From NCBI GenBank assembly GCA_963797915.1, contig CAWCRG010000017.1, positions 235,074-299,073 on the forward strand: a DNA stretch of 64,000 nt, written 5' to 3'. A program made the translations under genes and the position numbers. A model generated the notes under the pieces. That model did no database searches. It saw only the letters and a list, made by a program, of their open reading frames with translations, and was not told where the DNA came from. This DNA comes from Candidatus Sericytochromatia bacterium (GTDB lineage Bacteria > Cyanobacteriota > Sericytochromatia > UBA7694). Shown piece after piece: positions 1 through 64,000 of this stretch; positions within the stretch are counted from its first letter, which is position 1; each line of letters opens with the position of its first letter.

Positions 1-1365
1 CCCCTGGCAGAGCTTCCCTATGCAGGCTTTGAATTACCCTCTACTGTTGACCTATCAGAGCACATGCCCCCACCCGGCCACCAGGCCCAGCAAAACTCTT
101 GCGCCGCCTGGGCCAGCGCTTACGCGGTGAAAACCTATCAAGAAAAGGTGGAGCAGCGCTATCACCTTGTCGATAAGGGACAGACCCACTGGTCTCGTAT
201 TTTTAGCCCGGCCTTTGTTTACAACCAGATCAATCAGGGGCGCGATGGTGGAGCCACTCTGGTGGATGCGTTAAACTTATTGCGCGCTAAGGGGGCTCTG
301 TCCTGGGCCGATATGCCCTATTTATCAGACAATATTACCCAGTACCCCTCACCAGAACAATTACAAAAAGCCCGTCAATTTCGGATTGCCTACTGGCGTC
401 AGGTGAATGTAGCCGATGTGATGGAGATTAAATCCCATGTGCATGCGGGCTATCCGGTGATGACGGGGATGCTCATTGATCAGGGCTTTTATCACCTGGG
501 AAAAACCGCATGGAATCGCTTTGATGGCACCCCAAAATCTGGCCATGCCGTGGTTGTGGTAGGCTTTGATGATCATAAACACGCCTTTAAAGTCATGAAC
601 TCCTGGGGCCAGGCCTGGAGCGAAGGCGGGTATGGATGGGTGACCTACCGCCAGTTTCGCAAGGCGGCCCGTGAAGCCTATGTGGCCAAAGATGCCTGGA
701 ACGATCCTCCCATGCCCCCATTGACAACAGCGCCTGGAACGATTAGCGATCGTTTTGGTGCTACTCAGAAACTTAAAAAAGATCGCCCTGCCGGCAATAG
801 TGCACCCTCTGAAAAACCCAAAAAATCAGAAAAAACTGACGCAAGGGCTGAAGAAAAAGAGCGGGGGGTCAAGAATGATAATATGCCTGCAGCGCCCAGC
901 ATTGTCTCTGAACCAGAGCAGTCAACGGCTCTTGAACAGTCAACGGTTTTCGATACGTCTGCCGATGATACTTTGGATCCGGGAATATGGGTGACTGAAA
1001 AAAGTACAAGCACTGCTCAGCAGCTTTCTTTCTCAGGGACAGTCACCTTTGCAAAGCCTTTTTCTTACCCTGAGGTGATTCTTCATTTTTACAAGATGCC
1101 AGCGCAGGGAACAAAAACACAGCCTTTTTACAGCAATGCTTCAGAGGGAACGCCCTACCAACTTCCCAATGGACAATTTGCCCTTAAAGCAGTGCTTGCT
1201 GAACCTGTAGTGAATGCTCGGGGAGTGACTTATGCCTGGCGGGCGACCGCGCCATCAAAGGCAGCCGGAGTTGTTTCTGTGAGCGAACGCTTGCAGACAC
1301 AGCCCGTGTTTTATACCGATAAATTTGGAGTGAGTAAGGGACCTTTCATTCTTTTGTCCCCTTAA
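1..1365 (+). CDS. Papain-like (C1A family) cysteine peptidase, 5'-partial, with ~220 aa Ser/Thr/Pro-rich C-terminal extension
   Basis: Frame 1 is open from base 1, so the gene starts upstream of the window. It has the catalytic Cys motif QNSCAAWAS, the His motif GHAVVVVGFD and the Asn-Ser-Trp motif NSWGQAWSEGGYGWV. The low-complexity C-terminal half looks like a linker plus extra domain. Confidence 0.8.
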   Translation, partial: PLAELPYAGFELPSTVDLSEHMPPPGHQAQQNSCAAWASAYAVKTYQEKVEQRYHLVDKGQTHWSRIFSPAFVYNQINQGRDGGATLVDALNLLRAKGALSWADMPYLSDNITQYPSPEQLQKARQFRIAYWRQVNVADVMEIKSHVHAGYPVMTGMLIDQGFYHLGKTAWNRFDGTPKSGHAVVVVGFDDHKHAFKVMNSWGQAWSEGGYGWVTYRQFRKAAREAYVAKDAWNDPPMPPLTTAPGTISDRFGATQKLKKDRPAGNSAPSEKPKKSEKTDARAEEKERGVKNDNMPAAPSIVSEPEQSTALEQSTVFDTSADDTLDPGIWVTEKSTSTAQQLSFSGTVTFAKPFSYPEVILHFYKMPAQGTKTQPFYSNASEGTPYQLPNGQFALKAVLAEPVVNARGVTYAWRATAPSKAAGVVSVSERLQTQPVFYTDKFGVSKGPFILLSP

Positions 1366-1372
1366 GTGCGGC

Positions 1373-2086
1373 TTAGCGGCTTAGTAATAGAGCTGCAAGA
1401 TCCATACTCAGGGCCACAAGCCAGTGCAGGAGAGCGCCTCCCCAGATTGAACGGTTTTTATAGGCCAGGTGGGCCAATACAATTCCCGCTAGAATCGCCC
1501 CCAGGGACTCACCCATGGGTTTGCCGTAGTGAATCATGCAATAGGGAATGCTGCTGATTAAAAAAGCGTAGGATCCAAAGCGGCGATACAAGCCAAAACT
1601 CATAAATCCTCTGAAAAAAAACTCGACCGCCACAAACTGACTGGCGTAGGCCAATTGCCACAGTATAAAAAGTGCCCAACTGGTTTTAACATAGCCAAAA
1701 AAGGGATAGCTTTTTTGAAAGGCGGGTGTGCTGGCCGCAAAAATAATCGGTAAGAGCATCAGGCCAAAAAAGAGTAGATAAGGCAGAAGATGCCTGTGGA
1801 GTTTATTCCAGCGCCAGCCATAATCCCAGGGGGATTCTTTGAGTCCCCAGCGGATCCACAGCGAGGGAATAATGGCATAGAGCAGCACAATGCTGGCACA
1901 CCAACTTAAGGACCCCCACATCTCAAGACGTGACTCTGCGACAAAGGGCTTGAGCCATCTCGATAAGACGGCATATTTTGCCCAGTAGTGCTGAAGTGTT
2001 AGTAAGACCGGGACGATTAAGAAAATGCTGGTTTCTTTAAAGTCGAGTTCTTCTCGGAGCGTGCTTATTTCGGTGCGTATAGACAT
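1373..2086 (-). CDS. CPBP-family (CAAX/Abi-like) intramembrane glutamic endopeptidase
   Basis: Multi-TM protein with the EFFFRGF (EExxxR) motif and a downstream His motif. I prefer the internal ATG at 2086 (MSIRTE...), which has a GAGGAA Shine-Dalgarno and does not overlap the upstream channel gene. The ORF track gives 2209. Confidence 0.7.
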   Translation of the reverse strand: MSIRTEISTLREELDFKETSIFLIVPVLLTLQHYWAKYAVLSRWLKPFVAESRLEMWGSLSWCASIVLLYAIIPSLWIRWGLKESPWDYGWRWNKLHRHLLPYLLFFGLMLLPIIFAASTPAFQKSYPFFGYVKTSWALFILWQLAYASQFVAVEFFFRGFMSFGLYRRFGSYAFLISSIPYCMIHYGKPMGESLGAILAGIVLAHLAYKNRSIWGGALLHWLVALSMDLAALLLSR

Positions 2087-2105
2087 GGGGGTTCCTCGGT
2101 GTTCC

Positions 2106-2969
2106 TCAGCGCGTGTTTTTGTCCTGGCGTAAGGCGCGAATTTCATGGCGTAACTCTTCAATGAGAGCCATTTGTTCACGGTGGGCCTGTCGGACAAGGT
2201 TTTCGACAAGTTCGGTGTTATCAGCGGTCATTTCATCTACAAATACCGCGTTGGCGAGGGCGAATCCTAAAATACCGCCCAAAAACACGGCGACAACATA
2301 GTATAACCGTAAACCCAGCGCCCAGGAGGCGGCGCCACTGCGTGCGTAGAGTAAGTCAGGCACTTCGTACCAGCCTTCGACGGTAAAGACTTTGAACAGG
2401 GCGTACCATGATTCAAAAGGATTCCCAAAGTATTCAGGGGCAAGATCGCCAAACAAAAAAGTTGCTCCCATGGCAAACAGCAGGTTTAATAATAAAATGG
2501 CTAAAAAAACCGATACAGAGGCTTTGGTGGCGCGCAAAATACCGGCCCAGATATGCTCTCCATTGGGTGTAAAGCGCAATAAGCGAAAAAATTTAATCAG
2601 CCGTCCAAAACGTAATAATAGCAGCACAGAAAAGGCCTGCGAGTGCCAAAGAAAAGGAAAGAGAGAGGGGATCGCCAAAAGAATGACCCAAAAGTCAAAG
2701 CGATTCCAACCGTTTTGCCAGAACTTTTTTGGTCCAATGAGATAGAGCTTACACACCAACTCCAATAAAAAGTACAGGGTGCACCAGGTATCAATGGTCC
2801 CCAGCCAACCGCCTGTCATGTGGTGGACAGAGGGGAATGCGTCAAAAAAAAGGCTCAGGCTGTTCACCAGAATCACGTAGACAACGCGTTCTTCCTGGGT
2901 TACAATACGTGCAAGTAAGTGAAGCAAACATCTTCTCCTTATGTTGGAAAACAGTATAGCAAATTGCAT
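2106..2969 (-). CDS. Ion-transport (voltage-gated cation channel family) protein, single 6TM repeat
   Basis: Has an S4-like voltage sensor with Arg every third residue (LLLRFGRLIKFFRLLRF), a pore-like segment FTVEGW and a C-terminal coiled coil. This layout is typical of bacterial Nav/Kv-type channels. Confidence 0.55.
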   Translation of the reverse strand: MQFAILFSNIRRRCLLHLLARIVTQEERVVYVILVNSLSLFFDAFPSVHHMTGGWLGTIDTWCTLYFLLELVCKLYLIGPKKFWQNGWNRFDFWVILLAIPSLFPFLWHSQAFSVLLLLRFGRLIKFFRLLRFTPNGEHIWAGILRATKASVSVFLAILLLNLLFAMGATFLFGDLAPEYFGNPFESWYALFKVFTVEGWYEVPDLLYARSGAASWALGLRLYYVVAVFLGGILGFALANAVFVDEMTADNTELVENLVRQAHREQMALIEELRHEIRALRQDKNTR

Positions 2970-2978
2970 CGAATCCTA

Positions 2979-3007
2979 TTGCGGCCCACATGCCCCTAAG
3001 CTATAAT
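2979..3007 (+). promoter_or_regulatory. Sigma70-like promoter for the tRNA-Ser/tRNA-Arg pair (-35 TTGCGG, 17 nt spacer, -10 TATAAT)
   Basis: Perfect TATAAT at 3002-3007 and TTGCGG at 2979-2984 with exact 17 nt spacing, about 28 nt upstream of the tRNA-Ser 5' end. Confidence 0.4.
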
Positions 3008-3034
3008 GAACTCCACATTGAGATTGTTTCTCAA

Positions 3035-3124
3035 GGAGAGATGGCTGAGTGGCTGAAAGCACCTCTTTGCTAAAGAGACGTACGGATTATATCTGTACCG
3101 AGGGTTCGAATCCCTCTCTCTCCG
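3035..3124 (+). tRNA. tRNA-Ser (anticodon GCU), long variable arm
   Basis: Cloverleaf folded by hand: acceptor GGAGAGA/TCTCTCC, anticodon loop TTGCTAA, long extra arm, T-arm GAGGGTTCGAATCCCTC, discriminator G. No encoded CCA. Confidence 0.85.
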
Positions 3125-3131
3125 CTTGAAT

Positions 3132-3204
3132 GCGCCTGTAGCTCAATGGATAGAGTAGCTGACTACGAATCAGTTGGTTGTAGGTTCGACTCCTGCCAGG
3201 CGCA
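3132..3204 (+). tRNA. tRNA-Arg (anticodon ACG)
   Basis: Acceptor GCGCCTG/CAGGCGC, anticodon loop CTACGAA, T-arm GTAGGTTCGACTCCTGC, discriminator A. Confidence 0.9.
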
Positions 3205-3210
3205 CCTTTT

Positions 3211-3240
3211 AAAAGCTCCCCCAGAAGGGGAGCTTTTTTA
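3211..3240 (+). terminator. Rho-independent terminator after the tRNA pair
   Basis: An 8 bp GC-rich stem AGCTCCCC/GGGGAGCT with loop CAGAA, followed by TTTTTTATTT. Confidence 0.65.
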
Positions 3241-3297
3241 TTTGTTTAATCATGTCATGATAGCAAGATGTTGCATCAATGAAAGAGGGCCAGTGCT

Positions 3298-4809
3298 GTG
3301 AGCGATCAGCGTCGCGGAAACTCCAGTTTACATTTTGCCAGCGTATTTTATGTGATCGGTCTGATCCTGGCTTGTACGAGTGTGGGTCTACTTCTGCCCT
3401 TAATTACGGCTTTTCTGTACGAAGAAGTACAGGGGCAAATTGCTTTTGGCATTACCATCGCCACCAGCCTGGTCATAGGCCTGGGCCTGTTTTTTTCTCT
3501 GAAACCTCATTTTGATCCACGTGCTCTGCGTCAACGAGAAGCCTGCTTTATCGTCACCTTTGCCTGGGTTGCGATTGCCGGTCTGGCTGCCATGCCGTAT
3601 ATGCTCACCGGTAGCTTTGTGGCCACGGGTCCATGGGGCTGGTTAGAGATCTTCACCAATAGCTATTTTGAAGCCCTTTCGGGGCTGACCACCACCGGTG
3701 CGAGCGTGGTTAACGATATTCCCGGTCTGTCGAGAAGTATTTTACTCTGGCGCAGCGAAAGCCAGTGGCTAGGCGGTATGGGTATTATTTTATTATCCAT
3801 CGCTATTTTGCCGCTTCTGGGTGTGGGTGGCATGCAGCTGTTTAAGGCTGAGGTGCCCGGTATTTCGGTCGATAAGTTAACCCCACGTATCAGTGATACA
3901 GCTAAGTCTCTCTGGCTACTATATGTCTTACTTACCCTGGCTGAGTTTTTCCTTTTGTGTTTTAAAATGAGTCCTTTTGACGCTCTCTGTCACGCTTTCT
4001 CCACCCTTTCGACGGGTGGTTTTTCACCGATGGGCGCTAGCGTTGAAGACTATCACAGTGCTTATGTGGATCTGGTGATCACTGCCTTTATGTTTATGGG
4101 CGGGGTTAACTTTGTCTTGATTTATAAATTGTTTCAGGGCAAATTACGAGACATTTGGGCTGATCAAGAGTTTAAAGTTTATGCTGTGATGATCCTGTTG
4201 GTGCTGGGCTTAATTACAGGTAACTTACTGCACGAAGGTGTCTTTACGCATGCTGCAGACGCCACCCGACATGCTCTTTTTCAAATTGTCAGCGTGGCGA
4301 CCACCACCGGTTTTAGCAGTCAAAACTGGGAAACCTGGCCTGTGTTCTCGCAAACCCTGCTACTCACGCTAATGATTGGTGGCGGTATGGCGGGATCGAC
4401 GGCGGGGGGAGCCAAGTTAATACGCCTGGTTATTTTATTTAAATACGCCTGGCGCGAGTTATTGACCATCATTCACCCCCGCGCGGTGATCTCAATTAAG
4501 CTTGGCGGTCAGCCGGTTTCCCGTGATGTATTACGGGCGGTGCTCGCCTTTTTCACGATTATGAGTTTTTTGCTGATTTCAGGTACCCTGGCGTTAACAG
4601 CGATGGGTATTGATTTTAGCACCTCAATTTCAGCCGTGTTGACCTCCATCAGCAACGTTGGGCCGGGGATTAATCGTGTGGGTCCCGGCCATAATTTCGA
4701 GGGCTTGCCCATTTTGGCCAAATGGATTTTATTGTTTTGTATGCTGCTTGGCCGTTTAGAGATTTACACTGCTTTTGTATTATTGGTCCCAGATTTTTGG
4801 CGAAAGTAA
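3298..4809 (+). CDS. trkH: TrkH/KtrB-family potassium uptake permease
   Basis: Polytopic protein with repeated pore-loop motifs (TTTGAS, TTTGFSS, GGGMAGSTAGGAKL), as expected for the Trk/Ktr/HKT superfamily. Starts at GTG. Confidence 0.8.
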   Translation: MSDQRRGNSSLHFASVFYVIGLILACTSVGLLLPLITAFLYEEVQGQIAFGITIATSLVIGLGLFFSLKPHFDPRALRQREACFIVTFAWVAIAGLAAMPYMLTGSFVATGPWGWLEIFTNSYFEALSGLTTTGASVVNDIPGLSRSILLWRSESQWLGGMGIILLSIAILPLLGVGGMQLFKAEVPGISVDKLTPRISDTAKSLWLLYVLLTLAEFFLLCFKMSPFDALCHAFSTLSTGGFSPMGASVEDYHSAYVDLVITAFMFMGGVNFVLIYKLFQGKLRDIWADQEFKVYAVMILLVLGLITGNLLHEGVFTHAADATRHALFQIVSVATTTGFSSQNWETWPVFSQTLLLTLMIGGGMAGSTAGGAKLIRLVILFKYAWRELLTIIHPRAVISIKLGGQPVSRDVLRAVLAFFTIMSFLLISGTLALTAMGIDFSTSISAVLTSISNVGPGINRVGPGHNFEGLPILAKWILLFCMLLGRLEIYTAFVLLVPDFWRK

Positions 4810-4818
4810 CCCACGAAT

Positions 4819-5997
4819 CTATCCGCTAATGACTTCGCTATTGATCTGAATCCCCCGTTTTTGGAGCTCTTGCATAAACACTGTGCCAGGCACCGCCAGT
4901 TCCAGAGGAATCGCCCCTTTTTGGTTGAGACCTTTGGCAGACATGATGGCTACAATTGAAGCGGGGTAGCCCGTCATACGAGACATGGCGTTAAACGATG
5001 TATTCTCGTCATAGTAGTCCAGGATGGTGTAGCTCACGGTACTGGGTAGCCCATTTTTTGTGCCTTTGCAAACCGATTGAATGACCACCAGGTCCCGCTT
5101 GTCTTCAAAGGTCAGGCGTTCTTTGGCAACGGCGTGAAAAAGATCGCGAGGCACGACATTTTGGCCCTTTACATTCACAGGATCCAGTTCCAGTAAGCCC
5201 AGATCTTTTAATACCTTAAACTTGGCATGGTGTCCCGGGTAACGAATGGTTTTGTACTCGTAGGTGTTGATTTTGCCTTCATAGGTCCAGGGGCAGGTGG
5301 AGCTGCCGCCAGAGGTCGTGAAGGCCTCCACTTCGCCGAGGCCTTCAATATGAAAAGTTTCCAGTTCCTCAAAAGTATCTACCTCCAGAATGTTTCCGTT
5401 ACGTAAAATGACGGCTTTACCAAAGTATTCATTGGTTAAGCCTTCAATACTAAAGACAATCATATAATCCAGAGGGGGTTGCGGATGCTGAGGAAGACCT
5501 CCACAGCGGATTTGCACTTCTTCACAATGGTCCAGTTGCTGAATACTGTAGGCGGCCAGGGTATTGCCCAGACCTGGTGCCAAACCGCAATCGGGAATGA
5601 GTGAGATACCCGCAGCGAGGGCCTGTTCGTGAAGCGCGAGCTCTTCCTGGACCAGTGCAGTGTTGCCCCCGAGATCGTTAAAGTGCGTCTGGGTGGCCAC
5701 AGCGCAACGGGCAATGGTGGGGTTGAATCGATAGGGCACAGCACTCAGACAGCTATCCACATCCTTCATGCTGTTTGTCAGGGCCTCGGTGTCCGTTACG
5801 TCAATAACGCCAGCGACGACGCAGGGAGGCAAGCCTTCTTTTGTCAACAGCGTGTTAATGTGTTGAGCAGATGCTTCCGCCTGTTCTGCTGCTGCATCCT
5901 TAATATAAACGGTACGGGCTTCGCCAAAGCGGGCCATATCATAAGCGATGGTGGTGCCCTGGGTTCCGGCACCGAGTACGAGATAGGTATACATCAT
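4819..5997 (-). CDS. Saccharopine dehydrogenase-like NAD(P)-binding oxidoreductase
   Basis: N-terminal Rossmann motif VLGAGTQG and an overall length and architecture typical of the saccharopine dehydrogenase (Sacchrp_dh) family. Confidence 0.6.
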   Translation of the reverse strand: MMYTYLVLGAGTQGTTIAYDMARFGEARTVYIKDAAAEQAEASAQHINTLLTKEGLPPCVVAGVIDVTDTEALTNSMKDVDSCLSAVPYRFNPTIARCAVATQTHFNDLGGNTALVQEELALHEQALAAGISLIPDCGLAPGLGNTLAAYSIQQLDHCEEVQIRCGGLPQHPQPPLDYMIVFSIEGLTNEYFGKAVILRNGNILEVDTFEELETFHIEGLGEVEAFTTSGGSSTCPWTYEGKINTYEYKTIRYPGHHAKFKVLKDLGLLELDPVNVKGQNVVPRDLFHAVAKERLTFEDKRDLVVIQSVCKGTKNGLPSTVSYTILDYYDENTSFNAMSRMTGYPASIVAIMSAKGLNQKGAIPLELAVPGTVFMQELQKRGIQINSEVISG

Positions 5998-6009
5998 ATT
6001 CTCCTTGTC

Positions 6010-7437
6010 CTACACCACTTCTCCCCAGGAGGATTCAGAAGTGGGTGGGTGATCTGTTGTTTCTGTATTCAGGGGTTGCGTTGCGCCCCCATTGGGTTGT
6101 GCCTTGAGCGGCGTGGTTTGAATGGTTTTATGTAGCTCAATGACTTCGATTTTTGGGCCGCTCACGCCTTTTACCGTGAGACGCCAGCTTTTATAAATAA
6201 AGCTTTCTCCCTCTTGGGGAATATGTCCCAACTGTTCGAGTACAAACCCGGCCAGGGTCTGGTATTTTCCGTCAGGGAGTATGAGATTCAGTTCCTCTGC
6301 GAGATCGTAAATAGAGGTTTGGGCTTGAATAAGATAGCTGTCGGGACCGATTTTTTGAATGTCGGCATTTTCATTGGCGGTGGCTTTGACATCGTCAAAC
6401 ACCTCCCGCATGAGATCGTTAAAGGTAATGAGTCCCTCGGTGCCTCCGTATTCGTCGGCCACAATGACCGTGCGTAAGCGATGGCTTTGCATCATTTGCA
6501 GTAATTGAATAATCCGTTTATTTTCGGGAATGAACAGTGTGGGTCGCACAAATTGTTTGAGACGCATACTGCTTTTAATAGAGCCATGGTAATTTAAACG
6601 AATCAGCTCTTTGAGGTGAACCATTCCTTTGATATCGTCAATGGATTCACCATAGATGGGAAAGCGGGAGTGGCCACTTTCCATCATTTGAGGCAGGGCA
6701 TCGATGACCGTGTCTTCCATATTGAAGGCTTCCATGTGGGTTCGGCTGGTCATGACCTCTGAGACACGGGTATCACCAAACTCAAAAACGCTGCGCAATA
6801 AATCCCGCTCATCATCGTCGAGAACGCCCTCTTGACTGCTGCGATCAATAATTAAAAGCAGCTCTTCTTCGGTGATGGAGGGCGTGCTCTCTTTGTTGCC
6901 AAAAATGCGGTCTAGCAAACGGATGAGGAGACGAGAGGGAATGACAAAGGCAAAGCGTATCAGTGGGTAAAGTAGTTTTACCACCACATTCAGTGGCCGA
7001 GATATCAAGAGGGCCATACGGGTTGCGTGTCTGGCAGCATAGGTTTTGGGCGTGATTTCTCCGAAGAGAACGATTAAAAACTCGAGTAAAAAAGGAATGA
7101 GGGTCAGGGTAAGTAAAGTGACACCGCCCAGCATAATGTGGTGATCTTTACCTAGAATACGCTCTGCAGAAGAGACACCAAAAGAGGCGGCAAAGATGAT
7201 AAACATGTTTTCTACCGCCAGAATGGTGGCAAACATTTTATCTTCGTTGTCTCGCAACTCACAAAAGGCTTTAGCAGGCTTGCTCCCGCGCACCGCCAAC
7301 TGTTGAATACGCAGTCGGTTGGCGGCTAAGATCGAGGCTTCAGAACTGGCAAAGGCCGCCACCATAAAAATACAGACAGACACGACACCAGTTGCCAACA
7401 AGAGATTGTCAGTGCCTAAGCCACCGCCACCTGACAT
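6010..7437 (-). CDS. CNNM/HlyC-type transporter-associated protein (DUF21 TM domain + CBS pair + CorC_HlyC domain)
   Basis: N-terminal 4TM DUF21 region, tandem CBS motifs and a C-terminal CorC/HlyC transporter-associated domain. It also carries an extra polar ~50 aa tail. Confidence 0.8.
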   Translation of the reverse strand: MSGGGGLGTDNLLLATGVVSVCIFMVAAFASSEASILAANRLRIQQLAVRGSKPAKAFCELRDNEDKMFATILAVENMFIIFAASFGVSSAERILGKDHHIMLGGVTLLTLTLIPFLLEFLIVLFGEITPKTYAARHATRMALLISRPLNVVVKLLYPLIRFAFVIPSRLLIRLLDRIFGNKESTPSITEEELLLIIDRSSQEGVLDDDERDLLRSVFEFGDTRVSEVMTSRTHMEAFNMEDTVIDALPQMMESGHSRFPIYGESIDDIKGMVHLKELIRLNYHGSIKSSMRLKQFVRPTLFIPENKRIIQLLQMMQSHRLRTVIVADEYGGTEGLITFNDLMREVFDDVKATANENADIQKIGPDSYLIQAQTSIYDLAEELNLILPDGKYQTLAGFVLEQLGHIPQEGESFIYKSWRLTVKGVSGPKIEVIELHKTIQTTPLKAQPNGGATQPLNTETTDHPPTSESSWGEVV

Positions 7438-7473
7438 AGGTTTAGGGACACATCACAAAGAAAGTAATTGGCA

Positions 7474-8856
7474 TTAAGCGAGGTTTGCCCAGCTTGCGGT
7501 TTTGCTACCCAATTGTTTGACCGCGTTCACCGTATCTTGAAAGGGGGTGGGATCGTTAGTGCCCTGTTTACGGAAACTCTTGATCTGATCAATCATGGAG
7601 ATCGCATGGTCAATATCTGCGTTGCTGCCTCGCACGTAAGCCCCAATGTTAATCAAATCGACGGCACTCTCGTAAGTGGACAAAATATTGCGAACCTCGG
7701 AGGCTGCGGCCTGGTGTTCAGGGGTGGTCAGGGCGTTAAACAAGCGGCTTACGCTGGGGAGAATATCAATGGCGGGATAGATGTTGTCTGAGGCAATTTT
7801 ACGGCTCATGACGATGTGGCCGTCCAAAATACCCCGCACCGCATCGGCAACGGGCTCATCCATGTCTCCCCCCTCAACGAGTACGGTGTAAAGGGCCGTA
7901 ATCGAGCCACTTTCACCCATACCTGTGCGCTCTAAAAGTTCAGGCAAGAGGGCAAATACAGAAGGTGTATAACCTTTGGTTGCCGGGGGCTCACCAATCG
8001 CCAGGCCGATTTCCCGTTGTGCCATCGCAAAACGGGTTACCGAATCCATCATCAAAAAGACGTTTTTACCCTGGTCACGAAAGTATTCACAAATGGCTGT
8101 GGCGGTATAGGCCGCTTTTACCCGCTCCAGAGATGAGGTGTCAGAGGTTGCCGACACCACGACGGCACGAGCCATACCCTCTTCACCGAGGTTGTCCTCA
8201 ATAAACTCTAAAACTTCTCGGCCCCGCTCTCCCACGTTACAGACCACGGCAATATCTGCTTTGGCGTTACGGGCAATAGAGCCGAGAAGCGTGGACTTAC
8301 CGACACCAGAGCCGGCAAACATGCCCACCCGTTGACCGGCGCCAAAGGTCAGCATGCCGTCAATTACGCGAACACCCGTGGGCATGACGGTATCGATCCG
8401 TTTTCTTTTCATGGGGTTTGGCGCAGGGGCGCGCAGGGGATAGTATTTTTCGGCAACAACGGGGCCTTTGCCGTCAATGGGGTTACCCAGACCGTCTAAA
8501 ACGCGTCCGAGTAGGCCAGGGCCACATTTAACAGAAACCTGTTTACCGGTGGCAATAACTTCTGCACCGGCACCAATACCTTCTAAGTTTGCCAGCGGCA
8601 TGAGTAAAACACGGCGGGCACGAAAACCCACCACTTCGCAGGGGTAGGTCCGCTTGCGATCAGAGGAGCGAATAAAGCAGAGTTCACCAATTTCTACGCC
8701 CTGGAGCAGGGCTTCTAACACCAGGCCCACGACCTGAACGACGGAGCCTTTGGCGCGAATCAGGTTCGTATTACTCAACATTACCTGATAATTTTGATAG
8801 TCAAAATAATGCTCGTAAGATTCGTCTACACCCTGTGCGTACGCAAGATTACCCAC
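7474..8856 (-). CDS. Type III secretion / flagellar export ATPase (FliI/SctN family)
   Basis: Walker A GSGVGKST and Walker B LLMMDSVTR, with an F1-ATPase-like fold and an N-terminal beta-barrel region. It starts at GTG immediately after the stop of the FliH-like gene (TAAGTG). Confidence 0.85.
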   Translation of the reverse strand: MGNLAYAQGVDESYEHYFDYQNYQVMLSNTNLIRAKGSVVQVVGLVLEALLQGVEIGELCFIRSSDRKRTYPCEVVGFRARRVLLMPLANLEGIGAGAEVIATGKQVSVKCGPGLLGRVLDGLGNPIDGKGPVVAEKYYPLRAPAPNPMKRKRIDTVMPTGVRVIDGMLTFGAGQRVGMFAGSGVGKSTLLGSIARNAKADIAVVCNVGERGREVLEFIEDNLGEEGMARAVVVSATSDTSSLERVKAAYTATAICEYFRDQGKNVFLMMDSVTRFAMAQREIGLAIGEPPATKGYTPSVFALLPELLERTGMGESGSITALYTVLVEGGDMDEPVADAVRGILDGHIVMSRKIASDNIYPAIDILPSVSRLFNALTTPEHQAAASEVRNILSTYESAVDLINIGAYVRGSNADIDHAISMIDQIKSFRKQGTNDPTPFQDTVNAVKQLGSKTASWANLA

Positions 8857-10572
8857 TTAAATTTCATCCTCTTCGTTCATATCATCGTCTTCATCAAAGT
8901 CGTATTCTGAACGGATTTGCTGGAAGACTTCTTCCACAACGGCAAGTTGTGTGTTGACCTGAGCATCGATGGTGCCCGAGTTGGTCTCAATGGTACAACC
9001 GCCACGCTCAATGGAGTAGTGACCGGTAATGACAAAGTCTTGAACATCAGGCAGTAGTTTTTTGAAGTATTCTTGCTTGGGTAAAATCATATCCAGATCC
9101 AGCGGATTGACCTTAATCAGAACTTTTTCAAGATCGGAGACCTTACCAATGGCTCGCTCTACGTTCTTTAGAACAATTTCCGGCTTCATAGCCAGCTCGT
9201 CTTTAATGATTTCTCGAGAGATTTCAAGGGCGAGTTTAATGAGTTTATCTTCGTTTTGCTTAACGGCCACAGGGAAGGCGGCGTGGAGCTTGTTGAGCGC
9301 GTTGGTGGTTTCCATAAGCAACTGGGCATTTTCTTTGATGGCTTCTTCACGGCCTTCTTGATAGCCCACATTAAATCCATCCTGAGTGGCGGCTTCCACG
9401 ATCTCCTGGTGGGACTGCTCGGCGGCTTCAATGATGCGCGCCGCTTCCATATTGGCTTCAGAAAGAATACGCTCGGCTTCAGCCTGTGCTTCCTGAGCCA
9501 TGAGCTCGACCTGAGCTTCAGCTTCTTGCAGGGTTTGTTCAGCCTGCTGTTGCTGCAGCATGGCGTCTTCCATGATGCGGCCGTGTTCGGTTTCGGCCTC
9601 TTGCACCATCAGCAAGGATTTTTCGTAGGCTTCGTTGAGAATGTTTTCGCGATCGGCAATGATCTGGTTGGCGGATTTAATATACTCGTTATCATCGGTG
9701 AGAGACTGCTTATACTCTTGTACCGTTTTGGAGATGTATTCCTGCGCCTCCATCATCATCTGCTCGCGCTGTTCGTTGATGGAGTTTTCTACATACTCTT
9801 CAATGGTGGCAAGACTCTGTGCCCGCTCACCTTCCATGTCTTCATGGATTTTTTCGGTGTGATGCCAGGCCAGGTTTTCGATATAGTCGGCGATGTCTTG
9901 AAAGATTTTTTCAAAATCCAGGGATTCGCTTTGGGGGCTGTGGCGAAGGGTGTCCATGGCCTCAGCCACAAGACGATTCTTTTCTTCGGCGGATACAAAA
10001 GACAATTGCTCTTTAGACTGCTGCTTAAAAGCACTCCCCTGCTCGTTCATCATCTGACGTACTTTGTCATCGAGGCGGGTCATCATGCTGGTGCGTTGAC
10101 CATCAGCCCAGGCCGCAGCAGCTTCCTCGTCACCCTCGTTGCCCATCGCAGAACGACTTGAGAAGTCTTTAATCGATGCCGGTTCTGCATTGGGATCTTC
10201 TTCAACCAGGTCTTCTTCGTAGCTCTGAATATCTTCTTCTTCGTAACCAGGGGTGTCGTAGTCCTCTGGTTCAGAGTACTCGGTATCGAAGTCGTAGGTT
10301 TCTTCTACCGGAGCGCGTGCCCCACCAATGGTAATGGTGTCTCCAAAAGTGACTTCGGTGGTTGCCGCGGTAAAAAAGACGCCTTCATCATTGGTGTACT
10401 GACTTAAATCGAGGTCTTCAAGGGAGAGTAACCCGGAGCCGCCAATGATCATAGGCCCCGACATCTCGTATTCGGGTGGCCCTTCTTCTTGAGATTGAAG
10501 CGCTAGTCCTGTGTTCGGGAGTTCATCATCAAGTAATAGGTATTCGGCGTCCGCCGCTTTAAGGAGTCCCAT
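8857..10572 (-). CDS. FliH/SctL-family T3SS ATPase regulator with ~300 aa highly acidic N-terminal extension
   Basis: The central coiled coil (EAQAEAERILSEANMEAARIIEAAEQ...GYQEGREEA) and the C-terminal FliH domain (GGCTIETNSGTIDAQVNTQLAVVEE) match FliH/SctL. The N-terminal Asp/Glu/Tyr-rich region and the acidic C-terminal tail are atypical. Confidence 0.7.
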   Translation of the reverse strand: MGLLKAADAEYLLLDDELPNTGLALQSQEEGPPEYEMSGPMIIGGSGLLSLEDLDLSQYTNDEGVFFTAATTEVTFGDTITIGGARAPVEETYDFDTEYSEPEDYDTPGYEEEDIQSYEEDLVEEDPNAEPASIKDFSSRSAMGNEGDEEAAAAWADGQRTSMMTRLDDKVRQMMNEQGSAFKQQSKEQLSFVSAEEKNRLVAEAMDTLRHSPQSESLDFEKIFQDIADYIENLAWHHTEKIHEDMEGERAQSLATIEEYVENSINEQREQMMMEAQEYISKTVQEYKQSLTDDNEYIKSANQIIADRENILNEAYEKSLLMVQEAETEHGRIMEDAMLQQQQAEQTLQEAEAQVELMAQEAQAEAERILSEANMEAARIIEAAEQSHQEIVEAATQDGFNVGYQEGREEAIKENAQLLMETTNALNKLHAAFPVAVKQNEDKLIKLALEISREIIKDELAMKPEIVLKNVERAIGKVSDLEKVLIKVNPLDLDMILPKQEYFKKLLPDVQDFVITGHYSIERGGCTIETNSGTIDAQVNTQLAVVEEVFQQIRSEYDFDEDDDMNEEDEI

Positions 10573-10639
10573 GGATAACCTCTAATTTTCGGGTGGTGAT
10601 AAGGGTGTTATTTCATTATATCACAGGAAATTGGGTGCT

Positions 10640-11176
10640 TCACTCCCCGTAAAAGTCAACTTTAAAACGGGACAGTGTGATGTCTTCATAAGGAAGTATG
10701 CCTGCCTTTTGACGGGCATAAAACACCTGTTGTTCGGCATCGATAATGCCTTCAAGCCTGGGTAAGAGTAAGCCCCGCTTACGTTGTGTACTTACAATAA
10801 CGCCATATTGAGACGGATCGAGCTCCGCCACACTTTGAATGGTTTCGGGTTCATGGAGTACCGAGACGGAGTAGTCCAGGGTTCCAAGCTCTACGGTCGA
10901 TACCGCCGGAAATCGAGGATCTTGCGTGCCTGCTGAAACCGCGTTCGCTACGACTTCTTCGAGGACGTTGGTTTGAACGGGGTGAATGGTGCCAATACAG
11001 CCCCGGAGTTCTCCCTGCTGCTTCAACGTAACAAAAACCCCTGCCTGTTGTTTCTCAAAGGTGAGCAGCTGTGGTGATAAAGCATCTGTCGGGAGTGAAA
11101 GGGGAACCCCGTGGTTTAGCGCGTGCTCAAGGGCTAGCTGAGCCAGGTCAGGCAACGTGTTTAAGGTATCTAACAT
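10640..11176 (-). CDS. AMMECR1-domain protein
   Basis: Conserved LRGCIGT motif and ~180 aa size, as in AMMECR1 / AmmeMemoRadiSam system protein A. Confidence 0.75.
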   Translation of the reverse strand: MLDTLNTLPDLAQLALEHALNHGVPLSLPTDALSPQLLTFEKQQAGVFVTLKQQGELRGCIGTIHPVQTNVLEEVVANAVSAGTQDPRFPAVSTVELGTLDYSVSVLHEPETIQSVAELDPSQYGVIVSTQRKRGLLLPRLEGIIDAEQQVFYARQKAGILPYEDITLSRFKVDFYGE

Positions 11177-11242
11177 GGCGTGTTTTTGTGTGAGTGTGTA
11201 TTGAAGGAGGGGTGTGCAATGGGATGAAAAAACGGATTCATT

Positions 11243-11413
11243 TTAATAAGCCTGGTATCGGTGGGCACGGCGCTTACGCATTTCTTGATCGGCATGTTCC
11301 GCTAATTCCTTGAGCTCCTGCATGCGTTCGTGACGCATGCGCTGGGCATAAAGGTCTTTATCAAAACGTTTTTCATGAAACTCTTGAATGACACGGTCAA
11401 AGTTGCTGGCCAT
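11243..11413 (-). CDS. Small basic helical protein (56 aa), unknown function
   Basis: Uninterrupted 57-codon ORF not in the supplied track because it is under 60 aa (MASNFDRVIQEFHEKRFDKDLYAQRMRHERMQELKELAEHADQEMRKRRAHRYQAY). It has a weak Shine-Dalgarno and sits between AMMECR1 and ferredoxin. Confidence 0.3.
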   Translation of the reverse strand: MASNFDRVIQEFHEKRFDKDLYAQRMRHERMQELKELAEHADQEMRKRRAHRYQAY

Positions 11414-11569
11414 CACTTACCCTTTACAACACTTTACTTTTAATTGTAGCTGAATTTTAAGCTTTGTGTGTGAGCTGCCTCACAGTGCTTTTTTGAAAAG
11501 CAAGAACACCGCCTCAGATCTGAGACGGTGCCTGTAAACACCTTCGAAATCGATAAGACCTGAAAAGGC

Positions 11570-11818
11570 TTATTCGAAGTATTCTGCGTTGGTGGCGATG
11601 AATGACTCATCCTCTTCGGGCACATCTTCTTCAGGGAAGATAGCTTCTACAGGACAGACAGGTGCACAGGCACCGCAGTCGATGCATTCATCAGGATTAA
11701 TATAATACTGGGGTGCATCATCATCAGAGTGGATACAGTCTACGGGACAGACTTCGACACATGCTGAATCTTTGGTTTCAATACAAGCTGATGTAATAAT
11801 ATAGGCCATTGCGTTCAT
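11570..11818 (-). CDS. fdxA: 7Fe-type ferredoxin (FdxA-like), 2 Cys clusters
   Basis: Two cluster motifs, C-x2-D-x2-C-x3-CP-like (SACIETKDSACVEVCPVDC) and CIDCGACAPVCPV, in an ~80 aa acidic protein. Confidence 0.75.
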   Translation of the reverse strand: MNAMAYIITSACIETKDSACVEVCPVDCIHSDDDAPQYYINPDECIDCGACAPVCPVEAIFPEEDVPEEDESFIATNAEYFE

Positions 11819-11906
11819 TCTCCTTGCTGTGTTTGGCTTGGGACGTGAATATCATACCATCCCTTATAGGAGATGTGCGTAAAAGCGATTATTTTTTGGC
11901 TCTTTT

Positions 11907-14168
11907 TTAATTTTCGGCAGGCACTTCAAGGCGGTCGAGTTCTTTGATGAGCTGATCCAGTTCAGAAACGACTTTTTGATCTTGTGCATTGATAGGGGCT
12001 TTAGGAGCGGTGACGCGACTATTAATGGGCGCATTATTTGCCGGTAATTGTGCACTCGTCGGTAGCTCCACGGGAACCTCTGTCATGGAAATATCCAGAT
12101 CTTCAGGGTTGACGTTAAAGCTATCGGGGTTGCTCAGAAAGGGATCTAAACTGGGCTCAGGTTTATTTGGTCTTAATTGTTGGTATTGCGCCTGGAATGC
12201 GCCGGTTTCATCCGGGTCCATCGGTATACCTTTATAAACGGGTAACCCTTTCATAAAGGCAAACGCGTGACGGGGCATGCCTTTATGGGCCATACGCATA
12301 AACTGTGCCCATAAGGGGGCTGCAAGTCCGCCCCCGGTACCTCCGTAGAGGGTTTTGGGCGTGTCGTTACCCACCCAGACCGCAGTGGTTATATCCGGTG
12401 TGAAACCCACAAACCAGGCGTCTTTATTGTCACTGGTGGTTCCTGTCTTACCCGCTGCAGGGCGTCCGATACGTGCCTGGGGGGCCGTGCCGCGCTCAAT
12501 GACTCCCACCATCAGGGGGATCAGCATTTCGGTGGCTGAGCGACTGTAAACGTTTTCTGGCTGACGTTGGCGATTGTCTTCAACAATATTGCCAAAGCGA
12601 TCTTCAATCCAAAGAATGGGCGTAGGCTCTAAATAGTCTCCCCCGGTAGCTATGGTGCGGTAGGCAGAAGCCATTTCTAGCGGGTTTACTTCACTGGGGC
12701 CCAGCGCCAGCGACCAAACGTTATTTAAGGGTGAGCGGATACCCAGGCGGTGAGCGGTTTCAATAATGTTTCCGTTACCCACTCGTTCAGCGAGCTTGAC
12801 GGCGATGATGTTATTTGAGCGCTCCAAAGCCCGTTGTAGGGTCATGGAGCCACTGTGGCCACCCCCATAGTTTTTAGGCTGCCATGCGTAAGAACCCCGA
12901 ACATATTTAATGGGTTCATCGACTTCAATATGTTCGGGACGATACCCCCGCGCAAAAGCCGTGAGGTAAACAAAGGGTTTAAAAGCTGATCCCGGCTGTC
13001 GCTGGGCTTGCCATGCACGATTGAACTGACTTTTATTATAGCCGGTTCCCCCAACAATGGCCCGTACAAATCCCGTTTCGTTTTCAATGGCCACCAGTGC
13101 CGCCTCAGAGACTCTTGAACGCTGCCAGCGCTTGACATGTTGCTTGAGCAGTTCCTCACCCTGATTTTGCCACTCTTCATTGAGGGTTGTGTACACTTTG
13201 AGCCCGTTTTTAAAGGCCTGACTATTGCCATAGTTTTCTTTGAGCATGGCCAGAACATAAGACGTAAAGTAGGGAACTCTCATCGAACCCTCGCGAATGC
13301 CAGGGTATTTGAGCGCCTGGCCTTTGGCTTTTTGTGCTTCAAGAGAGGTGGCGCCACCGGTTTCCACCATGCGATCGAGGGTGAGCTCCTGGCGGGTCTT
13401 TGCGGCTGTTTTATTATGGTACGGAGAGTAGAGTTCGGGGCCTGTCAGTATGCCCGCCAGTAAGGCGCCTTCTGCAAGGGTTAGCTGTTTGACCGACTTA
13501 CCAAAGTAGTTAGTGGCAGCCGCTTGTACGCCGTAGGCGTTGTGTCCCCAATACACTTGATTCATGTAGAGCTCTAGAATTTGTGCTTTGGAATAGCGTC
13601 GCTCAACCTGCACTGCCATCCACATTTCTGCGAGCTTTCGTTGTGCTGTGCGTTCAGGGGTTAAAAACAGATTCTTGACGACCTGCTGGGTAATGCTACT
13701 CCCTCCCTGCACCAATCCTCTGCGATCTAAGTTTACTTTTAAGGCACGGGCAAGCCCTTTGACATCAATGCCTTTGTGCTCATAAAAGCGCGCATCTTCT
13801 GCGGCGATGACTGCCCGCTGTACGTGGAGAGGAATATCCTGCAAAGGCACCACTTTTCGGTTTTCTTCGCCATGACGCTTGTAAAGAACCTTACCTTTGG
13901 TATCAAAAATCTCGGTGCTTTCCACCGGTGCGTAGTATTCCAGACTTGAGACTTGAGGCAGATGTTGAAAGTTTTTTTTCATTCCAAAAAAAGCGCCGCT
14001 TATGCCAGCAATGCCAAGCATAAGACTGAGCACACTCAAACGCACACTCCAGCGAAAGGTGTTCCAGAACCAGTGCCTCAGTCGTGAATAACTGTGTTGC
14101 TTTTTTACTTTTTCAGGCGTCCGAAAGGAGTCCGGGCGATAGGGTCGAAAATGAGGAGGTTTAGACAT
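11907..14168 (-). CDS. mrcA: Penicillin-binding protein 1A (bifunctional glycosyltransferase/transpeptidase)
   Basis: N-terminal TM anchor, a GT51 transglycosylase region (EDARFYEHKGID, GGSSITQQ), and transpeptidase motifs SAFKP, SNN and KTGTT. Confidence 0.85.
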   Translation of the reverse strand: MSKPPHFRPYRPDSFRTPEKVKKQHSYSRLRHWFWNTFRWSVRLSVLSLMLGIAGISGAFFGMKKNFQHLPQVSSLEYYAPVESTEIFDTKGKVLYKRHGEENRKVVPLQDIPLHVQRAVIAAEDARFYEHKGIDVKGLARALKVNLDRRGLVQGGSSITQQVVKNLFLTPERTAQRKLAEMWMAVQVERRYSKAQILELYMNQVYWGHNAYGVQAAATNYFGKSVKQLTLAEGALLAGILTGPELYSPYHNKTAAKTRQELTLDRMVETGGATSLEAQKAKGQALKYPGIREGSMRVPYFTSYVLAMLKENYGNSQAFKNGLKVYTTLNEEWQNQGEELLKQHVKRWQRSRVSEAALVAIENETGFVRAIVGGTGYNKSQFNRAWQAQRQPGSAFKPFVYLTAFARGYRPEHIEVDEPIKYVRGSYAWQPKNYGGGHSGSMTLQRALERSNNIIAVKLAERVGNGNIIETAHRLGIRSPLNNVWSLALGPSEVNPLEMASAYRTIATGGDYLEPTPILWIEDRFGNIVEDNRQRQPENVYSRSATEMLIPLMVGVIERGTAPQARIGRPAAGKTGTTSDNKDAWFVGFTPDITTAVWVGNDTPKTLYGGTGGGLAAPLWAQFMRMAHKGMPRHAFAFMKGLPVYKGIPMDPDETGAFQAQYQQLRPNKPEPSLDPFLSNPDSFNVNPEDLDISMTEVPVELPTSAQLPANNAPINSRVTAPKAPINAQDQKVVSELDQLIKELDRLEVPAEN

Positions 14169-14182
14169 AATAAGCGTAGGGT

Positions 14183-15022
14183 TTAGTCAAAGGTATTGCA
14201 GACGTTAAGTTGGCCCGACTGAAAGCCTTGTTTGAACCAACGGGTGCGTTGTGCAGCGCTTCCGTGGGTAAAGGACTCAGGTACAACATAGCCCTGAGAA
14301 CGCTTCTGTAAGCGATCATCGCCAATTTGCGCCGCGGTACGTAAGGCTTCTTCAAGATCGCCTTCTTCGAGCAAGCCGCGTTGGGCCGCATAGTGCCCCC
14401 ATAATCCGGCATAGCAATCGGCTTGCAGCTCTAAAGCGACCGAGAGTTTATTGGACTCTGCTTTACTCATTCTTTGTTGTTGATTGCGTACCTGCTGGGA
14501 GGTTCCCAGAAGGGTTTGCACATGATGGCCCACTTCATGGGCGATAACATAGGCCTCAGCAAAGTCACCACCGGCCTGATAGGTGGTGCGTAAGTCTTTA
14601 AAAAAGGCCAGGTCTAAATAGACCTGTTGGTTGGCGGGGCAATAAAAAGGCCCCACCGCTGCACTGGCAAATCCACAGCCGGACTGGGTACTGTTTTGAA
14701 ACAGCACCAATTTGGGGGCACGATAACGATTGGGGAGTAGCTTTTGATTCCAGGTGTCTTCAAGATCGCCTAAAATGGCCTGCACAAAATCACTGCCCTG
14801 ATCCCCCTGGGGCGGGTTCTGAGCTTGTGTAGTGATCTGGTTTTGAGAGGAGCCACCTTCAAGCATGGAAAGGACGGTAAGGGGGTTAACGCCAAAGATC
14901 CAGCTTCCCACCAGCACCAACGCCAATCCGCCAATGCCCAGGCCGCCTCGCGCAATACCCGAGCCGCCACCGCCACGGTGATCAACAACATTACGACTAC
15001 GCCTTAGGTTTTGCCATTTCAT
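14183..15022 (-). CDS. YpfJ-family putative neutral zinc metallopeptidase
   Basis: HEVGHHVQ zinc-binding motif, a Gly-rich N-terminal TM segment, and size and architecture of Zn_peptidase_2 family proteins. Its start overlaps the stop of the upstream NHL gene (ATGA). Confidence 0.65.
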   Translation of the reverse strand: MKWQNLRRSRNVVDHRGGGGSGIARGGLGIGGLALVLVGSWIFGVNPLTVLSMLEGGSSQNQITTQAQNPPQGDQGSDFVQAILGDLEDTWNQKLLPNRYRAPKLVLFQNSTQSGCGFASAAVGPFYCPANQQVYLDLAFFKDLRTTYQAGGDFAEAYVIAHEVGHHVQTLLGTSQQVRNQQQRMSKAESNKLSVALELQADCYAGLWGHYAAQRGLLEEGDLEEALRTAAQIGDDRLQKRSQGYVVPESFTHGSAAQRTRWFKQGFQSGQLNVCNTFD

Positions 15023-16395
15023 TTTCCGGCGTCAAACGCCAGAACCGCGCCCAGTTGTGTATCGTTAATATATACGTGACCATTGCTTCCGACGGCTAAA
15101 GATTGGGGGCTGCTTAAGTTACTGTCGCCAAAACTATGGATAAAATTACCGGCGGAGGTATACCGGGCAATGACGGTACCTGGGCCAGACCCTGAAACCA
15201 CGTAAATATCTCCTGAGTTGGGATCAATAGCCACATCACCAATGCTAGAAATCGCTTTCCCGGTGCCGTTTTTACCCGCTCCGCCAAAGCGCAAGAGTTC
15301 AGACCCGGTGTTGGCATCGTATTTAATAATTTCGCCACTTACCGTGACGTAAACATTACCGCTCTTATCTACGCCAAGACCTGCAGGCGTTCCTGAGCTG
15401 ATGAGGTTGGCCTGATTACTCTGGATATCTAAACTGACCACGCCCTGATCGGCGGGGCTGGCAATAAAGGCTTTACTGCTGGTGACTGCGATATCGCCAA
15501 GGCCTGCGTTGCCCACCGTATAGTTTTTGACTTTGCTGCCTGAGCTGCTGTAGCGAAAAACGTTAAAGCCATCACTGTCTGGAGCGTTTAGGCTTGCCCA
15601 GAGTTCTCCGTTGGCTACGCTGACCCCTGAGATGAGTCGGGTGGGATTGTCACCATCGCGAAACTGACTGTAAATACTGATGTCTTCGGTTGTGCCATCA
15701 CCCAGGTTAAAGCTGCGAATATAACGATCGTTACTGAGTACTCCATCGTTATAATGCCCCAGGTAAATTTGATTTCCGCTGCTGGCCAGACCACTCAGAT
15801 AAGCCGCCTTGGGGTTTTTGACAATGCCCAAAAAGGTGTTTCCTTTGCTGGGGTCCGCTGCAGGCGGTTCGCTTCCAAAAATATCTCCGCCGATATCGGG
15901 CAGGCTACCTGTGCCGCCCAGCAAGTCGCCTCCATCATCGGGAGCGTCGCCAATATAAGGGTTATCTGCGGCACTAACGGGCGCCTCTCCGCCGGGGACG
16001 GTTCCGCCAATGATCGTATCATCGCTCGGGTTAAACGTGGGGTCTGTCCCCTCAGCAATAACGCCAGCATCGCCAGTAAGCGGTGGGTTGGGGTCAACAG
16101 GCAGTGCGTTGGGATCGACACCCCCATCAAAGCCGGGATCAAAGCCTGTGTCAGCGCCCGCATCAAAACCACCGTTGAGGTTGGGATCTACAAAATTTGG
16201 ATCGACGAAGTTAGGGTCGACAAAATTCGGATCGGTGCCGGGCAAAGGCTCAAAGCCGCCGTTAAGTTGTCCACCCACAGGGCTTAGCGGCTGGGGAGGT
16301 AGCTTTTCTCCCGAACACCCGGTAAGGGCTCCCATTAAACTCAGGGTGGTGCAAACGTAAAGGGCATGTTTTCCCCAGGGCGCGAGATTCGACAT
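15019..16395 (-). CDS. NHL-repeat beta-propeller lipoprotein with N-terminal DPNFV tandem repeats
   Basis: Signal peptide with lipobox LTGC, four perfect DPNFV pentapeptide repeats followed by a Gly/Asp/Pro-rich linker, and a C-terminal region with repeated G-x-VAVD/GDIYV NHL-like blades. Confidence 0.6.
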   Translation of the reverse strand: MSNLAPWGKHALYVCTTLSLMGALTGCSGEKLPPQPLSPVGGQLNGGFEPLPGTDPNFVDPNFVDPNFVDPNLNGGFDAGADTGFDPGFDGGVDPNALPVDPNPPLTGDAGVIAEGTDPTFNPSDDTIIGGTVPGGEAPVSAADNPYIGDAPDDGGDLLGGTGSLPDIGGDIFGSEPPAADPSKGNTFLGIVKNPKAAYLSGLASSGNQIYLGHYNDGVLSNDRYIRSFNLGDGTTEDISIYSQFRDGDNPTRLISGVSVANGELWASLNAPDSDGFNVFRYSSSGSKVKNYTVGNAGLGDIAVTSSKAFIASPADQGVVSLDIQSNQANLISSGTPAGLGVDKSGNVYVTVSGEIIKYDANTGSELLRFGGAGKNGTGKAISSIGDVAIDPNSGDIYVVSGSGPGTVIARYTSAGNFIHSFGDSNLSSPQSLAVGSNGHVYINDTQLGAVLAFDAGK

Positions 16396-16490
16396 GGTAG
16401 GCGTTCCTTTAAATCAGGTATTTAGCTACAATTGTAACCGATTTAGAGCGGTTTAATCATCGGGATAGCCGTTTGATTCCATGGGTTTTA

Positions 16491-18830
16491 CTATTTTTTT
16501 GTGGCTTTTTTCATGTTCCGCGACATTTTTACCACGCGGTTTACGCTAAGGACATCACTCATTTGACGCAGCTTCTGCATGATTTTATGGAGCTCATCAA
16601 TATTTGACACTTCGACCACCAGGTCAAGTTTGGCCGTTTTGTCCTGATTGGTATTGATGTTTGCGGCCAAAATATTAATCTTGCTATCACTTAAGCGGGT
16701 AATCACGTCTTTGAGCAGACCGCGACGATCGATGGTGAAAATCTCTAACTCTACAGGGTAACTCTGGTTGTCCATGAGTCCCCAGCTTGCGGGAATATAG
16801 CGCTTCTCATTGACCTGATTGAGGTTTTGGCATTCTTTGGAGTGTACCGCAACCCCTTTCCCTCGGGTCACCACACCAATAATGGGCTCTCCGGGTACGG
16901 GAGTGCAACATTTTGGAAAGAAAGCCATGACACCGGCTTCTCCGGCGATGAGTAGCCCCTTCTCTCTTTGTTTGTCTCCGCGGCGCAAGCGGCCTACGGG
17001 AACTGTTTCACCCAGGATTTTTTCAGCCGCACTGGGCAGTTTATCGGGGTTGAGAGGTCCTGTGCGCACGCGGTTAACCAGTTGTCGGGGCGTAACTTCT
17101 CCGTAACCAACAGTGGCTAATAAATCATCGACCGAATTGCGGTTAAAGCGCTGAGCCAGCTCTTCCATGTTCTTGGATTTGAGGAAGTTTTCTAGCCCTT
17201 CCTTGCCAAACTCAATTTCTAAAAGCTCTCGGCCTCGCTTGATATTGTCATCCCGCTGCTCTTTTTTGTAATGCTTGCGAATCTGGTTTTTGGCCTGATT
17301 GGTGATCACAAAATTGAGCCAGCCCAGGTTGGGCTGTGAGTTTTTACTGGTAAGAATCTCGACCTGGGCCCCGTTTTTGAGGGGAGTGGGTAAAGAAATG
17401 ATGCGCCCGTTCATTTTGGCACCAATACAGCGATTGCCCACTTGCGTATGGATTTTATAGGCAAAATCAACGGCGGTGGCACCGCGGGGCAGCACGTGTA
17501 AATCGCCCTGGGGGGTAAAGACGTACACGTCATCTTCAAAGAGATTGTCTTTGATATTGTCCATAAACTCTTCGGCATCTTTGAGGTCGTTTTGCCAGTC
17601 GAGTAATTGGCGGAGCCAGGTGAGCTGTAAGTCAGTTTTAGAGGCTTTCCCACCTTGTTTGTACTTCCAGTGGGCGGCAATCCCGTATTCTGAAATTTGC
17701 TCCATTTCATGGGTGCGAATTTGCACCTCAAGCGGCTGGCCTCCGCGGCCCATAACGGTGGTGTGCAGAGACTGATACATGTTTTGTTTGGGCATGGCAA
17801 TATAGTCTTTAAAGCGCCCAGGAATAGGCTTCCAAATGGCGTGAACAATGCCCAAAACGGTATAGCAGTCAGTTTCGGTGGGGGCTAAAACCCGCAGGCC
17901 GTAGTAATCATAGATCTCTGTAAACTGCTTATTTTTACCATAGATTTTGTTGTAAATACTGTAGAAGTTTTTGACACGACTCAGAATCTGAATTTGCTTG
18001 CCCTTTTGGCGCGCCTTTTCAGGATCTTCTTCTCCCACATAGAAATTGTGACCCAGTTCAATCAACCCTTTTTTAAGCACATCGACGGCATCACCCAGGG
18101 TTTCTTCACGTACCGCTCGTTTTTGAGACAGTTCCTGAGAAATTTTGAGGTATTCAGACGGGTGCAAATAGCGTAAACAGAGGTCTTCAAGCTCCCATTT
18201 TAAACGACCAATCCCCAGGCGGTGAGCCAGGGGGGCAAAGATATCCAGGGTTTCCTGGGCGATCTTTTTTTGCTTGTCGTCGGTCATATGATCGAGGGTG
18301 CGCATATTGTGCAGGCGATCGGCCAACTTCAAAATGACCACGCGAATGTCTTTGGCCATGGCCACAAACATGCGGCGAAAGTTCTCGGCCTGTCGCTCTT
18401 CTTTAGACGAGAACGAAAACTTGCTCAGCTTGGTGACGCCATCCACCAGGTGGCACACCGTTTCGCCGAAGGCTTCGGTCATTTCTTCGTTGGTAAAATC
18501 AGTGTCTTCTAAAATGTCATGCAAGAACCCCGCGGCAATGGTTTCGCCTCCGGCATTGAGCTCGGTGAGAATCAATGCCACCTCGTAAGGGTGAATGATA
18601 TAGGGTTCTCCCGACTTGCGGGTCTGGTGTTTATGGAGCTCGTACGCAACGAAGAATGCCTTGCGCGCCAGGGTGACGTCTTCAGGCGATGCATAACTGA
18701 GTTTGGTACGCAAATGACGCATCAAACTGGCCACATAAGGTGGGTAATCGGCCTCTAAATTTTCATTCCAGTCAAGATCTAAGCGGGGGCGTGTCTGTTT
18801 TAGTACTTCATCAGGCTGATCGTCTTGCAA
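16491..18830 (-). CDS. spoT: Bifunctional (p)ppGpp synthetase/hydrolase RelA/SpoT (Rel)
   Basis: Has an HD hydrolase domain, a RelA_SpoT synthetase domain, and TGS and ACT C-terminal domains. Length is 779 aa. Confidence 0.9.
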   Translation of the reverse strand: MQDDQPDEVLKQTRPRLDLDWNENLEADYPPYVASLMRHLRTKLSYASPEDVTLARKAFFVAYELHKHQTRKSGEPYIIHPYEVALILTELNAGGETIAAGFLHDILEDTDFTNEEMTEAFGETVCHLVDGVTKLSKFSFSSKEERQAENFRRMFVAMAKDIRVVILKLADRLHNMRTLDHMTDDKQKKIAQETLDIFAPLAHRLGIGRLKWELEDLCLRYLHPSEYLKISQELSQKRAVREETLGDAVDVLKKGLIELGHNFYVGEEDPEKARQKGKQIQILSRVKNFYSIYNKIYGKNKQFTEIYDYYGLRVLAPTETDCYTVLGIVHAIWKPIPGRFKDYIAMPKQNMYQSLHTTVMGRGGQPLEVQIRTHEMEQISEYGIAAHWKYKQGGKASKTDLQLTWLRQLLDWQNDLKDAEEFMDNIKDNLFEDDVYVFTPQGDLHVLPRGATAVDFAYKIHTQVGNRCIGAKMNGRIISLPTPLKNGAQVEILTSKNSQPNLGWLNFVITNQAKNQIRKHYKKEQRDDNIKRGRELLEIEFGKEGLENFLKSKNMEELAQRFNRNSVDDLLATVGYGEVTPRQLVNRVRTGPLNPDKLPSAAEKILGETVPVGRLRRGDKQREKGLLIAGEAGVMAFFPKCCTPVPGEPIIGVVTRGKGVAVHSKECQNLNQVNEKRYIPASWGLMDNQSYPVELEIFTIDRRGLLKDVITRLSDSKINILAANINTNQDKTAKLDLVVEVSNIDELHKIMQKLRQMSDVLSVNRVVKMSRNMKKATKK

Positions 18831-19339
18831 GGCGTCAGTTTCTCCCGTCCGTTTAAGAAATTAAGTTCAATCGCAAATAACATGCCGAGCACGTCTGCGC
18901 CGCTCTGGGCTAAAAGCTTAAGCGTGGCCTCAGCAGTGCCGCCAGTGGCCAGTAGGTCATCAATGACCCAGACTTTTTTACCCGGCTCAATCGCGTCTTT
19001 GTGTATTTCGAGCACGTCGGTGCCATACTCCAGAGTGTACTCCTGGCGATAGGTTTCTGCGGGAAGTTTACCGACTTTGCGTACCGGAATAAAGCCCACA
19101 TTCAGTGCAAGGGCCAAAGGCATGCCCAAAATAAACCCGCGAGATTCGATGCCGGCAATATAGTCTGGCATATCGTGTTGGCAGACTTCGACCATGGCTT
19201 TTACAATGAGTTTAAGCGCCTCAGGGGACTTGAGCAAGGGCGTGATGTCTTTAAACACAATGCCGGGCTTGGGGAAATCGGCCACATCGCGAATATATTC
19301 CTTGAGTTGTGCTTCTTGCGGAGTCGTCTGCATCATGGG
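18800..19339 (-). CDS. apt: Adenine phosphoribosyltransferase
   Basis: PRTase motif VIDDLLATGGT and a conserved N-terminus (LKEYIRDVADFPKPGIVFKDITPLL). I start it at the internal ATG 19339, as the longer ORF would overlap recJ by 61 nt. Confidence 0.85.
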   Translation of the reverse strand, partial: PMMQTTPQEAQLKEYIRDVADFPKPGIVFKDITPLLKSPEALKLIVKAMVEVCQHDMPDYIAGIESRGFILGMPLALALNVGFIPVRKVGKLPAETYRQEYTLEYGTDVLEIHKDAIEPGKKVWVIDDLLATGGTAEATLKLLAQSGADVLGMLFAIELNFLNGREKLTPCKTISLMKY

Positions 19340-21780
19340 GAAACTTCCTGGATCAATAAATTTTTGAGCCGCGTGAAATGAAGGTTGTGCCATTGCTTAT
19401 AGAGGCCCTGGCGGATTTGCCAATCTGCTTTTTGCTCCCGATAAAACGCACTGTCATTCAAATTATAGGCTTGATTTTTATAGCTTAAACAATAACGTTC
19501 CCTATCATAAGTCAATAGTCCTAGATCACACAAGGTTCTGAGACAGATTTTTGCCTGATAGCGATCCAATCGCAAATCCTGTCCTAACTCCAGGGCGCTG
19601 CGGACTCCTTTTTCTGCCGGTGTGCCTTGACTGAGGTGCTGGATGACTTTGGTCATGAGGCCAAAATCAGGCAGGTCAGGTTCTTTTGCGCCGCCCGTAA
19701 TGTAAATCGTGTGAAACCCTGATTTGAGAATGCTTTCGTGCGCTTGTAAAGGGGGCTGAGATAGCATTAATGCCGAGAATCGACCGGGGTCGGCGGTGCG
19801 CATCACAGCATTTGCCGGGCAGTCTAAACGATAGGTGACGCTATGGGGCGGCTTGATTTCCCCTTGTCGATCGTCATGCCAGTGGATTTTATTTTCTTCA
19901 TAAGTGACGGTGGGAATCTGCCACCACGTCTTGTCGCTGTAAAAAAAGCCCGGCAAAAAAGTAACGGGTTTTACGATCTCAAATGAGTGAGGGCTTTGTA
20001 CCGACAAATCAGCAGGAGCGGCGGGCGCTGGTGTTTTGACCGGTGATAGGGTAATGGGGGTAATGGGTTGTGCGTTTTCTGGTTTCGGTGGGGAATGCAT
20101 GGCGCCTGGCGTTTCTGGGGACACGCGAATATGCTCTACTGTTAACTCCAGCTTTGTTTGCTTTCTCCATGTATTGCATTCTAAGCGATACACAATATCA
20201 AAGCTTTTGTGGGCTGCATAATCAGGATCCCATGCGCTCCACGCTTTCAGCCGCACCGGGCTACCCATCTGGCTATGCAGTTGGCCGAACAAATGGGTGT
20301 GGGACTTTTTGTCGCTTTTGAGCTCTTGAATGGGTGCCTTCAGGCTCATAAATAAAGGAGGGGGATTTCCCATGCCAAAGGGTGCCAGCGTGCGGAGTTC
20401 CTCCCACAGGCCCAGATTTAACAAGCGTGGGTTGATATCCATATCGACGTCGAGTGCGTGGGTGTAATTGGTTTGCTGGGCATCGCAGGCCGTGGTAAAA
20501 GCCGCTGCAAAGGCGTTGATGTTTTCGGTCTTGAGACTCAATCCCCCGGCCATTTCATGGCCTCCAAAGCGCAGTAATAAGTGCTGGCAAGCTTGTAACG
20601 CCTCAAGAATATGATAGCCTTTGGGCGCGCGAATAGAAGCTTTGGCCGTTTCTCCCTCGATAGCCATTAAGGCCACGGGCTGGTGATATTGGGACACCAG
20701 CTGAGAGCAGGTAATGCCCAATACGCCGTGAGGCCAGCTTTCGTCAGCCAACACAATACATGAGGCGGTGTGATCCGCTAGCTTCTCCTGGGCAGAGGCT
20801 GACACGTCCTGGCACCATTTTTGGCGCTGCTTGTTGAGGGCTTCCAGGGTGTTTGCCAGGGCGCTTGCTTCTTCGGGTGTTTCTGCCAGCAGTAAAGACA
20901 GAGCGGGCATGGGCGAGTCAATGCGGCCGGCAGCGTTTAAGAGCGGGATCATTCGAAAGGTGAGATCGTCTTCTGTGAGGGTGCTGAGCGTGACGTCTTT
21001 GAGCTGACTCAGGGCAATCAGGCCCGGTCTTTGGGTTGTTCTAAAGGCGCTTAATCCCCTTTTGGCCAGGGCAAAGTTGAGCCCCCGCAGTGGCGTCATG
21101 TCAGCCAGTGTGCCCAGTACGGCAAGGTCCAGCAGGCTTTCGGGCCGTGGCGCCTGGGGGAACACAGGGGCCAATAAGCAGGTGAGCCAATAGGCCATGC
21201 CGGCACCGGACAGGTTTTTTAAGGCTTCAATCGCTAGCACTTCGGGGTGAAGGGTAAAGAGGGCGTCGGGCAGTTGCTCCGGCAGGCCGTGGTGATCGGT
21301 GATGACCACTTCCATTCCCTGCTCACGGCAAAACGCGATTTCTTCTCGGTTGCTAATGCCGCAGTCTACGGTAATGAGCAGGGGGTAGCCTTCTTCAATC
21401 AGGGTGCTCAGGGTTTCTTTATTTAAGCCATAACCCTGAGAGCGTGTAGGTAAAAGGGTTTTGACTGAGAATCCGGCGCCTTTGAGAAAACACATCAGCA
21501 CCGATGAGCCACTCAAGCCGTCGGCGTCGTAGTCTCCAAAGATGGCAATCGGTGACTTTTGGGCATGCAGCTTTAAAAAAAGTGCTTGCAGAGCCTCGGT
21601 GAAGGGAGCTTCTGGCCATGAGAGCTCAGGCTCTGTCTTCAGCATTTCTCGGGCGGCATTGGCATCAATCTGGCGATTGTAAAGCAATTGGGCTAAAAAA
21701 GGCGAGATATGCAGGTCTTTTGCCAACACATGTGTTTCAGCAGTGGGTGAGGAAAGTTTGATTTCAGGCCAGTTTGACAT
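19333..21780 (-). CDS. recJ: Single-stranded-DNA-specific exonuclease RecJ with ~250 aa C-terminal extension
   Basis: DHH motifs (DYDADGLSG, ITVDCGIS, VVITDHHG) and a DHHA1 GGHEMAGG motif. The protein is 815 aa against ~570 for a typical RecJ, and the extra tail has no recognisable motif. Confidence 0.8.
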   Translation of the reverse strand: MSNWPEIKLSSPTAETHVLAKDLHISPFLAQLLYNRQIDANAAREMLKTEPELSWPEAPFTEALQALFLKLHAQKSPIAIFGDYDADGLSGSSVLMCFLKGAGFSVKTLLPTRSQGYGLNKETLSTLIEEGYPLLITVDCGISNREEIAFCREQGMEVVITDHHGLPEQLPDALFTLHPEVLAIEALKNLSGAGMAYWLTCLLAPVFPQAPRPESLLDLAVLGTLADMTPLRGLNFALAKRGLSAFRTTQRPGLIALSQLKDVTLSTLTEDDLTFRMIPLLNAAGRIDSPMPALSLLLAETPEEASALANTLEALNKQRQKWCQDVSASAQEKLADHTASCIVLADESWPHGVLGITCSQLVSQYHQPVALMAIEGETAKASIRAPKGYHILEALQACQHLLLRFGGHEMAGGLSLKTENINAFAAAFTTACDAQQTNYTHALDVDMDINPRLLNLGLWEELRTLAPFGMGNPPPLFMSLKAPIQELKSDKKSHTHLFGQLHSQMGSPVRLKAWSAWDPDYAAHKSFDIVYRLECNTWRKQTKLELTVEHIRVSPETPGAMHSPPKPENAQPITPITLSPVKTPAPAAPADLSVQSPHSFEIVKPVTFLPGFFYSDKTWWQIPTVTYEENKIHWHDDRQGEIKPPHSVTYRLDCPANAVMRTADPGRFSALMLSQPPLQAHESILKSGFHTIYITGGAKEPDLPDFGLMTKVIQHLSQGTPAEKGVRSALELGQDLRLDRYQAKICLRTLCDLGLLTYDRERYCLSYKNQAYNLNDSAFYREQKADWQIRQGLYKQWHNLHFTRLKNLLIQEVSP

Positions 21781-21819
21781 ATTTTTAGTGTAACCTAGTT
21801 CTCCTCAGGGGTAGGTCTT

Positions 21820-23670
21820 TTGTATGCTAAACTGAGTAGAAACTTTTTTGGAAAAGAGTCGTGCATGTTTAAGCATATTTTCCTTTTTGCCTCCACCCTC
21901 AGTCTTGCCGCCGCAAGTTTGTCCACCCCCACCGCTCACGCAAAAGATACCTTAATGCCTCAATCTCAGGTTAAACGCGGTATGAAAGGGGAGTGTCGCA
22001 CGGTTTTTCAGGGCACGGCCATTGAACCCTTTTCCTTTGAAATTCTCGGCAATATGAAGGGCATGTTGGGCCCCGGTTTAGACGTCTATCTCGCTCAATT
22101 GTCAGGCTCAAAGGCCGGTTATACAGGCGTGGTGGCGGGCATGAGCGGAAGCCCCTGTTATATTGATGGTCAGTTAATTGGGGCCTTATCTTATCGCTTT
22201 GGCACGTTTACCAAGGAGCCCATTGCGGGCATTACCCCTATTCAGGATATGCTTAAAATTTTTGAGATTCCCGAACGGAAGCCTGCGCCTTCGCAACGGG
22301 TTTATGTGCCCACTCCCTACGCTCCCGAAAAGATTGCTGCTGCAGCCGGTCGGGTGAATTTTGAGGGCAGCGCCATGGATTTTAAAGCCATTGCTACCCC
22401 TGTTGCCATTAGCGGCATTGCCCCAGAAGTGCTTTCTCAATACCAACCCCAACTCGAAAAACTCGGCTTTCACACGGTCATGGGAAGCTCTGGCGGAGCC
22501 CAGGGACACCCTGATGCGCCAGCTAAGCTGGAAATGGGCGGCGCCATTGCCGGGCAAATGGTGCGCGGTGATATTTCGGTTTCGGGCACCGGCACCGTTT
22601 CGTATGTCGATGGCGAGCGGGTTCTCGCTTTTGGTCACCCGTTTTTTGGGGCGGGTTACGTGAATATGCCCATGGCCACCGCCTATATTCATCATATTTT
22701 GGTATCGGCCACCGGCTCTTATAAAATGGCTGAGGACGGTCGTGAGGTGGGCACCATTACCCAGGATCGCTTAACCGCTATTGCCGGTGTTAACGGTCAG
22801 CGCACCCGCATGATTCCCGTGCAAATCAACTTAAAAGACGCTGCGGGTGTCGATATGAAACAGATTAATTTCGAAGTGTTTCAGGATCCCGGCTATACCC
22901 CTACACTGATGGCCATGAGTATTCAGAATAGCCTCAGCGATCGCCTGCAGTTCAATACGGGCGGAAATATTAAAGGGGAAGGCACTGTTCGCGTGGACGG
23001 TCAAAACCTAAAGCTTAACGGGTTTTATTCGACACTGCCCACGGGCAGCGCTCCTGAATTAGCGGCCCGTGATGTGGCCACCCTGCTGGCGCAATTGTGG
23101 GGCAATCCTTTTCAATCTCCTGCCATTGAAAAAATTGTGCTCAACTATCAGTTTGCCACCGAAACCCGTGTGGCTGCCATTGATAATATCTGGTCCGATC
23201 GCAAAGAGGTGCGCCCCGGAGAAAGCTTTTATGTCAATGTGCGCATTAAAACCTATCGCAATGAATCTCTAATGTACCGTGCGAAGGTGCAGGTGCCTGC
23301 TGACGCACCTTATGGCCCCATGACCTTGCTGGCCAGTAACGCCAGTGCTCTGAATCGCATCGAGGACGGCATTAAATCCGGCTATGCCAGTTATGCTGAA
23401 CTGCTCAAGGATATGGCGGAGCGTCGTGACTCGCAGCATTTGTACCTCAAATGGATTATGGAGTCTCCGGGAATAACCATTGACAGTCAGGTTTATGCTA
23501 AAATGCCCCCTTCAGTGATAGCACAGCTGGACAATCCAGAAAATCTGACGAGTACGGTTCCTCTGATGCGGTCTCCCGGTACTGAATACAGTTTACCCAC
23601 AGCTTACGATCTGCAAGGGCAAGAAGCGGTGCGTGTGTTTGTGACTCCCTATGGAAGGGTAATCAATTAG
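21820..23670 (+). CDS. Secreted peptidase S55 (SpoIVB-like) family protein
   Basis: A signal peptide begins at the second Met (MFKHIFLFASTLSLAAASLSTPTAHA, alternative start 21865). The motif GTGTVSYVDGERVLAFGHPFFG resembles the S55 catalytic region. This is a non-sporulation context. Confidence 0.5.
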   Translation: MYAKLSRNFFGKESCMFKHIFLFASTLSLAAASLSTPTAHAKDTLMPQSQVKRGMKGECRTVFQGTAIEPFSFEILGNMKGMLGPGLDVYLAQLSGSKAGYTGVVAGMSGSPCYIDGQLIGALSYRFGTFTKEPIAGITPIQDMLKIFEIPERKPAPSQRVYVPTPYAPEKIAAAAGRVNFEGSAMDFKAIATPVAISGIAPEVLSQYQPQLEKLGFHTVMGSSGGAQGHPDAPAKLEMGGAIAGQMVRGDISVSGTGTVSYVDGERVLAFGHPFFGAGYVNMPMATAYIHHILVSATGSYKMAEDGREVGTITQDRLTAIAGVNGQRTRMIPVQINLKDAAGVDMKQINFEVFQDPGYTPTLMAMSIQNSLSDRLQFNTGGNIKGEGTVRVDGQNLKLNGFYSTLPTGSAPELAARDVATLLAQLWGNPFQSPAIEKIVLNYQFATETRVAAIDNIWSDRKEVRPGESFYVNVRIKTYRNESLMYRAKVQVPADAPYGPMTLLASNASALNRIEDGIKSGYASYAELLKDMAERRDSQHLYLKWIMESPGITIDSQVYAKMPPSVIAQLDNPENLTSTVPLMRSPGTEYSLPTAYDLQGQEAVRVFVTPYGRVIN

Positions 23671-23682
23671 AGGAAATAAATA

Positions 23683-25805
23683 ATGAAAATCAAACGTTTT
23701 TTCGGAGCTGTTTTAGCTTTTAGTCTGACATTACCCGCCCATGCGGAGTTTCCTAAAAATTGGTATGTGGAAGGTGTCCGAGACTTTCTGAACGGTGCGC
23801 TGGTGTCCACCGCCATTCAGTCCGACGGCTCGTTAACCCTCAGCTCAGCCTTTCAAGAACGTAATCAGCTATCCGCCAGCAATATTTTAGACGCGGTCCC
23901 TCTGAATGCAACAGAAATGCTGGTGGCCACCGCTAAGCCGGGTGCTGCTATGCTTGTGCGTCTTGGCGACTCTGGCAGTGAGAAAAAACTCTTAGAAGTC
24001 CCCCAGGGCTTTGTTTCTGCGGTGGCAAAAGGCAAAGACGGCGCCCTGTACGCTGCCAGTGCGCCCGATGGCCGCATTTATAAAGGCGATAAAACTGGCC
24101 TAAAGCCTCTTTTTCAGAGCCGAAGAAAAATACATTTGGGATCTTTTGCCCGCCAAAGACGGTCAGCTCTACTTTACCACCGGCAATCGGGGGGCTTTTT
24201 ATCGCCTGAATGGCGATAAGGCCGAACTATTGTATGAATCGAAAGAAAGCAATCTTCGCGCGCTTTACGAAGATGCTCACTGGGGCATGGTGTTCGGCGG
24301 CGGCAGTCGCGGTATTGTCTATCAGTATGAGCGCAAAGACAAAGTGCGGGCGCTTTTAGACGGCTGCCTTTGATGAGGTTACCGCCATCACCGGCAACGG
24401 TAAAGGCGACCTTTATGTGGCCTTAAACCGTTCTAAAGCCGACAAAAATCGTGCCAAAAGTGCGATATACCGTATTGATAAAAAGGGGCACTCAGAACTG
24501 CTGTTTCCCCTCGACAGCGAAACTGCCAATACGCTGGCCTTAAATAAATCCGGTGACCTGTTTGTGGGCACTGGTGACGCCGGCCGTATTTATAAAATCA
24601 CGCATCCTGAAAACCCTGAAGTGCGTGAGTTGAGTTTGGCCACCCGTTCTGTATCGGATCAGGTCTCTCGTTTAATCGCTTCCGCGAGTAATGACGGTTT
24701 TCTTAGCTTTGGCAGTAGTCCTGCGCGTATTGACCGCTATGAAGGTGGCTTTCAACGCACCGGCATTTATGAAAGCGACATTATGGGTACCGGTATCTCG
24801 GCCTCGTGGGGGTTAATGCGCTTACAAGCCGTGGCGCCTTCCGGCACTCAGATTCTGGTGTCTACCCGTACCGGCAATACCGCCACGCCCGATAACACCT
24901 GGAGTGACTGGAGCGCTGCAAAAAGCGGCACCGAGGTGCCGATTACCTCACCGGCAGGCCGGTTTTTACAGGCCAAGTTTGAGCTCAGGAGCAATAGTGC
25001 GAATCAAACCCCTCAGCTCAAGAGCTTTGAGGTCAACTTTGTACGCGACAACTTAGCGCCCATTATTCACGAGGTTTACTTTTTAGATCGCGGTATTTTC
25101 TTTAAGCCCCACACCTTTGGTAAGCCCGAAGCCCCACGCATTGTGCAGCTAGACCAGCGTTTCTTACAGGGCTTACGTCAACCCCGCAGTACCGAAGCGG
25201 TGTACTCAGAAATGCTCGAAGAAAAAACCGGCGGCGATGTGCGTATGCTGCAAGAGTATAAGCAAGGCATGTTAACCGTGGCGTGGGACAGCGAAGATCG
25301 CAATGAAGATCGCGTCAGCTATGATGTCTATTATCAGGTCTATGGGCAATCTGAGTGGGTGCCGCTGGCCAAAGATCTCAACGCTTCAGTCTACTCTTTT
25401 GACTCCAGTACTCTTTCTGATGGCACCTACCGCTTTCGCGTTTATGTGAGCGATGCTCTGTCCAACCCTGGAGACGGCTACCGGGTCTACCGTGATAGCG
25501 AGTTAATTACCATCGATAACACCGCACCGGTGGTCAGTAATTTACAGGCCCAGGTTAAGGCTGACGGGGTAGCCGTGAGTTTTAGCGCCAAAGATCAGTT
25601 GTCGGCTCTGGCCTATGTAGAAACGCTTTTAGATGGTCAGGGGAGTGAGTTTGTACAGTCTGTAGATAAAATTATCGATGGCCGCGAAGAGCGCTTTTCT
25701 TTTAATCTCAAGCGTCCAGCCAAAGGCAGTCATATGTTGGTGGTGAAAACCACCGATCGGATGGGGAACACCTCTACCCATCGCGTGAGTTTTGACGTGC
25801 GATGA
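23683..25805 (+). CDS. Secreted beta-propeller-repeat protein with C-terminal FN3/Ig-like domains (two frameshifts)
   Basis: Signal peptide MKIKRFFGAVLAFSLTLPAHA and recurring G-x-(I/L)Y blade-like motifs. Three ORFs (23683-24219, 24146-24373, 24417-25805) form one protein. The shifts lie near 24105 (A-run) and near 24365. The C-terminus resembles fibronectin III / Ig-like beta sandwiches. Confidence 0.5.
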
Positions 25806-26224
25806 GTCAGACGCAACCCGTGAACCCGGCTACTAACCCGTCAATGAACGCTGTGCATGTTCAGAATTTAGCAATGTCTGACTTTACGGCATTCGGAGCG
25901 ACTGCTGAAGAGCTCGTTGCCTACGCCCTTGATGATATCGGGGTGTTGGCCACGGATACCCTCATCAATGGTGAGCAAGCTCGCCCTCTGGTGGAGAGCT
26001 TTTATAATAAACGCCAACAGGTGCGTCGCAGTACGCGCCTGGGTAATCTTTTGATTCAGAGCGGGGTGATTACCCGCGAGCAGTTAATTGAGGCGCTAAG
26101 TTGTCATGTTACCCGTGAAGTCCCCTTAGGAGAAGCTTTGATTTTACTTTCTTTCTGCACCCAGGAACAACTGGATGCAACCTTATCTCAACAAGCAGAA
26201 ATGCGACGTCGTTTAAACCCTTAA
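25802..26224 (+). CDS. Small MshEN / T2SS-E N-terminal-like domain protein
   Basis: Two tandem RLG-x-LL-x-G-x-I-x-x-EQL-x-EAL-like half motifs (RLGNLLIQSGVITREQLIEALS...LGEALILLSFCTQEQLDATLSQQ). In MshE this domain binds c-di-GMP. The start overlaps the upstream stop (ATGA). Confidence 0.45.
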   Translation: MSQTQPVNPATNPSMNAVHVQNLAMSDFTAFGATAEELVAYALDDIGVLATDTLINGEQARPLVESFYNKRQQVRRSTRLGNLLIQSGVITREQLIEALSCHVTREVPLGEALILLSFCTQEQLDATLSQQAEMRRRLNP

Positions 26225-29200
26225 TGCTTACATTACACTTAAGTTATATTCACCCCCACTTCGTTTTCTGGGCCGAGACCGCTCTACCCACCCCTCAACC
26301 CGAAGGACATTACCCTTACCAGGCCCGCCGTCAGGAACTCTGGAACGTTCTCAAAGCGCTAGGTATTGCACATCAGCCGCGCATGCTCAAAGAAGAACAT
26401 GCCCGCTTGTGGGTTCCGGCTACCCCTCAGGGACCCACAAGCAGCACCACAGGAAGCGTGGCCACCAAATCCTCACTTACCTTACAGACCTGGGCCATTG
26501 AGGGCGTACGTTTGCCCGGAGGTAAGGTCTTAGACTGGCTCAACGATGACGCCGCGCTACAAGACGCCGAAAAATGGTCGATGGGCGTAGAAATGAAAGG
26601 TTGGCAACGGCTGTATCATCTGGCGCTCAGCCTGGTTCGCCGTCAGCAGTTACTGCCTGATATTGAGCAAATTGACCAGGAGTGGTTTGCCCGCTGGCAG
26701 CCGCTGCTACAGCAAGAAGATCATTTGGTGGTCGCAGAACTACAGCAACATATGCCCGAAGTGGTTCAGGCGCTGAATTATGACGAAGAACAAGCGCCTT
26801 TTTCTCAGCTGCGTCATGTGCTTTTACAGGCCCTTGGCCGTCTCACGGACACGCTGGTGCGTCGCGATAATGTGGGGGAGAGTTTTCACCCCGTAAAGTC
26901 CCTGAGCTCAGTGTCGAAGCCCGCTGGACCGAAGCGTTGCGTCGCCGGAATGGTCTAATTCAGGGTGTTGAACCCGAGTTTGTTATTTTTCGTCGCCATA
27001 TTCAACGCTGGACACGCCCTTTGCGGGTGATGGCCGAAGCACCTTTTCAACTGGTTTTTCAGTTAGAAGAACCCACCGAAACTTCAGAATCCTGGTTCGT
27101 ACGCTTGCTTTTACATTCTCGCGAAGAGCCTGATTTATACGTTCCTATTGAGGTCATGCATAGCGAAGATCGTCCGGCGATTTTAAAAACCCTAAATTGG
27201 CCCCTTGAAGTGTTTGTCAACGATGCCCTTGAGCAGGCTGCACTGCGTATTCCTGAGTTGGGCGTACAGTTGATGAGAGCCCATTCAGGTCTTGAGCTAC
27301 AGCCCGCGCAAGTGGAATACTTTTTGATGCAGGCCCCTGCCTTAGAGCAAAACGGCTTTGGTATGCGTTTGCCCGCCTGGTGGCTGGAAGAAAGCACACC
27401 CATTAAGGGGCAGGTAAGGGTGAGGCCTTTAGACGATAGCCCCCGAAATCAGGGACATATCTCGCTGAACACCTTGCTCCATGCCGACTGGGATCTGATG
27501 TTGGGTGATCACCCCATCAGCTTTGCTGAACTCAAGGGACTGGCAGAACTGAAGTCTCCCCTGGTCAATTGGCGCGGGCGTTGGTTAAAGGTTTCCCCCG
27601 AAGATATGAAGCGAGCGCTGAGTTTGTGGCGTCATGGTAAACCCAAGCATATGGCATTGCGTGATGTGCTCTTGCTGGGGCCACAGGGAGAACACGCGCC
27701 CTTTGAGATTACCTCGGTCGAAGTGCAGGGCTGGTTGGCCGACTTTTTGGCTGAACTCAGAGGCGAGCGAGATATTGCAGATATTCAACCACCCATTGGC
27801 TTTACGGGAACCTTGCGTCATTATCAGCAGCGCGGTCTGAATTGGTTGGCCTTTTTGTGCGGTCATGGTTTAGGCGGCTGTCTGGCGGACGATATGGGTC
27901 TGGGTAAAACCATTCAAACCCTGGCGCTAATGCAGTACTTTTATGAGAACGGTGAAATTCAGCCCAGCTTATTGGTGTGCCCCACGTCTTTACTTGATAA
28001 CTGGCGGCGCGAGGCCAATCGCTTTGTGCCCGAAATACCGGTTAAAATTCACCACGGTTCTCAGCGGGATCAGGGCGAAGACTTTATTGCAAAGGTTCCT
28101 CCTGCGGGTTTAGTGATTACCTCTTACGCGCTCTTGCACCGCGACGCCGAGTTTTTATCTCAGGTAAAATGGGCGGGCCTGATTTTAGATGAGGCGCAAA
28201 ACATTAAAAATGCCCAGACCAAGCAATCGCAGACGGCCCGTGAGCTGCCTTCGCGCTGGAAGCTCGCCTTAACAGGTACGCCCGTAGAAAACCACGTGGG
28301 CGATCTCTGGACCCTGATGGACTTTTTAAACCAGGGCTTGCTGGGGTCTCGCAGAGCCTTTAAAACTCTTTTCTTAACTCCTATTCAGCGCTGGCAAGAC
28401 AAGCATGCGCTGCGACAACTCCATCACCTCACGGCTCCTTTTATTTTAAGGCGCTTAAAAACAGATCCCACCATTGTGCCGGATCTGCCCGAAAAGCAGG
28501 AAAGCAAGACCTACTGTACGCTCACGATAGAGCAAGCCGCGCTCTATTCAGCCACCGTTGACGGTATTGAAGAACAATTGGCGGAGCTCGACGGCATGGC
28601 CCGTCGCGGTTTGGTGCTGGCTTCTTTGAGTAAGCTCAAACAAATCTGTAATCACCCGTCTCATTTTCTCAAGGAGCCCGGGCCTTTGTCGGGGCGTTCG
28701 GGCAAGTTAAACCGTCTTGAAGAGATGCTCGAAGAGGTTTTGGCCGGTGACGAAAAAGCGCTGGTCTTTACTCAGTTTGCCGAAATGGGTAAGCTTTTAC
28801 AGAAGTTCTTAAGTCAACGCTTTGAGCAAGATGTTTTCTTTCTCCATGGTGGAACACCCCGTCAGCGGCGGACTGAAATGGTGGAGAATTTCCAGGCCGA
28901 TAAAACGCCCGCTATTTTTGTGTTAAGTTTAAAAGCTGGGGGTACCGGTTTGAACCTAACCGCTGCCAATCACGTCTTCCACTACGACCGTTGGTGGAAC
29001 CCCGCTGTAGAGAATCAGGCCACCGACCGGGCTTACCGCATTGGCCAAACCCGAAATGTACAGGTTCATAAACTGGTGTGCAGTGGAACGTTAGAGGAAC
29101 GCATTGACGATATGTTGAGTGAAAAACAACAGCTGGCCGAACAAATTGTCGGCAGTGGTGAAAACTGGATTACTGAGCTGAGTGATGACGAGTTGCGCAC

Positions 29201-29237
29201 ATTGTTCCGTCTTAGCGCAGACCTGGTGACCGGCTAA
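26224..29237 (+). CDS. SNF2-family helicase (RapA/HepA-like) with N-terminal accessory domain; frameshift in a G5 run near 26874
   Basis: DEAH-box helicase motifs LADDMGLGKT, DEAQNIKN and LTGTPVENHVGDLW, plus C-terminal helicase motifs LKAGGTGLNLTAANHV and QATDRAYRIGQ. ORFs 26224-26958 and 26937-29237 are one gene split by a single-base indel. Starts via TAATG overlap. Confidence 0.8.
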
Positions 29238-30079
29238 TGGCTATGCCTATTCAGAGTTTTGGTCGTCGGTGGTGGTCAAGACAGTGGTTATCTCGGATTA
29301 CGCAATTAGAGCCCGATCGCATGATGCGGGGTGAAGTTTACGCCCGCCAGGGTAACGTGAAAGACTTTCAGATCAAAGACAATTGCGTGACCGCTGAGGT
29401 GCGCGGTACCCGCATTACCCCTTATGAGGTTTCAGTGATTTTTGCGCCTTACCCCCGTGGGCAACAATTATTGGTTCAGCAGCTCGTGCAAAACCATGCA
29501 GAAGCGGTCAAAACCGATATTCCTTTAGAGTGGCAACAGCGCTTTGAAGAAGCCGAGACACACTTTTTTCCTGATCCTGAAACCCATATGAGTATGGACT
29601 GCTCCTGCCCGGACTACACGATTCCCTGTAAGCATATGGCCGCCGTATGCTGCTTGCTGGCAGAATTTATGGACGCTGACCCACTGCTCTTATTTAAGCT
29701 TCAGGGCGTCGAAGTTGAAGAGCCGATGCATCAGCCGCTGTCTACGCTGCCTGAAGTGCCCTTACGGCAACAACCCCATGAATACTGGGGGATTAAGCGC
29801 ATTTATGAGACGGAAATTATTGACGAAGCCAAGGCCTCGCCGTTGGGCAGCTTAGATGCCATGCCGGGTCGTATTTCTCGTAAGCGCCTTCATGAAGCCC
29901 TTGCGCCTGTGTACCAAAAAGCGGCAGTACACGCCCAGGCTTTGCTGCAGCATATGCGCCGTAACTTTGACGAAGTTGATTTTAGCGAAGAAACTCCGGC
30001 AGTAGATAGCCCTGATATGAAAGAGACGGCTATAGAAGCCGTCCCTACTTCCCCTACAGAAGACAAATCTACCGCTTAG
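29237..30079 (+). CDS. SWIM zinc-finger protein
   Basis: C-x-C-x(n)-C-x-H SWIM signature CSCPDYTIPCKHMAAV. Translationally coupled to the SNF2 gene (TAATG). Confidence 0.75.
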   Translation: MAMPIQSFGRRWWSRQWLSRITQLEPDRMMRGEVYARQGNVKDFQIKDNCVTAEVRGTRITPYEVSVIFAPYPRGQQLLVQQLVQNHAEAVKTDIPLEWQQRFEEAETHFFPDPETHMSMDCSCPDYTIPCKHMAAVCCLLAEFMDADPLLLFKLQGVEVEEPMHQPLSTLPEVPLRQQPHEYWGIKRIYETEIIDEAKASPLGSLDAMPGRISRKRLHEALAPVYQKAAVHAQALLQHMRRNFDEVDFSEETPAVDSPDMKETAIEAVPTSPTEDKSTA

Positions 30080-30086
30080 GAATTCA

Positions 30087-30806
30087 TTAGGGATTTAACG
30101 TCGCTCGGCATAGAATCGTATTGTCGGTTTCTAAATCGCTTCCCCAAATCAATTTGGCTTTTGTATTCCAGGTAATTTCGTCATAACCGTCTTTAGGACT
30201 CACCTGATTGACGCTATATTCTTTGGCGTTAGGCCATTGGCTATCGTCAAAGTCGGCATTTTTCCAGCCTTCGGGTTCGTTGGTACTGGTAAACCCACAT
30301 TTACCACTCCCGGCCATAGGATTTGTCTCTTGTTCACAGCCTTTGTCTAAGGGAGCCTGGTGAATGACCAGACATTTCCATTCTGCCGTCGAAAAAGCCA
30401 CACCTTCCTGGGTGTCAGTACGGGTAAACTGAGCGATAAAGCCACCATCTCCCATTTGCTGTCGGTTCGAGCCAATATACTCTAATCCGGAATCGTTTTC
30501 TTTAAAGTCTTTTAACATAAAGGCCATTTGCACCGGCTGATCGGCCTGAAAGTAAAAGGTTTCTTGATTGAACGATCGCTCGGTGGTGATCGGAACACTG
30601 TCTTCCTTGACTAACTGACCATCTACGTACATAGAAAACCAATTGTCTGCCCAGACTTCTGCTTTGATGTTCCCACTTTGGGTTTGTGTTGTTGCTGTGG
30701 TGCTTGAGGTAGAGCCTGCCTGGCTTGGCTCAGCTGTTGCACAGCCCGTGAGCCCGATGAGTGAGAAGAGCAGGGCAAGGCCTGTGTGTTGCAATTGCTT
30801 TTTCAT
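30087..30806 (-). CDS. Secreted lipoprotein, unknown function
   Basis: Signal peptide with lipobox LTGC when started at MKKQLQH (30806), 4 nt after the upstream YHYH gene stop. It has a Ser/Thr-rich linker and a Cys-containing globular region. Confidence 0.45.
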   Translation of the reverse strand: MKKQLQHTGLALLFSLIGLTGCATAEPSQAGSTSSTTATTQTQSGNIKAEVWADNWFSMYVDGQLVKEDSVPITTERSFNQETFYFQADQPVQMAFMLKDFKENDSGLEYIGSNRQQMGDGGFIAQFTRTDTQEGVAFSTAEWKCLVIHQAPLDKGCEQETNPMAGSGKCGFTSTNEPEGWKNADFDDSQWPNAKEYSVNQVSPKDGYDEITWNTKAKLIWGSDLETDNTILCRATLNP

Positions 30807-30810
30807 GTGT

Positions 30811-31992
30811 TTATCTCCGTTGATATGTTTCTGTTTTGCGGGTGCCGTCTGGCGATACAAAGGTAAAGGTGTATTGGCCTGCATCGTTCCAACTATAATC
30901 CACAGTATACTTTTGATCGTTTACAGTGTATTCAAGGGAGTAAGCGTGAGTTCCTGTGGTTTTGAAGTCAGTTATTGTCGCGCCATTTAGAGGTTGCAAA
31001 AAGTCTCGCACACCCATGGTTCGTGGTTGGGGAGTGATTTCATCATCCGGGGACTTTGTGACCTTTCCTCGCATTTTACCGATCATATAGGGGTATTCGG
31101 TGATTCCGTGATAATGATAACTTCCCTGCTCGTCAAAGTGACCGTTATTTTCGTCTAAAGTACGCATTGCGCTTCCGTCAGGCTCTTTGCTTCCGTAGAC
31201 AGCAAAGCCATCCAGGGCATAGGCTATAGGCTCATTCCCCACTATTGCTTCAAGGTGTAAGGGAGCCGTATGATAGTGGTAATCGTCGGCTCGGCCGGCA
31301 TGACCCCCCCATTGATCTAACTCTCCTACCAGGAAGGCATCATCACCTCTATTATTGAGGGCATTAAAAATGGGAATGCCGTTGGCAGCGACACCGATTC
31401 CGCCTCTAAAAAAATTGTTTTTTGTTGAGACAGGACTCTCAGACAAAACGGGCTGTATGGGAATACTCCATGCGTTGTTTCCGACATAGTTTTGATCGAT
31501 GGCAACCTGTTGCTGCCAACTGGTAATACCGACCATCATATTGTGTTCAGGAATGCCCTCTGATTCAACATAGAAATAGGTGTCATCAGATCTTGTTTTT
31601 ACGTTGCTAAACGCTCCAAAGGTTTTTTGAAGGACGTTAATGTCAGAGGGTACGGCTTGTTCACCGGTTTGTGAAACGGTATTGGCTGGCGTACAAGCAA
31701 TATATGCAACCGGTAGGCTCATGGCTACTAATGCGGTGCGGGTGAGTTTAGATGTTTTAAATTGAGTAACGACAACGCCTAAACCTGAAAGAAGCAAAAC
31801 AGCAAACAAGGCTTGGGTATCAGTACTTTTTTCTGGCGGGACTGTTGTGAGGGATTTAGGGGGGGTAAAATCATGAGAAGGTTCTGCGGGAGAGTATCCT
31901 ACAGGGGAGTGTCCCTCTTTGTGAGCCATACTTTCTAAAGAGTAGCTTGAGCAGATGAAGAAGCAAGTTAGAAACAAGAGGTTTTTCCACAT
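30811..31992 (-). CDS. YHYH-domain secreted protein
   Basis: Two copies of the signature (DYHYHTAP and SYHYHGITEYPY) characteristic of the YHYH family (PF14240). It has two consecutive signal-like hydrophobic segments, so the true start may be internal (lipobox VAYIAC). Confidence 0.6.
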   Translation of the reverse strand: MWKNLLFLTCFFICSSYSLESMAHKEGHSPVGYSPAEPSHDFTPPKSLTTVPPEKSTDTQALFAVLLLSGLGVVVTQFKTSKLTRTALVAMSLPVAYIACTPANTVSQTGEQAVPSDINVLQKTFGAFSNVKTRSDDTYFYVESEGIPEHNMMVGITSWQQQVAIDQNYVGNNAWSIPIQPVLSESPVSTKNNFFRGGIGVAANGIPIFNALNNRGDDAFLVGELDQWGGHAGRADDYHYHTAPLHLEAIVGNEPIAYALDGFAVYGSKEPDGSAMRTLDENNGHFDEQGSYHYHGITEYPYMIGKMRGKVTKSPDDEITPQPRTMGVRDFLQPLNGATITDFKTTGTHAYSLEYTVNDQKYTVDYSWNDAGQYTFTFVSPDGTRKTETYQRR

Positions 31993-32033
31993 GGTGTTCG
32001 GGTTCTTTCTATAATAGGATAACGAGGCGAAGG

Positions 32034-32627
32034 TCAGTTAATAAAGCGAATGTGGGCAGATCCCAACGTGGTATCTTCGATGGCCTGTGTTAAGGTCTCC
32101 CAGGTCACGTCCTGCCGATCTTGATCTCCCAGATCAGGCGCAGAACTGAGTGCATAGACGGTAATTGTATAAGTGTGGGTGCCTCCACCAGCAGGTGAGC
32201 AGGGAGGCGTGTATCCCGTGGTTCTTCCGTCTTTATCACTGCCTTCGGTTCCAATGGATTGAGGATTGCCCTCTTCAAGGGTTCTTAAGTCACCGGGAAG
32301 GTTCCACAGCAGCCAGTATTGGCTGGGGTTATTGACTCCCGCGCGCGTTCCCATAGGGTAATGATGCATGATGACGGCAAAACTTTTTGTCCCCTCAGGC
32401 GGTGTGCCCCAGACAAGGGGCGGAGAATTTCCACTTCCACCGTCCCGTTGGCATTTAAGTGTGTCAGGTAAGGGTTGCTGATCCACGAGTAAGGAACTGC
32501 TCAGGGCAAAGTCGTTTGTTGCAGTCGCAACAGTTTCTGTCAGATTGCCTGAACTCACCGTGTTACAGCTTGACATAATCATGCTCAAGGAAAGAGCTCG
32601 TAATGTTTTTTGGAGGGTAGCGTACAT
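32034..32627 (-). CDS. YbhB/YbcL-family PEBP (Raf kinase inhibitor-like) lipoprotein
   Basis: PEBP motifs PPLVWGTPPEGTKSFAVIMHH, GYTPPCSPAGGGTHTYTITVYAL and an N-terminal lipobox MSSC. Confidence 0.65.
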   Translation of the reverse strand: MYATLQKTLRALSLSMIMSSCNTVSSGNLTETVATATNDFALSSSLLVDQQPLPDTLKCQRDGGSGNSPPLVWGTPPEGTKSFAVIMHHYPMGTRAGVNNPSQYWLLWNLPGDLRTLEEGNPQSIGTEGSDKDGRTTGYTPPCSPAGGGTHTYTITVYALSSAPDLGDQDRQDVTWETLTQAIEDTTLGSAHIRFIN

Positions 32628-32744
32628 AAACGACTATCTTTTTTCTCTTTCTTTCTTGGGTTTTATACCGAATCTTTTTTAGTTTAAAACGTATTTATGA
32701 ACCCAATACTGTCATTATGTAAATGAATTGTAAAGAGGCGGGTC

Positions 32745-32773
32745 TTGACGACTTTCATTTTTTTGTCTACGTT
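32745..32773 (+). promoter_or_regulatory. Candidate sigma70 promoter for the YHYH lipoprotein gene (-35 TTGACG, 17 nt, -10 TACGTT)
   Basis: Read directly: TTGACG at 32745-32750, a 17 nt spacer, then TACGTT. It lies ~90 nt upstream of the 32865 start in an AT-rich divergent intergenic region. Confidence 0.25.
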
Positions 32774-32864
32774 TTACTTCTTATCAAAAGCTTCATGCTG
32801 AGCTTCAAAGCATGCAGTAAGTGCCACACTTCCCTCCTTTAAAAATGCTAGAAAGAAACCCTTT

Positions 32865-33864
32865 ATGAATAAACGAACGAAATATGCCCTGTTTTTGAGC
32901 CTCTGTGGAGGACTTTTAGGTTGCGCCCCTCCCACTGATACGCAAGAAACGGCAGAGCAAACACAGGCGGTTGCTGACGCCAAAGACATTACTAACACTT
33001 TCTTTAGTGAGAGAAGTGCAAACTGTGCGGTGCATGTGGCAGCTTACAAATCACAAGCCAAGGACATCAATGAAAATGTGGTGTTTTACGGTTTAGCTAA
33101 TATTACTGTGGCCAATGGCAAATGTCTGTTTTCTGCCAATGCCATTCCCAATCATGACTTTAACGATGCTTCAAGAGGCTTTCCCAAACCCTGTGTCTGA
33201 GCAAAGTCAGCGTTATGAGGTTTCTGCAAGTCCACAAAAAGCAGCGACAGCCACCCCGCTGACTTTGCAATACGACAATGCTGTTATGCTCAATGGCGTG
33301 AAATTAGATCTACTGGCTGCAGGTTGCTTTGGCGTCGGAGATGGAAGAATCGGCTGTAACGATATGAGTCAAGCCTGGCGCTATGATCCTATGGCTGAAA
33401 ATGCCAACTTCGTCACCGATTCTCACAATGCCCACGCCCAGCCTGACGGGACCTACCATTATCACGGGGATCCCAGAGCGCTATACCCTACCGATAGCTC
33501 TAAGGAGTCTCCCGTGATTGGTTTTGCAGCGGACGGCTTTCCTATCTTTGGTCCGTTTATTGAAGCCGATGGTAGCATTCGGCGAGCAAAATCGAGTTAT
33601 CAGCTCAAGTCAGGTGCCCGTCCCACTGGAAACGGTAGCCCTGGTGGCAACTACGACGGCACCTTTATCGATGACTTTGAATTCCTTGCGGGCTCTGGAG
33701 ATCTTGATGAGTGCAACGGCATGGAAAAAGACGGCGCCTATGGTTATTACATCACGGAAAGCTATCCCCACGTGATGGGTTGTTTTAAAGGCACGCCCGA
33801 TGCTTCTTTTCAAAAAGGTGGCGGTGCTCCTAATCAGGCTGGCGGTCCACCTCCACGGCGATAG
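32865..33864 (+). CDS. YHYH-domain lipoprotein (frameshift in A-run near 33170)
   Basis: Lipobox LGC signal peptide. ORFs 32865-33200 and 33115-33864 join if one A is removed from cccaaaccct. The YHYH signature is DGTYHYHGDP. It is a paralogue of the divergently oriented 30811-31992 gene. Confidence 0.6.
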
Positions 33865-33976
33865 GATTCGTTTGTTTTACCCTTTACTTTTCTTGTGGCA
33901 AGCGTGACTTCTCTCTTTGTATATTGTAAAATAAATAAAAATATTTTACCTTGCGATAAGGAGTTTATTAAAATCC

Positions 33977-35369
33977 ATGTTGAAAAGAGTATTCATTCAG
34001 GCCTTGCTGGTGACAGGTCTTGCACCCCTGAGTGGGTGCTTTTTCTTTATGGAGCAAGCAGCAAAGTTTCGGATCGAGTTGTCTCAGGATAGTAAAATGC
34101 GCTTATCGCAAGCAGAGCTAAATCAGCGTTTACAAGAGGCTTATAAAAAGAGAGATGCTGATGATATAAAAAAATGGGTTGACCGGGGAGCTGATTTAAG
34201 ATCTTGAAGGTTGATACGCAGACGGCGTTTTTACTTTACGCTCTTGTGGGTAATTTGGAGAAAGTAAAGTCCTTAAAAGAACAAGGTGCCGACATAAATT
34301 TTAAAAGCAAGTTGGGTAATACACCATTAATGAGTGCTGTTGATGGTGGCTCGTTTGAAGTTGTGCAATACCTGGTGGAGCAGGGGGCCGATGTTAATGC
34401 AAAGGGTGCTTGTGGGAGTATGCCAATAATAAAAGCCGCTTTCACAAGATCTTTACCGATAGTAAAATATTTAGTTAGTCAGGGAGCCAATGTTAATTCT
34501 CAAGATGCTTGTGGCGTAACTGCATTGCTTAACAGTAGTTTTTGAGGTTCGATTGAGCAGGTCAAGTTTTTTATAGAGCATGGTGCCGATGTTAACGCAA
34601 AAACGCTTTCGAAGGCAGTAATCTTTTTTTTCACGCATCTTCTAGTGGTTCACTCAAGTTAGTGAAGATGATGGTCGCAAAGGGTTACGAGGTAAACGTC
34701 AGGAATAATTACCATGCAACGCCGCTGATGGAAGCTGTTTCTAGTGGCTTGGTAGAGCAAATCAAATATTTGGTCGAGCATCACGGCGCTGACGTTAATG
34801 CTAAAAACAAGCAGGGCACGACGATCTTATTAGCAGCTAACTCGGAGGAAATTGTTGAGTATTTGGTTAGATCATGGTGCTGATGTGAATGCGAAAGACA
34901 AGTCAGGAACAACCTTATTGCTGAAGGCAACTCGCACAGGATCAGTGGGTCAGGCTAAGTATTTGGTTGAGCAGGGCGCTTACCTTAATGTGCAAGATAA
35001 TGTTTTAAAAAAATGTTCTTATGTATACAGTGTCGTTGATTTGGAATTAGTGAAACATCTTGTAGAGACATGGTGCTGATGTAAATCTTTGCGAAAGACA
35101 TCGATGAAAACGCTATTGATGGAAGCTGCTGCGATCGGCTCGCTCGGAAATAGTTAAGTCATTTGTTAGAGCATGGTGCTAATGTTACATGAGAAAGATC
35201 TGTTTGGCCAGACTGCTTTACTGATGAAGCCGTAGATTCGCGACTGCGTTCCCTGGAATTGGTCAGATGTGTGCGATAGAGCATGGTGCTGATATATAAT
35301 GCGAGAGGTCTGAGTCAGGTGCAAACCGCGCTAGATATAGCTATCGAACGTAGGAAATCGAAGAAATAA
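33977..35369 (+). pseudogene. Decayed ankyrin-repeat lipoprotein gene (at least 6 frameshifts / premature stops)
   Basis: N-terminal lipobox LSGC, then at least seven 33-aa ankyrin repeats with the consensus GADVNAKD-G-TPLM-A---G--E-VKYLVEHGA. The reading frame hops at 34207/34204, ~34545-34640 (T8 run), ~34872, ~35060, ~35085, ~35175, ~35205 and ~35300. Several breaks fall at the same repeat position (LVE|HGAD). A- and T-richer than the flanks. Confidence 0.7.
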
Positions 35370-35406
35370 TCAATTATCTTCAAAGCAGCTGCAAGGCAAT
35401 AAGTCT

Positions 35407-36375
35407 CTAGCGTTGACCCGCCGCTTGCAATTGAGAAGGAGCCATAGTCGCAGGAGCCATCAGTACGCCCACTGCTCTGGCAGGAGCCGCTGTGTTAGAA
35501 CCATACATATCAAAGGGTGAGTTACCAACGCCTTGAGAAGGACTTTGAAAAATAGGGTTGCTGATGGCATCACCAGGAATAATCGGTGTGGAAACGGGAC
35601 TATTATAAGGATTGGTGTTCACCGGGGTATTCATGTCGTTGTGATTGGCTGGTGCGTTGGCGTTGAGTTGTTGCCAGCTCAGGGCGGCACCCTGATTGGT
35701 GGGGCTGGCACCGTCTTCGGTGACGCTGGCAATTGAGGCATAATCTTTAGGAGCAGCTTTGGCTTCTAATGCGCCACGTAAAGCACCGTAGGCGGCTAAA
35801 ACGCCAATACCGGCTAAACCGCTAATCGCCGCGATTTTTATGCCGCCAATAATAGCTGAAGCTCCACCGCCAGCACTCGCTGCGATGCTCATGGTTCCAC
35901 CTGCTGCTGCACCACTGGCCGCCAAAGAAGCGCCAATGGCACCGATTTTTTGAGATTCTTGCCACAGTTTATAAAGGCCCAGTCCGGCTGCGCCTACGGC
36001 TGCGGCACCCATGGCTGTGGGGCCTACGCGGGTAATCATGCTGCCAATCGACTTGCGTACAAAATCGATACCGTTATTGAGTTCGTCTAAAGCACCGCGA
36101 CCGGCACCTTCTAGCATTGAGTTTACTTCGTCGTCGTAGGTAATAATGTCGGCTTGTACACCATTGAACATCACAGCGGGAATTGCGTTTTTACGCAGGT
36201 CGCCCAGCTCTAAAGAGTCACCATAGGCAACAAAATATTGACCATTGGATTTGAAGTAAACTTCATCCAAGCCATTTTTTTTGGTTTTTTGAGTGGCTTG
36301 CTCTACGGTAATACCAGGCCGCAGAGCTCTGACGCCCTGGACCGCGATGGATTTGCTGTTGATAGAAATGTTCAT
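35407..36375 (-). CDS. Glycine-zipper membrane-active protein, paralogue A (unknown family)
   Basis: A 110-aa N-terminal domain (MNISINSKSIAVQGVRALRPGI...) is shared at ~70% identity with 36479-37339. It is followed by a Gly/Ala-rich hydrophobic region full of GxxxG/AxxxA zippers and a Pro/Ser/Asn-rich tail. No Sec signal peptide. Confidence 0.55.
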   Translation of the reverse strand: MNISINSKSIAVQGVRALRPGITVEQATQKTKKNGLDEVYFKSNGQYFVAYGDSLELGDLRKNAIPAVMFNGVQADIITYDDEVNSMLEGAGRGALDELNNGIDFVRKSIGSMITRVGPTAMGAAAVGAAGLGLYKLWQESQKIGAIGASLAASGAAAGGTMSIAASAGGGASAIIGGIKIAAISGLAGIGVLAAYGALRGALEAKAAPKDYASIASVTEDGASPTNQGAALSWQQLNANAPANHNDMNTPVNTNPYNSPVSTPIIPGDAISNPIFQSPSQGVGNSPFDMYGSNTAAPARAVGVLMAPATMAPSQLQAAGQR

Positions 36376-36478
36376 AAAAAAACCTACTTCTTAAGCGTGT
36401 ACTCTATCTATATAGTTATTGATCAAATAAAGCTTGCTTAAAAAAAGGTTAAAATTAAGATTTTTTGCTAAATTTCTC

Positions 36479-37339
36479 TTAACGCCTCAATAAACGCGGA
36501 TCCATTAAGGTTTGAGAGCGGGTAGCGGATCCAGACGCTGAAACGCTTACACCAAAGCCAATTCCGATCCCTGAGTTGCTGTCGTTATCGGGAGCGGGTA
36601 CAGCAGAAGGAGGTTGAGATGAAGGGCTGTCCTGGCCGTTAAGTTGTTGCCAGCTCAGAGCCGCTCCCCCATTCGCGGGTGCTGAACCGTCAGCACTAAT
36701 GCTGGCAATAGAGGCATAATCCTTGGCGTTGGCTTTGGCTTCAAAGGCTCCTTTAAGGGCGCCGTAAGCGGCTAATATACCGGCTCCGGCAAGGCCTGCG
36801 AGAGCAGTGATTTTTAAACCGTTTAAAAACTGGGACACGGGAATACCCTTTGCTGCGGTCTGTAGTGTTTTTTGACCCGTTTGAGCGACCATTGCACTGC
36901 CAATTGCTGCCCCTTGTGAGCGCTTCCATAGGGTGTACACGCCAAGACCTACACCGCCGACGGCAGCTACGCCCAAAACCGTGGGGCCCACATTACCCAA
37001 TATATTGCTCACCGAAGTTCTGACAAAGCTGACGGCGTTACCCAGCTCATCCAGAGCGCCGCGATAGGCACCTTCGGCGACGGAGTTGGCTTCATCATCA
37101 AAAGCCAACATATCAGCCTGAAGGCCATTGAACATAAGAGCCGGGATCTCATTTTTTTTGAGTTTGCTGATATTAATAGCGTCTCCATAGGCAACATAAG
37201 CACGACCATTGGCCTTGAAGAACACTTCATCCAAACCATTTTTCTTGGTCTTTTGGATGGCCTGCTCAATAGAAATACCGGGGCGGAGTTCTCTCACGCC
37301 CTGGACGGCAATCGATTGTTGATTAATACTTATGTTCAT
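36479..37339 (-). CDS. Glycine-zipper membrane-active protein, paralogue B (unknown family)
   Basis: Tandem duplicate of 35407-36375 with a conserved N-domain and glycine-zipper segment and a divergent C-tail. It has a similar upstream motif (cttgcttaa-aaagg-ttaa). Confidence 0.55.
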   Translation of the reverse strand: MNISINQQSIAVQGVRELRPGISIEQAIQKTKKNGLDEVFFKANGRAYVAYGDAINISKLKKNEIPALMFNGLQADMLAFDDEANSVAEGAYRGALDELGNAVSFVRTSVSNILGNVGPTVLGVAAVGGVGLGVYTLWKRSQGAAIGSAMVAQTGQKTLQTAAKGIPVSQFLNGLKITALAGLAGAGILAAYGALKGAFEAKANAKDYASIASISADGSAPANGGAALSWQQLNGQDSPSSQPPSAVPAPDNDSNSGIGIGFGVSVSASGSATRSQTLMDPRLLRR

Positions 37340-37499
37340 ATAAAAGCCCTTATAGTTATCTAAGGTGTAAGTCTTGCTTAAGAAAGGGTTAATTTATTTG
37401 GTTTTTTAAGGAGGCATCAAAAGATGTTTTGATCTTTATCAATGCAGTGATCAGGCGAATCTTGGTAAAATCGTGTTAGAATATCAATAACTAATTAAG

Positions 37500-37528
37500 T
37501 TAAAATTTAACCTGTTATTAAATTTTAA
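37500..37528. promoter_or_regulatory. Perfect 11 bp inverted repeat TTAAAATTTAA-N7-TTAAATTTTAA in divergent promoter region upstream of hemA
   Basis: Read directly. The arms are exact reverse complements, 28 nt upstream of the hemA GTG and shared with the divergent glycine-zipper paralogue B promoter. The half-site GTTAAAATTTAACC recurs at 47603-47616. Confidence 0.4.
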
Positions 37529-37555
37529 AACATTTGCAATACAAAAGAGGCATTT

Positions 37556-38911
37556 GTGCAATTAATCTTAATTGGCGTGAACTATAAAAGCGCTCCCCTT
37601 CACGCCAGAGAACAACTTTCTTTTCACTCCCGTGAAGCACAGGCCATCTTGCGCGAACTTCATGAGCAAGAGCATGTGGCTGAAACTGTTCTGCTGTCTA
37701 CCTGTAACCGCACCGAAATTTACGCCATTGTGAACGATACATTGAAAGCGCGAGAGCGCATTGTGAACGTTTTGGCGCATCATAGCCAACTGCCTGTCCA
37801 TATTTTAGAGCCGTTGCTTTATACCTTCTATAATAAATTTGCGGCCACGCATCTCTTCGAAGTGGCCGCGGGGCTTGACTCTATGGTGCTCGGCGAAAAC
37901 GAGATTTTACGTCAGGTCAAATCGGCTCAGGATATTGCTAAACAGGCGTTCACCTCTGGTCCTGTGCTCAATCAACTGTTGCGTTATGCCATCACGTCAG
38001 GCAAGCGGGTACGTACTGAAACCGATATCAATAAAGGTTGCGCTTCTATTGGCGCTCTGGCTGCCCGTCTTGTTAAAGAACACTTTCAGAATATCGCCCA
38101 GCCCCGGCTATTAATTCTTGGAGCGGGCCAAATGGCACAGGTCATGGTCAAAAACCTGGATGCCCAGGGGGCGGAGCTGTTTATCGCCAATCGCACCCGA
38201 GAAAAAGCCATGGATCTACAGGCGCTTTATACAGGCCAGACTCACCTATTGTCTCCCCAGGAGGCTTTAACACAGGCCTTTGACGTGGATGCTGTGGTGG
38301 TGTGTACCGCGGCTGAACATTATCTATTACAGGCACAGGACTGCCACGCGCCCTTGAAAAAATCACTTCTTTTGGTGGATCTATCGGTACCGCGCAATAT
38401 TGATCCCGCATTGGCAGAGCACGACAGTATTCAGTTGTATGACGTTGACGCCTTGCAGCACAAAGTCGACATGTCCATTGAAAAGCGCCGTATGTATATC
38501 GCGCAGGCCCAGAGTATTATTGGTGAAGAAACCACTCGGTTTTTGGAATGGTTTAACAATCGCGACGTGGTGCCTACCATCAAGGCGCTGTACCAGACTT
38601 TCGAGTCGATTCGTGAGCGGGAGTTAGAGCGGGGCACCGCTCGTTATAAAGATCAGATGACGCCTGAGACGACCGCCATGTTAGAGCATGTGACCCGCGC
38701 CATGGTTCAAAAAATTCTGCATCACCCGGTGGTACGTCTTAAAAATGCGCCGGTTTATAAGCAAGAGCAGTATCACGAAGCATTAAACACCCTCTTTGCG
38801 CTAGATGCGCAGGACGAAATGGATAAATTTGTTTATCATCAACCGCCCGAGCCCAAAAGCTGTCCTGCCCATGTTGTACACCATACGCCAGAGTCCATTC
38901 GTCATGACTAG
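37556..38911 (+). CDS. hemA: Glutamyl-tRNA reductase
   Basis: GTG start with AAAGAGG Shine-Dalgarno, and conserved HemA motifs (LSTCNRTE, GENEILRQV, NADP-binding LILGAGQMAQ). Confidence 0.9.
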   Translation: MQLILIGVNYKSAPLHAREQLSFHSREAQAILRELHEQEHVAETVLLSTCNRTEIYAIVNDTLKARERIVNVLAHHSQLPVHILEPLLYTFYNKFAATHLFEVAAGLDSMVLGENEILRQVKSAQDIAKQAFTSGPVLNQLLRYAITSGKRVRTETDINKGCASIGALAARLVKEHFQNIAQPRLLILGAGQMAQVMVKNLDAQGAELFIANRTREKAMDLQALYTGQTHLLSPQEALTQAFDVDAVVVCTAAEHYLLQAQDCHAPLKKSLLLVDLSVPRNIDPALAEHDSIQLYDVDALQHKVDMSIEKRRMYIAQAQSIIGEETTRFLEWFNNRDVVPTIKALYQTFESIRERELERGTARYKDQMTPETTAMLEHVTRAMVQKILHHPVVRLKNAPVYKQEQYHEALNTLFALDAQDEMDKFVYHQPPEPKSCPAHVVHHTPESIRHD

Positions 38912-39836
38912 CCCTCGGCTCGTATTGGGAACACGGGGCAGTCCGTTGGCCCTGTGGCAAACGGAACAGGTGAAACAGGCTTTGCTTAAGGTCTACCCAG
39001 GTTTAACGGTGCTGGTGGAGATTATTCATACCCAGGGCGATAAAATTTTGGATCGTCCCCTTGCCGCCATTGGAGACAAGGGGTTGTTTACGAAAGAGCT
39101 GGAGCAAGCGCTTTATGCGAAAACCATTGATGTGGCGGTACATAGTTTAAAAGATTTGCCGTCGACCCTGCCTGAGGGCCTGGGGATTTCGGCTGTTTTG
39201 CAACGTCATCAGCCCTTTGATGCCCTGGTCTCCAAGGGGGATATCTCTTTTCAATCCCTGCCCAAGGGTGCGCTGGTAGGTACGGGTAGCCTGCGCCGTA
39301 AAACCCAGCTTCAGCAATCACGCCCCGATCTCGCCTTTGCTGATTTGCGCGGTAATATTCAAACCCGTTTGGCCAAGCTTGATCGTGGAGATTACGCCGC
39401 CATTATTATGGCCCAGGCGGCGTTGGAGCGGATGGACCTGGGTGATCGCATTGCCGAGGTATTTACTGCTGAAACCATGTTGCCCGCCGTAGGCCAGGGA
39501 GCGATTGCTCTGGAGAGCCGTATCGAAGACGTTGAACTGATGGCTCGCTTACAGCATATTGCACACCCAGAAACCACGGCTTGTGTCACTGCAGAACGGG
39601 CCTATCTTAAAGCCCTGGGCGGGGGCTGTGAAAAGCCGATTGCCGGTTATGCTTTAATCCGCGAAGCGCGCCTGTGGTTGCGGGGGCGTATCGCTTCGGT
39701 GGATGGCGCGCAGATTTTAGAAGACGCTCTGGAAATTCCTTTTCCTGATCATGATTTAGCGGCCTGTGACGCCATGGGGAGAACTCTGGGCGAACGCATG
39801 CTACTCATGGGCGGTCGTGAACTTTTAGACGCTTGA
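38904..39836 (+). CDS. hemC: Porphobilinogen deaminase (hydroxymethylbilane synthase)
   Basis: The ATG overlaps the hemA stop (ATGACTAG). Conserved motifs include LVLGTRGSPLALWQTE and a dipyrromethane cofactor Cys region. The ORF track start at 38805 would overlap hemA by 107 nt, so I reject it. Confidence 0.9.
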   Translation: MTSPRLVLGTRGSPLALWQTEQVKQALLKVYPGLTVLVEIIHTQGDKILDRPLAAIGDKGLFTKELEQALYAKTIDVAVHSLKDLPSTLPEGLGISAVLQRHQPFDALVSKGDISFQSLPKGALVGTGSLRRKTQLQQSRPDLAFADLRGNIQTRLAKLDRGDYAAIIMAQAALERMDLGDRIAEVFTAETMLPAVGQGAIALESRIEDVELMARLQHIAHPETTACVTAERAYLKALGGGCEKPIAGYALIREARLWLRGRIASVDGAQILEDALEIPFPDHDLAACDAMGRTLGERMLLMGGRELLDA

Positions 39837-39918
39837 TCTAAAAAGTGTTAAAGTTTGTGTATCGCATTCCTTCAGGGAATACGTATAAGAGCAATTGAAG
39901 TAGAGAAAGCGCAGAACA

Positions 39919-40929
39919 ATGAAAACGTATACAGTCGGTGTATTGGGCGCCACAGGTCTTGTGGGCAAAGAAATTTTAAATATTTTATTGCAACGTCAGT
40001 TTCCGGTGGGTCAACTGCGTCTTCTCGCCTCAAAGCGCTCTGCGGGATCGATCCAAAGCTTTGGATCAGAGAGCATTACTGTTGAAGAAGCTACAGCGAC
40101 GTGTTTTGCAGGCATTGATATTTTATTTGCCTCCGCAGGGGGCTCCGTCAGTCGCACGTTTGCTCAGGCCGCTGTCGATCAGGGCTGCATCATGATCGAT
40201 AATACCAGTGCGTTTCGCATGCAGGACGATGTACCTCTTGTGGTGCCTGAAGTCAACGCTCACGCCTTAAAACGCCACAAAGGTTTGATTGCTAACCCCA
40301 ATTGCTCGACTGCCCAGCTGGTGGTTGTGCTGAAGCCTCTGCACGAAAAGTTCACCTTAAAACGTGTCATTGTTTCTACGTATCAGGCCGTTTCTGGTGC
40401 TGGACACCAGGCTGTTGAGGAGCTGTATATGCAGTCGGAACAGGTTTTGGCAGGGCAAGAACCCATGCCACAAATCCTGCCGGCCCCCATTGCCTTCAAC
40501 CTGGTGCCCTTTATTGGCAATTTTTTAGACAACGGCTACACCGATGAAGAAATGAAAATGACCCACGAAACCCACAAGATTTTAGAGGCCGATATACCGA
40601 CGACAGCCACTTGCATTCGGGTTCCCGTCGCTAACGGTCATTCTGAGTCCGTGACCCTGGAGTTTGCGCAACCCGTTAGCCCTGCTGAAATTCGTGAAGT
40701 CCTACGCCATACACCCGGTGTGGTGGTGCAGGATGATGTCGAAAACCATCACTTCCCCGCCCCCCGCAATATTTCAGGCCAGGACCCTGTCTATGTGGGG
40801 CGTATTCGTGAAGATGTTTCCCATCCCAACGGGGCCAATTTATGGATTGTGGCAGACAATTTACGCAAAGGCGCAGCCCTTAACGCGGTACAAATTGCAG
40901 AAAGCTTAATTGCGCAACACCTGCTATAG
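39919..40929 (+). CDS. asd: Aspartate-semialdehyde dehydrogenase
   Basis: N-terminal GATGLVG NAD-binding motif, active-site NPNCST, and a typical ~336 aa length. Confidence 0.9.
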   Translation: MKTYTVGVLGATGLVGKEILNILLQRQFPVGQLRLLASKRSAGSIQSFGSESITVEEATATCFAGIDILFASAGGSVSRTFAQAAVDQGCIMIDNTSAFRMQDDVPLVVPEVNAHALKRHKGLIANPNCSTAQLVVVLKPLHEKFTLKRVIVSTYQAVSGAGHQAVEELYMQSEQVLAGQEPMPQILPAPIAFNLVPFIGNFLDNGYTDEEMKMTHETHKILEADIPTTATCIRVPVANGHSESVTLEFAQPVSPAEIREVLRHTPGVVVQDDVENHHFPAPRNISGQDPVYVGRIREDVSHPNGANLWIVADNLRKGAALNAVQIAESLIAQHLL

Positions 40930-40932
40930 CTT

Positions 40933-42012
40933 GTGCTTGATCGTTACCTTCTCAATACCTTAATTCCACCCTTTTTGTTGGCCCTGGCTTTGCTGGGCTG
41001 CTTGATGAGTACGGGGTTTGTGCTCTTTGGTCTGATCGAAGAAAGCGCCCGTTTTCAGTACCCGATGAGCCTGGTGCTTAAGGTCTTTTTGCTGCGCTTG
41101 CCGGAAATGCTCTATTACACCTTACCCATGGCCACCTTAATGGGAGCAATGCTGGCGGTTTCCCGCTTGGCCAGCGATCACGAATGGCTGAGTTTGCGTT
41201 TATTGGGTTGGAATCTCTGGCGTTTACTTCTGCCTTTTGTGGGTTTTGCCTGTTTGACGACGGTCAGCTCTATTGTGTTGAACGAAACCCTGGTGCCCTC
41301 GGGGAGTGGCCTGGCCCGTGAACTGCTGGCAGCTGCTCAGCGGGGAGACATTAAGCTACCCCATCAGCAAAGCCACGTCTTGTTTCGGGAGACAGACGCG
41401 CAGGGACTAAAGCACTTAATTTATGCCCGCGAATCTCGTGATGGCGTGTTATACGATGTGGTGATTCAACGTTTTGAAGCCCAGCAATTGCGCGTGATTA
41501 TTCAGGCTAAACAGGCCCTTTTAGAGAAGGGGGTCTGGCAGCTGAAGGAAGGGCGAAGTCTCTACTTACAGCCGGATGCTTCGCCCAGCCAATTTTTGTT
41601 TCGTCTGTATACCTTGCCCCTGAGCGAGGCTTTACCCGGCGTGCTACAAGAGCGCCGTCAACCCCAGGAAATGAATGCCAGGGAATTAACCCAGCATATT
41701 GATGCGTTGGAGCAATTGGGCCAGGATCCCACGGCCTTACGGGTACGTTGGCATCAAAAATTTGCACTTCCGGCTGCTGCTCTACCTTTTGTGGTGTTGG
41801 GTGTCGTGCTGGGGGCCCGTACGGTGCGGAGTCGCAGTCAGAGTTTAGGATTTAGTTTATTGCTCGTCTTTGGGTATTATTTAATCATGAGTTTGGGTAC
41901 AGCGTTGGGAGATAGTCACACCTTATCACCCGTATGGGCGGCGTGGCTTCCCCATCTGATGCTCTTTCCACTTCTGTTGGGTCTGGTGCAATGGAGAAAT
42001 CAAAGGGGCTAA
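40933..42012 (+). CDS. LptF/LptG-family LPS export permease (YjgP/YjgQ)
   Basis: GTG start with N-terminus MLDRYLLNTLIPPF, a six-TM layout with a large periplasmic beta-jellyroll region, and an ~360 aa length. Confidence 0.7.
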   Translation: MLDRYLLNTLIPPFLLALALLGCLMSTGFVLFGLIEESARFQYPMSLVLKVFLLRLPEMLYYTLPMATLMGAMLAVSRLASDHEWLSLRLLGWNLWRLLLPFVGFACLTTVSSIVLNETLVPSGSGLARELLAAAQRGDIKLPHQQSHVLFRETDAQGLKHLIYARESRDGVLYDVVIQRFEAQQLRVIIQAKQALLEKGVWQLKEGRSLYLQPDASPSQFLFRLYTLPLSEALPGVLQERRQPQEMNARELTQHIDALEQLGQDPTALRVRWHQKFALPAAALPFVVLGVVLGARTVRSRSQSLGFSLLLVFGYYLIMSLGTALGDSHTLSPVWAAWLPHLMLFPLLLGLVQWRNQRG

Positions 42013-42018
42013 ATGTGA

Positions 42019-42549
42019 ATGCAAATTCGATCATCACAGCGATTACAGGGGCTTTATTATGTGGATTTACAGCAGTATATTGATCATCGCGGTTTTTTTG
42101 TAGAGACTTTTAAGCGCAGTGCGTGGTCGCATATTCCCGAATGGGGACCGGTCATGCAGATGAATTTGTCTGTCTCGTTACCTGGCGTGATTCGCGGACT
42201 GCATTATCAGGAGGGGGTGCACGCCCAGGGTAAGCTGGTGATCTGTCTGCAGGGTAAGGTCTTTGATGTGGCTGTTGATATGCGTCCCCATTCTGTGACC
42301 TATGGAGAATGGGAGAGTGTGATCTTAGAAGGCCCTGCGACAGCTGTCTTTATGGCCCCTGGCTTTGCCCATGGTTTTGAGGCGTTGGGGGAGCAAAATA
42401 GTGTGCATTATTTAATGACTGCTGCGGAGTATTGTCCAGAAGCGGAGCGGGGTATCGCCTATGATGATCCGACGCTCAATATTCCCTGGTACACCCGACA
42501 GCCTACGCTGAGTGACAAAGATCGACAATGGCCCAGACTCAGGGCTTAA
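42019..42549 (+). CDS. rfbC: dTDP-4-dehydrorhamnose 3,5-epimerase
   Basis: Cupin motifs (RGLHYQ, catalytic His/Tyr region) and a ~176 aa length. Confidence 0.85.
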   Translation: MQIRSSQRLQGLYYVDLQQYIDHRGFFVETFKRSAWSHIPEWGPVMQMNLSVSLPGVIRGLHYQEGVHAQGKLVICLQGKVFDVAVDMRPHSVTYGEWESVILEGPATAVFMAPGFAHGFEALGEQNSVHYLMTAAEYCPEAERGIAYDDPTLNIPWYTRQPTLSDKDRQWPRLRA

Positions 42550-42656
42550 TCATTTTATTGTGTCTTAACCATTTTTTATCTTTTAATTAACCAAAACATA
42601 AGTCAGTTATCACCGGGTTAACACGATAGATAAAACAGAGGAATAAGATTAAAACC

Positions 42657-43487
42657 ATGTCAACGCTGTCGATTTCAACACGACCTTCCACGACTGCCGT
42701 CATTGCTTTACGGCCCTTGCCCTCTGTGGGAGACACCCTCAATCGGGACAAGCTCAAGCCCCTTGAGCCCATTTCCGATGCGCCTCGTGTTGCCCCTGCC
42801 GATCTGGAGTGGGCTGAAAAGCTCGATAAAAAGATGGAGTGGGGCTACATCCCCAAGGCCGAAGAAAAACAGCGTTATGACAATATTGTCGCCAATTTGG
42901 CAGCCATTCGTGACGGCGGTGGCTATGTTTACGAAGACAAAACCTCTTTTAGCAGCAATCCCCAGGGTATTTCAGCCATTGGCAGTTTAGTGGGCCGAGG
43001 CCTTTCCGGGGGGTATATTGGTTATCGTTACGGCGATCGCGTGGGGCAAATCACCCTCGATACCTATAAGCAGATTAAGCTAGGCCTTGGCGCAGGTGAG
43101 CCTGCACAGGCCTGGGGTGGTTTTGTCAGTGGCTTTAAACAAGCGGGGGCGTTATCGCTCAAGGCCGGGGGTATTTCTACCGCCATTAATGCCAGCACCT
43201 CGATTGTTGCCAATGTAATTGATACCGTTTCTGGGAACCAAACCCGCAGTGAAGCCATTGGTAATGTTGCTGGAGATACCGTAGGCGGATTCTTTTCTGG
43301 CATTGGTGCCAGCCTCTTCTCAGGGACGGCCACGCTGGGCATGACCCTGGCCGGCTCAGCAGGACTACCCGTTACCATTATGGGAGTAGCCGGTGGTGTC
43401 GTCGGCTCCGTACTCATTGATAAAGCCTATAAAGGCTCTGGCTTATTTACTCTGATTAAAGCCCGCACCATGGAAGCGATTGATTAA
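42657..43487 (+). CDS. Glycine-zipper protein (third member; unknown family)
   Basis: Ser/Thr-rich N-terminus with no signal peptide, a Gly-rich middle, and a C-terminal GxxxG-rich hydrophobic segment resembling the 35407-37339 paralogues. It has an AT-rich upstream region and is inserted between rfbC and rfbB. Confidence 0.45.
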   Translation: MSTLSISTRPSTTAVIALRPLPSVGDTLNRDKLKPLEPISDAPRVAPADLEWAEKLDKKMEWGYIPKAEEKQRYDNIVANLAAIRDGGGYVYEDKTSFSSNPQGISAIGSLVGRGLSGGYIGYRYGDRVGQITLDTYKQIKLGLGAGEPAQAWGGFVSGFKQAGALSLKAGGISTAINASTSIVANVIDTVSGNQTRSEAIGNVAGDTVGGFFSGIGASLFSGTATLGMTLAGSAGLPVTIMGVAGGVVGSVLIDKAYKGSGLFTLIKARTMEAID

Positions 43488-43492
43488 AGCGT

Positions 43493-43807
43493 CTAGCCGT
43501 GGGCTAAGCGCTTCATGACGACCCGAATGGCAAGGGCATTTTCCCCGTAACGTTGATTGTGTTCTCGCTGCAGAGACGGAGCGGCGGTTTGTTGATACGT
43601 TTCTAAGGTTTCAGGGTTTTCTACTTCGTACAGCACATTGTAGTTAATACGATCAGGGTCCACGACGGGCTCTAGCACCTGCTGCATGGTGTAGCCTTTA
43701 AAATATCCGGTAGCCATCATTGCCGGAATATGGTTTTCTTGCATCCACTGTAGCCAGTCATTGGCGACTTCATTTTCAATTGACACCGTTACACTATAAA
43801 TAATCAT
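43493..43807 (-). CDS. DUF4286-like small protein
   Basis: MIIYSVTVSIENEVANDWLQWMQENHIPAMMATG matches my recollection of the DUF4286 family N-terminus. The protein is 104 aa. Confidence 0.4.
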   Translation of the reverse strand: MIIYSVTVSIENEVANDWLQWMQENHIPAMMATGYFKGYTMQQVLEPVVDPDRINYNVLYEVENPETLETYQQTAAPSLQREHNQRYGENALAIRVVMKRLAHG

Positions 43808-43866
43808 AAAGTCATGCTAACACACTGCGAAAATAAAACGGATCACTTTTTTCTAAAAAAGTTGCG

Positions 43867-44895
43867 TTAACGCCAGTCCGATAAACCATAGCGCTCATAA
43901 TGAGGAATCTTTTCATACTGTTGCTGAACGGCGGCCTGGATCCATTGCGGGTATTGTTGGTACCAGTCCAGGGTTTCTTTAAGGCCTGTTTCCCAATCGA
44001 TACGAGGCTTCCATCCCAGTGCTTTGAGCTTTTCACAATTGACCGCGTGGCGAAGGACATGACCCGGTCTATCGTCTACGGTCTGTAAATCACTGTCCGG
44101 TCGTTCAAAATGCTTAAGTATTGCTTTGCCGACTTCACGCGCGCTATGCTCAATACCTGTTCCCACGTTAAAAACGTCTCCATTCAGAGTCTCTGGTCCC
44201 AGCATCAAAAAAGCAAGCGCAGCGGCGTGATCTTTGGCGTGAATCCATTCGCGCAGGTTGTGACCGCTGCCATAAAGAGGTAGCGGATTATTTTTGAGGG
44301 CGTTGAGGGTAAAGCGAGGGATCAATTTGGTGGGGTCTTGTCGCGGCCCGTAATTGTTCACACAACGGGAGCGTACGACGGGTAAGCCAAAACTTACAAA
44401 ATAGCTATAGGCCAAAAGGTCTTGACCGGCTTTACTGGCAGCATAGGGGCTACAGGGCAATAGGGGGTCGTTTTCCTGGGACGGAATATCTTGCCAGGGA
44501 TTGCCGTAGACTTCATCGGTACTGACCAGCACCAGGCGCTTAAGTCGTGGATGTTGACGACAGGCCTCTAAAAGCAGTTGGGTTTCTAAAATATTGGTAT
44601 GTAAGAAAACCTGACTGCTTTCTAAAGAGAGGTCTACATTGCTTTCAGCAGCCAGATGAACAATGTAATCCACCGTGGGGATCAGGTGCTGTAAGGTTTG
44701 GGCATTGCCCACCCGGTCGTGCACAAAGCGGTAGCGATCGCCATAGGCGGTGTGTAGAGCGTGGTGGGTATGTAAGAAGCCCGCATAGGTCAGGGCGTCT
44801 AGATTGGTGACATGCGCTTCTGGGTAGGTGGAAAGCATGTGTTCAATAAAGTGAGAACCAATAAAACCGGCACCGCCGGTAACAAGAATATGCAT
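43867..44895 (-). CDS. rfbB: dTDP-glucose 4,6-dehydratase
   Basis: GGAGFIGS Rossmann motif, YxxxK active site (YAASKAGQD), and ~342 aa length. Confidence 0.9.
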   Translation of the reverse strand: MHILVTGGAGFIGSHFIEHMLSTYPEAHVTNLDALTYAGFLHTHHALHTAYGDRYRFVHDRVGNAQTLQHLIPTVDYIVHLAAESNVDLSLESSQVFLHTNILETQLLLEACRQHPRLKRLVLVSTDEVYGNPWQDIPSQENDPLLPCSPYAASKAGQDLLAYSYFVSFGLPVVRSRCVNNYGPRQDPTKLIPRFTLNALKNNPLPLYGSGHNLREWIHAKDHAAALAFLMLGPETLNGDVFNVGTGIEHSAREVGKAILKHFERPDSDLQTVDDRPGHVLRHAVNCEKLKALGWKPRIDWETGLKETLDWYQQYPQWIQAAVQQQYEKIPHYERYGLSDWR

Positions 44896-44962
44896 AATTG
44901 AATTAAAATAATGATCTTGAAGTGTTTAAGCTGTGAAGAACTGAATAGGTTAGTAAAATTCT

Positions 44963-44998
44963 AAATGACCTGCTAGATTAAAATCTAACAGGTCATTT
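44963..44998 (-). terminator. Long hairpin immediately 3' of tRNA-Leu (likely terminator/processing site of the tRNA operon)
   Basis: A 10 bp perfect IR AAATGACCTG/CAGGTCATTT encloses a second 6 bp IR TAGATT/AATCTA. It starts 4 nt after the tRNA-Leu 3' end and is followed on the minus strand by AGAAUUUUACU. Confidence 0.45.
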
Positions 44999-45002
44999 AA
45001 AG

Positions 45003-45086
45003 TGAGGACGGTGGGACTTGAACCCACACGAGATTGCTCCCACTAGCCCCTCAAGCTAGCGCGTCTGCCGATTCCGCCACATCCCC
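45003..45086 (-). tRNA. tRNA-Leu (anticodon GAG)
   Basis: The reverse complement folds as a class II tRNA: acceptor GGGGATG/CGTCCTC with two G-U pairs, a D-arm GCGGAATCGGCAGACGC, anticodon loop TTGAGGG, a long variable arm, and a T-arm GTGGGTTCAAGTCCCAC. Confidence 0.8.
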
Positions 45087-45094
45087 GTGGTAAA

Positions 45095-45142
45095 GCTCAG
45101 GTATTCTTTAGTGTATTGAGGGAACAAGTAGAATACCTGAGC
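45095..45142 (-). other. 13 bp perfect inverted repeat in the tRNA-Phe/tRNA-Leu spacer (probable RNase processing hairpin)
   Basis: GCTCAGGTATTCT ... AGAATACCTGAGC with a 22 nt loop, lying exactly between the two tRNAs. Confidence 0.4.
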
Positions 45143-45146
45143 AGAG

Positions 45147-45219
45147 TGCCCAGAGACAGAATCGAACTGTCGACACAGGGATTTTCAGTCCCTTGCTCTA
45201 CCGACTGAGCTATCTGGGC
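45147..45219 (-). tRNA. tRNA-Phe (anticodon GAA)
   Basis: The reverse complement GCCCAGATAGCTCAGTCGGTAGAGCAAGGGACTGAAAATCCCTGTGTCGACAGTTCGATTCTGTCTCTGGGCA is nearly identical to canonical bacterial tRNA-Phe. Confidence 0.9.
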
Positions 45220-45238
45220 GGCTGTCATTCGGGATTGA

Positions 45239-45266
45239 ATTATAGCACAACTTATTCTCGTCACAA
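45239..45266 (-). promoter_or_regulatory. Sigma70-like promoter of the tRNA-Phe/tRNA-Leu operon (-10 TATAAT, -35 TTGTGA, AT-rich UP region)
   Basis: The minus-strand sequence reads TTGTGAcgagaataagttgtgcTATAAT. The -10 lies ~20 nt upstream of the tRNA-Phe 5' end, and an A/T tract sits further upstream. Confidence 0.4.
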
Positions 45267-45301
45267 TAGGATATCAAAAAAATATAGCAAACTTTTTTGA
45301 C

Positions 45302-46222
45302 CTATACTTTAGCGAACCCTAACCCTGCCTTTAACTCTTCGGGGCTGAAAATACCGTGCACAGGGATTTTAGGCAGGGTCTGTTCTGCCAGTCTTTTGAG
45401 CGTTGTGGGGCCCATTTCAAACACATGTTTGATCCCTGTTTCTTGTGCAAATAATAGTGTGTCTCTCCAATAGACGGGGCTTAAGATTTGGGCGATTAAG
45501 GCCTGTTTAATGGCTTCAGGCTCCTGGAGAGCAGTGGCCTGACTGTTCATGATAATGGGTATCTGTGCGGGGGCAAACGCTTCGCGCTCAAGAAAGCGGG
45601 TCATTTTCTCGCTGGCATCTTTCATGAGGGGCGAGTGAAAGGCACCACTGACCTGTAAAGGAATGACTTTGCCTTGTTTATGGGTTTTGATTTCTGCAAT
45701 AACCTGAGCCAGCGCTTCAGCCTCTCCCGATAACACCACCTGATGTTCGCTGTTGTCGTTAGCTAAAACCACTTCGGGATAATCTTTTAATAGCGTAGTG
45801 AGGGCGGCTCGGTGCGGACGGATAATCGCCGCCATGCTTCCGCTACGGGCTTCGCAGTCTTGTTGCATCCACCGGGCGCGGTGATTGACCCAATTTAGAC
45901 CCTGGGTAAACGAAATGACACCGGCTGCGAAAAGCGCGCTGTACTCTCCGAGGCTATGTCCGGCCACCAGACCAGGTGAAGGGGCTCCAGCGGCTTTCCA
46001 GAGCCGATAAATGCCGGTTTCTACCACATAGAGGGCCAGCTGGGCGTATTGGGTTTCTTTGAGTTTTTCGTCGGGGCCGTGATGCAAAATATCGCTGAGG
46101 GCATAGCCGAGTAGGTCATCGGCCGTTTGAAGATGCTCCTTATAAAGAGGGTTCTCTACAAAGTGTTGTCCCATTCCTACTTTTTGGGCACCCTGACCGG
46201 GAAAAATGACAAAGTCAAGCAT
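45302..46222 (-). CDS. fabD: Malonyl CoA-ACP transacylase
   Basis: GHSLGEYSAL active-site motif and a typical ~306 aa length. Confidence 0.9.
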   Translation of the reverse strand: MLDFVIFPGQGAQKVGMGQHFVENPLYKEHLQTADDLLGYALSDILHHGPDEKLKETQYAQLALYVVETGIYRLWKAAGAPSPGLVAGHSLGEYSALFAAGVISFTQGLNWVNHRARWMQQDCEARSGSMAAIIRPHRAALTTLLKDYPEVVLANDNSEHQVVLSGEAEALAQVIAEIKTHKQGKVIPLQVSGAFHSPLMKDASEKMTRFLEREAFAPAQIPIIMNSQATALQEPEAIKQALIAQILSPVYWRDTLLFAQETGIKHVFEMGPTTLKRLAEQTLPKIPVHGIFSPEELKAGLGFAKV

Positions 46223-46292
46223 GGTGTTTCCTTTTCTATCTCTTTTATTCCTTCTGGTATGCTATAAGTAAAATCATAAAAAGGTAAGTCCC

Positions 46293-47144
46293 ATGCAATC
46301 AAAAGATAAGCAACTCAAAGATCAGGTGGCGATTATTACGGGAAGCAGTCGAGGCATTGGTCGAGACCTCGCGCTAAAACTGGCTGATCAGGGCTGTAAT
46401 ATCGTTGTGGTGGGTAAAACCACCGAGCCCAACCCCAAATTGCCGGGCACGATTCATACGGTGGCTGAAGAGGTTGAGGCCAAAGGTGTGAAGGCTCTGG
46501 CAGTACAGTGCGACGTGCGTAATGTCGAAAATATTGAGTCCATGGTGGCCGAGGTTAAGGCAAAATTTGGGCGTGTGGATATTTTATTAAACAACGCCGG
46601 TGCACTCTGGTGGCAACCACTGATGAAAACCCCAGCAAAACGTTTTGATCTGATGATGGAAGTCAATGCTCGCGGTGCTTTCTTTTGTGCTCAGGCCGTA
46701 TTGCCCTTAATGATCGAAGCCAAGCGGGGACATATTATTAACATGTCGCCCCCCATTGATCTCACCCACGTGCCTTATCATATCGGTTATACGATTTCAA
46801 AGTACGGCATGACCTTATTGAGCCATGGTTTAGCAGAAGAGGTGAAAGACCATCATATCGGCGTGTATTCTCTCTGGCCTGAAACCATGATCGAAAGTTT
46901 GGCCACCATTAATTGGGGGCTTGGTGATGCCTCGATGTGGCGCAAACCCTCAATTTTATCAGACGCCGTGCTGGCACTGGTGACCCAGGAAGACCCCGCT
47001 CGCTATAGCGGCCAGGCGCTGATTGATGAAGTGTTGCTCAGAGATGTTGGGGTGACGGACTTCGACGTGTATAATTGTGTTCCGGGTTCTCATCCGCCGC
47101 CGCTCAATAGCCTCTGGGAGATGACAAAAAATGCAAACACCTAA
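46293..47144 (+). CDS. SDR-family oxidoreductase
   Basis: TGSSRGIG cofactor motif, NNAG, and a catalytic YxxxK (YTISKYG). Confidence 0.75.
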   Translation: MQSKDKQLKDQVAIITGSSRGIGRDLALKLADQGCNIVVVGKTTEPNPKLPGTIHTVAEEVEAKGVKALAVQCDVRNVENIESMVAEVKAKFGRVDILLNNAGALWWQPLMKTPAKRFDLMMEVNARGAFFCAQAVLPLMIEAKRGHIINMSPPIDLTHVPYHIGYTISKYGMTLLSHGLAEEVKDHHIGVYSLWPETMIESLATINWGLGDASMWRKPSILSDAVLALVTQEDPARYSGQALIDEVLLRDVGVTDFDVYNCVPGSHPPPLNSLWEMTKNANT

Positions 47145-47565
47145 CTTACCTCACGGTCTTAGCAAAATGCCGCTGGATCATATTGGCGTGGCTGTGGAAT
47201 CCTTAGAGAAAAGCCTGGCATTCTATCAACTGCTCGGTCTTGAAGTATTAAAAACAGAGACGGTTCCCACTGAGGCGGTAAATGTCGCTTTTTTAAATAC
47301 CGGTGATTGTCATCTGGAGTTGCTCGAACCCACCTCTGAGTCCAGTCCTATTGCACAGTTTATGCGCAAGCGCGGCCCGGGCATCCATCATATTTGCTTA
47401 AAAGTCACCGCATTAGACGCCTTGCTTCAACGGCTCGACGCCGCTGGCGTTCAGCTCATTGACAAAGTGCCTCGCCCGGGGGCTAATCAAAAACGGGTGG
47501 CTTTTGTTCATCCGCGTGCCACGGGCGGTGTTCTCGTGGAGCTGAGTGAGGAACCTCCCGAGTAA
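47131..47565 (+). CDS. Methylmalonyl-CoA epimerase (VOC/glyoxalase fold)
   Basis: LDHIGVAV, LELLEP, GPGIHHICLKV and VAFVHP motifs match the MCEE family. The true start may be the internal Met at 47167. Confidence 0.75.
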   Translation: MQTPNLPHGLSKMPLDHIGVAVESLEKSLAFYQLLGLEVLKTETVPTEAVNVAFLNTGDCHLELLEPTSESSPIAQFMRKRGPGIHHICLKVTALDALLQRLDAAGVQLIDKVPRPGANQKRVAFVHPRATGGVLVELSEEPPE

Positions 47566-47646
47566 ATATTTACCCATGTCCCAATGAAAAGCTTTGGGTC
47601 ATGTTAAAATTTAACCACGCGAAAACAGGTTGCGGAGTTATTCATT

Positions 47647-49071
47647 ATGCACAATCAGTCAGCTGTACCCGTCGCGGGCCGTTATGCCATACTCCAACAA
47701 GTAGGGCAAGGCGGAGCTGCGACCGTTTTTCAGGCTCTGGATATGCAAACCCATCAAAAGGTCGTGCTCAAGTTTTTAAACTTACCTCAGCACGGTCCTG
47801 ATGAAGTCCGCCAATTGGCGCTTGATCGCTTTCGCCAGGAGCATCAGATTCTACGGCTCTTGGATCACCCTCATATTGTTCAGGTTTTAGATTATCTCGA
47901 AGGTGACGATCAGTATTGTCTGGTGATCGAATGGATCGATGGCGTGACCCTGGATGATTATATGCGCGTTAATCCGCCCATGCCCGCGTCGGTTTTACCG
48001 ATGATGGATCAGGCCTGTGAAGCCTTAGAGTATATGCATGCTCGCGGCATTATTCATCGGGATATTAAGCCTGAAAACATAATGATTACCGCTGAGGGAA
48101 ATATTAAAATTTTAGACTTTGGTTTGGCGCGTCTCATGGGTCAAAGCGACGGAGAGTCCGGCCTCGGTGGCATGGCGGGCACTGTTGCCTATATGGCACC
48201 GGAGCTTCTGAAAAACCAAAACAGCACCGATCCGCAGAGCGATCTTTACGCTTTGGGAGTGACCTTTTATGAGCTTTTAACGGGGCGCGTTCCTTACCCT
48301 GGAGAGGATCCCGGGTCAACCATTTATGCCATTATGAATCAGGATCCCCCGCCACCTATTGATTTTAATCCCATGATTGGCGCCGATCTGAATCAACTGG
48401 TGCTGACGTGTATACATAAGCTCCCTCAGCACCGCTTTGCGCACTCTCGTCAGCTCCAGCAACTGCTGCGTATTCTGGCGAAACGGGTTTTTTACGCCGG
48501 TGCTGACCCAATGTTGGCCATGCAGTCGGTGTTGCCTCCCCTTCACTCCTTTACGCATTTTGGTTTAGTTGACGAACTGCATAATGCGGTACATCGTCAT
48601 GAGAATGGACAGTTCCTGGTGTGGAATGCCTCCGAACAGGGAGGTATCTGGATGCAAAACGGAAATATTTTACATGCAGATATTAAGAATAAAAATCTGG
48701 ACAGCCTCGAAATCCTGATGACTATTCTCTCCTGGGAGAGCGGTAATTTTATGCATATTGCGAGTGCCCAGGTGCCTCAGACCACCATTCGCCAAAATGC
48801 CTTCAAATTGATTGAACAAGCGGACGCCTATCTGGTGGAGTATAAAATGCTCTGGGAGATGTATCGGGATATTGATATTCTTGAGCAAATTATGCGTCCT
48901 GGTGTGCACGACAATCTTCCGGAACTCTCTCTTTACATTATCGATGTTTTATCCACGCCCAAGCGGGTGGGAGAATTGGCTGCTGAGTTACCCATTTCTC
49001 GCAGACAGTTACTGGAGTCTATTAAAGCCCTTGAAGATCGCCAGTTTATTTTTGTGGAGCGAGAGCGCTAG
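47647..49071 (+). CDS. Ser/Thr protein kinase with C-terminal DUF4388 (PATAN-like) domain
   Basis: Hanks kinase motifs (VLK, HRDIKPEN, DFG, APE) in the first 270 aa. The C-terminal ~150 aa match the DUF4388 pattern (G-x-FLVWN, ILHADI, SLEILMTILSWESGNF). Confidence 0.75.
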   Translation: MHNQSAVPVAGRYAILQQVGQGGAATVFQALDMQTHQKVVLKFLNLPQHGPDEVRQLALDRFRQEHQILRLLDHPHIVQVLDYLEGDDQYCLVIEWIDGVTLDDYMRVNPPMPASVLPMMDQACEALEYMHARGIIHRDIKPENIMITAEGNIKILDFGLARLMGQSDGESGLGGMAGTVAYMAPELLKNQNSTDPQSDLYALGVTFYELLTGRVPYPGEDPGSTIYAIMNQDPPPPIDFNPMIGADLNQLVLTCIHKLPQHRFAHSRQLQQLLRILAKRVFYAGADPMLAMQSVLPPLHSFTHFGLVDELHNAVHRHENGQFLVWNASEQGGIWMQNGNILHADIKNKNLDSLEILMTILSWESGNFMHIASAQVPQTTIRQNAFKLIEQADAYLVEYKMLWEMYRDIDILEQIMRPGVHDNLPELSLYIIDVLSTPKRVGELAAELPISRRQLLESIKALEDRQFIFVERER

Positions 49072-49072
49072 T

Positions 49073-50646
49073 TCGGGTTTTGTAATAATTGAAGGTAGCG
49101 GTACTGAAAGGGTTCATGATCGGGAAACGTCATGAGTACTTCTTTTAACTGAGTGAGCTCTAGCTCCGGCTCCATAGGTAAGTGAAAACGCAGTTCGGCA
49201 ATTTTAAGGGAGATCGGATTTAAACTGTAAGCGATCTCAATATTGCGCTGCTTTTCTTTCAGGGGTACATCTTCTGTCTGATCCGCAAACAGACTCCAAA
49301 GTCCGTAGGGAAGCCACCAATCCGGGGCTGCTGTCTGGGCTGATTTTAGACTGGCTAACGCCCATTTTTGTTCACCGGCTATCCATAATTTCCAGGCCTG
49401 TATGACTTTTTTTTCGGCTCCGTCCTGGATTTCTTTTTCGGTATTTAGCCACAGCTTCTGTGTGCTTAAATCAGGCGTCTTGTACCAGGGGTGCTCAAAA
49501 AAACCGTACCAGAAGCCTTCTATACTTTGTTCTGTCGCCTTTTCTAAGGTGGGTAGTAACGCGGTTGGACGTTGTGTCTCAGCCCATACCGAAAGCCTTC
49601 GCCAGGGGTAGGGTTCCTCAGCAGATAAAGCGAGCTTTTGCCAGGGCGTAGAATCGGCTCACCTTTTTTTGTGCTTGTTTCATTTGCGAGGCTTGTAGTT
49701 GGTACTCCGCATATTCAGGAAAAATCTGATGGGCGCGCGTAAAAGCTGACTCGGCTTGCTCCCACTGATGATTGAGCTGATGATAAGTACCTAAAGCCTG
49801 ATAGGCACTGTCGGTATTGATCCCGCTGAGCTGCCAGTTTTGAAGGGTCGATAAATACCCCGCGGTGGTGCACACTTCTGCTGCTTTAAGATAACAGTCA
49901 AAATAGCGTTGACTTTCGCTAAAACCAATCACCCGATACACTTCGGGGTAGTCCTTGGCCAGCTGCTTTAAAGCGGTTCTGTTTTCTTGATACGCCGTTT
50001 CATGATTCTTTTGATAAAGCCAGGTTAACATTTGCCTGGCGTTAAACATATGTTCTGGGTAGGTCGCCAATTTTTCAAGGGCGGGAATCGCTGCTTCGCT
50101 ATTTTTCTGGGCCAAATAAATAAGGCTTTGTAAGTACAGGCTTTCTGCTGGGGGTAAGCTTTCTTGTTGTAATTGCTCACTGTGAAATAAAGCCTCTTCA
50201 AAGCGTTGCTCTCTGAGCAGGGCCGTAGCCAATTTGAGGCGAACGCCAGACCAGCCGGGCTGGTAAGCCAATGCCTGCACATAGGCAGCAATCGCAGGCG
50301 CAAAGTCCTGTTGCTCAAAGTAAATGTCGCCCAGGCCGCTGCGTAAGCGCGCCTGGAGAGCCTCTTCTGGTAGGAGTCTTAGGCCCGCTTTGTAGGCCTG
50401 ATATGCTCCCAGAAGATCCTGCTGTTGGTAAAGGCTGACGCCCAGTGCAAACCAAATTTCTGCGTTATCAGCCTCGTTTTGTAGGGCCTGACGAAACTTT
50501 TCGGTAGCCAATGGAAAATGCCGCTGCCTGAGCAGTTGCAAGCCTTCTTTATAATAACGCTCTGTACTCTCCGCAATGCCTGCCAGGGTAGCTGCTCCCA
50601 ACACGACACCACAACAAACGGCCAGGAGCCCGCGCTTTACGCTCAC
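49073..50646 (-). CDS. TPR-repeat protein with N-terminal signal peptide; probable frameshift near 49630 joining a 180-codon start-less open frame
   Basis: ORF 49618-50646 encodes a secreted TPR protein. Directly downstream, a 180-codon frame (49073-49614) is open with no ATG/GTG/TTG for ~100 codons. Deleting one A from gcaaaagct fuses the two. Confidence 0.5.
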
Positions 50647-52094
50647 CCCATGCTTTGCAGGCGTTGACGTACCATTTGATTGGCGATGCCGGGATCGGCT
50701 TGCCCGCGAGTGGCCTTCATGACCTGCCCCATCAAAAAACCCAACACCTTTTCCTTGCCGGCCAAAAATGCCTCTACCTGCTCCGGGTTGTCTGTCAGCA
50801 CTTTATCAATAATGGGCATCAGGGTATCGGTGTCTGAAATTTGTACCATTCCCTTTTGCTCCACCAGTGTCTCTGGACGAACGTCTTTTTCCATCAGCTC
50901 AGGCAATAAGGTTTTTGCCATTTTTCCGCTGATTTTTCCTGTGCTCATGAGCTGTAAGAGTTCGTGGAGTTGTGTTGCCGAAAGCTGGGTTTCTTCCACT
51001 TGCTTTTCATTTTGATTGAGATAAGCACTAATATCACCCGTTAGCCATTTGCTTGTTTCCGTTGGTGAGCTACCCAGGGCGAGACTTTCTTCAAACAGCT
51101 GTGACAGACCGCGACTGTTTACGAGCACACCTGCTTCTTCTTCGCCAATGCCAAGCGCTTCATAACGGTCTTGACGCGCTGCCGGAAGTTCTGGAAGTTG
51201 GGATTGGATGGCTGCGATTTTTGCGTCCGACACGTGATACCAGATGAGATCCGGGTCGGGCATGTAGCGGTAATCGTGGGCGTCTTCTTTAGAGCGCATG
51301 GAGCGGGTTACATTCTTCGCTTCATCCCATAAACGGGTTTCCTGGATCAGCGTTTCTCCATTGTCGAGGGCGATGCCCTGGCGATAAACTTCGTACTCAA
51401 TGGCCTTTTGTAAAAAACGAAAGGAGTTAATGTTTTTAATTTCGACACGGGTGCCAAAGGTTTCGCTCCCCACCGGCCGAAGCGAAATATTGGCGTCACA
51501 CCGAATGCTGCCCTCCTCCATTTTACCGTCGCAGACGCCGATGGCCATTAGAATACCGCGCAGGGTTTCAAGATAAACACGCGCTTCCTCACTGGAGCGA
51601 AGATCCGGCTCACTCACAATTTCGAGCAAAGGAACCCCTGCGCGATTATAGTCGGCAAAGCTGTGGGTAGAGCCGGACATGCCGGCGGCGCCAGCATGCA
51701 CCAATTTGCCGGCATCTTCTTCCATATGGATGCGATTTAACCTTACCGTTTTTGATACGCCATGCAGCGAAAAGCGAACTTCGCCGGCTTCAGCAATGGG
51801 GAAGTCAAATTGGGTAATCTGATAACCCTTGGGCAAGTCAGCATAAAAGTAGTGCTTGCGATCGAACTTTGTTTTGCGGGCAATGCGGCAGTTTGTAGCC
51901 AGACCTGCTTGAATACCCATCTCCAACACTTTTTCGTTAAAGACGGGGAGCGCACCGGGTAAACCCAGCGTAACGGGATCTACATGGGTGTTAGGTTCTC
52001 CTCCAAAATGTGCTGAGCTGCTGCAAAAAATTTTGCTTTCTGTCAGAAGTTCTGCGTGAACTTCCAGGCCGATAACGGTTTCATAAGATCCCAC
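50643..52094 (-). CDS. gatB: Asp-tRNA(Asn)/Glu-tRNA(Gln) amidotransferase subunit B
   Basis: GatB N-terminus (YETVIGLEVHAEL), a GatB_Yqey C-terminal domain, and 483 aa length. Confidence 0.9.
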   Translation of the reverse strand: MGSYETVIGLEVHAELLTESKIFCSSSAHFGGEPNTHVDPVTLGLPGALPVFNEKVLEMGIQAGLATNCRIARKTKFDRKHYFYADLPKGYQITQFDFPIAEAGEVRFSLHGVSKTVRLNRIHMEEDAGKLVHAGAAGMSGSTHSFADYNRAGVPLLEIVSEPDLRSSEEARVYLETLRGILMAIGVCDGKMEEGSIRCDANISLRPVGSETFGTRVEIKNINSFRFLQKAIEYEVYRQGIALDNGETLIQETRLWDEAKNVTRSMRSKEDAHDYRYMPDPDLIWYHVSDAKIAAIQSQLPELPAARQDRYEALGIGEEEAGVLVNSRGLSQLFEESLALGSSPTETSKWLTGDISAYLNQNEKQVEETQLSATQLHELLQLMSTGKISGKMAKTLLPELMEKDVRPETLVEQKGMVQISDTDTLMPIIDKVLTDNPEQVEAFLAGKEKVLGFLMGQVMKATRGQADPGIANQMVRQRLQSMG

Positions 52095-52392
52095 GGTTCT
52101 GATTTCCTTTGCTTAAGTCGGAGATAGGGTTTTGTTTGGAGAGAGTGGTGTTTTTTTTAGCGTCCACCGGCGACCATGGCCAGGGTTTAATCCGAAAATG
52201 TTTCATTAAGGCCAAACGTAAAGCCCCCTGTTGAGTCGGAGACAGGTGAGCTGTATATTCTTCAAGGCGTTCTGACCAAATCCATTCATAGAGGGTAGAC
52301 TGTGCAAAGTAGGGGTTTCCCCAGCGCCTAACGACACGGTCGTAAACATACTCAGCCTCTTTGACGACTTCGTTAAAAATATCGTGCCACAT
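52081..52392 (-). CDS. Hypothetical protein (103 aa) overlapping gatB start
   Basis: ORF with no recognisable motif whose 3' end overlaps the gatB start by 14 nt. A possible small co-transcribed gene. Confidence 0.35.
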   Translation of the reverse strand: MWHDIFNEVVKEAEYVYDRVVRRWGNPYFAQSTLYEWIWSERLEEYTAHLSPTQQGALRLALMKHFRIKPWPWSPVDAKKNTTLSKQNPISDLSKGNQNRGIL

Positions 52393-52420
52393 AAGCGCCC
52401 TTTCTTTGCATATTTAATCT

Positions 52421-52453
52421 AATTCTAGCATGATGTTGTGACATGCTAGAATT
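52421..52453. promoter_or_regulatory. Perfect 12 bp inverted repeat AATTCTAGCATG-N9-CATGCTAGAATT in divergent promoter region
   Basis: Read directly. It lies between the start of the 52392 minus-strand ORF and the 52481 plus-strand ORF. The arms are exact reverse complements. Confidence 0.4.
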
Positions 52454-52480
52454 GAACAGAGTGAACATGGAAAAGAGACA

Positions 52481-52846
52481 GTGAAGATGTTTTTTAAGCT
52501 TTTTATGATCGGTTTAATAGTGGCTGCAGGCGCTTATTTCTACGACAAACAAAATGCACCGACTATTTTAAGAGATGCGAAGTACTCCAGCATTGAAACC
52601 GAAAATCGGTGTAAAAACAACCATGAGTCTATGTGTAAGTATTATATGACGGTCAAGCTGGAACCCGAAAAGATTTTCTACAAGTTTCAGGTTCCATGGA
52701 GTTATTATCACCAGCTTCGTGAACAGCTAAAAGAGCGTAAGTTTCCCGTGGTGCTGAAGCAAAAAAAGATTTTTCCGGCACGTATTGTGGATGTAAATCC
52801 TAAAATGCGTAAGCTTCTTGATGAAGAGATGGCCAAAAGCCCCTAG
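52481..52846 (+). CDS. Hypothetical N-terminally membrane-anchored small protein
   Basis: A single N-terminal TM helix (FFKLFMIGLIVAAGAYFY), then a charged Lys-rich soluble region with two Cys. No family recognised. Confidence 0.4.
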   Translation: MKMFFKLFMIGLIVAAGAYFYDKQNAPTILRDAKYSSIETENRCKNNHESMCKYYMTVKLEPEKIFYKFQVPWSYYHQLREQLKERKFPVVLKQKKIFPARIVDVNPKMRKLLDEEMAKSP

Positions 52847-52888
52847 TTAAAATCGTCAACCCTTCAGGCAAGGTGTTCTCGGTTTGTT

Positions 52889-53608
52889 TTAGGTCTTCTT
52901 TGCAGGGTCGTCAAACTCAACCAGCAGGGGTTCTTTGACACGCCAGGTGGTTAAAGACACCTCGCATTGATAAGCCAGTACCTCTACACCTGCGTTATGT
53001 GCCTCTTCAAGTAGGTTTGCATAGACCGGGTCATAATGGCGAGCCGCTTGAAAGCGATGCTCGCCATCCTCTCTTTGAATCAGATATAGCATGACGGCTC
53101 GCTTGTTCTGGGCAGGAAGTTCTTGCAGCTCTCGCAGATGTTTTTGGCCGCGGGTCGTGACCGTATCGGGAAAGAGATGAATCCCGTTTTCCATCAGTGT
53201 CACGGACTTTACCTCCACATAGCAGTCTTTTTGGCCTGGCTCCTGCAGTAAAAAATCAATACGGCTATTTTCGTTGCCGTATTTGACTTCTCTGCGCCGC
53301 ACAGAATACCCCAATAATTCTTTAATTTGACCCTGAGCAAGGGCTTCTTCTGCCAAACGATTGGCCTGATGGGTGTTCACACCGATCCAGGTACTGCCGT
53401 TGTAGATCATTTCTAAAGTGTAGGGATACTTGCGCTTGGGATTATCAGAACGACTCAGGGCCACCTGCCAACCGGGTGTGGCACAGCCCGTCATGGGGCC
53501 GGTATTTGGGCAGTGTACGGTCACCACTTCATCATTGATGTCTATATCTGCCAAAAACCGTTTGTAACGCTTGATAAGCCTGCCAGTAATCAGAGGCGAA
53601 GGTGCCAT
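52889..53608 (-). CDS. sfsA: Sugar fermentation stimulation protein A (DNA-binding, nuclease-like fold)
   Basis: Conserved N-terminus RYKRFLADI, the HCPNTGPM motif, and the SRIDFLL / YVEVKSVTL motifs characteristic of SfsA. Confidence 0.85.
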   Translation of the reverse strand: MAPSPLITGRLIKRYKRFLADIDINDEVVTVHCPNTGPMTGCATPGWQVALSRSDNPKRKYPYTLEMIYNGSTWIGVNTHQANRLAEEALAQGQIKELLGYSVRRREVKYGNENSRIDFLLQEPGQKDCYVEVKSVTLMENGIHLFPDTVTTRGQKHLRELQELPAQNKRAVMLYLIQREDGEHRFQAARHYDPVYANLLEEAHNAGVEVLAYQCEVSLTTWRVKEPLLVEFDDPAKKT

Positions 53609-53611
53609 GAC

Positions 53612-55057
53612 TTAACCTTCAATCAAAGCAAGCCATGGTGAAGCTCCTGAGCCTGTGCCCCCGGTCAGATCCGCCAGAGTGAGTCCTGCGTTTTCTATCT
53701 CTGCTTCGGTAATCGCGCCGCTATTGTGGGCCAAACGAAAATAGTTTAACAGTCCGCGACCGGTGGCTGCGTCATCAAAGACATCGCCACTCAGTGTGGC
53801 CTGGGCTGCTTTGGCCACAAAGTTTTGAAAACGTAGGGTGGCGTTTTTGAGTTCTCTTAAAAAGAAGTCATAGACGACGGCATAGCGGGTAATCAGCTGA
53901 GCGGGGTGAAGGTCCCAGCCCTGGTAATGACCGTGAGTCAGCGAGTGACGCACATGATCGCTATGTAAGGCCCAGGCTTTGTGAACGGCCTGGAGGTTTT
54001 CCTGGAGTTGGATTAAATTAAGGGTCTGATCTTTGTCTGCGCGGTGTACGGGTACCGGCATGATGTTGGTGGCACCATCGGAGAGCATGACGCCGGTGCC
54101 TGAAAAAGCCACCTGCATCATATGGCGTGAGAAGTCACAAGCCGGGTGATCCATGCTCTGGTAACGGGCAATAATATTGCAACTTGCGGTGTAGTCATAC
54201 GTGCCGAAGTGGGCGCCCCGACAGCGCCCTTTGGCCGCTGCGAGAAGTTGAGGCAACATCACCTGACCCTGTGCGTCGAGAATGGACTGGGTGGTTTCGA
54301 CCATAATCTCTAGCACAAGGCTCCCCGTGCTGAGATGGTGTTGAGACTCTAGCTTTTCGAGTAGCGAAACCAGACCGGCCACCTGGGTTGGGTGCGTCAC
54401 TTTAGGCAGGGTCACCACAAAATTGCCGGGCAGTTTATTGCCGGTGGCTTTTAAGAGGGCCGTGACAAAGACGTCCAGGGTGCGGGCAGAACGCTCAAAA
54501 AGCTGGCGGGTCCAGGGCTTAATCCGAATACCAATAAAGGGTGGAAGAATACCCTCAGCCATCCCTTTTGCGACTTCGTTTGCGGTGCGTATTGCGTCGG
54601 CATCCTCTTCTTCATCGGGTCGGTTGCCGTAGCCATCTTCGAAGTCAATGCGAAAATCCTCCACCGGCTCGCGTTGAAGCTTTTCTTTGACCCGTTCGTA
54701 AATCTTATGGGCCAGAAAGGCTTCTGGATTCAGCTGTTGTGCAGATTCGGGATGCTCGGTAATGGCTGTGGTGAGAGATTCAGATTGTTGCCAGTCTTCG
54801 GGAAGGTGCTGATGCATACTCAGTTGTGCTGCTTTGGCCAGATAAACAAAGTTTGGGGCATACTCTGTCAGCGATTTGAGGGCTAAAGTTCCCATCTTTT
54901 TTGCGGTGTCCGCTTTAAAAAGCTGGGCGCCACCATAGAGGGTTTGTACCGGCTGGCGTTGTACCACATCGGTATAACGGGTTTCAAAATCGTTCCAAAA
55001 GCGACTCAGTTGATGTTCAACAGCTTGAAAATCTTCGGGTTTAAGGGTACGTTCCAT
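53612..55057 (-). CDS. Hypothetical protein, possibly CitE/HpcH/malate-synthase-like TIM-barrel superfamily
   Basis: 481 aa cytoplasmic protein with a DFEDGYG motif reminiscent of the metal-binding DFEDS/A signature of the malate synthase / CitE superfamily. No other motif recognised. The stop overlaps the sfsA region (4 nt gap). Confidence 0.35.
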   Translation of the reverse strand: MERTLKPEDFQAVEHQLSRFWNDFETRYTDVVQRQPVQTLYGGAQLFKADTAKKMGTLALKSLTEYAPNFVYLAKAAQLSMHQHLPEDWQQSESLTTAITEHPESAQQLNPEAFLAHKIYERVKEKLQREPVEDFRIDFEDGYGNRPDEEEDADAIRTANEVAKGMAEGILPPFIGIRIKPWTRQLFERSARTLDVFVTALLKATGNKLPGNFVVTLPKVTHPTQVAGLVSLLEKLESQHHLSTGSLVLEIMVETTQSILDAQGQVMLPQLLAAAKGRCRGAHFGTYDYTASCNIIARYQSMDHPACDFSRHMMQVAFSGTGVMLSDGATNIMPVPVHRADKDQTLNLIQLQENLQAVHKAWALHSDHVRHSLTHGHYQGWDLHPAQLITRYAVVYDFFLRELKNATLRFQNFVAKAAQATLSGDVFDDAATGRGLLNYFRLAHNSGAITEAEIENAGLTLADLTGGTGSGASPWLALIEG

Positions 55058-55186
55058 GGGGCCACTCCAAATTGTACAGGGTAATTTTAATGCGTTATAA
55101 AACGCAAAAGCATTATAACAGCCTCTGCTTTAGGTGCTTCAAATACGCTTGTTGCGACAAAGTATACAGCTGCTACAATAGATACT

Positions 55187-56026
55187 ATGTCTGATTTAAA
55201 AGTCTTGAAACAACAATCGCGGCAGCAACTTGCTATCCCCACTGTTCTCTTGTTTGTGGGTGTGGTTTTTTTCTGGGGACTGGGCAGTACCCTATACCTT
55301 GCGGGTGTGGGGTCTGCTGTGACCGCTTTTTGTATTAATACGCTGGCCGCTTATGTCGGGTTCACGGTGTTGCATGAAGCAGCCCACGGAAATATTCGTG
55401 GGCGTGGTGGTTACTCTCGTCATTGGGAGGTGCTCATGGGGTGGATTGCCGGTGCTTTTTTAACGGTGCCTTTTAGCGTGTTCCGGCACCTGCACTTGAC
55501 CCATCACGCTTACACCAATCACCCCGAAAAAGATCCTGACTACTGGGTGGCCTCAGGCCACTGGTGGCTGGTATTGCTTAAAAGCATGAGCATTATATTG
55601 GCTTACTATTGGCATTTTGCACATTCGCTTTCGGGTCAACCCACAGCCCGAGAAAAGCGCTACCAGGCGCAAAGTATTGCCGGTTTTTCTTTTGTCTATT
55701 TGATGACCTTTCTTGGCGTCATGCTCGGGAAGGGGGTGATGGTCTTTGTGTTGTGGTGGGGCCCCGCACTGCTGGCCTCCGGGTTTTTAGCGCTGGGTTT
55801 TAACTGGCTGCCCCATCATGCCCATGATCACCAGACGAAATATCAACATACCCGCATTTTTTGTTTTCAGGGGATTAAAGGCCACGCACTTAGTGTGCTG
55901 TTATTGGCCCAAAACTATCATTTGATTCATCATTTGCATCCGGGTCTTCCGTTTTATCAATATAAACACGTGTTTGGACTGCTTCGCCCAGAATTAGAGC
56001 AGGCGGGAAGCCGTTTGATTGAGTAG
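55187..56026 (+). CDS. Membrane fatty-acid-desaturase-superfamily di-iron enzyme (CrtW/beta-carotene ketolase-like His boxes)
   Basis: Three His boxes, HEAAHG, HLTHHAYTNHPEKDPD and HLIHHLHP, across four TM segments. Confidence 0.55.
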   Translation: MSDLKVLKQQSRQQLAIPTVLLFVGVVFFWGLGSTLYLAGVGSAVTAFCINTLAAYVGFTVLHEAAHGNIRGRGGYSRHWEVLMGWIAGAFLTVPFSVFRHLHLTHHAYTNHPEKDPDYWVASGHWWLVLLKSMSIILAYYWHFAHSLSGQPTAREKRYQAQSIAGFSFVYLMTFLGVMLGKGVMVFVLWWGPALLASGFLALGFNWLPHHAHDHQTKYQHTRIFCFQGIKGHALSVLLLAQNYHLIHHLHPGLPFYQYKHVFGLLRPELEQAGSRLIE

Positions 56027-56123
56027 CGTTTTGCGGCGACCTTAGCCCACTCATTGATGCCATACCCTAAAATCAGTTAAACTTTGAATAAAAATCTACG
56101 GATGAATGTAAGAGAATTTAAAA

Positions 56124-56381
56124 ATGTCTGCCAAAATTGAAGTGTACTCTACGAATTATTGTCCCTATTGCCGTGCCGCCGAACGCCTGCTTGATGCCAA
56201 AGCGGTATCGTATCAGGTGATTGATGTCACGCAAGATCAAGCCAAAAGACAATGGCTTGTGCAAACCAGTGGCCAAACGACGGTTCCCCAGGTCTTTATT
56301 AACGATCAACCGGTGGGTGGTTTTACCGACTTACAAGCTCTGGATCGTGCCGGAAAACTAGACGAGATGCTAAACGCCTGA
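56124..56381 (+). CDS. grxC: Glutaredoxin 3
   Basis: CPYC active site (YSTNYCPYCRAAERLL) and the TVPQVFI / GGF motifs. The protein is 85 aa. Confidence 0.85.
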   Translation: MSAKIEVYSTNYCPYCRAAERLLDAKAVSYQVIDVTQDQAKRQWLVQTSGQTTVPQVFINDQPVGGFTDLQALDRAGKLDEMLNA

Positions 56382-56455
56382 GGGTGCTCTCGGTTCTGGA
56401 ATGAGATCCGGTATACTACCCCTCAATACTCTAAAATGACGCAGGAAACATCGCT

Positions 56456-57976
56456 ATGCAAAATGCGACCAATAACACCGCCCCTACTCATACTTCTCCC
56501 CAGACTACGACGCATATCATGAAAGGGCTTCAGCACACTGAGGCGGACACCGTTCATCATGCTCAGGAAGAAACTCATGCGAGCACGAGTCATGACACGG
56601 GACACCACGGTAACTTAGCCTACTGGCAAAATATGAGCACCGGCCCTCTTTTACTCAATATCTTGCCCTTTGTGGGCTTGCTGCTCATGATTGCGATTTT
56701 GCCTCTGATTCCCAAAGTGGATCACTGGTGGCATCAAAATAAAAACAAGCTTATGGTCGCTGGCGTTTGCGCCGTGGCTGGCGTGGCTTTTTATCTCTTT
56801 CCCACCGGCGATTGGCATAAGGTATTACACACTTATGTAGAATACGCAGCCTTTATTGCTTTACTGGCCTCTCTGTTTATTATCAGTGGAGGCATTTACA
56901 TTACCGGGCCTTTTGCCGGTTTCCCCCACGTCAACACCATGTTCCTGGCGCTTGGGGCCGTTCTTGCGAACCTCATGGGCACCACCGGTGCCAGCATGCT
57001 GCTGATTCGTCCGCTCATTACCGCCAATAAACCCCGTAAGCACAAAACGCACTTAATGGTTTTCTTTATTTTTATTGTGGCCAATTGCGGGGGCCTGCTC
57101 ACACCCCTCGGTGATCCACCGCTTTATATGGGCTTTTTGAGAGGGGTACCTTTTGAGTGGACCCTTCGTTTGCTCCCCGAATGGTTTGTGATGGTGGGCA
57201 TGCTGCTCCTCGTTTTTCTGGTGCTAGACACTTTTCTGTTTACCCGTGAAGAACTCGAAACCAAAGAGTCTTTGACGCATATTGTACAGTCCGGTGCTGA
57301 AGGTAAAAAACTCAAAATTGAGGGTGCACGCAATCTGGGTTTTCTCGGACTGGTGGTGGGGGTTATTCTAACTTCGGGTTATCTGGTTCACCCGCTTTTA
57401 AAAGCCAATTATGGTCTGTCTAACGCCGATCTTGGCGCGCAAATGTTCCAGGTGGTGGCTTTGATCCTGATTACTGCAGTCTCTTACTTTACAACGCCCA
57501 CCCGTATTCGGGAGGCCAACGCCTTTTCTTTTGAGCCCATTTTAGAAGTGGCCTGTATCTTTGTGGGTATCTTTGGTGCCATGATTCCAGCACTCACAAT
57601 TCTAGAGGCCAAAGGCTCTTTGCTGCCGCTGAAGACAGCGTGGCAATACTTCTGGGTGACTGGCGGTTTAAGCGGCTTCTTAGATAATGCCCCGACCTAC
57701 CTTACTTTTGTGACCCTGGCCGCCAGTAAAAACGGTGTGCCCACTGCACCGCTGACCGAATTTACCGCACAGTTTCCTGAATTATTAGCGGCAATTTCTA
57801 CCGGGGCTGTTTTTATGGGGGCTTTAACCTATATTGGTAATGGCCCCAACTTCATGGTCAAAACCATTGCTGAGCACTCCAATATTAAAATGCCCAGTTT
57901 TGGTGGCTATATTTTATGGTCCTTTAGTATTTTGCTTCCTTTGCTGGTTGTGATCACCTTTCTTAACTTTTTATGA
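56456..57976 (+). CDS. Polytopic permease, ArsB/NhaD-like ion transporter superfamily (putative)
   Basis: His/Thr-rich cytoplasmic N-terminus, then ~11 TM helices with internal repeat symmetry. The call rests on topology and length only. Confidence 0.4.
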   Translation: MQNATNNTAPTHTSPQTTTHIMKGLQHTEADTVHHAQEETHASTSHDTGHHGNLAYWQNMSTGPLLLNILPFVGLLLMIAILPLIPKVDHWWHQNKNKLMVAGVCAVAGVAFYLFPTGDWHKVLHTYVEYAAFIALLASLFIISGGIYITGPFAGFPHVNTMFLALGAVLANLMGTTGASMLLIRPLITANKPRKHKTHLMVFFIFIVANCGGLLTPLGDPPLYMGFLRGVPFEWTLRLLPEWFVMVGMLLLVFLVLDTFLFTREELETKESLTHIVQSGAEGKKLKIEGARNLGFLGLVVGVILTSGYLVHPLLKANYGLSNADLGAQMFQVVALILITAVSYFTTPTRIREANAFSFEPILEVACIFVGIFGAMIPALTILEAKGSLLPLKTAWQYFWVTGGLSGFLDNAPTYLTFVTLAASKNGVPTAPLTEFTAQFPELLAAISTGAVFMGALTYIGNGPNFMVKTIAEHSNIKMPSFGGYILWSFSILLPLLVVITFLNFL

Positions 57977-58000
57977 TGTTTCAGGTTCTATAATGGAGTT

Positions 58001-59827
58001 ATGTTAAACACCAAATATCGAATTTATCCTGAACACGAGCATGAATTTTCTGTCCGCTCTCGCAAACGTCGATTGCAGCAACTGGCGCGTCACCCTGAGG
58101 TGTTCGACCTGGTCATTGTGGGCGGCGGTATTGTGGGGGCAGGCCTGGCTCAGGAGGCAGTAGCTGCTGGTTTAAAAGTAGCGCTGATAGAGAAAGGCGA
58201 CTTTGCCAGTGGCACGAGCAGCAAGTCTTCAAAGCTTTTACACGGGGGATTGCGTTATCTTGAACACTACGAGTTTGGTCTGGTGTTTGAGGCGCTAAGC
58301 GCTCGCAACGCACTGTTTGACCGGTTTCCCCATTTGGCTAAAAAAGTGCCCTTTTTAATGCCGGTATATAAGCGTTACGAGGAGAAGGCCTGGTTTATTA
58401 ACCTCGGCTGTTGGCTTTATGATGCTTTTTCCTGGTTATCGAGCCCCGGGCATACCCGCTTGCATCGCTATATTAACCGCCGTAAACTAAAGGCCCTTGA
58501 ACCGCGTATTCAGCAGGAGGGTTTTGAAGGCGGGCTTCAGTTTTTTGATGCCGCCTGCGACGATGCCCGCCTGGTGATTGAGACGTTAAAAACAGCTCAT
58601 GCTGCTGGTGCTGATGTGTTTAACTATTTGAGCGTTACCGGGTTTGAACAGCGCGGAGACCGCACCGATACGGTGCACGTTTATGACCATGTCGGTGAGC
58701 AAGAGCTCACCCTATCTGCTCGCTACGTGGTCAACGCCACCGGGCCATGGGCCGATCATCTTAATCGTTTGGCGAATCCCGAAGAACCTTCGTATTTACG
58801 CCCTTCTAAAGGGGTGCATATTATTATTCCTCGGGTGACCGAGATTGCGCGCGCTGTCATGTTAAAAAGCGTTCCCGATGCCAGCGGAAAACAGCGCTGG
58901 ATGTTTATTATTCCCTATGACGCGTACTCGTTGGTGGGCACTACCGATACCGACTATGAGGGAGACACGCGCTCTGATTACCTCGACCACGATAACTATG
59001 CCAGCTCAGAAGATGTTGACTATCTGTTGGCGTCGGTGAATGCGGTGTATCCCGAATCAAACGTATCGCGGGACGATGTCGTGAGCTCTTTTGGTGGATG
59101 GCGCCCTCTGGTGAGCCCGCCGGGTAAGTCTGGTTTGCATGAGTCGGACCTCTCACGAGACCACGAAATTTTTGACACCACCACGGGCATTGTCATGCTA
59201 GCCGGTGGAAAACTGACCACCTACCTGTATATGGCACAGGACTTGCTCAGTTATCTGCGTAAAAAAGACGCTCACCTCTTTAAAGGAGCAAAAAGATCGC
59301 TACAGCCCTTGTGTAATTTGCATGAGGCCAATAGCGAGGCCGAATTAATGGAGCAAAATGCCTTTGTACTCCAGGCGTTCCCAGAAGCGTGGCGATTGCG
59401 TTTATTGCAGCGCTATGGCTCTGAAGTGGCAACGCTGGCTAAACTATTGCCCCTGTTTGCTGAGGGACAGGGATTAAAGCCTGTGGCTGGACTGTCTGAA
59501 GATATTCCCTTGTTGTATGTGGAGCTGGTCTATAGTATTTTGTGGGAGCAGTGCGTGCATTTGAATGACTTCATGTTGCGCCGCCAGCGGGTACTCTTAA
59601 AAGAACGTCATCAGGGAGCGAAAGCGGCGAAGCCGCTGGCAGAAGCGATGGCCTCAGTCTTAAGCTTGTTACACGCTGATTCAAAAGCCGAGCATGCCGA
59701 TTGGGTGCGCACAGAAATGGCAGCTTTTGAAGCTGAGCTGGCGCGCACCAATGCCTGGCAAAGCGAGTCTGAGGCACCTGCGTCTTCCGGGCTTTCTGAA
59801 ACATCGGCTGAGCCGGTATCTATTTAG
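58001..59827 (+). CDS. glpD: FAD-dependent glycerol-3-phosphate dehydrogenase
   Basis: N-terminal FAD motif DLVIVGGGIVGAG and the SGTSSKSSKLLHGGLRYLE motif. The C-terminal extension is acidic, and the protein is 608 aa. Confidence 0.8.
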   Translation: MLNTKYRIYPEHEHEFSVRSRKRRLQQLARHPEVFDLVIVGGGIVGAGLAQEAVAAGLKVALIEKGDFASGTSSKSSKLLHGGLRYLEHYEFGLVFEALSARNALFDRFPHLAKKVPFLMPVYKRYEEKAWFINLGCWLYDAFSWLSSPGHTRLHRYINRRKLKALEPRIQQEGFEGGLQFFDAACDDARLVIETLKTAHAAGADVFNYLSVTGFEQRGDRTDTVHVYDHVGEQELTLSARYVVNATGPWADHLNRLANPEEPSYLRPSKGVHIIIPRVTEIARAVMLKSVPDASGKQRWMFIIPYDAYSLVGTTDTDYEGDTRSDYLDHDNYASSEDVDYLLASVNAVYPESNVSRDDVVSSFGGWRPLVSPPGKSGLHESDLSRDHEIFDTTTGIVMLAGGKLTTYLYMAQDLLSYLRKKDAHLFKGAKRSLQPLCNLHEANSEAELMEQNAFVLQAFPEAWRLRLLQRYGSEVATLAKLLPLFAEGQGLKPVAGLSEDIPLLYVELVYSILWEQCVHLNDFMLRRQRVLLKERHQGAKAAKPLAEAMASVLSLLHADSKAEHADWVRTEMAAFEAELARTNAWQSESEAPASSGLSETSAEPVSI

Positions 59828-59882
59828 CCGCTTGAGTTAGTCGCTTTAGCCTCTGTGCCTCTGTGATGCTTTCTATCTTTTA

Positions 59883-61202
59883 CTAGCGCCAGGTTTCCTG
59901 GGTGTTGACTTGCCCCATACTGGCGTACTCAAAGCCCAGGCGCTCCATTTTTATGGGGTCAAAAATATTGCGCCCGTCGATAATAATCGGCTGGCGTAGG
60001 TTTTGCTTTAGCTTAGGCAAGTGCAGGTAAGTAAACTCGTTCCACTCCGTTAAAAAAAGTGCGGCGTCAGCATTTTCACAGGCCTGATACGGATCCTTCG
60101 CATAATCGAGTTGTTCACCAAAAATCTGGCGTACGTGTTTCATGGCCACGGGGTCATAAACGCACAGACTGGCTCCTTTTTTTAGTAGCGCTTCAATGAT
60201 CGCCAGTGAAGGGGCCTCACGAATATCGTCGGTGTTGGGTTTAAACGACAGCCCCAGAATCGCCAGGTGTTTATGGGAGAGATCCCCCACGTGGGTTTCA
60301 ACTTTGTGGAGAAAGCGTTGTTGCTGTTGTTGATTAATCTCTTGTACGGCCTTGAGCAACTCAAAATCGTAACCCAGGGATTCGGCAATATTAATAAAAC
60401 CTGAAACATCTTTGGGGAAGCAGCTTCCGCCATAGCCTATGCCCGCGTTTAAAAAAGCCTGTCCGATGCGATGGTCGAGTCCAATGCCGCGGGTCACCTT
60501 GTTAATGTCCGCACCCGCAGCATCGCAAATGGCAGAGAGCGCGTTGGCATAAGAGATTTTCATGGCGAGAAAAGCGTTGCTGGCGTGCTTAATCAACTCA
60601 GCGCTGTTAATATCGGTGATCAACAGTGGCGCGTTGAGAGGTGCATAAAGCTGTACCAGTAATGACATGGCTTTTTCACTTTTGACGCCCAGGACAATGC
60701 GGTCGGGTTTCATAAAGTCAGCGATCGCTCGGCCCTCACTCAAAAACTCGGGGTTTGAAGCCAGATCAAAGGGAATGTCTACGCCTTTGAGGTGCTTTTG
60801 AGCAAGAAGCTCTAAAGACTCGGCAGTTTTGACGGGGACGGTACTTTTTTCTACAATGAGTTTATAACTGCTCATATGGGACGCAATTTCGCTAATGACC
60901 TTCTCAAGCGCGCTCAGATCGACGCCGCCACCGGGCAAAGGAGGCGTGCCCACGCAAATAAAGAGAATATCGGCAAAGTCTACGCCTTCAGCAATCGACG
61001 TCGAGAAACGCAAGCGACCTGCGCTTGTATTGGTATGCACGAGCCCTTCTAATTCGGGCTCGTAAATGGGCACAACACCGGATTCGAGTTGGGCTATTTT
61101 TTCGGGGTTATTATCAACGCACATGACGTCATGGCCCAGCTCGGCAAAGCAAGCACCACTCACCAGTCCCACATACCCCGAACCCATAATGGCTAATCGC
61201 AT
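59883..61202 (-). CDS. ugd: UDP-glucose 6-dehydrogenase
   Basis: N-terminal GSGYVG Rossmann motif and a catalytic Cys region (GGSCFPKD). The protein is 439 aa. Confidence 0.85.
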   Translation of the reverse strand: MRLAIMGSGYVGLVSGACFAELGHDVMCVDNNPEKIAQLESGVVPIYEPELEGLVHTNTSAGRLRFSTSIAEGVDFADILFICVGTPPLPGGGVDLSALEKVISEIASHMSSYKLIVEKSTVPVKTAESLELLAQKHLKGVDIPFDLASNPEFLSEGRAIADFMKPDRIVLGVKSEKAMSLLVQLYAPLNAPLLITDINSAELIKHASNAFLAMKISYANALSAICDAAGADINKVTRGIGLDHRIGQAFLNAGIGYGGSCFPKDVSGFINIAESLGYDFELLKAVQEINQQQQQRFLHKVETHVGDLSHKHLAILGLSFKPNTDDIREAPSLAIIEALLKKGASLCVYDPVAMKHVRQIFGEQLDYAKDPYQACENADAALFLTEWNEFTYLHLPKLKQNLRQPIIIDGRNIFDPIKMERLGFEYASMGQVNTQETWR

Positions 61203-62164
61203 GCTAAGCGCTTCTCAAAGTCTTTGACCGTTTCCAGGAGTCCGTCCCGCAGATGAATTTCAGGCTCCCATCCCAGAAGATCTTTAATTTTAGAGATATC
61301 CGGTCGTCGGCGGACGGGGTCGTCCTCACGGGGAGAGGGAATGGCTTTGAGTTTGACGGGTTTACCCACAATTTCCCAGAGGCTTGTGGCCAGGACCTCG
61401 ACGGTAAACTCCTGGGGATTGCCAATATTGAAGGTCTCTCCATTGGTTTTTTCTGAATGCATCAAGTGGGAGAGTCCGCGTACGAGGTCGTCGACATGAC
61501 AAAAGCTGCGGGTTTGCTGACCGCCACCATGTAAGAGCATGGGCTCGTTTTCTACTGCAGCCTTAATAAAAGCAGGAACCACGCGACCGTCATTAATACG
61601 CATGCGTGGCCCATAGGTGTTGAAAATGCGGGCGATGACATAATTCACCTGGTGCAGACGGGCGTAATGGGTAATTAAGGCTTCGCCAAATCGCTTACTT
61701 TCGTCGTAGCAGCTGCGGGGGCCTGAAGGGTTAACGTTTCCCCAGTAGGTTTCTTTTTGGGGATGCACCAGCGGATCGCCATACACCTCTGATGTCGAAG
61801 AGAATAAAAGTTTAGCACCGTGAGCTTTGGCCAGCTTAAGCAGGTTTTCGGTGCCCTTGCTGTTAACGTCTAAGATTTCCAGCGCCAGGCCATCAAAGTC
61901 GTCGGGGCTCGCAGGAGATGCCAAATGATAAATAAAGTTGAGGGGTTGGGTGATGTTTTCGAGGGGTTCACAAATATCATGGCGATAATGGCTGAAGTGA
62001 GGGTGATTATACAGGGCTTCCAGATTCCTGGCGGAGCCGGTGCTAAAGTTATCGACAGCAATAACCTCTACACCGTTTTCCAAAAGGTAGCGACATAGCG
62101 CAGACCCTATCAATCCAGCGGCACCCGCCACGAGTGCTCTGGGGGTATGAACGGGTTTTGTCAT
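61193..62164 (-). CDS. UDP-glucuronate decarboxylase (UDP-xylose synthase-like SDR)
   Basis: The GAAGLIGS motif, DNFSTG, YDESKRFGE (YxxxK) and overall similarity to UXS / ArnA decarboxylase domains. The start overlaps the ugd stop by 10 nt. Confidence 0.75.
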   Translation of the reverse strand: MTKPVHTPRALVAGAAGLIGSALCRYLLENGVEVIAVDNFSTGSARNLEALYNHPHFSHYRHDICEPLENITQPLNFIYHLASPASPDDFDGLALEILDVNSKGTENLLKLAKAHGAKLLFSSTSEVYGDPLVHPQKETYWGNVNPSGPRSCYDESKRFGEALITHYARLHQVNYVIARIFNTYGPRMRINDGRVVPAFIKAAVENEPMLLHGGGQQTRSFCHVDDLVRGLSHLMHSEKTNGETFNIGNPQEFTVEVLATSLWEIVGKPVKLKAIPSPREDDPVRRRPDISKIKDLLGWEPEIHLRDGLLETVKDFEKRLACD

Positions 62165-62170
62165 TTAAGG

Positions 62171-62591
62171 TTACCAGCTTCCCTGGTTTTTCATGGTGCT
62201 CCAGGGCGCCTGAGGAGGCAGGGAGGCTCCGATTTGTAAGAGCTCTACCGAGGCCCCGTCGGGAGACTGAACAAAAGCCATATGGCCGTCTCTGGGCGGT
62301 CTTAAAATAGCGATGCCCGCTGATTGTAGGGTTGAGCAGGTGTCGTAAATATTTTCAACCCCAAAGGCCAGGTGGCCAAAGAAGCGCCCCGTGTCGTAGG
62401 GTTCTGTATTGTCCCAGTTATGGGTAAGCTCTAAAATAGGCTCCTCAGGGGTTGGGCCTAGAAACACCAGGGTGAAGCGACCTGTATGTGCTTTCTTTGC
62501 GGCTAATTTCTACAAGGCCCAGGTTTTTGACATAGAAGTCGAGGGCTGCGTCCAGGTCTTTAACGCGCAGCATGGTGTGTAAATACTTCAA
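62171..62591 (-). pseudogene. gloA: Lactoylglutathione lyase (glyoxalase I), single-base frameshift near 62478
   Basis: The N-terminal half ([33 protein letters not shown]) and the C-terminal half ([22 protein letters not shown]...[10 protein letters not shown]) are both recognisable as GloA but lie in different frames, with 4 nt where 3 are expected. A possible TTG start overlaps the phaR stop (TTGA). Confidence 0.6.
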
Positions 62592-63175
62592 GCCGAAGGT
62601 CCTTTGGTATTTTGGGTATCTTTAAGCTCTGCCTGGAGTGCAGCAATTTTTGCTTCCAAATCTTGAATGCGCTCCGCTTTGGATTGTGGTACTTCATCTT
62701 CGTCGGGGTGGGCTACTTTATCGACCACTTTATGAATGTTTTTGCTGCTACGGGTCATGAGCTCTTTCACGAAGCGGGCGCGCTGATCTTCTGAGAGTTC
62801 CCCGCGTTTGATGAGCTCATTGACCAATTCATCGAGTTTTTCGCGGGTCATTGAAGCCAGGCCAATTCCCCCCAGTAAAAACTTTTTAATAATGCTCTCC
62901 ATATTTTGGCCTTCCTGGATGAGCCCTTGAAGTACAAATTTGTTAAACATCAGTTGTTTGGTTTCAACATTTTCTTGCAAGAAAATTTGTCCAAGAATTT
63001 TGGGGGTAATATCTTTGCCTTTGCTATCGACCACCTGAACCTCTTCGCCGGCGCGAATGAATTCGGCGATCTCGCCTAAATTTACCGTTTTACTGGTCTG
63101 GGTATCATAGAGTTTACGGTTGTCGTAGCGTTTGATTACGCGCATAATATTTTCCTTTGAACTTTGCATCTTCAT
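62588..63175 (-). CDS. phaR: Polyhydroxyalkanoate synthesis repressor PhaR
   Basis: N-terminal PHB_acc_N DNA-binding motif (IKRYDNRKLYDT...VNLGEIAEFIRAGEEVQVVD) and a C-terminal coiled-coil / PHA-granule binding region. Confidence 0.8.
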   Translation of the reverse strand: MKMQSSKENIMRVIKRYDNRKLYDTQTSKTVNLGEIAEFIRAGEEVQVVDSKGKDITPKILGQIFLQENVETKQLMFNKFVLQGLIQEGQNMESIIKKFLLGGIGLASMTREKLDELVNELIKRGELSEDQRARFVKELMTRSSKNIHKVVDKVAHPDEDEVPQSKAERIQDLEAKIAALQAELKDTQNTKGPSA

Positions 63176-63573
63176 ATTTCAGAATAGCACAAAAAAAATA
63201 CCGCTTTTCTCAAACCTGGATCGTCTGAAAAAAGCGGTATTTTATCGACATCTTGTCGGGCTTTTGGCCTTTGCCGCTTAGCGGGCAAACTGCTGGGGAT
63301 AAATCCCTTATTTTATGGCGTAAAGCGAGACAACTTTAATAAACGGGTCAATTAACGAATAATTACTAATTAGGGTTTTTATTCCCTCTCAGATCGTCGC
63401 TCAACCTCCTCTATTGATGTCTGATCTGATTATAGTTGCTGGTGTTTTTTTTTACAAGCCCCGGGATATTAAATTTGATACTTTTTTTGTGTTAACTTGA
63501 GCCTAAGAAGGCGACCGAAGGTGGCGTTATAGTACACTATGAATACATATTTCTTTAAAACAAGAGGTGAACG

Positions 63574-64000
63574 ATGACATTAGGAACTCCTGAAACGCCC
63601 CTGCGCGTTGCCATTGTAGGTAGCGGCCCCAGCGGGTTTTATGCTGCTGAGGCTTTATTTAAATCTGAGCATGCCATACATATTGACATGTATGAAAAAT
63701 TGCCGGTCCCCTTCGGCCTGGTGCGCAGTGGCGTCGCTCCAGATCACCCCAAAATTAAAAACGTGACCCGTATTTACGACAAAATTGCTGCAAACCCAGG
63801 CTTTAACTTTATGGGCAACGTCACGATTGGCGAAGATATTAGCGTTGCCGATCTCCGAGAGCACTATCATGCGGTGCTGTTTGCCTCAGGAGCCTCCAGC
63901 GACCGCCGCTTAAATATCCCCGGTGAAGATCTTGAGCGCAGCTATACGGCTACAGAGTTTGTGGCCTGGTATAACGGTCACCCCGAGTATAGAGACCGCG
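63574..64000 (+). CDS. fpr: Ferredoxin-NADP+ reductase, FprA/adrenodoxin-reductase type (3'-partial)
   Basis: ATG with AAGAGGTGA Shine-Dalgarno. The N-terminus [19 protein letters not shown] and the motif [16 protein letters not shown] are typical of NADPH:ferredoxin reductases of the FprA family. The gene runs off the window end. Confidence 0.7.

Follow-up and report, generated by a model that had tools for sequence, protein, structure and literature searches.

Besides RARP-1 of Rickettsia, the ankyrin-repeat proteins located in the periplasm or envelope of Gram-negative bacteria include AnkB of Pseudomonas aeruginosa. RARP-1 bears an N-terminal export signal and is retained in the envelope instead of being injected into the host (bioRxiv 10.1101/2022.02.23.481736). 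Ankyrin proteins are enriched in symbionts, yet they are also present in free-living bacteria (PMC3932732). The type IV-secreted Dot/Icm Ank effectors of Legionella and Coxiella (e.g., AnkY, AnkH, and AnkX) carry a C-terminal translocation signal and are often strain-variable and horizontally acquired. Pseudogenes of bacterial accessory genes erode with a bias toward deletions. Long-read assemblies, in turn, are known to yield false pseudogenes through uncorrected insertion and deletion errors (PMC12007338).

We analysed a window of 64,000 nucleotides (the whole stretch of DNA under study) from a Sericytochromatia bacterium, which contains an ankyrin-repeat lipoprotein gene that is, as read from its sequence, an ordinary gene for a predicted exported product. 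The gene spans positions 33977–35402 of the plus strand and encodes a lipobox signal peptide and 12 ankyrin repeats, with an N-terminal cap between them. It ends at the TAA codon at 35400–35402, not at 35369, and the convergent gene at 35407–36375 has its stop 4 nt away. The gene belongs to an accessory cluster, for which we compared a related metagenome contig (L014) that has this cluster at the corresponding site and in the same order, and two relatives (L002 and L004) lacking it. The features are as follows.

29237–30079: SWIM gene, one of the two convergent core genes flanking the cluster
30080–35406, no strand: accessory cluster of exported and lipoprotein genes (absent from L002 and L004, present in L014; Pfam, signal peptides)
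30087–30806, minus strand: 239-aa lipoprotein
30811–31992, minus strand: YHYH gene
32034–32627, minus strand: PEBP/YbhB-like gene
32865–33864, plus strand: YHYH gene, frameshifted at 33180
33650–34400, no strand: 750-nt tract 95–96% identical to L014 (dS 0.07), stopping abruptly inside repeat 3
33958–33963, plus strand: Shine-Dalgarno-like AAGGAG, 13 nt 5′ of the ATG (from sequence)
33977–34039, plus strand: predicted lipoprotein signal peptide MLKRVFIQALLVTGLAPLSG followed by C, with the lipobox L-S-G-C at 34028–34039 and the predicted lipidated Cys at codon 21
34040–34212, plus strand: N-terminal linker and capping helices (L014 alignment)
34213–35402, plus strand: ankyrin repeats R1–R12 across three frames (profile-based dynamic programme repeat by repeat; Pfam)
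35400–35402, plus strand: original stop TAA, ending ...AARQ* here and ...AAKQ* in L014
35407–36375: paralogue A, the other convergent core gene

Translated in three frames, the locus reads as the signal peptide and its Cys, followed by ankyrin repeats scattered over all three frames. The N-terminus, MLKR-VFIQALLVTGLAP-LSG followed by C, displays by eye the basic n-region, the hydrophobic h-region, and the lipobox ([LVI][ASTVI][GAS]C near residues 15–25) that define a lipoprotein signal. The motif is also found in the L014 orthologue, where 3 of the 21 signal-peptide residues differ and the hydrophobic core and lipobox are identical. We assigned the ankyrin family by tandem repeats of about 33 residues with the consensus TPLH...G..E.V..LL..GADVN and a score above the Pfam gathering threshold. 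The stitched conceptual protein of 484 residues has these repeats, 12 of which were resolved by the profile-based dynamic programme, and scores E=1e-56 and 186 bits with Ank (cut-off 21.1) and E=1e-55 and 186 bits with Ank_2. Upstream, promoter-like hexamers at 33904–33932 and 33945–33974 do not exceed chance (4 sites in the promoter scan vs. 5.3 expected). A non-coding RNA was rejected, as Rfam gave no match in the region.

Homology searches with the stitched protein returned generic ankyrin proteins only, at 44% identity or less, and its N-terminal 141 residues, the specific part, found no homologue. The segment 34596–34880, searched against protein representatives, was dominated by giant ankyrin proteins with no near-identical match. 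Exact-protein look-ups recorded a 76-aa ankyrin stub from the source genome alone; they found nothing for paralogues A and B, PEBP, both YHYH ORFs, SWIM, and nine further candidate fragments, and the L014 orthologue has no exact entry in the searched protein collection. Look-ups of the ankyrin region in the Logan assemblies gave no match, and our literature search for Sericytochromatia together with ankyrin found nothing.

The initial annotation had proposed a secreted effector, for which we found no support. Like RARP-1, the product carries an N-terminal export signal, and its signal peptide suggests Sec export, a lipid anchor in the cell envelope, and envelope retention in place of host injection. 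As with RARP-1-type proteins, it would presumably act as a protein-binding scaffold, here beside exported YHYH, PEBP-like, and (in the relative) sulfatase proteins. The sequence relation to RARP-1 and AnkB is limited to the generic repeat, and the protein in the window differs from both in its lipobox, its 12 repeats (17 in L014), and its hypervariable central array. With the Dot/Icm Ank effectors it shares ankyrin repeats, but it has a cleavable lipoprotein signal in place of their C-terminal translocation signal. The NCBIfam models of these effectors score 37–107 bits against cut-offs of 450–1400, the best being AnkY with 106.9 bits against 600, far under equivalog level. No secretion-system genes were noticed among the ORFs of the 64-kb window, and the retrieved data gave no indication of a host-associated lineage.

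The ankyrin orthologue in L014 is an intact gene of 635 codons (Pfam Ank E=1.5e-114) sharing the signal peptide, N-terminus, and C-terminus with the gene in the window, albeit with 17 repeats vs. 12. Repeats R1–R3 correspond to R1–R3 of the orthologue, and R6–R12 are approximately collinear with its R10–R14, R16, and R17. The linker shows a net loss of 3 nt relative to the orthologue at about 34037–34050 (−1 and −2, 8 nt apart), which leaves it in frame overall. Of the five neighbours of the ankyrin gene in the L014 cluster, four have a lipoprotein signal and YHYH1 has a plain signal peptide; a sulfatase gene in that cluster is missing from the window.

The cluster measures 5.3 kb, and we regard it as accessory because it is missing from L002 and L004, where SWIM abuts paralogue A with 23 nt between them or with an overlap. 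The glycine-zipper paralogues, previously counted as part of the islet, are core genes adjoining hemA in all four genome loci retrieved with hemA (L002–L005). The hemA-based scan of genome contigs yielded synteny and no ankyrin gene; a metagenome scan with the paralogue alignment yielded only distant relatives, at no more than 50% identity, none of which has an ankyrin gene close by. Within the cluster, we rejected a frameshift between the ORFs 30087–30884 and 30811–31992, which are two separate genes. Several other overlapping ORF pairs in the window likewise represent distinct genes.

The segment is indeed lower in G+C, as first described: the ankyrin gene has a GC of 0.42 and a GC3 of 0.40 (z about −4.5), compared with 0.504 ± 0.024 and 0.523 ± 0.027 in 46 core ORFs, and the other genes in the cluster have GC3 values of 0.41–0.50. 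Decay does not account for this composition, because the intact orthologue also has a G+C of 0.42. The L014 cluster matches the composition of its own lower-GC host. The 95–96% identical tract, set against a background dS of 1.5–2.6, indicates gene flow, and 3′ of 34400 the identity to L014 drops to about 65%. These sequence patterns provide evidence of recent recombination between lineages at the ankyrin gene, with a hypervariable central repeat array. No integrase, transposase, tRNA target, or flanking direct repeats were detected in or beside 30080–35406, and the repeat search around the cluster found short repeats at chance level only. Horizontal acquisition of the islet thus draws support from presence and absence at a conserved site, deviating composition, and gene flow, and none from mobility signatures.

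Aligning the ankyrin gene to a profile of 1217 ankyrin repeats with a dynamic programme that allows for frameshifts, we counted 15 frame-shifting indels and one in-frame TGA, more than the six or more breaks first noted. Four of the 15 were confirmed directly against the intact orthologue. All are on the plus strand, at approximate positions except where exact.

34198–34199: frameshift 1, one G lost (TTA-AGATC in the window, TTAGAGATC in L014; orthologue alignment)
34543–34545: in-frame TGA in repeat 4, the sole stop codon on the reconstructed path
34599–34606: frameshift 2 (~34604), −1 in an A5 run, the sole break at a homopolymer of at least 5 nt
34860–35390: 13 clustered frameshifts at a density of about 24 per kb (dynamic programme and manual reading)
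first breaks of the cluster: ~34866 (+1), ~35068 (+1), ~35087 (+4, CTTT), ~35106 (+1 or −2), ~35146 (+1)
middle breaks of the cluster: ~35162 (+1), ~35187 (+1), ~35227 (−1), ~35274 (+2, TG), ~35297 (+1)
last breaks of the cluster: 35351 (+1 T), 35358 (+1 T), 35387/8 (−2), all three verified against L014

Taken together, the inferred indels add 10 nt; without this excess the gene measures 1416 nt or 472 codons, which is internally consistent. Thirteen of the breaks fall within the last 540 nt of the gene. Only five frameshifts occur in the other 62.6 kb (Poisson P of at least 15 in the gene about 5e-27), corresponding to an enrichment of about 180-fold for the whole gene and of about 300-fold for its 3′ cluster.

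The predominance of insertions noticed at first sight was borne out, with 11 insertions vs. 4 deletions. The gene has 11 homopolymers of at least 5 nt, just one of which coincides with a break, and its A7, T8, and A7 runs are intact. The insertions confirmed against L014 (CG[T]AGG and AAA[T]CG) are non-templated. GATC sites are near just 2–4 of the 15 breaks on inspection, and we rejected a GATC-methylation-linked error motif.

Substitutions hardly accompany these indels. Against 15 frameshifts there is one stop, and the 3′ 600 nt contain none. Once corrected, the 3′ repeats score 86 per 99 nt with the ankyrin profile, compared with 94 in the functional orthologue. When decay of that gene was simulated, 13 indels alone gave 88.7 ± 2.2, with which the corrected repeats are on a par, and substitutions at 2%, 5%, and 10% gave 82.6, 73, and 59, respectively; the 3′ repeats therefore carry at most about one substitution per indel. 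Spontaneous indels in bacteria amount to about one-fifth of base substitutions by regression (PMC4978911), and an indel ratio of 0.35 has been termed high (PMC8717266). Even though the background dS between L014 and the window is saturated, the repeats in the window retain the full ankyrin consensus, from which we conclude that the gene was under constraint until very recently. The gene is thus disrupted relative to an open orthologue, yet substitutions and stops are not in proportion to the indels, as relaxed constraint would demand.

The five isolated frameshifts outside the ankyrin gene, about 1 per 12 kb, affect four genes, none of which has a nonsense mutation: a 707-aa gene (+1 at 24118 and +1 at 24362), the SNF2 helicase gene (G5 in place of G6, at 26874–26878), whose C-terminal part has 97% protein identity to L014, the YHYH gene (+1 at 33180), and gloA (+1 C at 62488). 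In Logan ERR12040027, an independent assembly of a 99.4–99.8% identical strain, gloA is intact with a single-base difference there, while another contig ends within the SNF2 G-run. As the Logan strain differs by 0.2–0.6% SNPs, the gloA difference could also be a real strain-specific mutation.

We consider it probable (roughly 0.58) that most breaks in the ankyrin gene are consensus errors within a low-quality assembly patch, i.e., uncorrected insertions and deletions and not mutations. The patch may have arisen where a hypervariable, internally repetitive gene was covered by few single-molecule reads, or alternatively by mis-polishing with reads that belong to other repeats or strains. Error would be clearest for the 13 breaks crowded into the final 540 nt. 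The true gene would then be intact, or its real lesions would be few, with the lost G (34198), the TGA codon (34543), and the 1-nt deletion near 34604 as candidates. We favour consensus error because the spectrum is dominated by indels, biased toward insertions, unrelated to slippage, and almost devoid of substitutions, because similar lesions hit conserved genes in the window with gloA intact in the independent assembly, and because an intact orthologue exists and the corrected repeats retain the consensus. The false pseudogenes of long-read and hybrid assemblies are alike in several respects (PMC12007338): they are dominated by frameshifts, lack other signs of decay, and affect conserved genes, and here one lesion is absent from the assembly of a near-identical strain.

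Several observations speak against consensus error. The breaks are concentrated in one dispensable gene and cease about 20 nt or less from its end, a pattern that, together with the broken neighbouring YHYH gene and the missing sulfatase of the relative, would be expected of real erosion in an accessory cluster. The two breaks in the single 707-aa gene resemble gene-wise relaxation, and the three lesions in the 5′ 0.9 kb, including a substitution-type stop, are well above the background of the window. Typical nanopore errors are homopolymer deletions, whereas non-homopolymer insertions dominate here; the correct long homopolymers speak against the commonest nanopore error mode, and an error model therefore needs gap filling with raw reads or mis-polishing. 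The extreme clustering of 24 per kb over 540 nt likewise calls for a cause confined to this patch, for example low depth, gap filling with raw reads, or mis-polishing.

Somewhat doubtful, though the most serious rival to consensus error, is a genuine pseudogene in an eroding accessory cluster, in which real small indels accumulated first in the 3′ part and left a lipoprotein stub of at most 76 residues. The intact orthologue makes the breaks derived, and the lesions are restricted to the ankyrin gene, ending at its stop. The damage to the adjacent YHYH gene, the absence of the sulfatase, the nonsense codon, and the five repeats fewer than in L014 would all fit, as would the 5′-to-3′ gradient, which is compatible with progressive C-terminal erosion of a repeat protein. 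Decaying accessory pseudogenes resemble the locus in being dispensable genes of variable clusters, disrupted relative to an intact orthologue. However, a pseudogene presupposes 13 or more indels within 540 nt but no stop codon and no more than about 2% substitutions, as well as an 11:4 insertion bias, mostly non-templated insertions, and long A and T runs that were spared. Such a spectrum differs from that of known spontaneous mutation (PMC4978911, PMC8717266) and, with its insertion bias, near lack of substitutional decay, and one stop per 15 frameshifts, also from that of decaying accessory genes, while comparable single-base frameshifts occur in strongly conserved genes of the window. The decay proposed in the initial annotation is therefore doubtful: the breaks are derived with respect to an intact orthologue, but their spectrum fits consensus error better than evolution.

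It is unlikely that both processes combined, with one to three lesions in the 5′ two-thirds (34198, 34543, and ~34604) reflecting a real, recent pseudogene and the dense 3′ cluster being technical. The 5′ lesions lie in sequence otherwise 95% identical to L014 and differ in kind (one deletion, one substitution, and one loss of 1 nt in a homopolymer) from the 3′ cluster, to which the anomalous spectrum is confined; on the other hand, the background of isolated frameshifts implies that single lesions may be technical too.

That all the frameshifts are real, produced by a localized, insertion-biased, non-slippage indel process in this Sericytochromatia lineage, appears very unlikely. If true, 13 indels would have entered 540 nt of the 3′ half with scarcely any substitutions, along with single-base insertions in conserved genes, pointing to a new mutational or repair mechanism, e.g., error-prone processing at a recombination-active array, or to strongly relaxed selection.

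Unequal recombination or slippage between repeat units, raised earlier on account of breaks recurring at one position of the repeat, or programmed frameshifting or phase variation, is hardly credible: some breaks do lie near the conserved CATGGTGCTGATGT motif common to four repeats, but the recurrence is weak (6 of the 13 breaks placed by a profile run on 34201–35402 are just before HGAD or just after GADV; P about 0.04 with a simulated null and post hoc classes), the lesions are 1–4-nt indels, the repeats are only 60–83% identical over 35–40 nt with no tandem array found by TRF, recombination between units would produce in-frame length changes of about 99 nt, 15 shifts of mixed sign exceed any known recoding signal, and none of the 15 breaks is found at a long simple-sequence tract.

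What looked like a decayed effector pseudogene is thus most probably an ordinary gene for an exported ankyrin lipoprotein with assembly damage. Because frameshifts also affect conserved genes of the assembly, read-level checks are needed before pseudogene counts, effector predictions, or inferences of decay drawn from it can be trusted. What remains of biological interest is modest, namely a variable envelope cluster of the Sericytochromatia encoding YHYH, PEBP-like, sulfatase, and ankyrin lipoprotein products.

The ankyrin gene has a recognizable start and end, and its reading frame is broken repeatedly.

33977-35402 (+), ankyrin lipoprotein gene: AAGGAG ribosome-binding site followed by an ATG; TAA stop at 35400-35402
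Frame-shifting breaks at approximately 34198, 34604, 34866, 35068, 35087, 35106, 35146, 35162, 35187, 35227, 35274, 35297, 35351, 35358 and 35387

The N-terminus encodes MLKRVFIQALLVTGLAPLSG followed by a cysteine, a textbook lipoprotein signal with the lipobox LSGC. Downstream of the signal peptide, translation revealed a short linker and a cap, and then ankyrin repeats scattered over all three frames. The stitched conceptual protein of 484 residues matched Pfam Ank (E=1e-56) and Ank_2 (E=1e-55). The DNA was then read with a frameshift-aware dynamic programme scored against a 33-column ankyrin profile, for which 1217 repeats were taken from database homologues. The optimal path comprised 12 repeats (R1-R12) and 15 frame changes, a count that was stable across a wide range of frameshift penalties, and contained one in-frame TGA at 34543. 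Net of the inferred indels (+10 nt), the distance from the ATG to the TAA is 1416 nt, or 472 codons. The initial annotation had described a multiply frameshifted ankyrin lipoprotein gene, which if anything understated the damage; its locus was right, and the true end lies 33 nt beyond the one given.

Searching for homologues of the neighbouring YHYH protein brought up the source genome's own fragment (P0121, on a contig of 363,073 bp) and, via its 90% cluster, a full-length version of 337 residues, located on a 16.4-kb Logan metagenome contig of run SRR26831686 (L014). This contig carries the same junction and the same gene cluster plus a sulfatase gene, which the window is without, and an open gene at the position of the window's ankyrin gene.

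L014 11127-13034, intact ankyrin orthologue of 635 residues

The orthologue matches Pfam Ank with E=1.5e-114 and has 17 repeats; the signal peptide, linker, first repeats and C terminus are common to both genes. It was missed by the homology searches because it is not in the protein collection: exact look-up found its contig neighbour and not the orthologue, for which there was no precomputed Pfam hit either. In the alignment, nucleotides 1-423 of the ankyrin gene are about 95% identical, after which identity falls abruptly to about 65% inside repeat 3 and regains 88% over the last 82 nt. The alignment verified four of the breaks in the window as derived.

34198, G lost (TTA[G]AGATC)
35351, T inserted (CG[T]AGG)
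35358, T inserted (AAA[T]CG)
After 35387, 2-nt loss

At the protein level the repeats are roughly collinear, R6-R12 corresponding to R10-R14, R16 and R17 of L014 with only 40-50% identity, and both genes retain the ankyrin consensus.

The ankyrin gene lies 2.2 kb upstream of hemA, through which we fetched related loci from its four nearest relatives (L002-L005), all Candidatus Sericytochromatia MAGs with 56-75% identity. The two closest, L002 and L004, contain an SNF2 helicase, a SWIM protein, two tandem glycine-rich paralogues convergent with the SWIM gene, and hemA, the stops of the SWIM gene and paralogue A being 23 nt apart or overlapping. The window is collinear with them save for an extra 5.3 kb exactly at this junction.

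About 30080-35406, accessory block of five genes: a 239-aa lipoprotein, a YHYH-domain protein, a PEBP/YbhB-like protein, a second YHYH protein and the ankyrin gene
35407-36375 (-), glycine/alanine-rich paralogue A
36479-37339 (-), second tandem glycine/alanine-rich paralogue, 54% identical to the first

All five block proteins bear export signals. The two paralogues had no Pfam or NCBIfam match; they were first taken as part of the islet, but such glycine-rich genes adjoin hemA on its upstream side in every one of the four loci fetched with it (single-copy in L003 and L005, the more remote two) and are core genes outside the islet. The sulfatase gene of L014 (458 residues, 8585-9961) lies between the PEBP and YHYH genes, and the matching window stretch (32628-32864) has none. 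The homology search also found YHYH-sulfatase fusion proteins in other bacteria, which hints that the two functions may be linked.

The block is present in two lineages (the window and L014) and absent from two (L002 and L004). Within the window, GC3 is 0.40 for the ankyrin gene and 0.41-0.50 for the other cluster genes versus 0.523 +/- 0.027 for core genes, confirming the reported drop in G+C below the surrounding core. In L014, the core genes are lower in G+C and the cluster matches its host in composition. The ankyrin gene is low in G+C by nature and not through decay, because the intact orthologue has the same value as the window copy (0.42). Between the window and L014, dS is saturated (1.5-2.6) for core and left-hand cluster genes and drops to 0.07 in the first ankyrin repeats.

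33650-34400, high-identity tract to L014 (95-96%), spanning the intergenic promoter region

This contrast points to recent recombination between the two lineages, and the ankyrin locus appears to be a recombination hot spot between them. The dS of paralogue A is also reduced (0.54). Against the saturated background, the repeats have kept their consensus, so constraint on the ankyrin gene must have lasted until very recent times. The proposed horizontal acquisition of the islet is partly supported: it is favoured by presence and absence of the block, its deviating GC3 in the window and the gene flow. Neither an integrase or transposase gene nor a tRNA or flanking repeat accompanies the block.

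The lesions are distributed unevenly. The 5' 880 nt contain two breaks and the TGA, and the 3' 540 nt contain 13 breaks, or 24 per kb. Insertions account for 11 of the 15, and those that could be checked against the L014 orthologue are non-templated. Only one break coincides with any of the 11 homopolymers of at least 5 nt; the A7, T8 and A7 runs keep the frame. After correction, the 3' repeats score 86 per 99 nt against the ankyrin profile versus 94 for the orthologous functional repeats. We mutated the functional L014 sequence in silico and re-ran the same dynamic programme.

Simulated profile scores per 99 nt
13 random indels alone: 88.7 +/- 2.2
13 indels and 2% substitutions: 82.6
13 indels and 5% substitutions: 73
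13 indels and 10% substitutions: 59

With 2% substitutions most runs acquired stop codons, and from 10% upwards almost every run did; the 600 nt of the observed 3' reading path are free of them. Because the corrected repeats score high and lack stops by comparison with the simulation, there is therefore about one substitution per indel at most. Spontaneous indels in bacteria are about one-fifth as frequent as base substitutions by regression (PMC4978911), and an indel/substitution ratio of 0.35 is counted as unusually high (PMC8717266).

Comparison of the window with L002 and L014 uncovered frameshifts in other, conserved genes.

23683-25805 (+), conserved secreted Ig-like-domain gene (707 aa), in three frames: +1 at 24118 (CAG[A]GCC) and +1 at 24362 (GAC[G]GCT)
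26224-29237 (+), SNF2-family helicase gene, split at the G-run 26874-26878: G5, G6 expected
32865-33864 (+), second YHYH gene, extra T at 33180 (TT to TTT); L014 counterpart intact (337 aa)
62174-62590 (-), glyoxalase I (gloA), split by one extra C at 62488

None of these four genes has a nonsense mutation. The Ig-like-domain protein is 81-92% identical to its counterparts in L002 and L014, in both of which the helicase is a single ORF of about 1003-1026 aa; towards the C terminus, the helicase shares 97% protein identity with L014. Of the nine possible one-base corrections of gloA, looked up as exact proteins, one exists: 139 aa long, it is encoded on L016, a Logan contig assembled independently from run ERR12040027. 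Over 2553 nt, L016 and the window share 99.4% identity, the sole indel being the extra C in gloA. Two more contigs of the run match at 99.75-99.84% with no indels, and one of these, L015, from a 99.75%-identical strain, ends exactly inside the SNF2 G-run. A 196-codon open frame at 49071-49658 (-), with no Pfam hit, overlaps the 3' end of a TPR gene (49618-50646) in another frame and may be a further frameshift.

The most economical explanation, to which we assign a probability of about 0.58, is that most of the ankyrin breaks are residual assembly indel errors. The deposited contig would stem from an assembly in which single-base indel errors persist, at about one per 12 kb in the window, and the 3' part of the gene, which is internally repetitive, strain-hypervariable and lower in G+C, would fall in a locally poor stretch of it. 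Low depth, gap filling with raw single-molecule sequence, or mis-polishing with reads of other repeats or alleles could produce such a stretch, and long-read assemblies have a well-documented record of false pseudogenes of this kind (PMC12007338). The decay described initially is probably an artefact, since the 3'-clustered, insertion-rich lesions with few substitutions speak against its simple reading. A genuine, very recent and strangely indel-dominated pseudogene is a possible but clearly less probable alternative, at odds with the same spectrum, the missing 3' stops and the frameshifts in conserved genes. It keeps some weight because the lesions are concentrated in one dispensable gene and cease at its stop, the accessory YHYH neighbour is broken and the sulfatase gene missing, three lesions, one a stop, fall in a 5' part otherwise 95% conserved, two insertions hit one 707-aa gene, and long homopolymers are intact, contrary to the commonest nanopore error mode. 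A mixture of technical errors and genuine lesions is unlikely. Recoding, or the recombination or slippage between repeat units once read from breaks recurring at one repeat position, is effectively excluded: that recurrence is weak, identity between repeats is no more than 60-83% over 35-40 nt, no tandem array was detected by TRF, and the lesions span 1-4 nt.

Whichever account holds, the locus is an unremarkable ankyrin lipoprotein gene or pseudogene. We found no support for the suggested secreted effector: the protein has a lipoprotein export signal, like most of its cluster neighbours, NCBIfam Dot/Icm Ank effector models scored 37-107 bits versus cut-offs of 450-1400, and PDB matches were generic ankyrin or DARPin repeats only. 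Ankyrin proteins are enriched in symbionts and also occur, sometimes abundantly, in free-living bacteria (PMC3932732), and there is at least one rickettsial case of an ankyrin protein that was long taken to be secreted and is in fact periplasmic (bioRxiv 10.1101/2022.02.23.481736). If the gene is intact, its signal peptide would direct Sec export, and lipid modification of the lipobox cysteine would tether the protein to the cell envelope. There, 12-17 ankyrin repeats would form a solenoid with a variable binding surface, and the protein would probably act alongside the YHYH, PEBP-like and sulfatase proteins exported from the same cluster.
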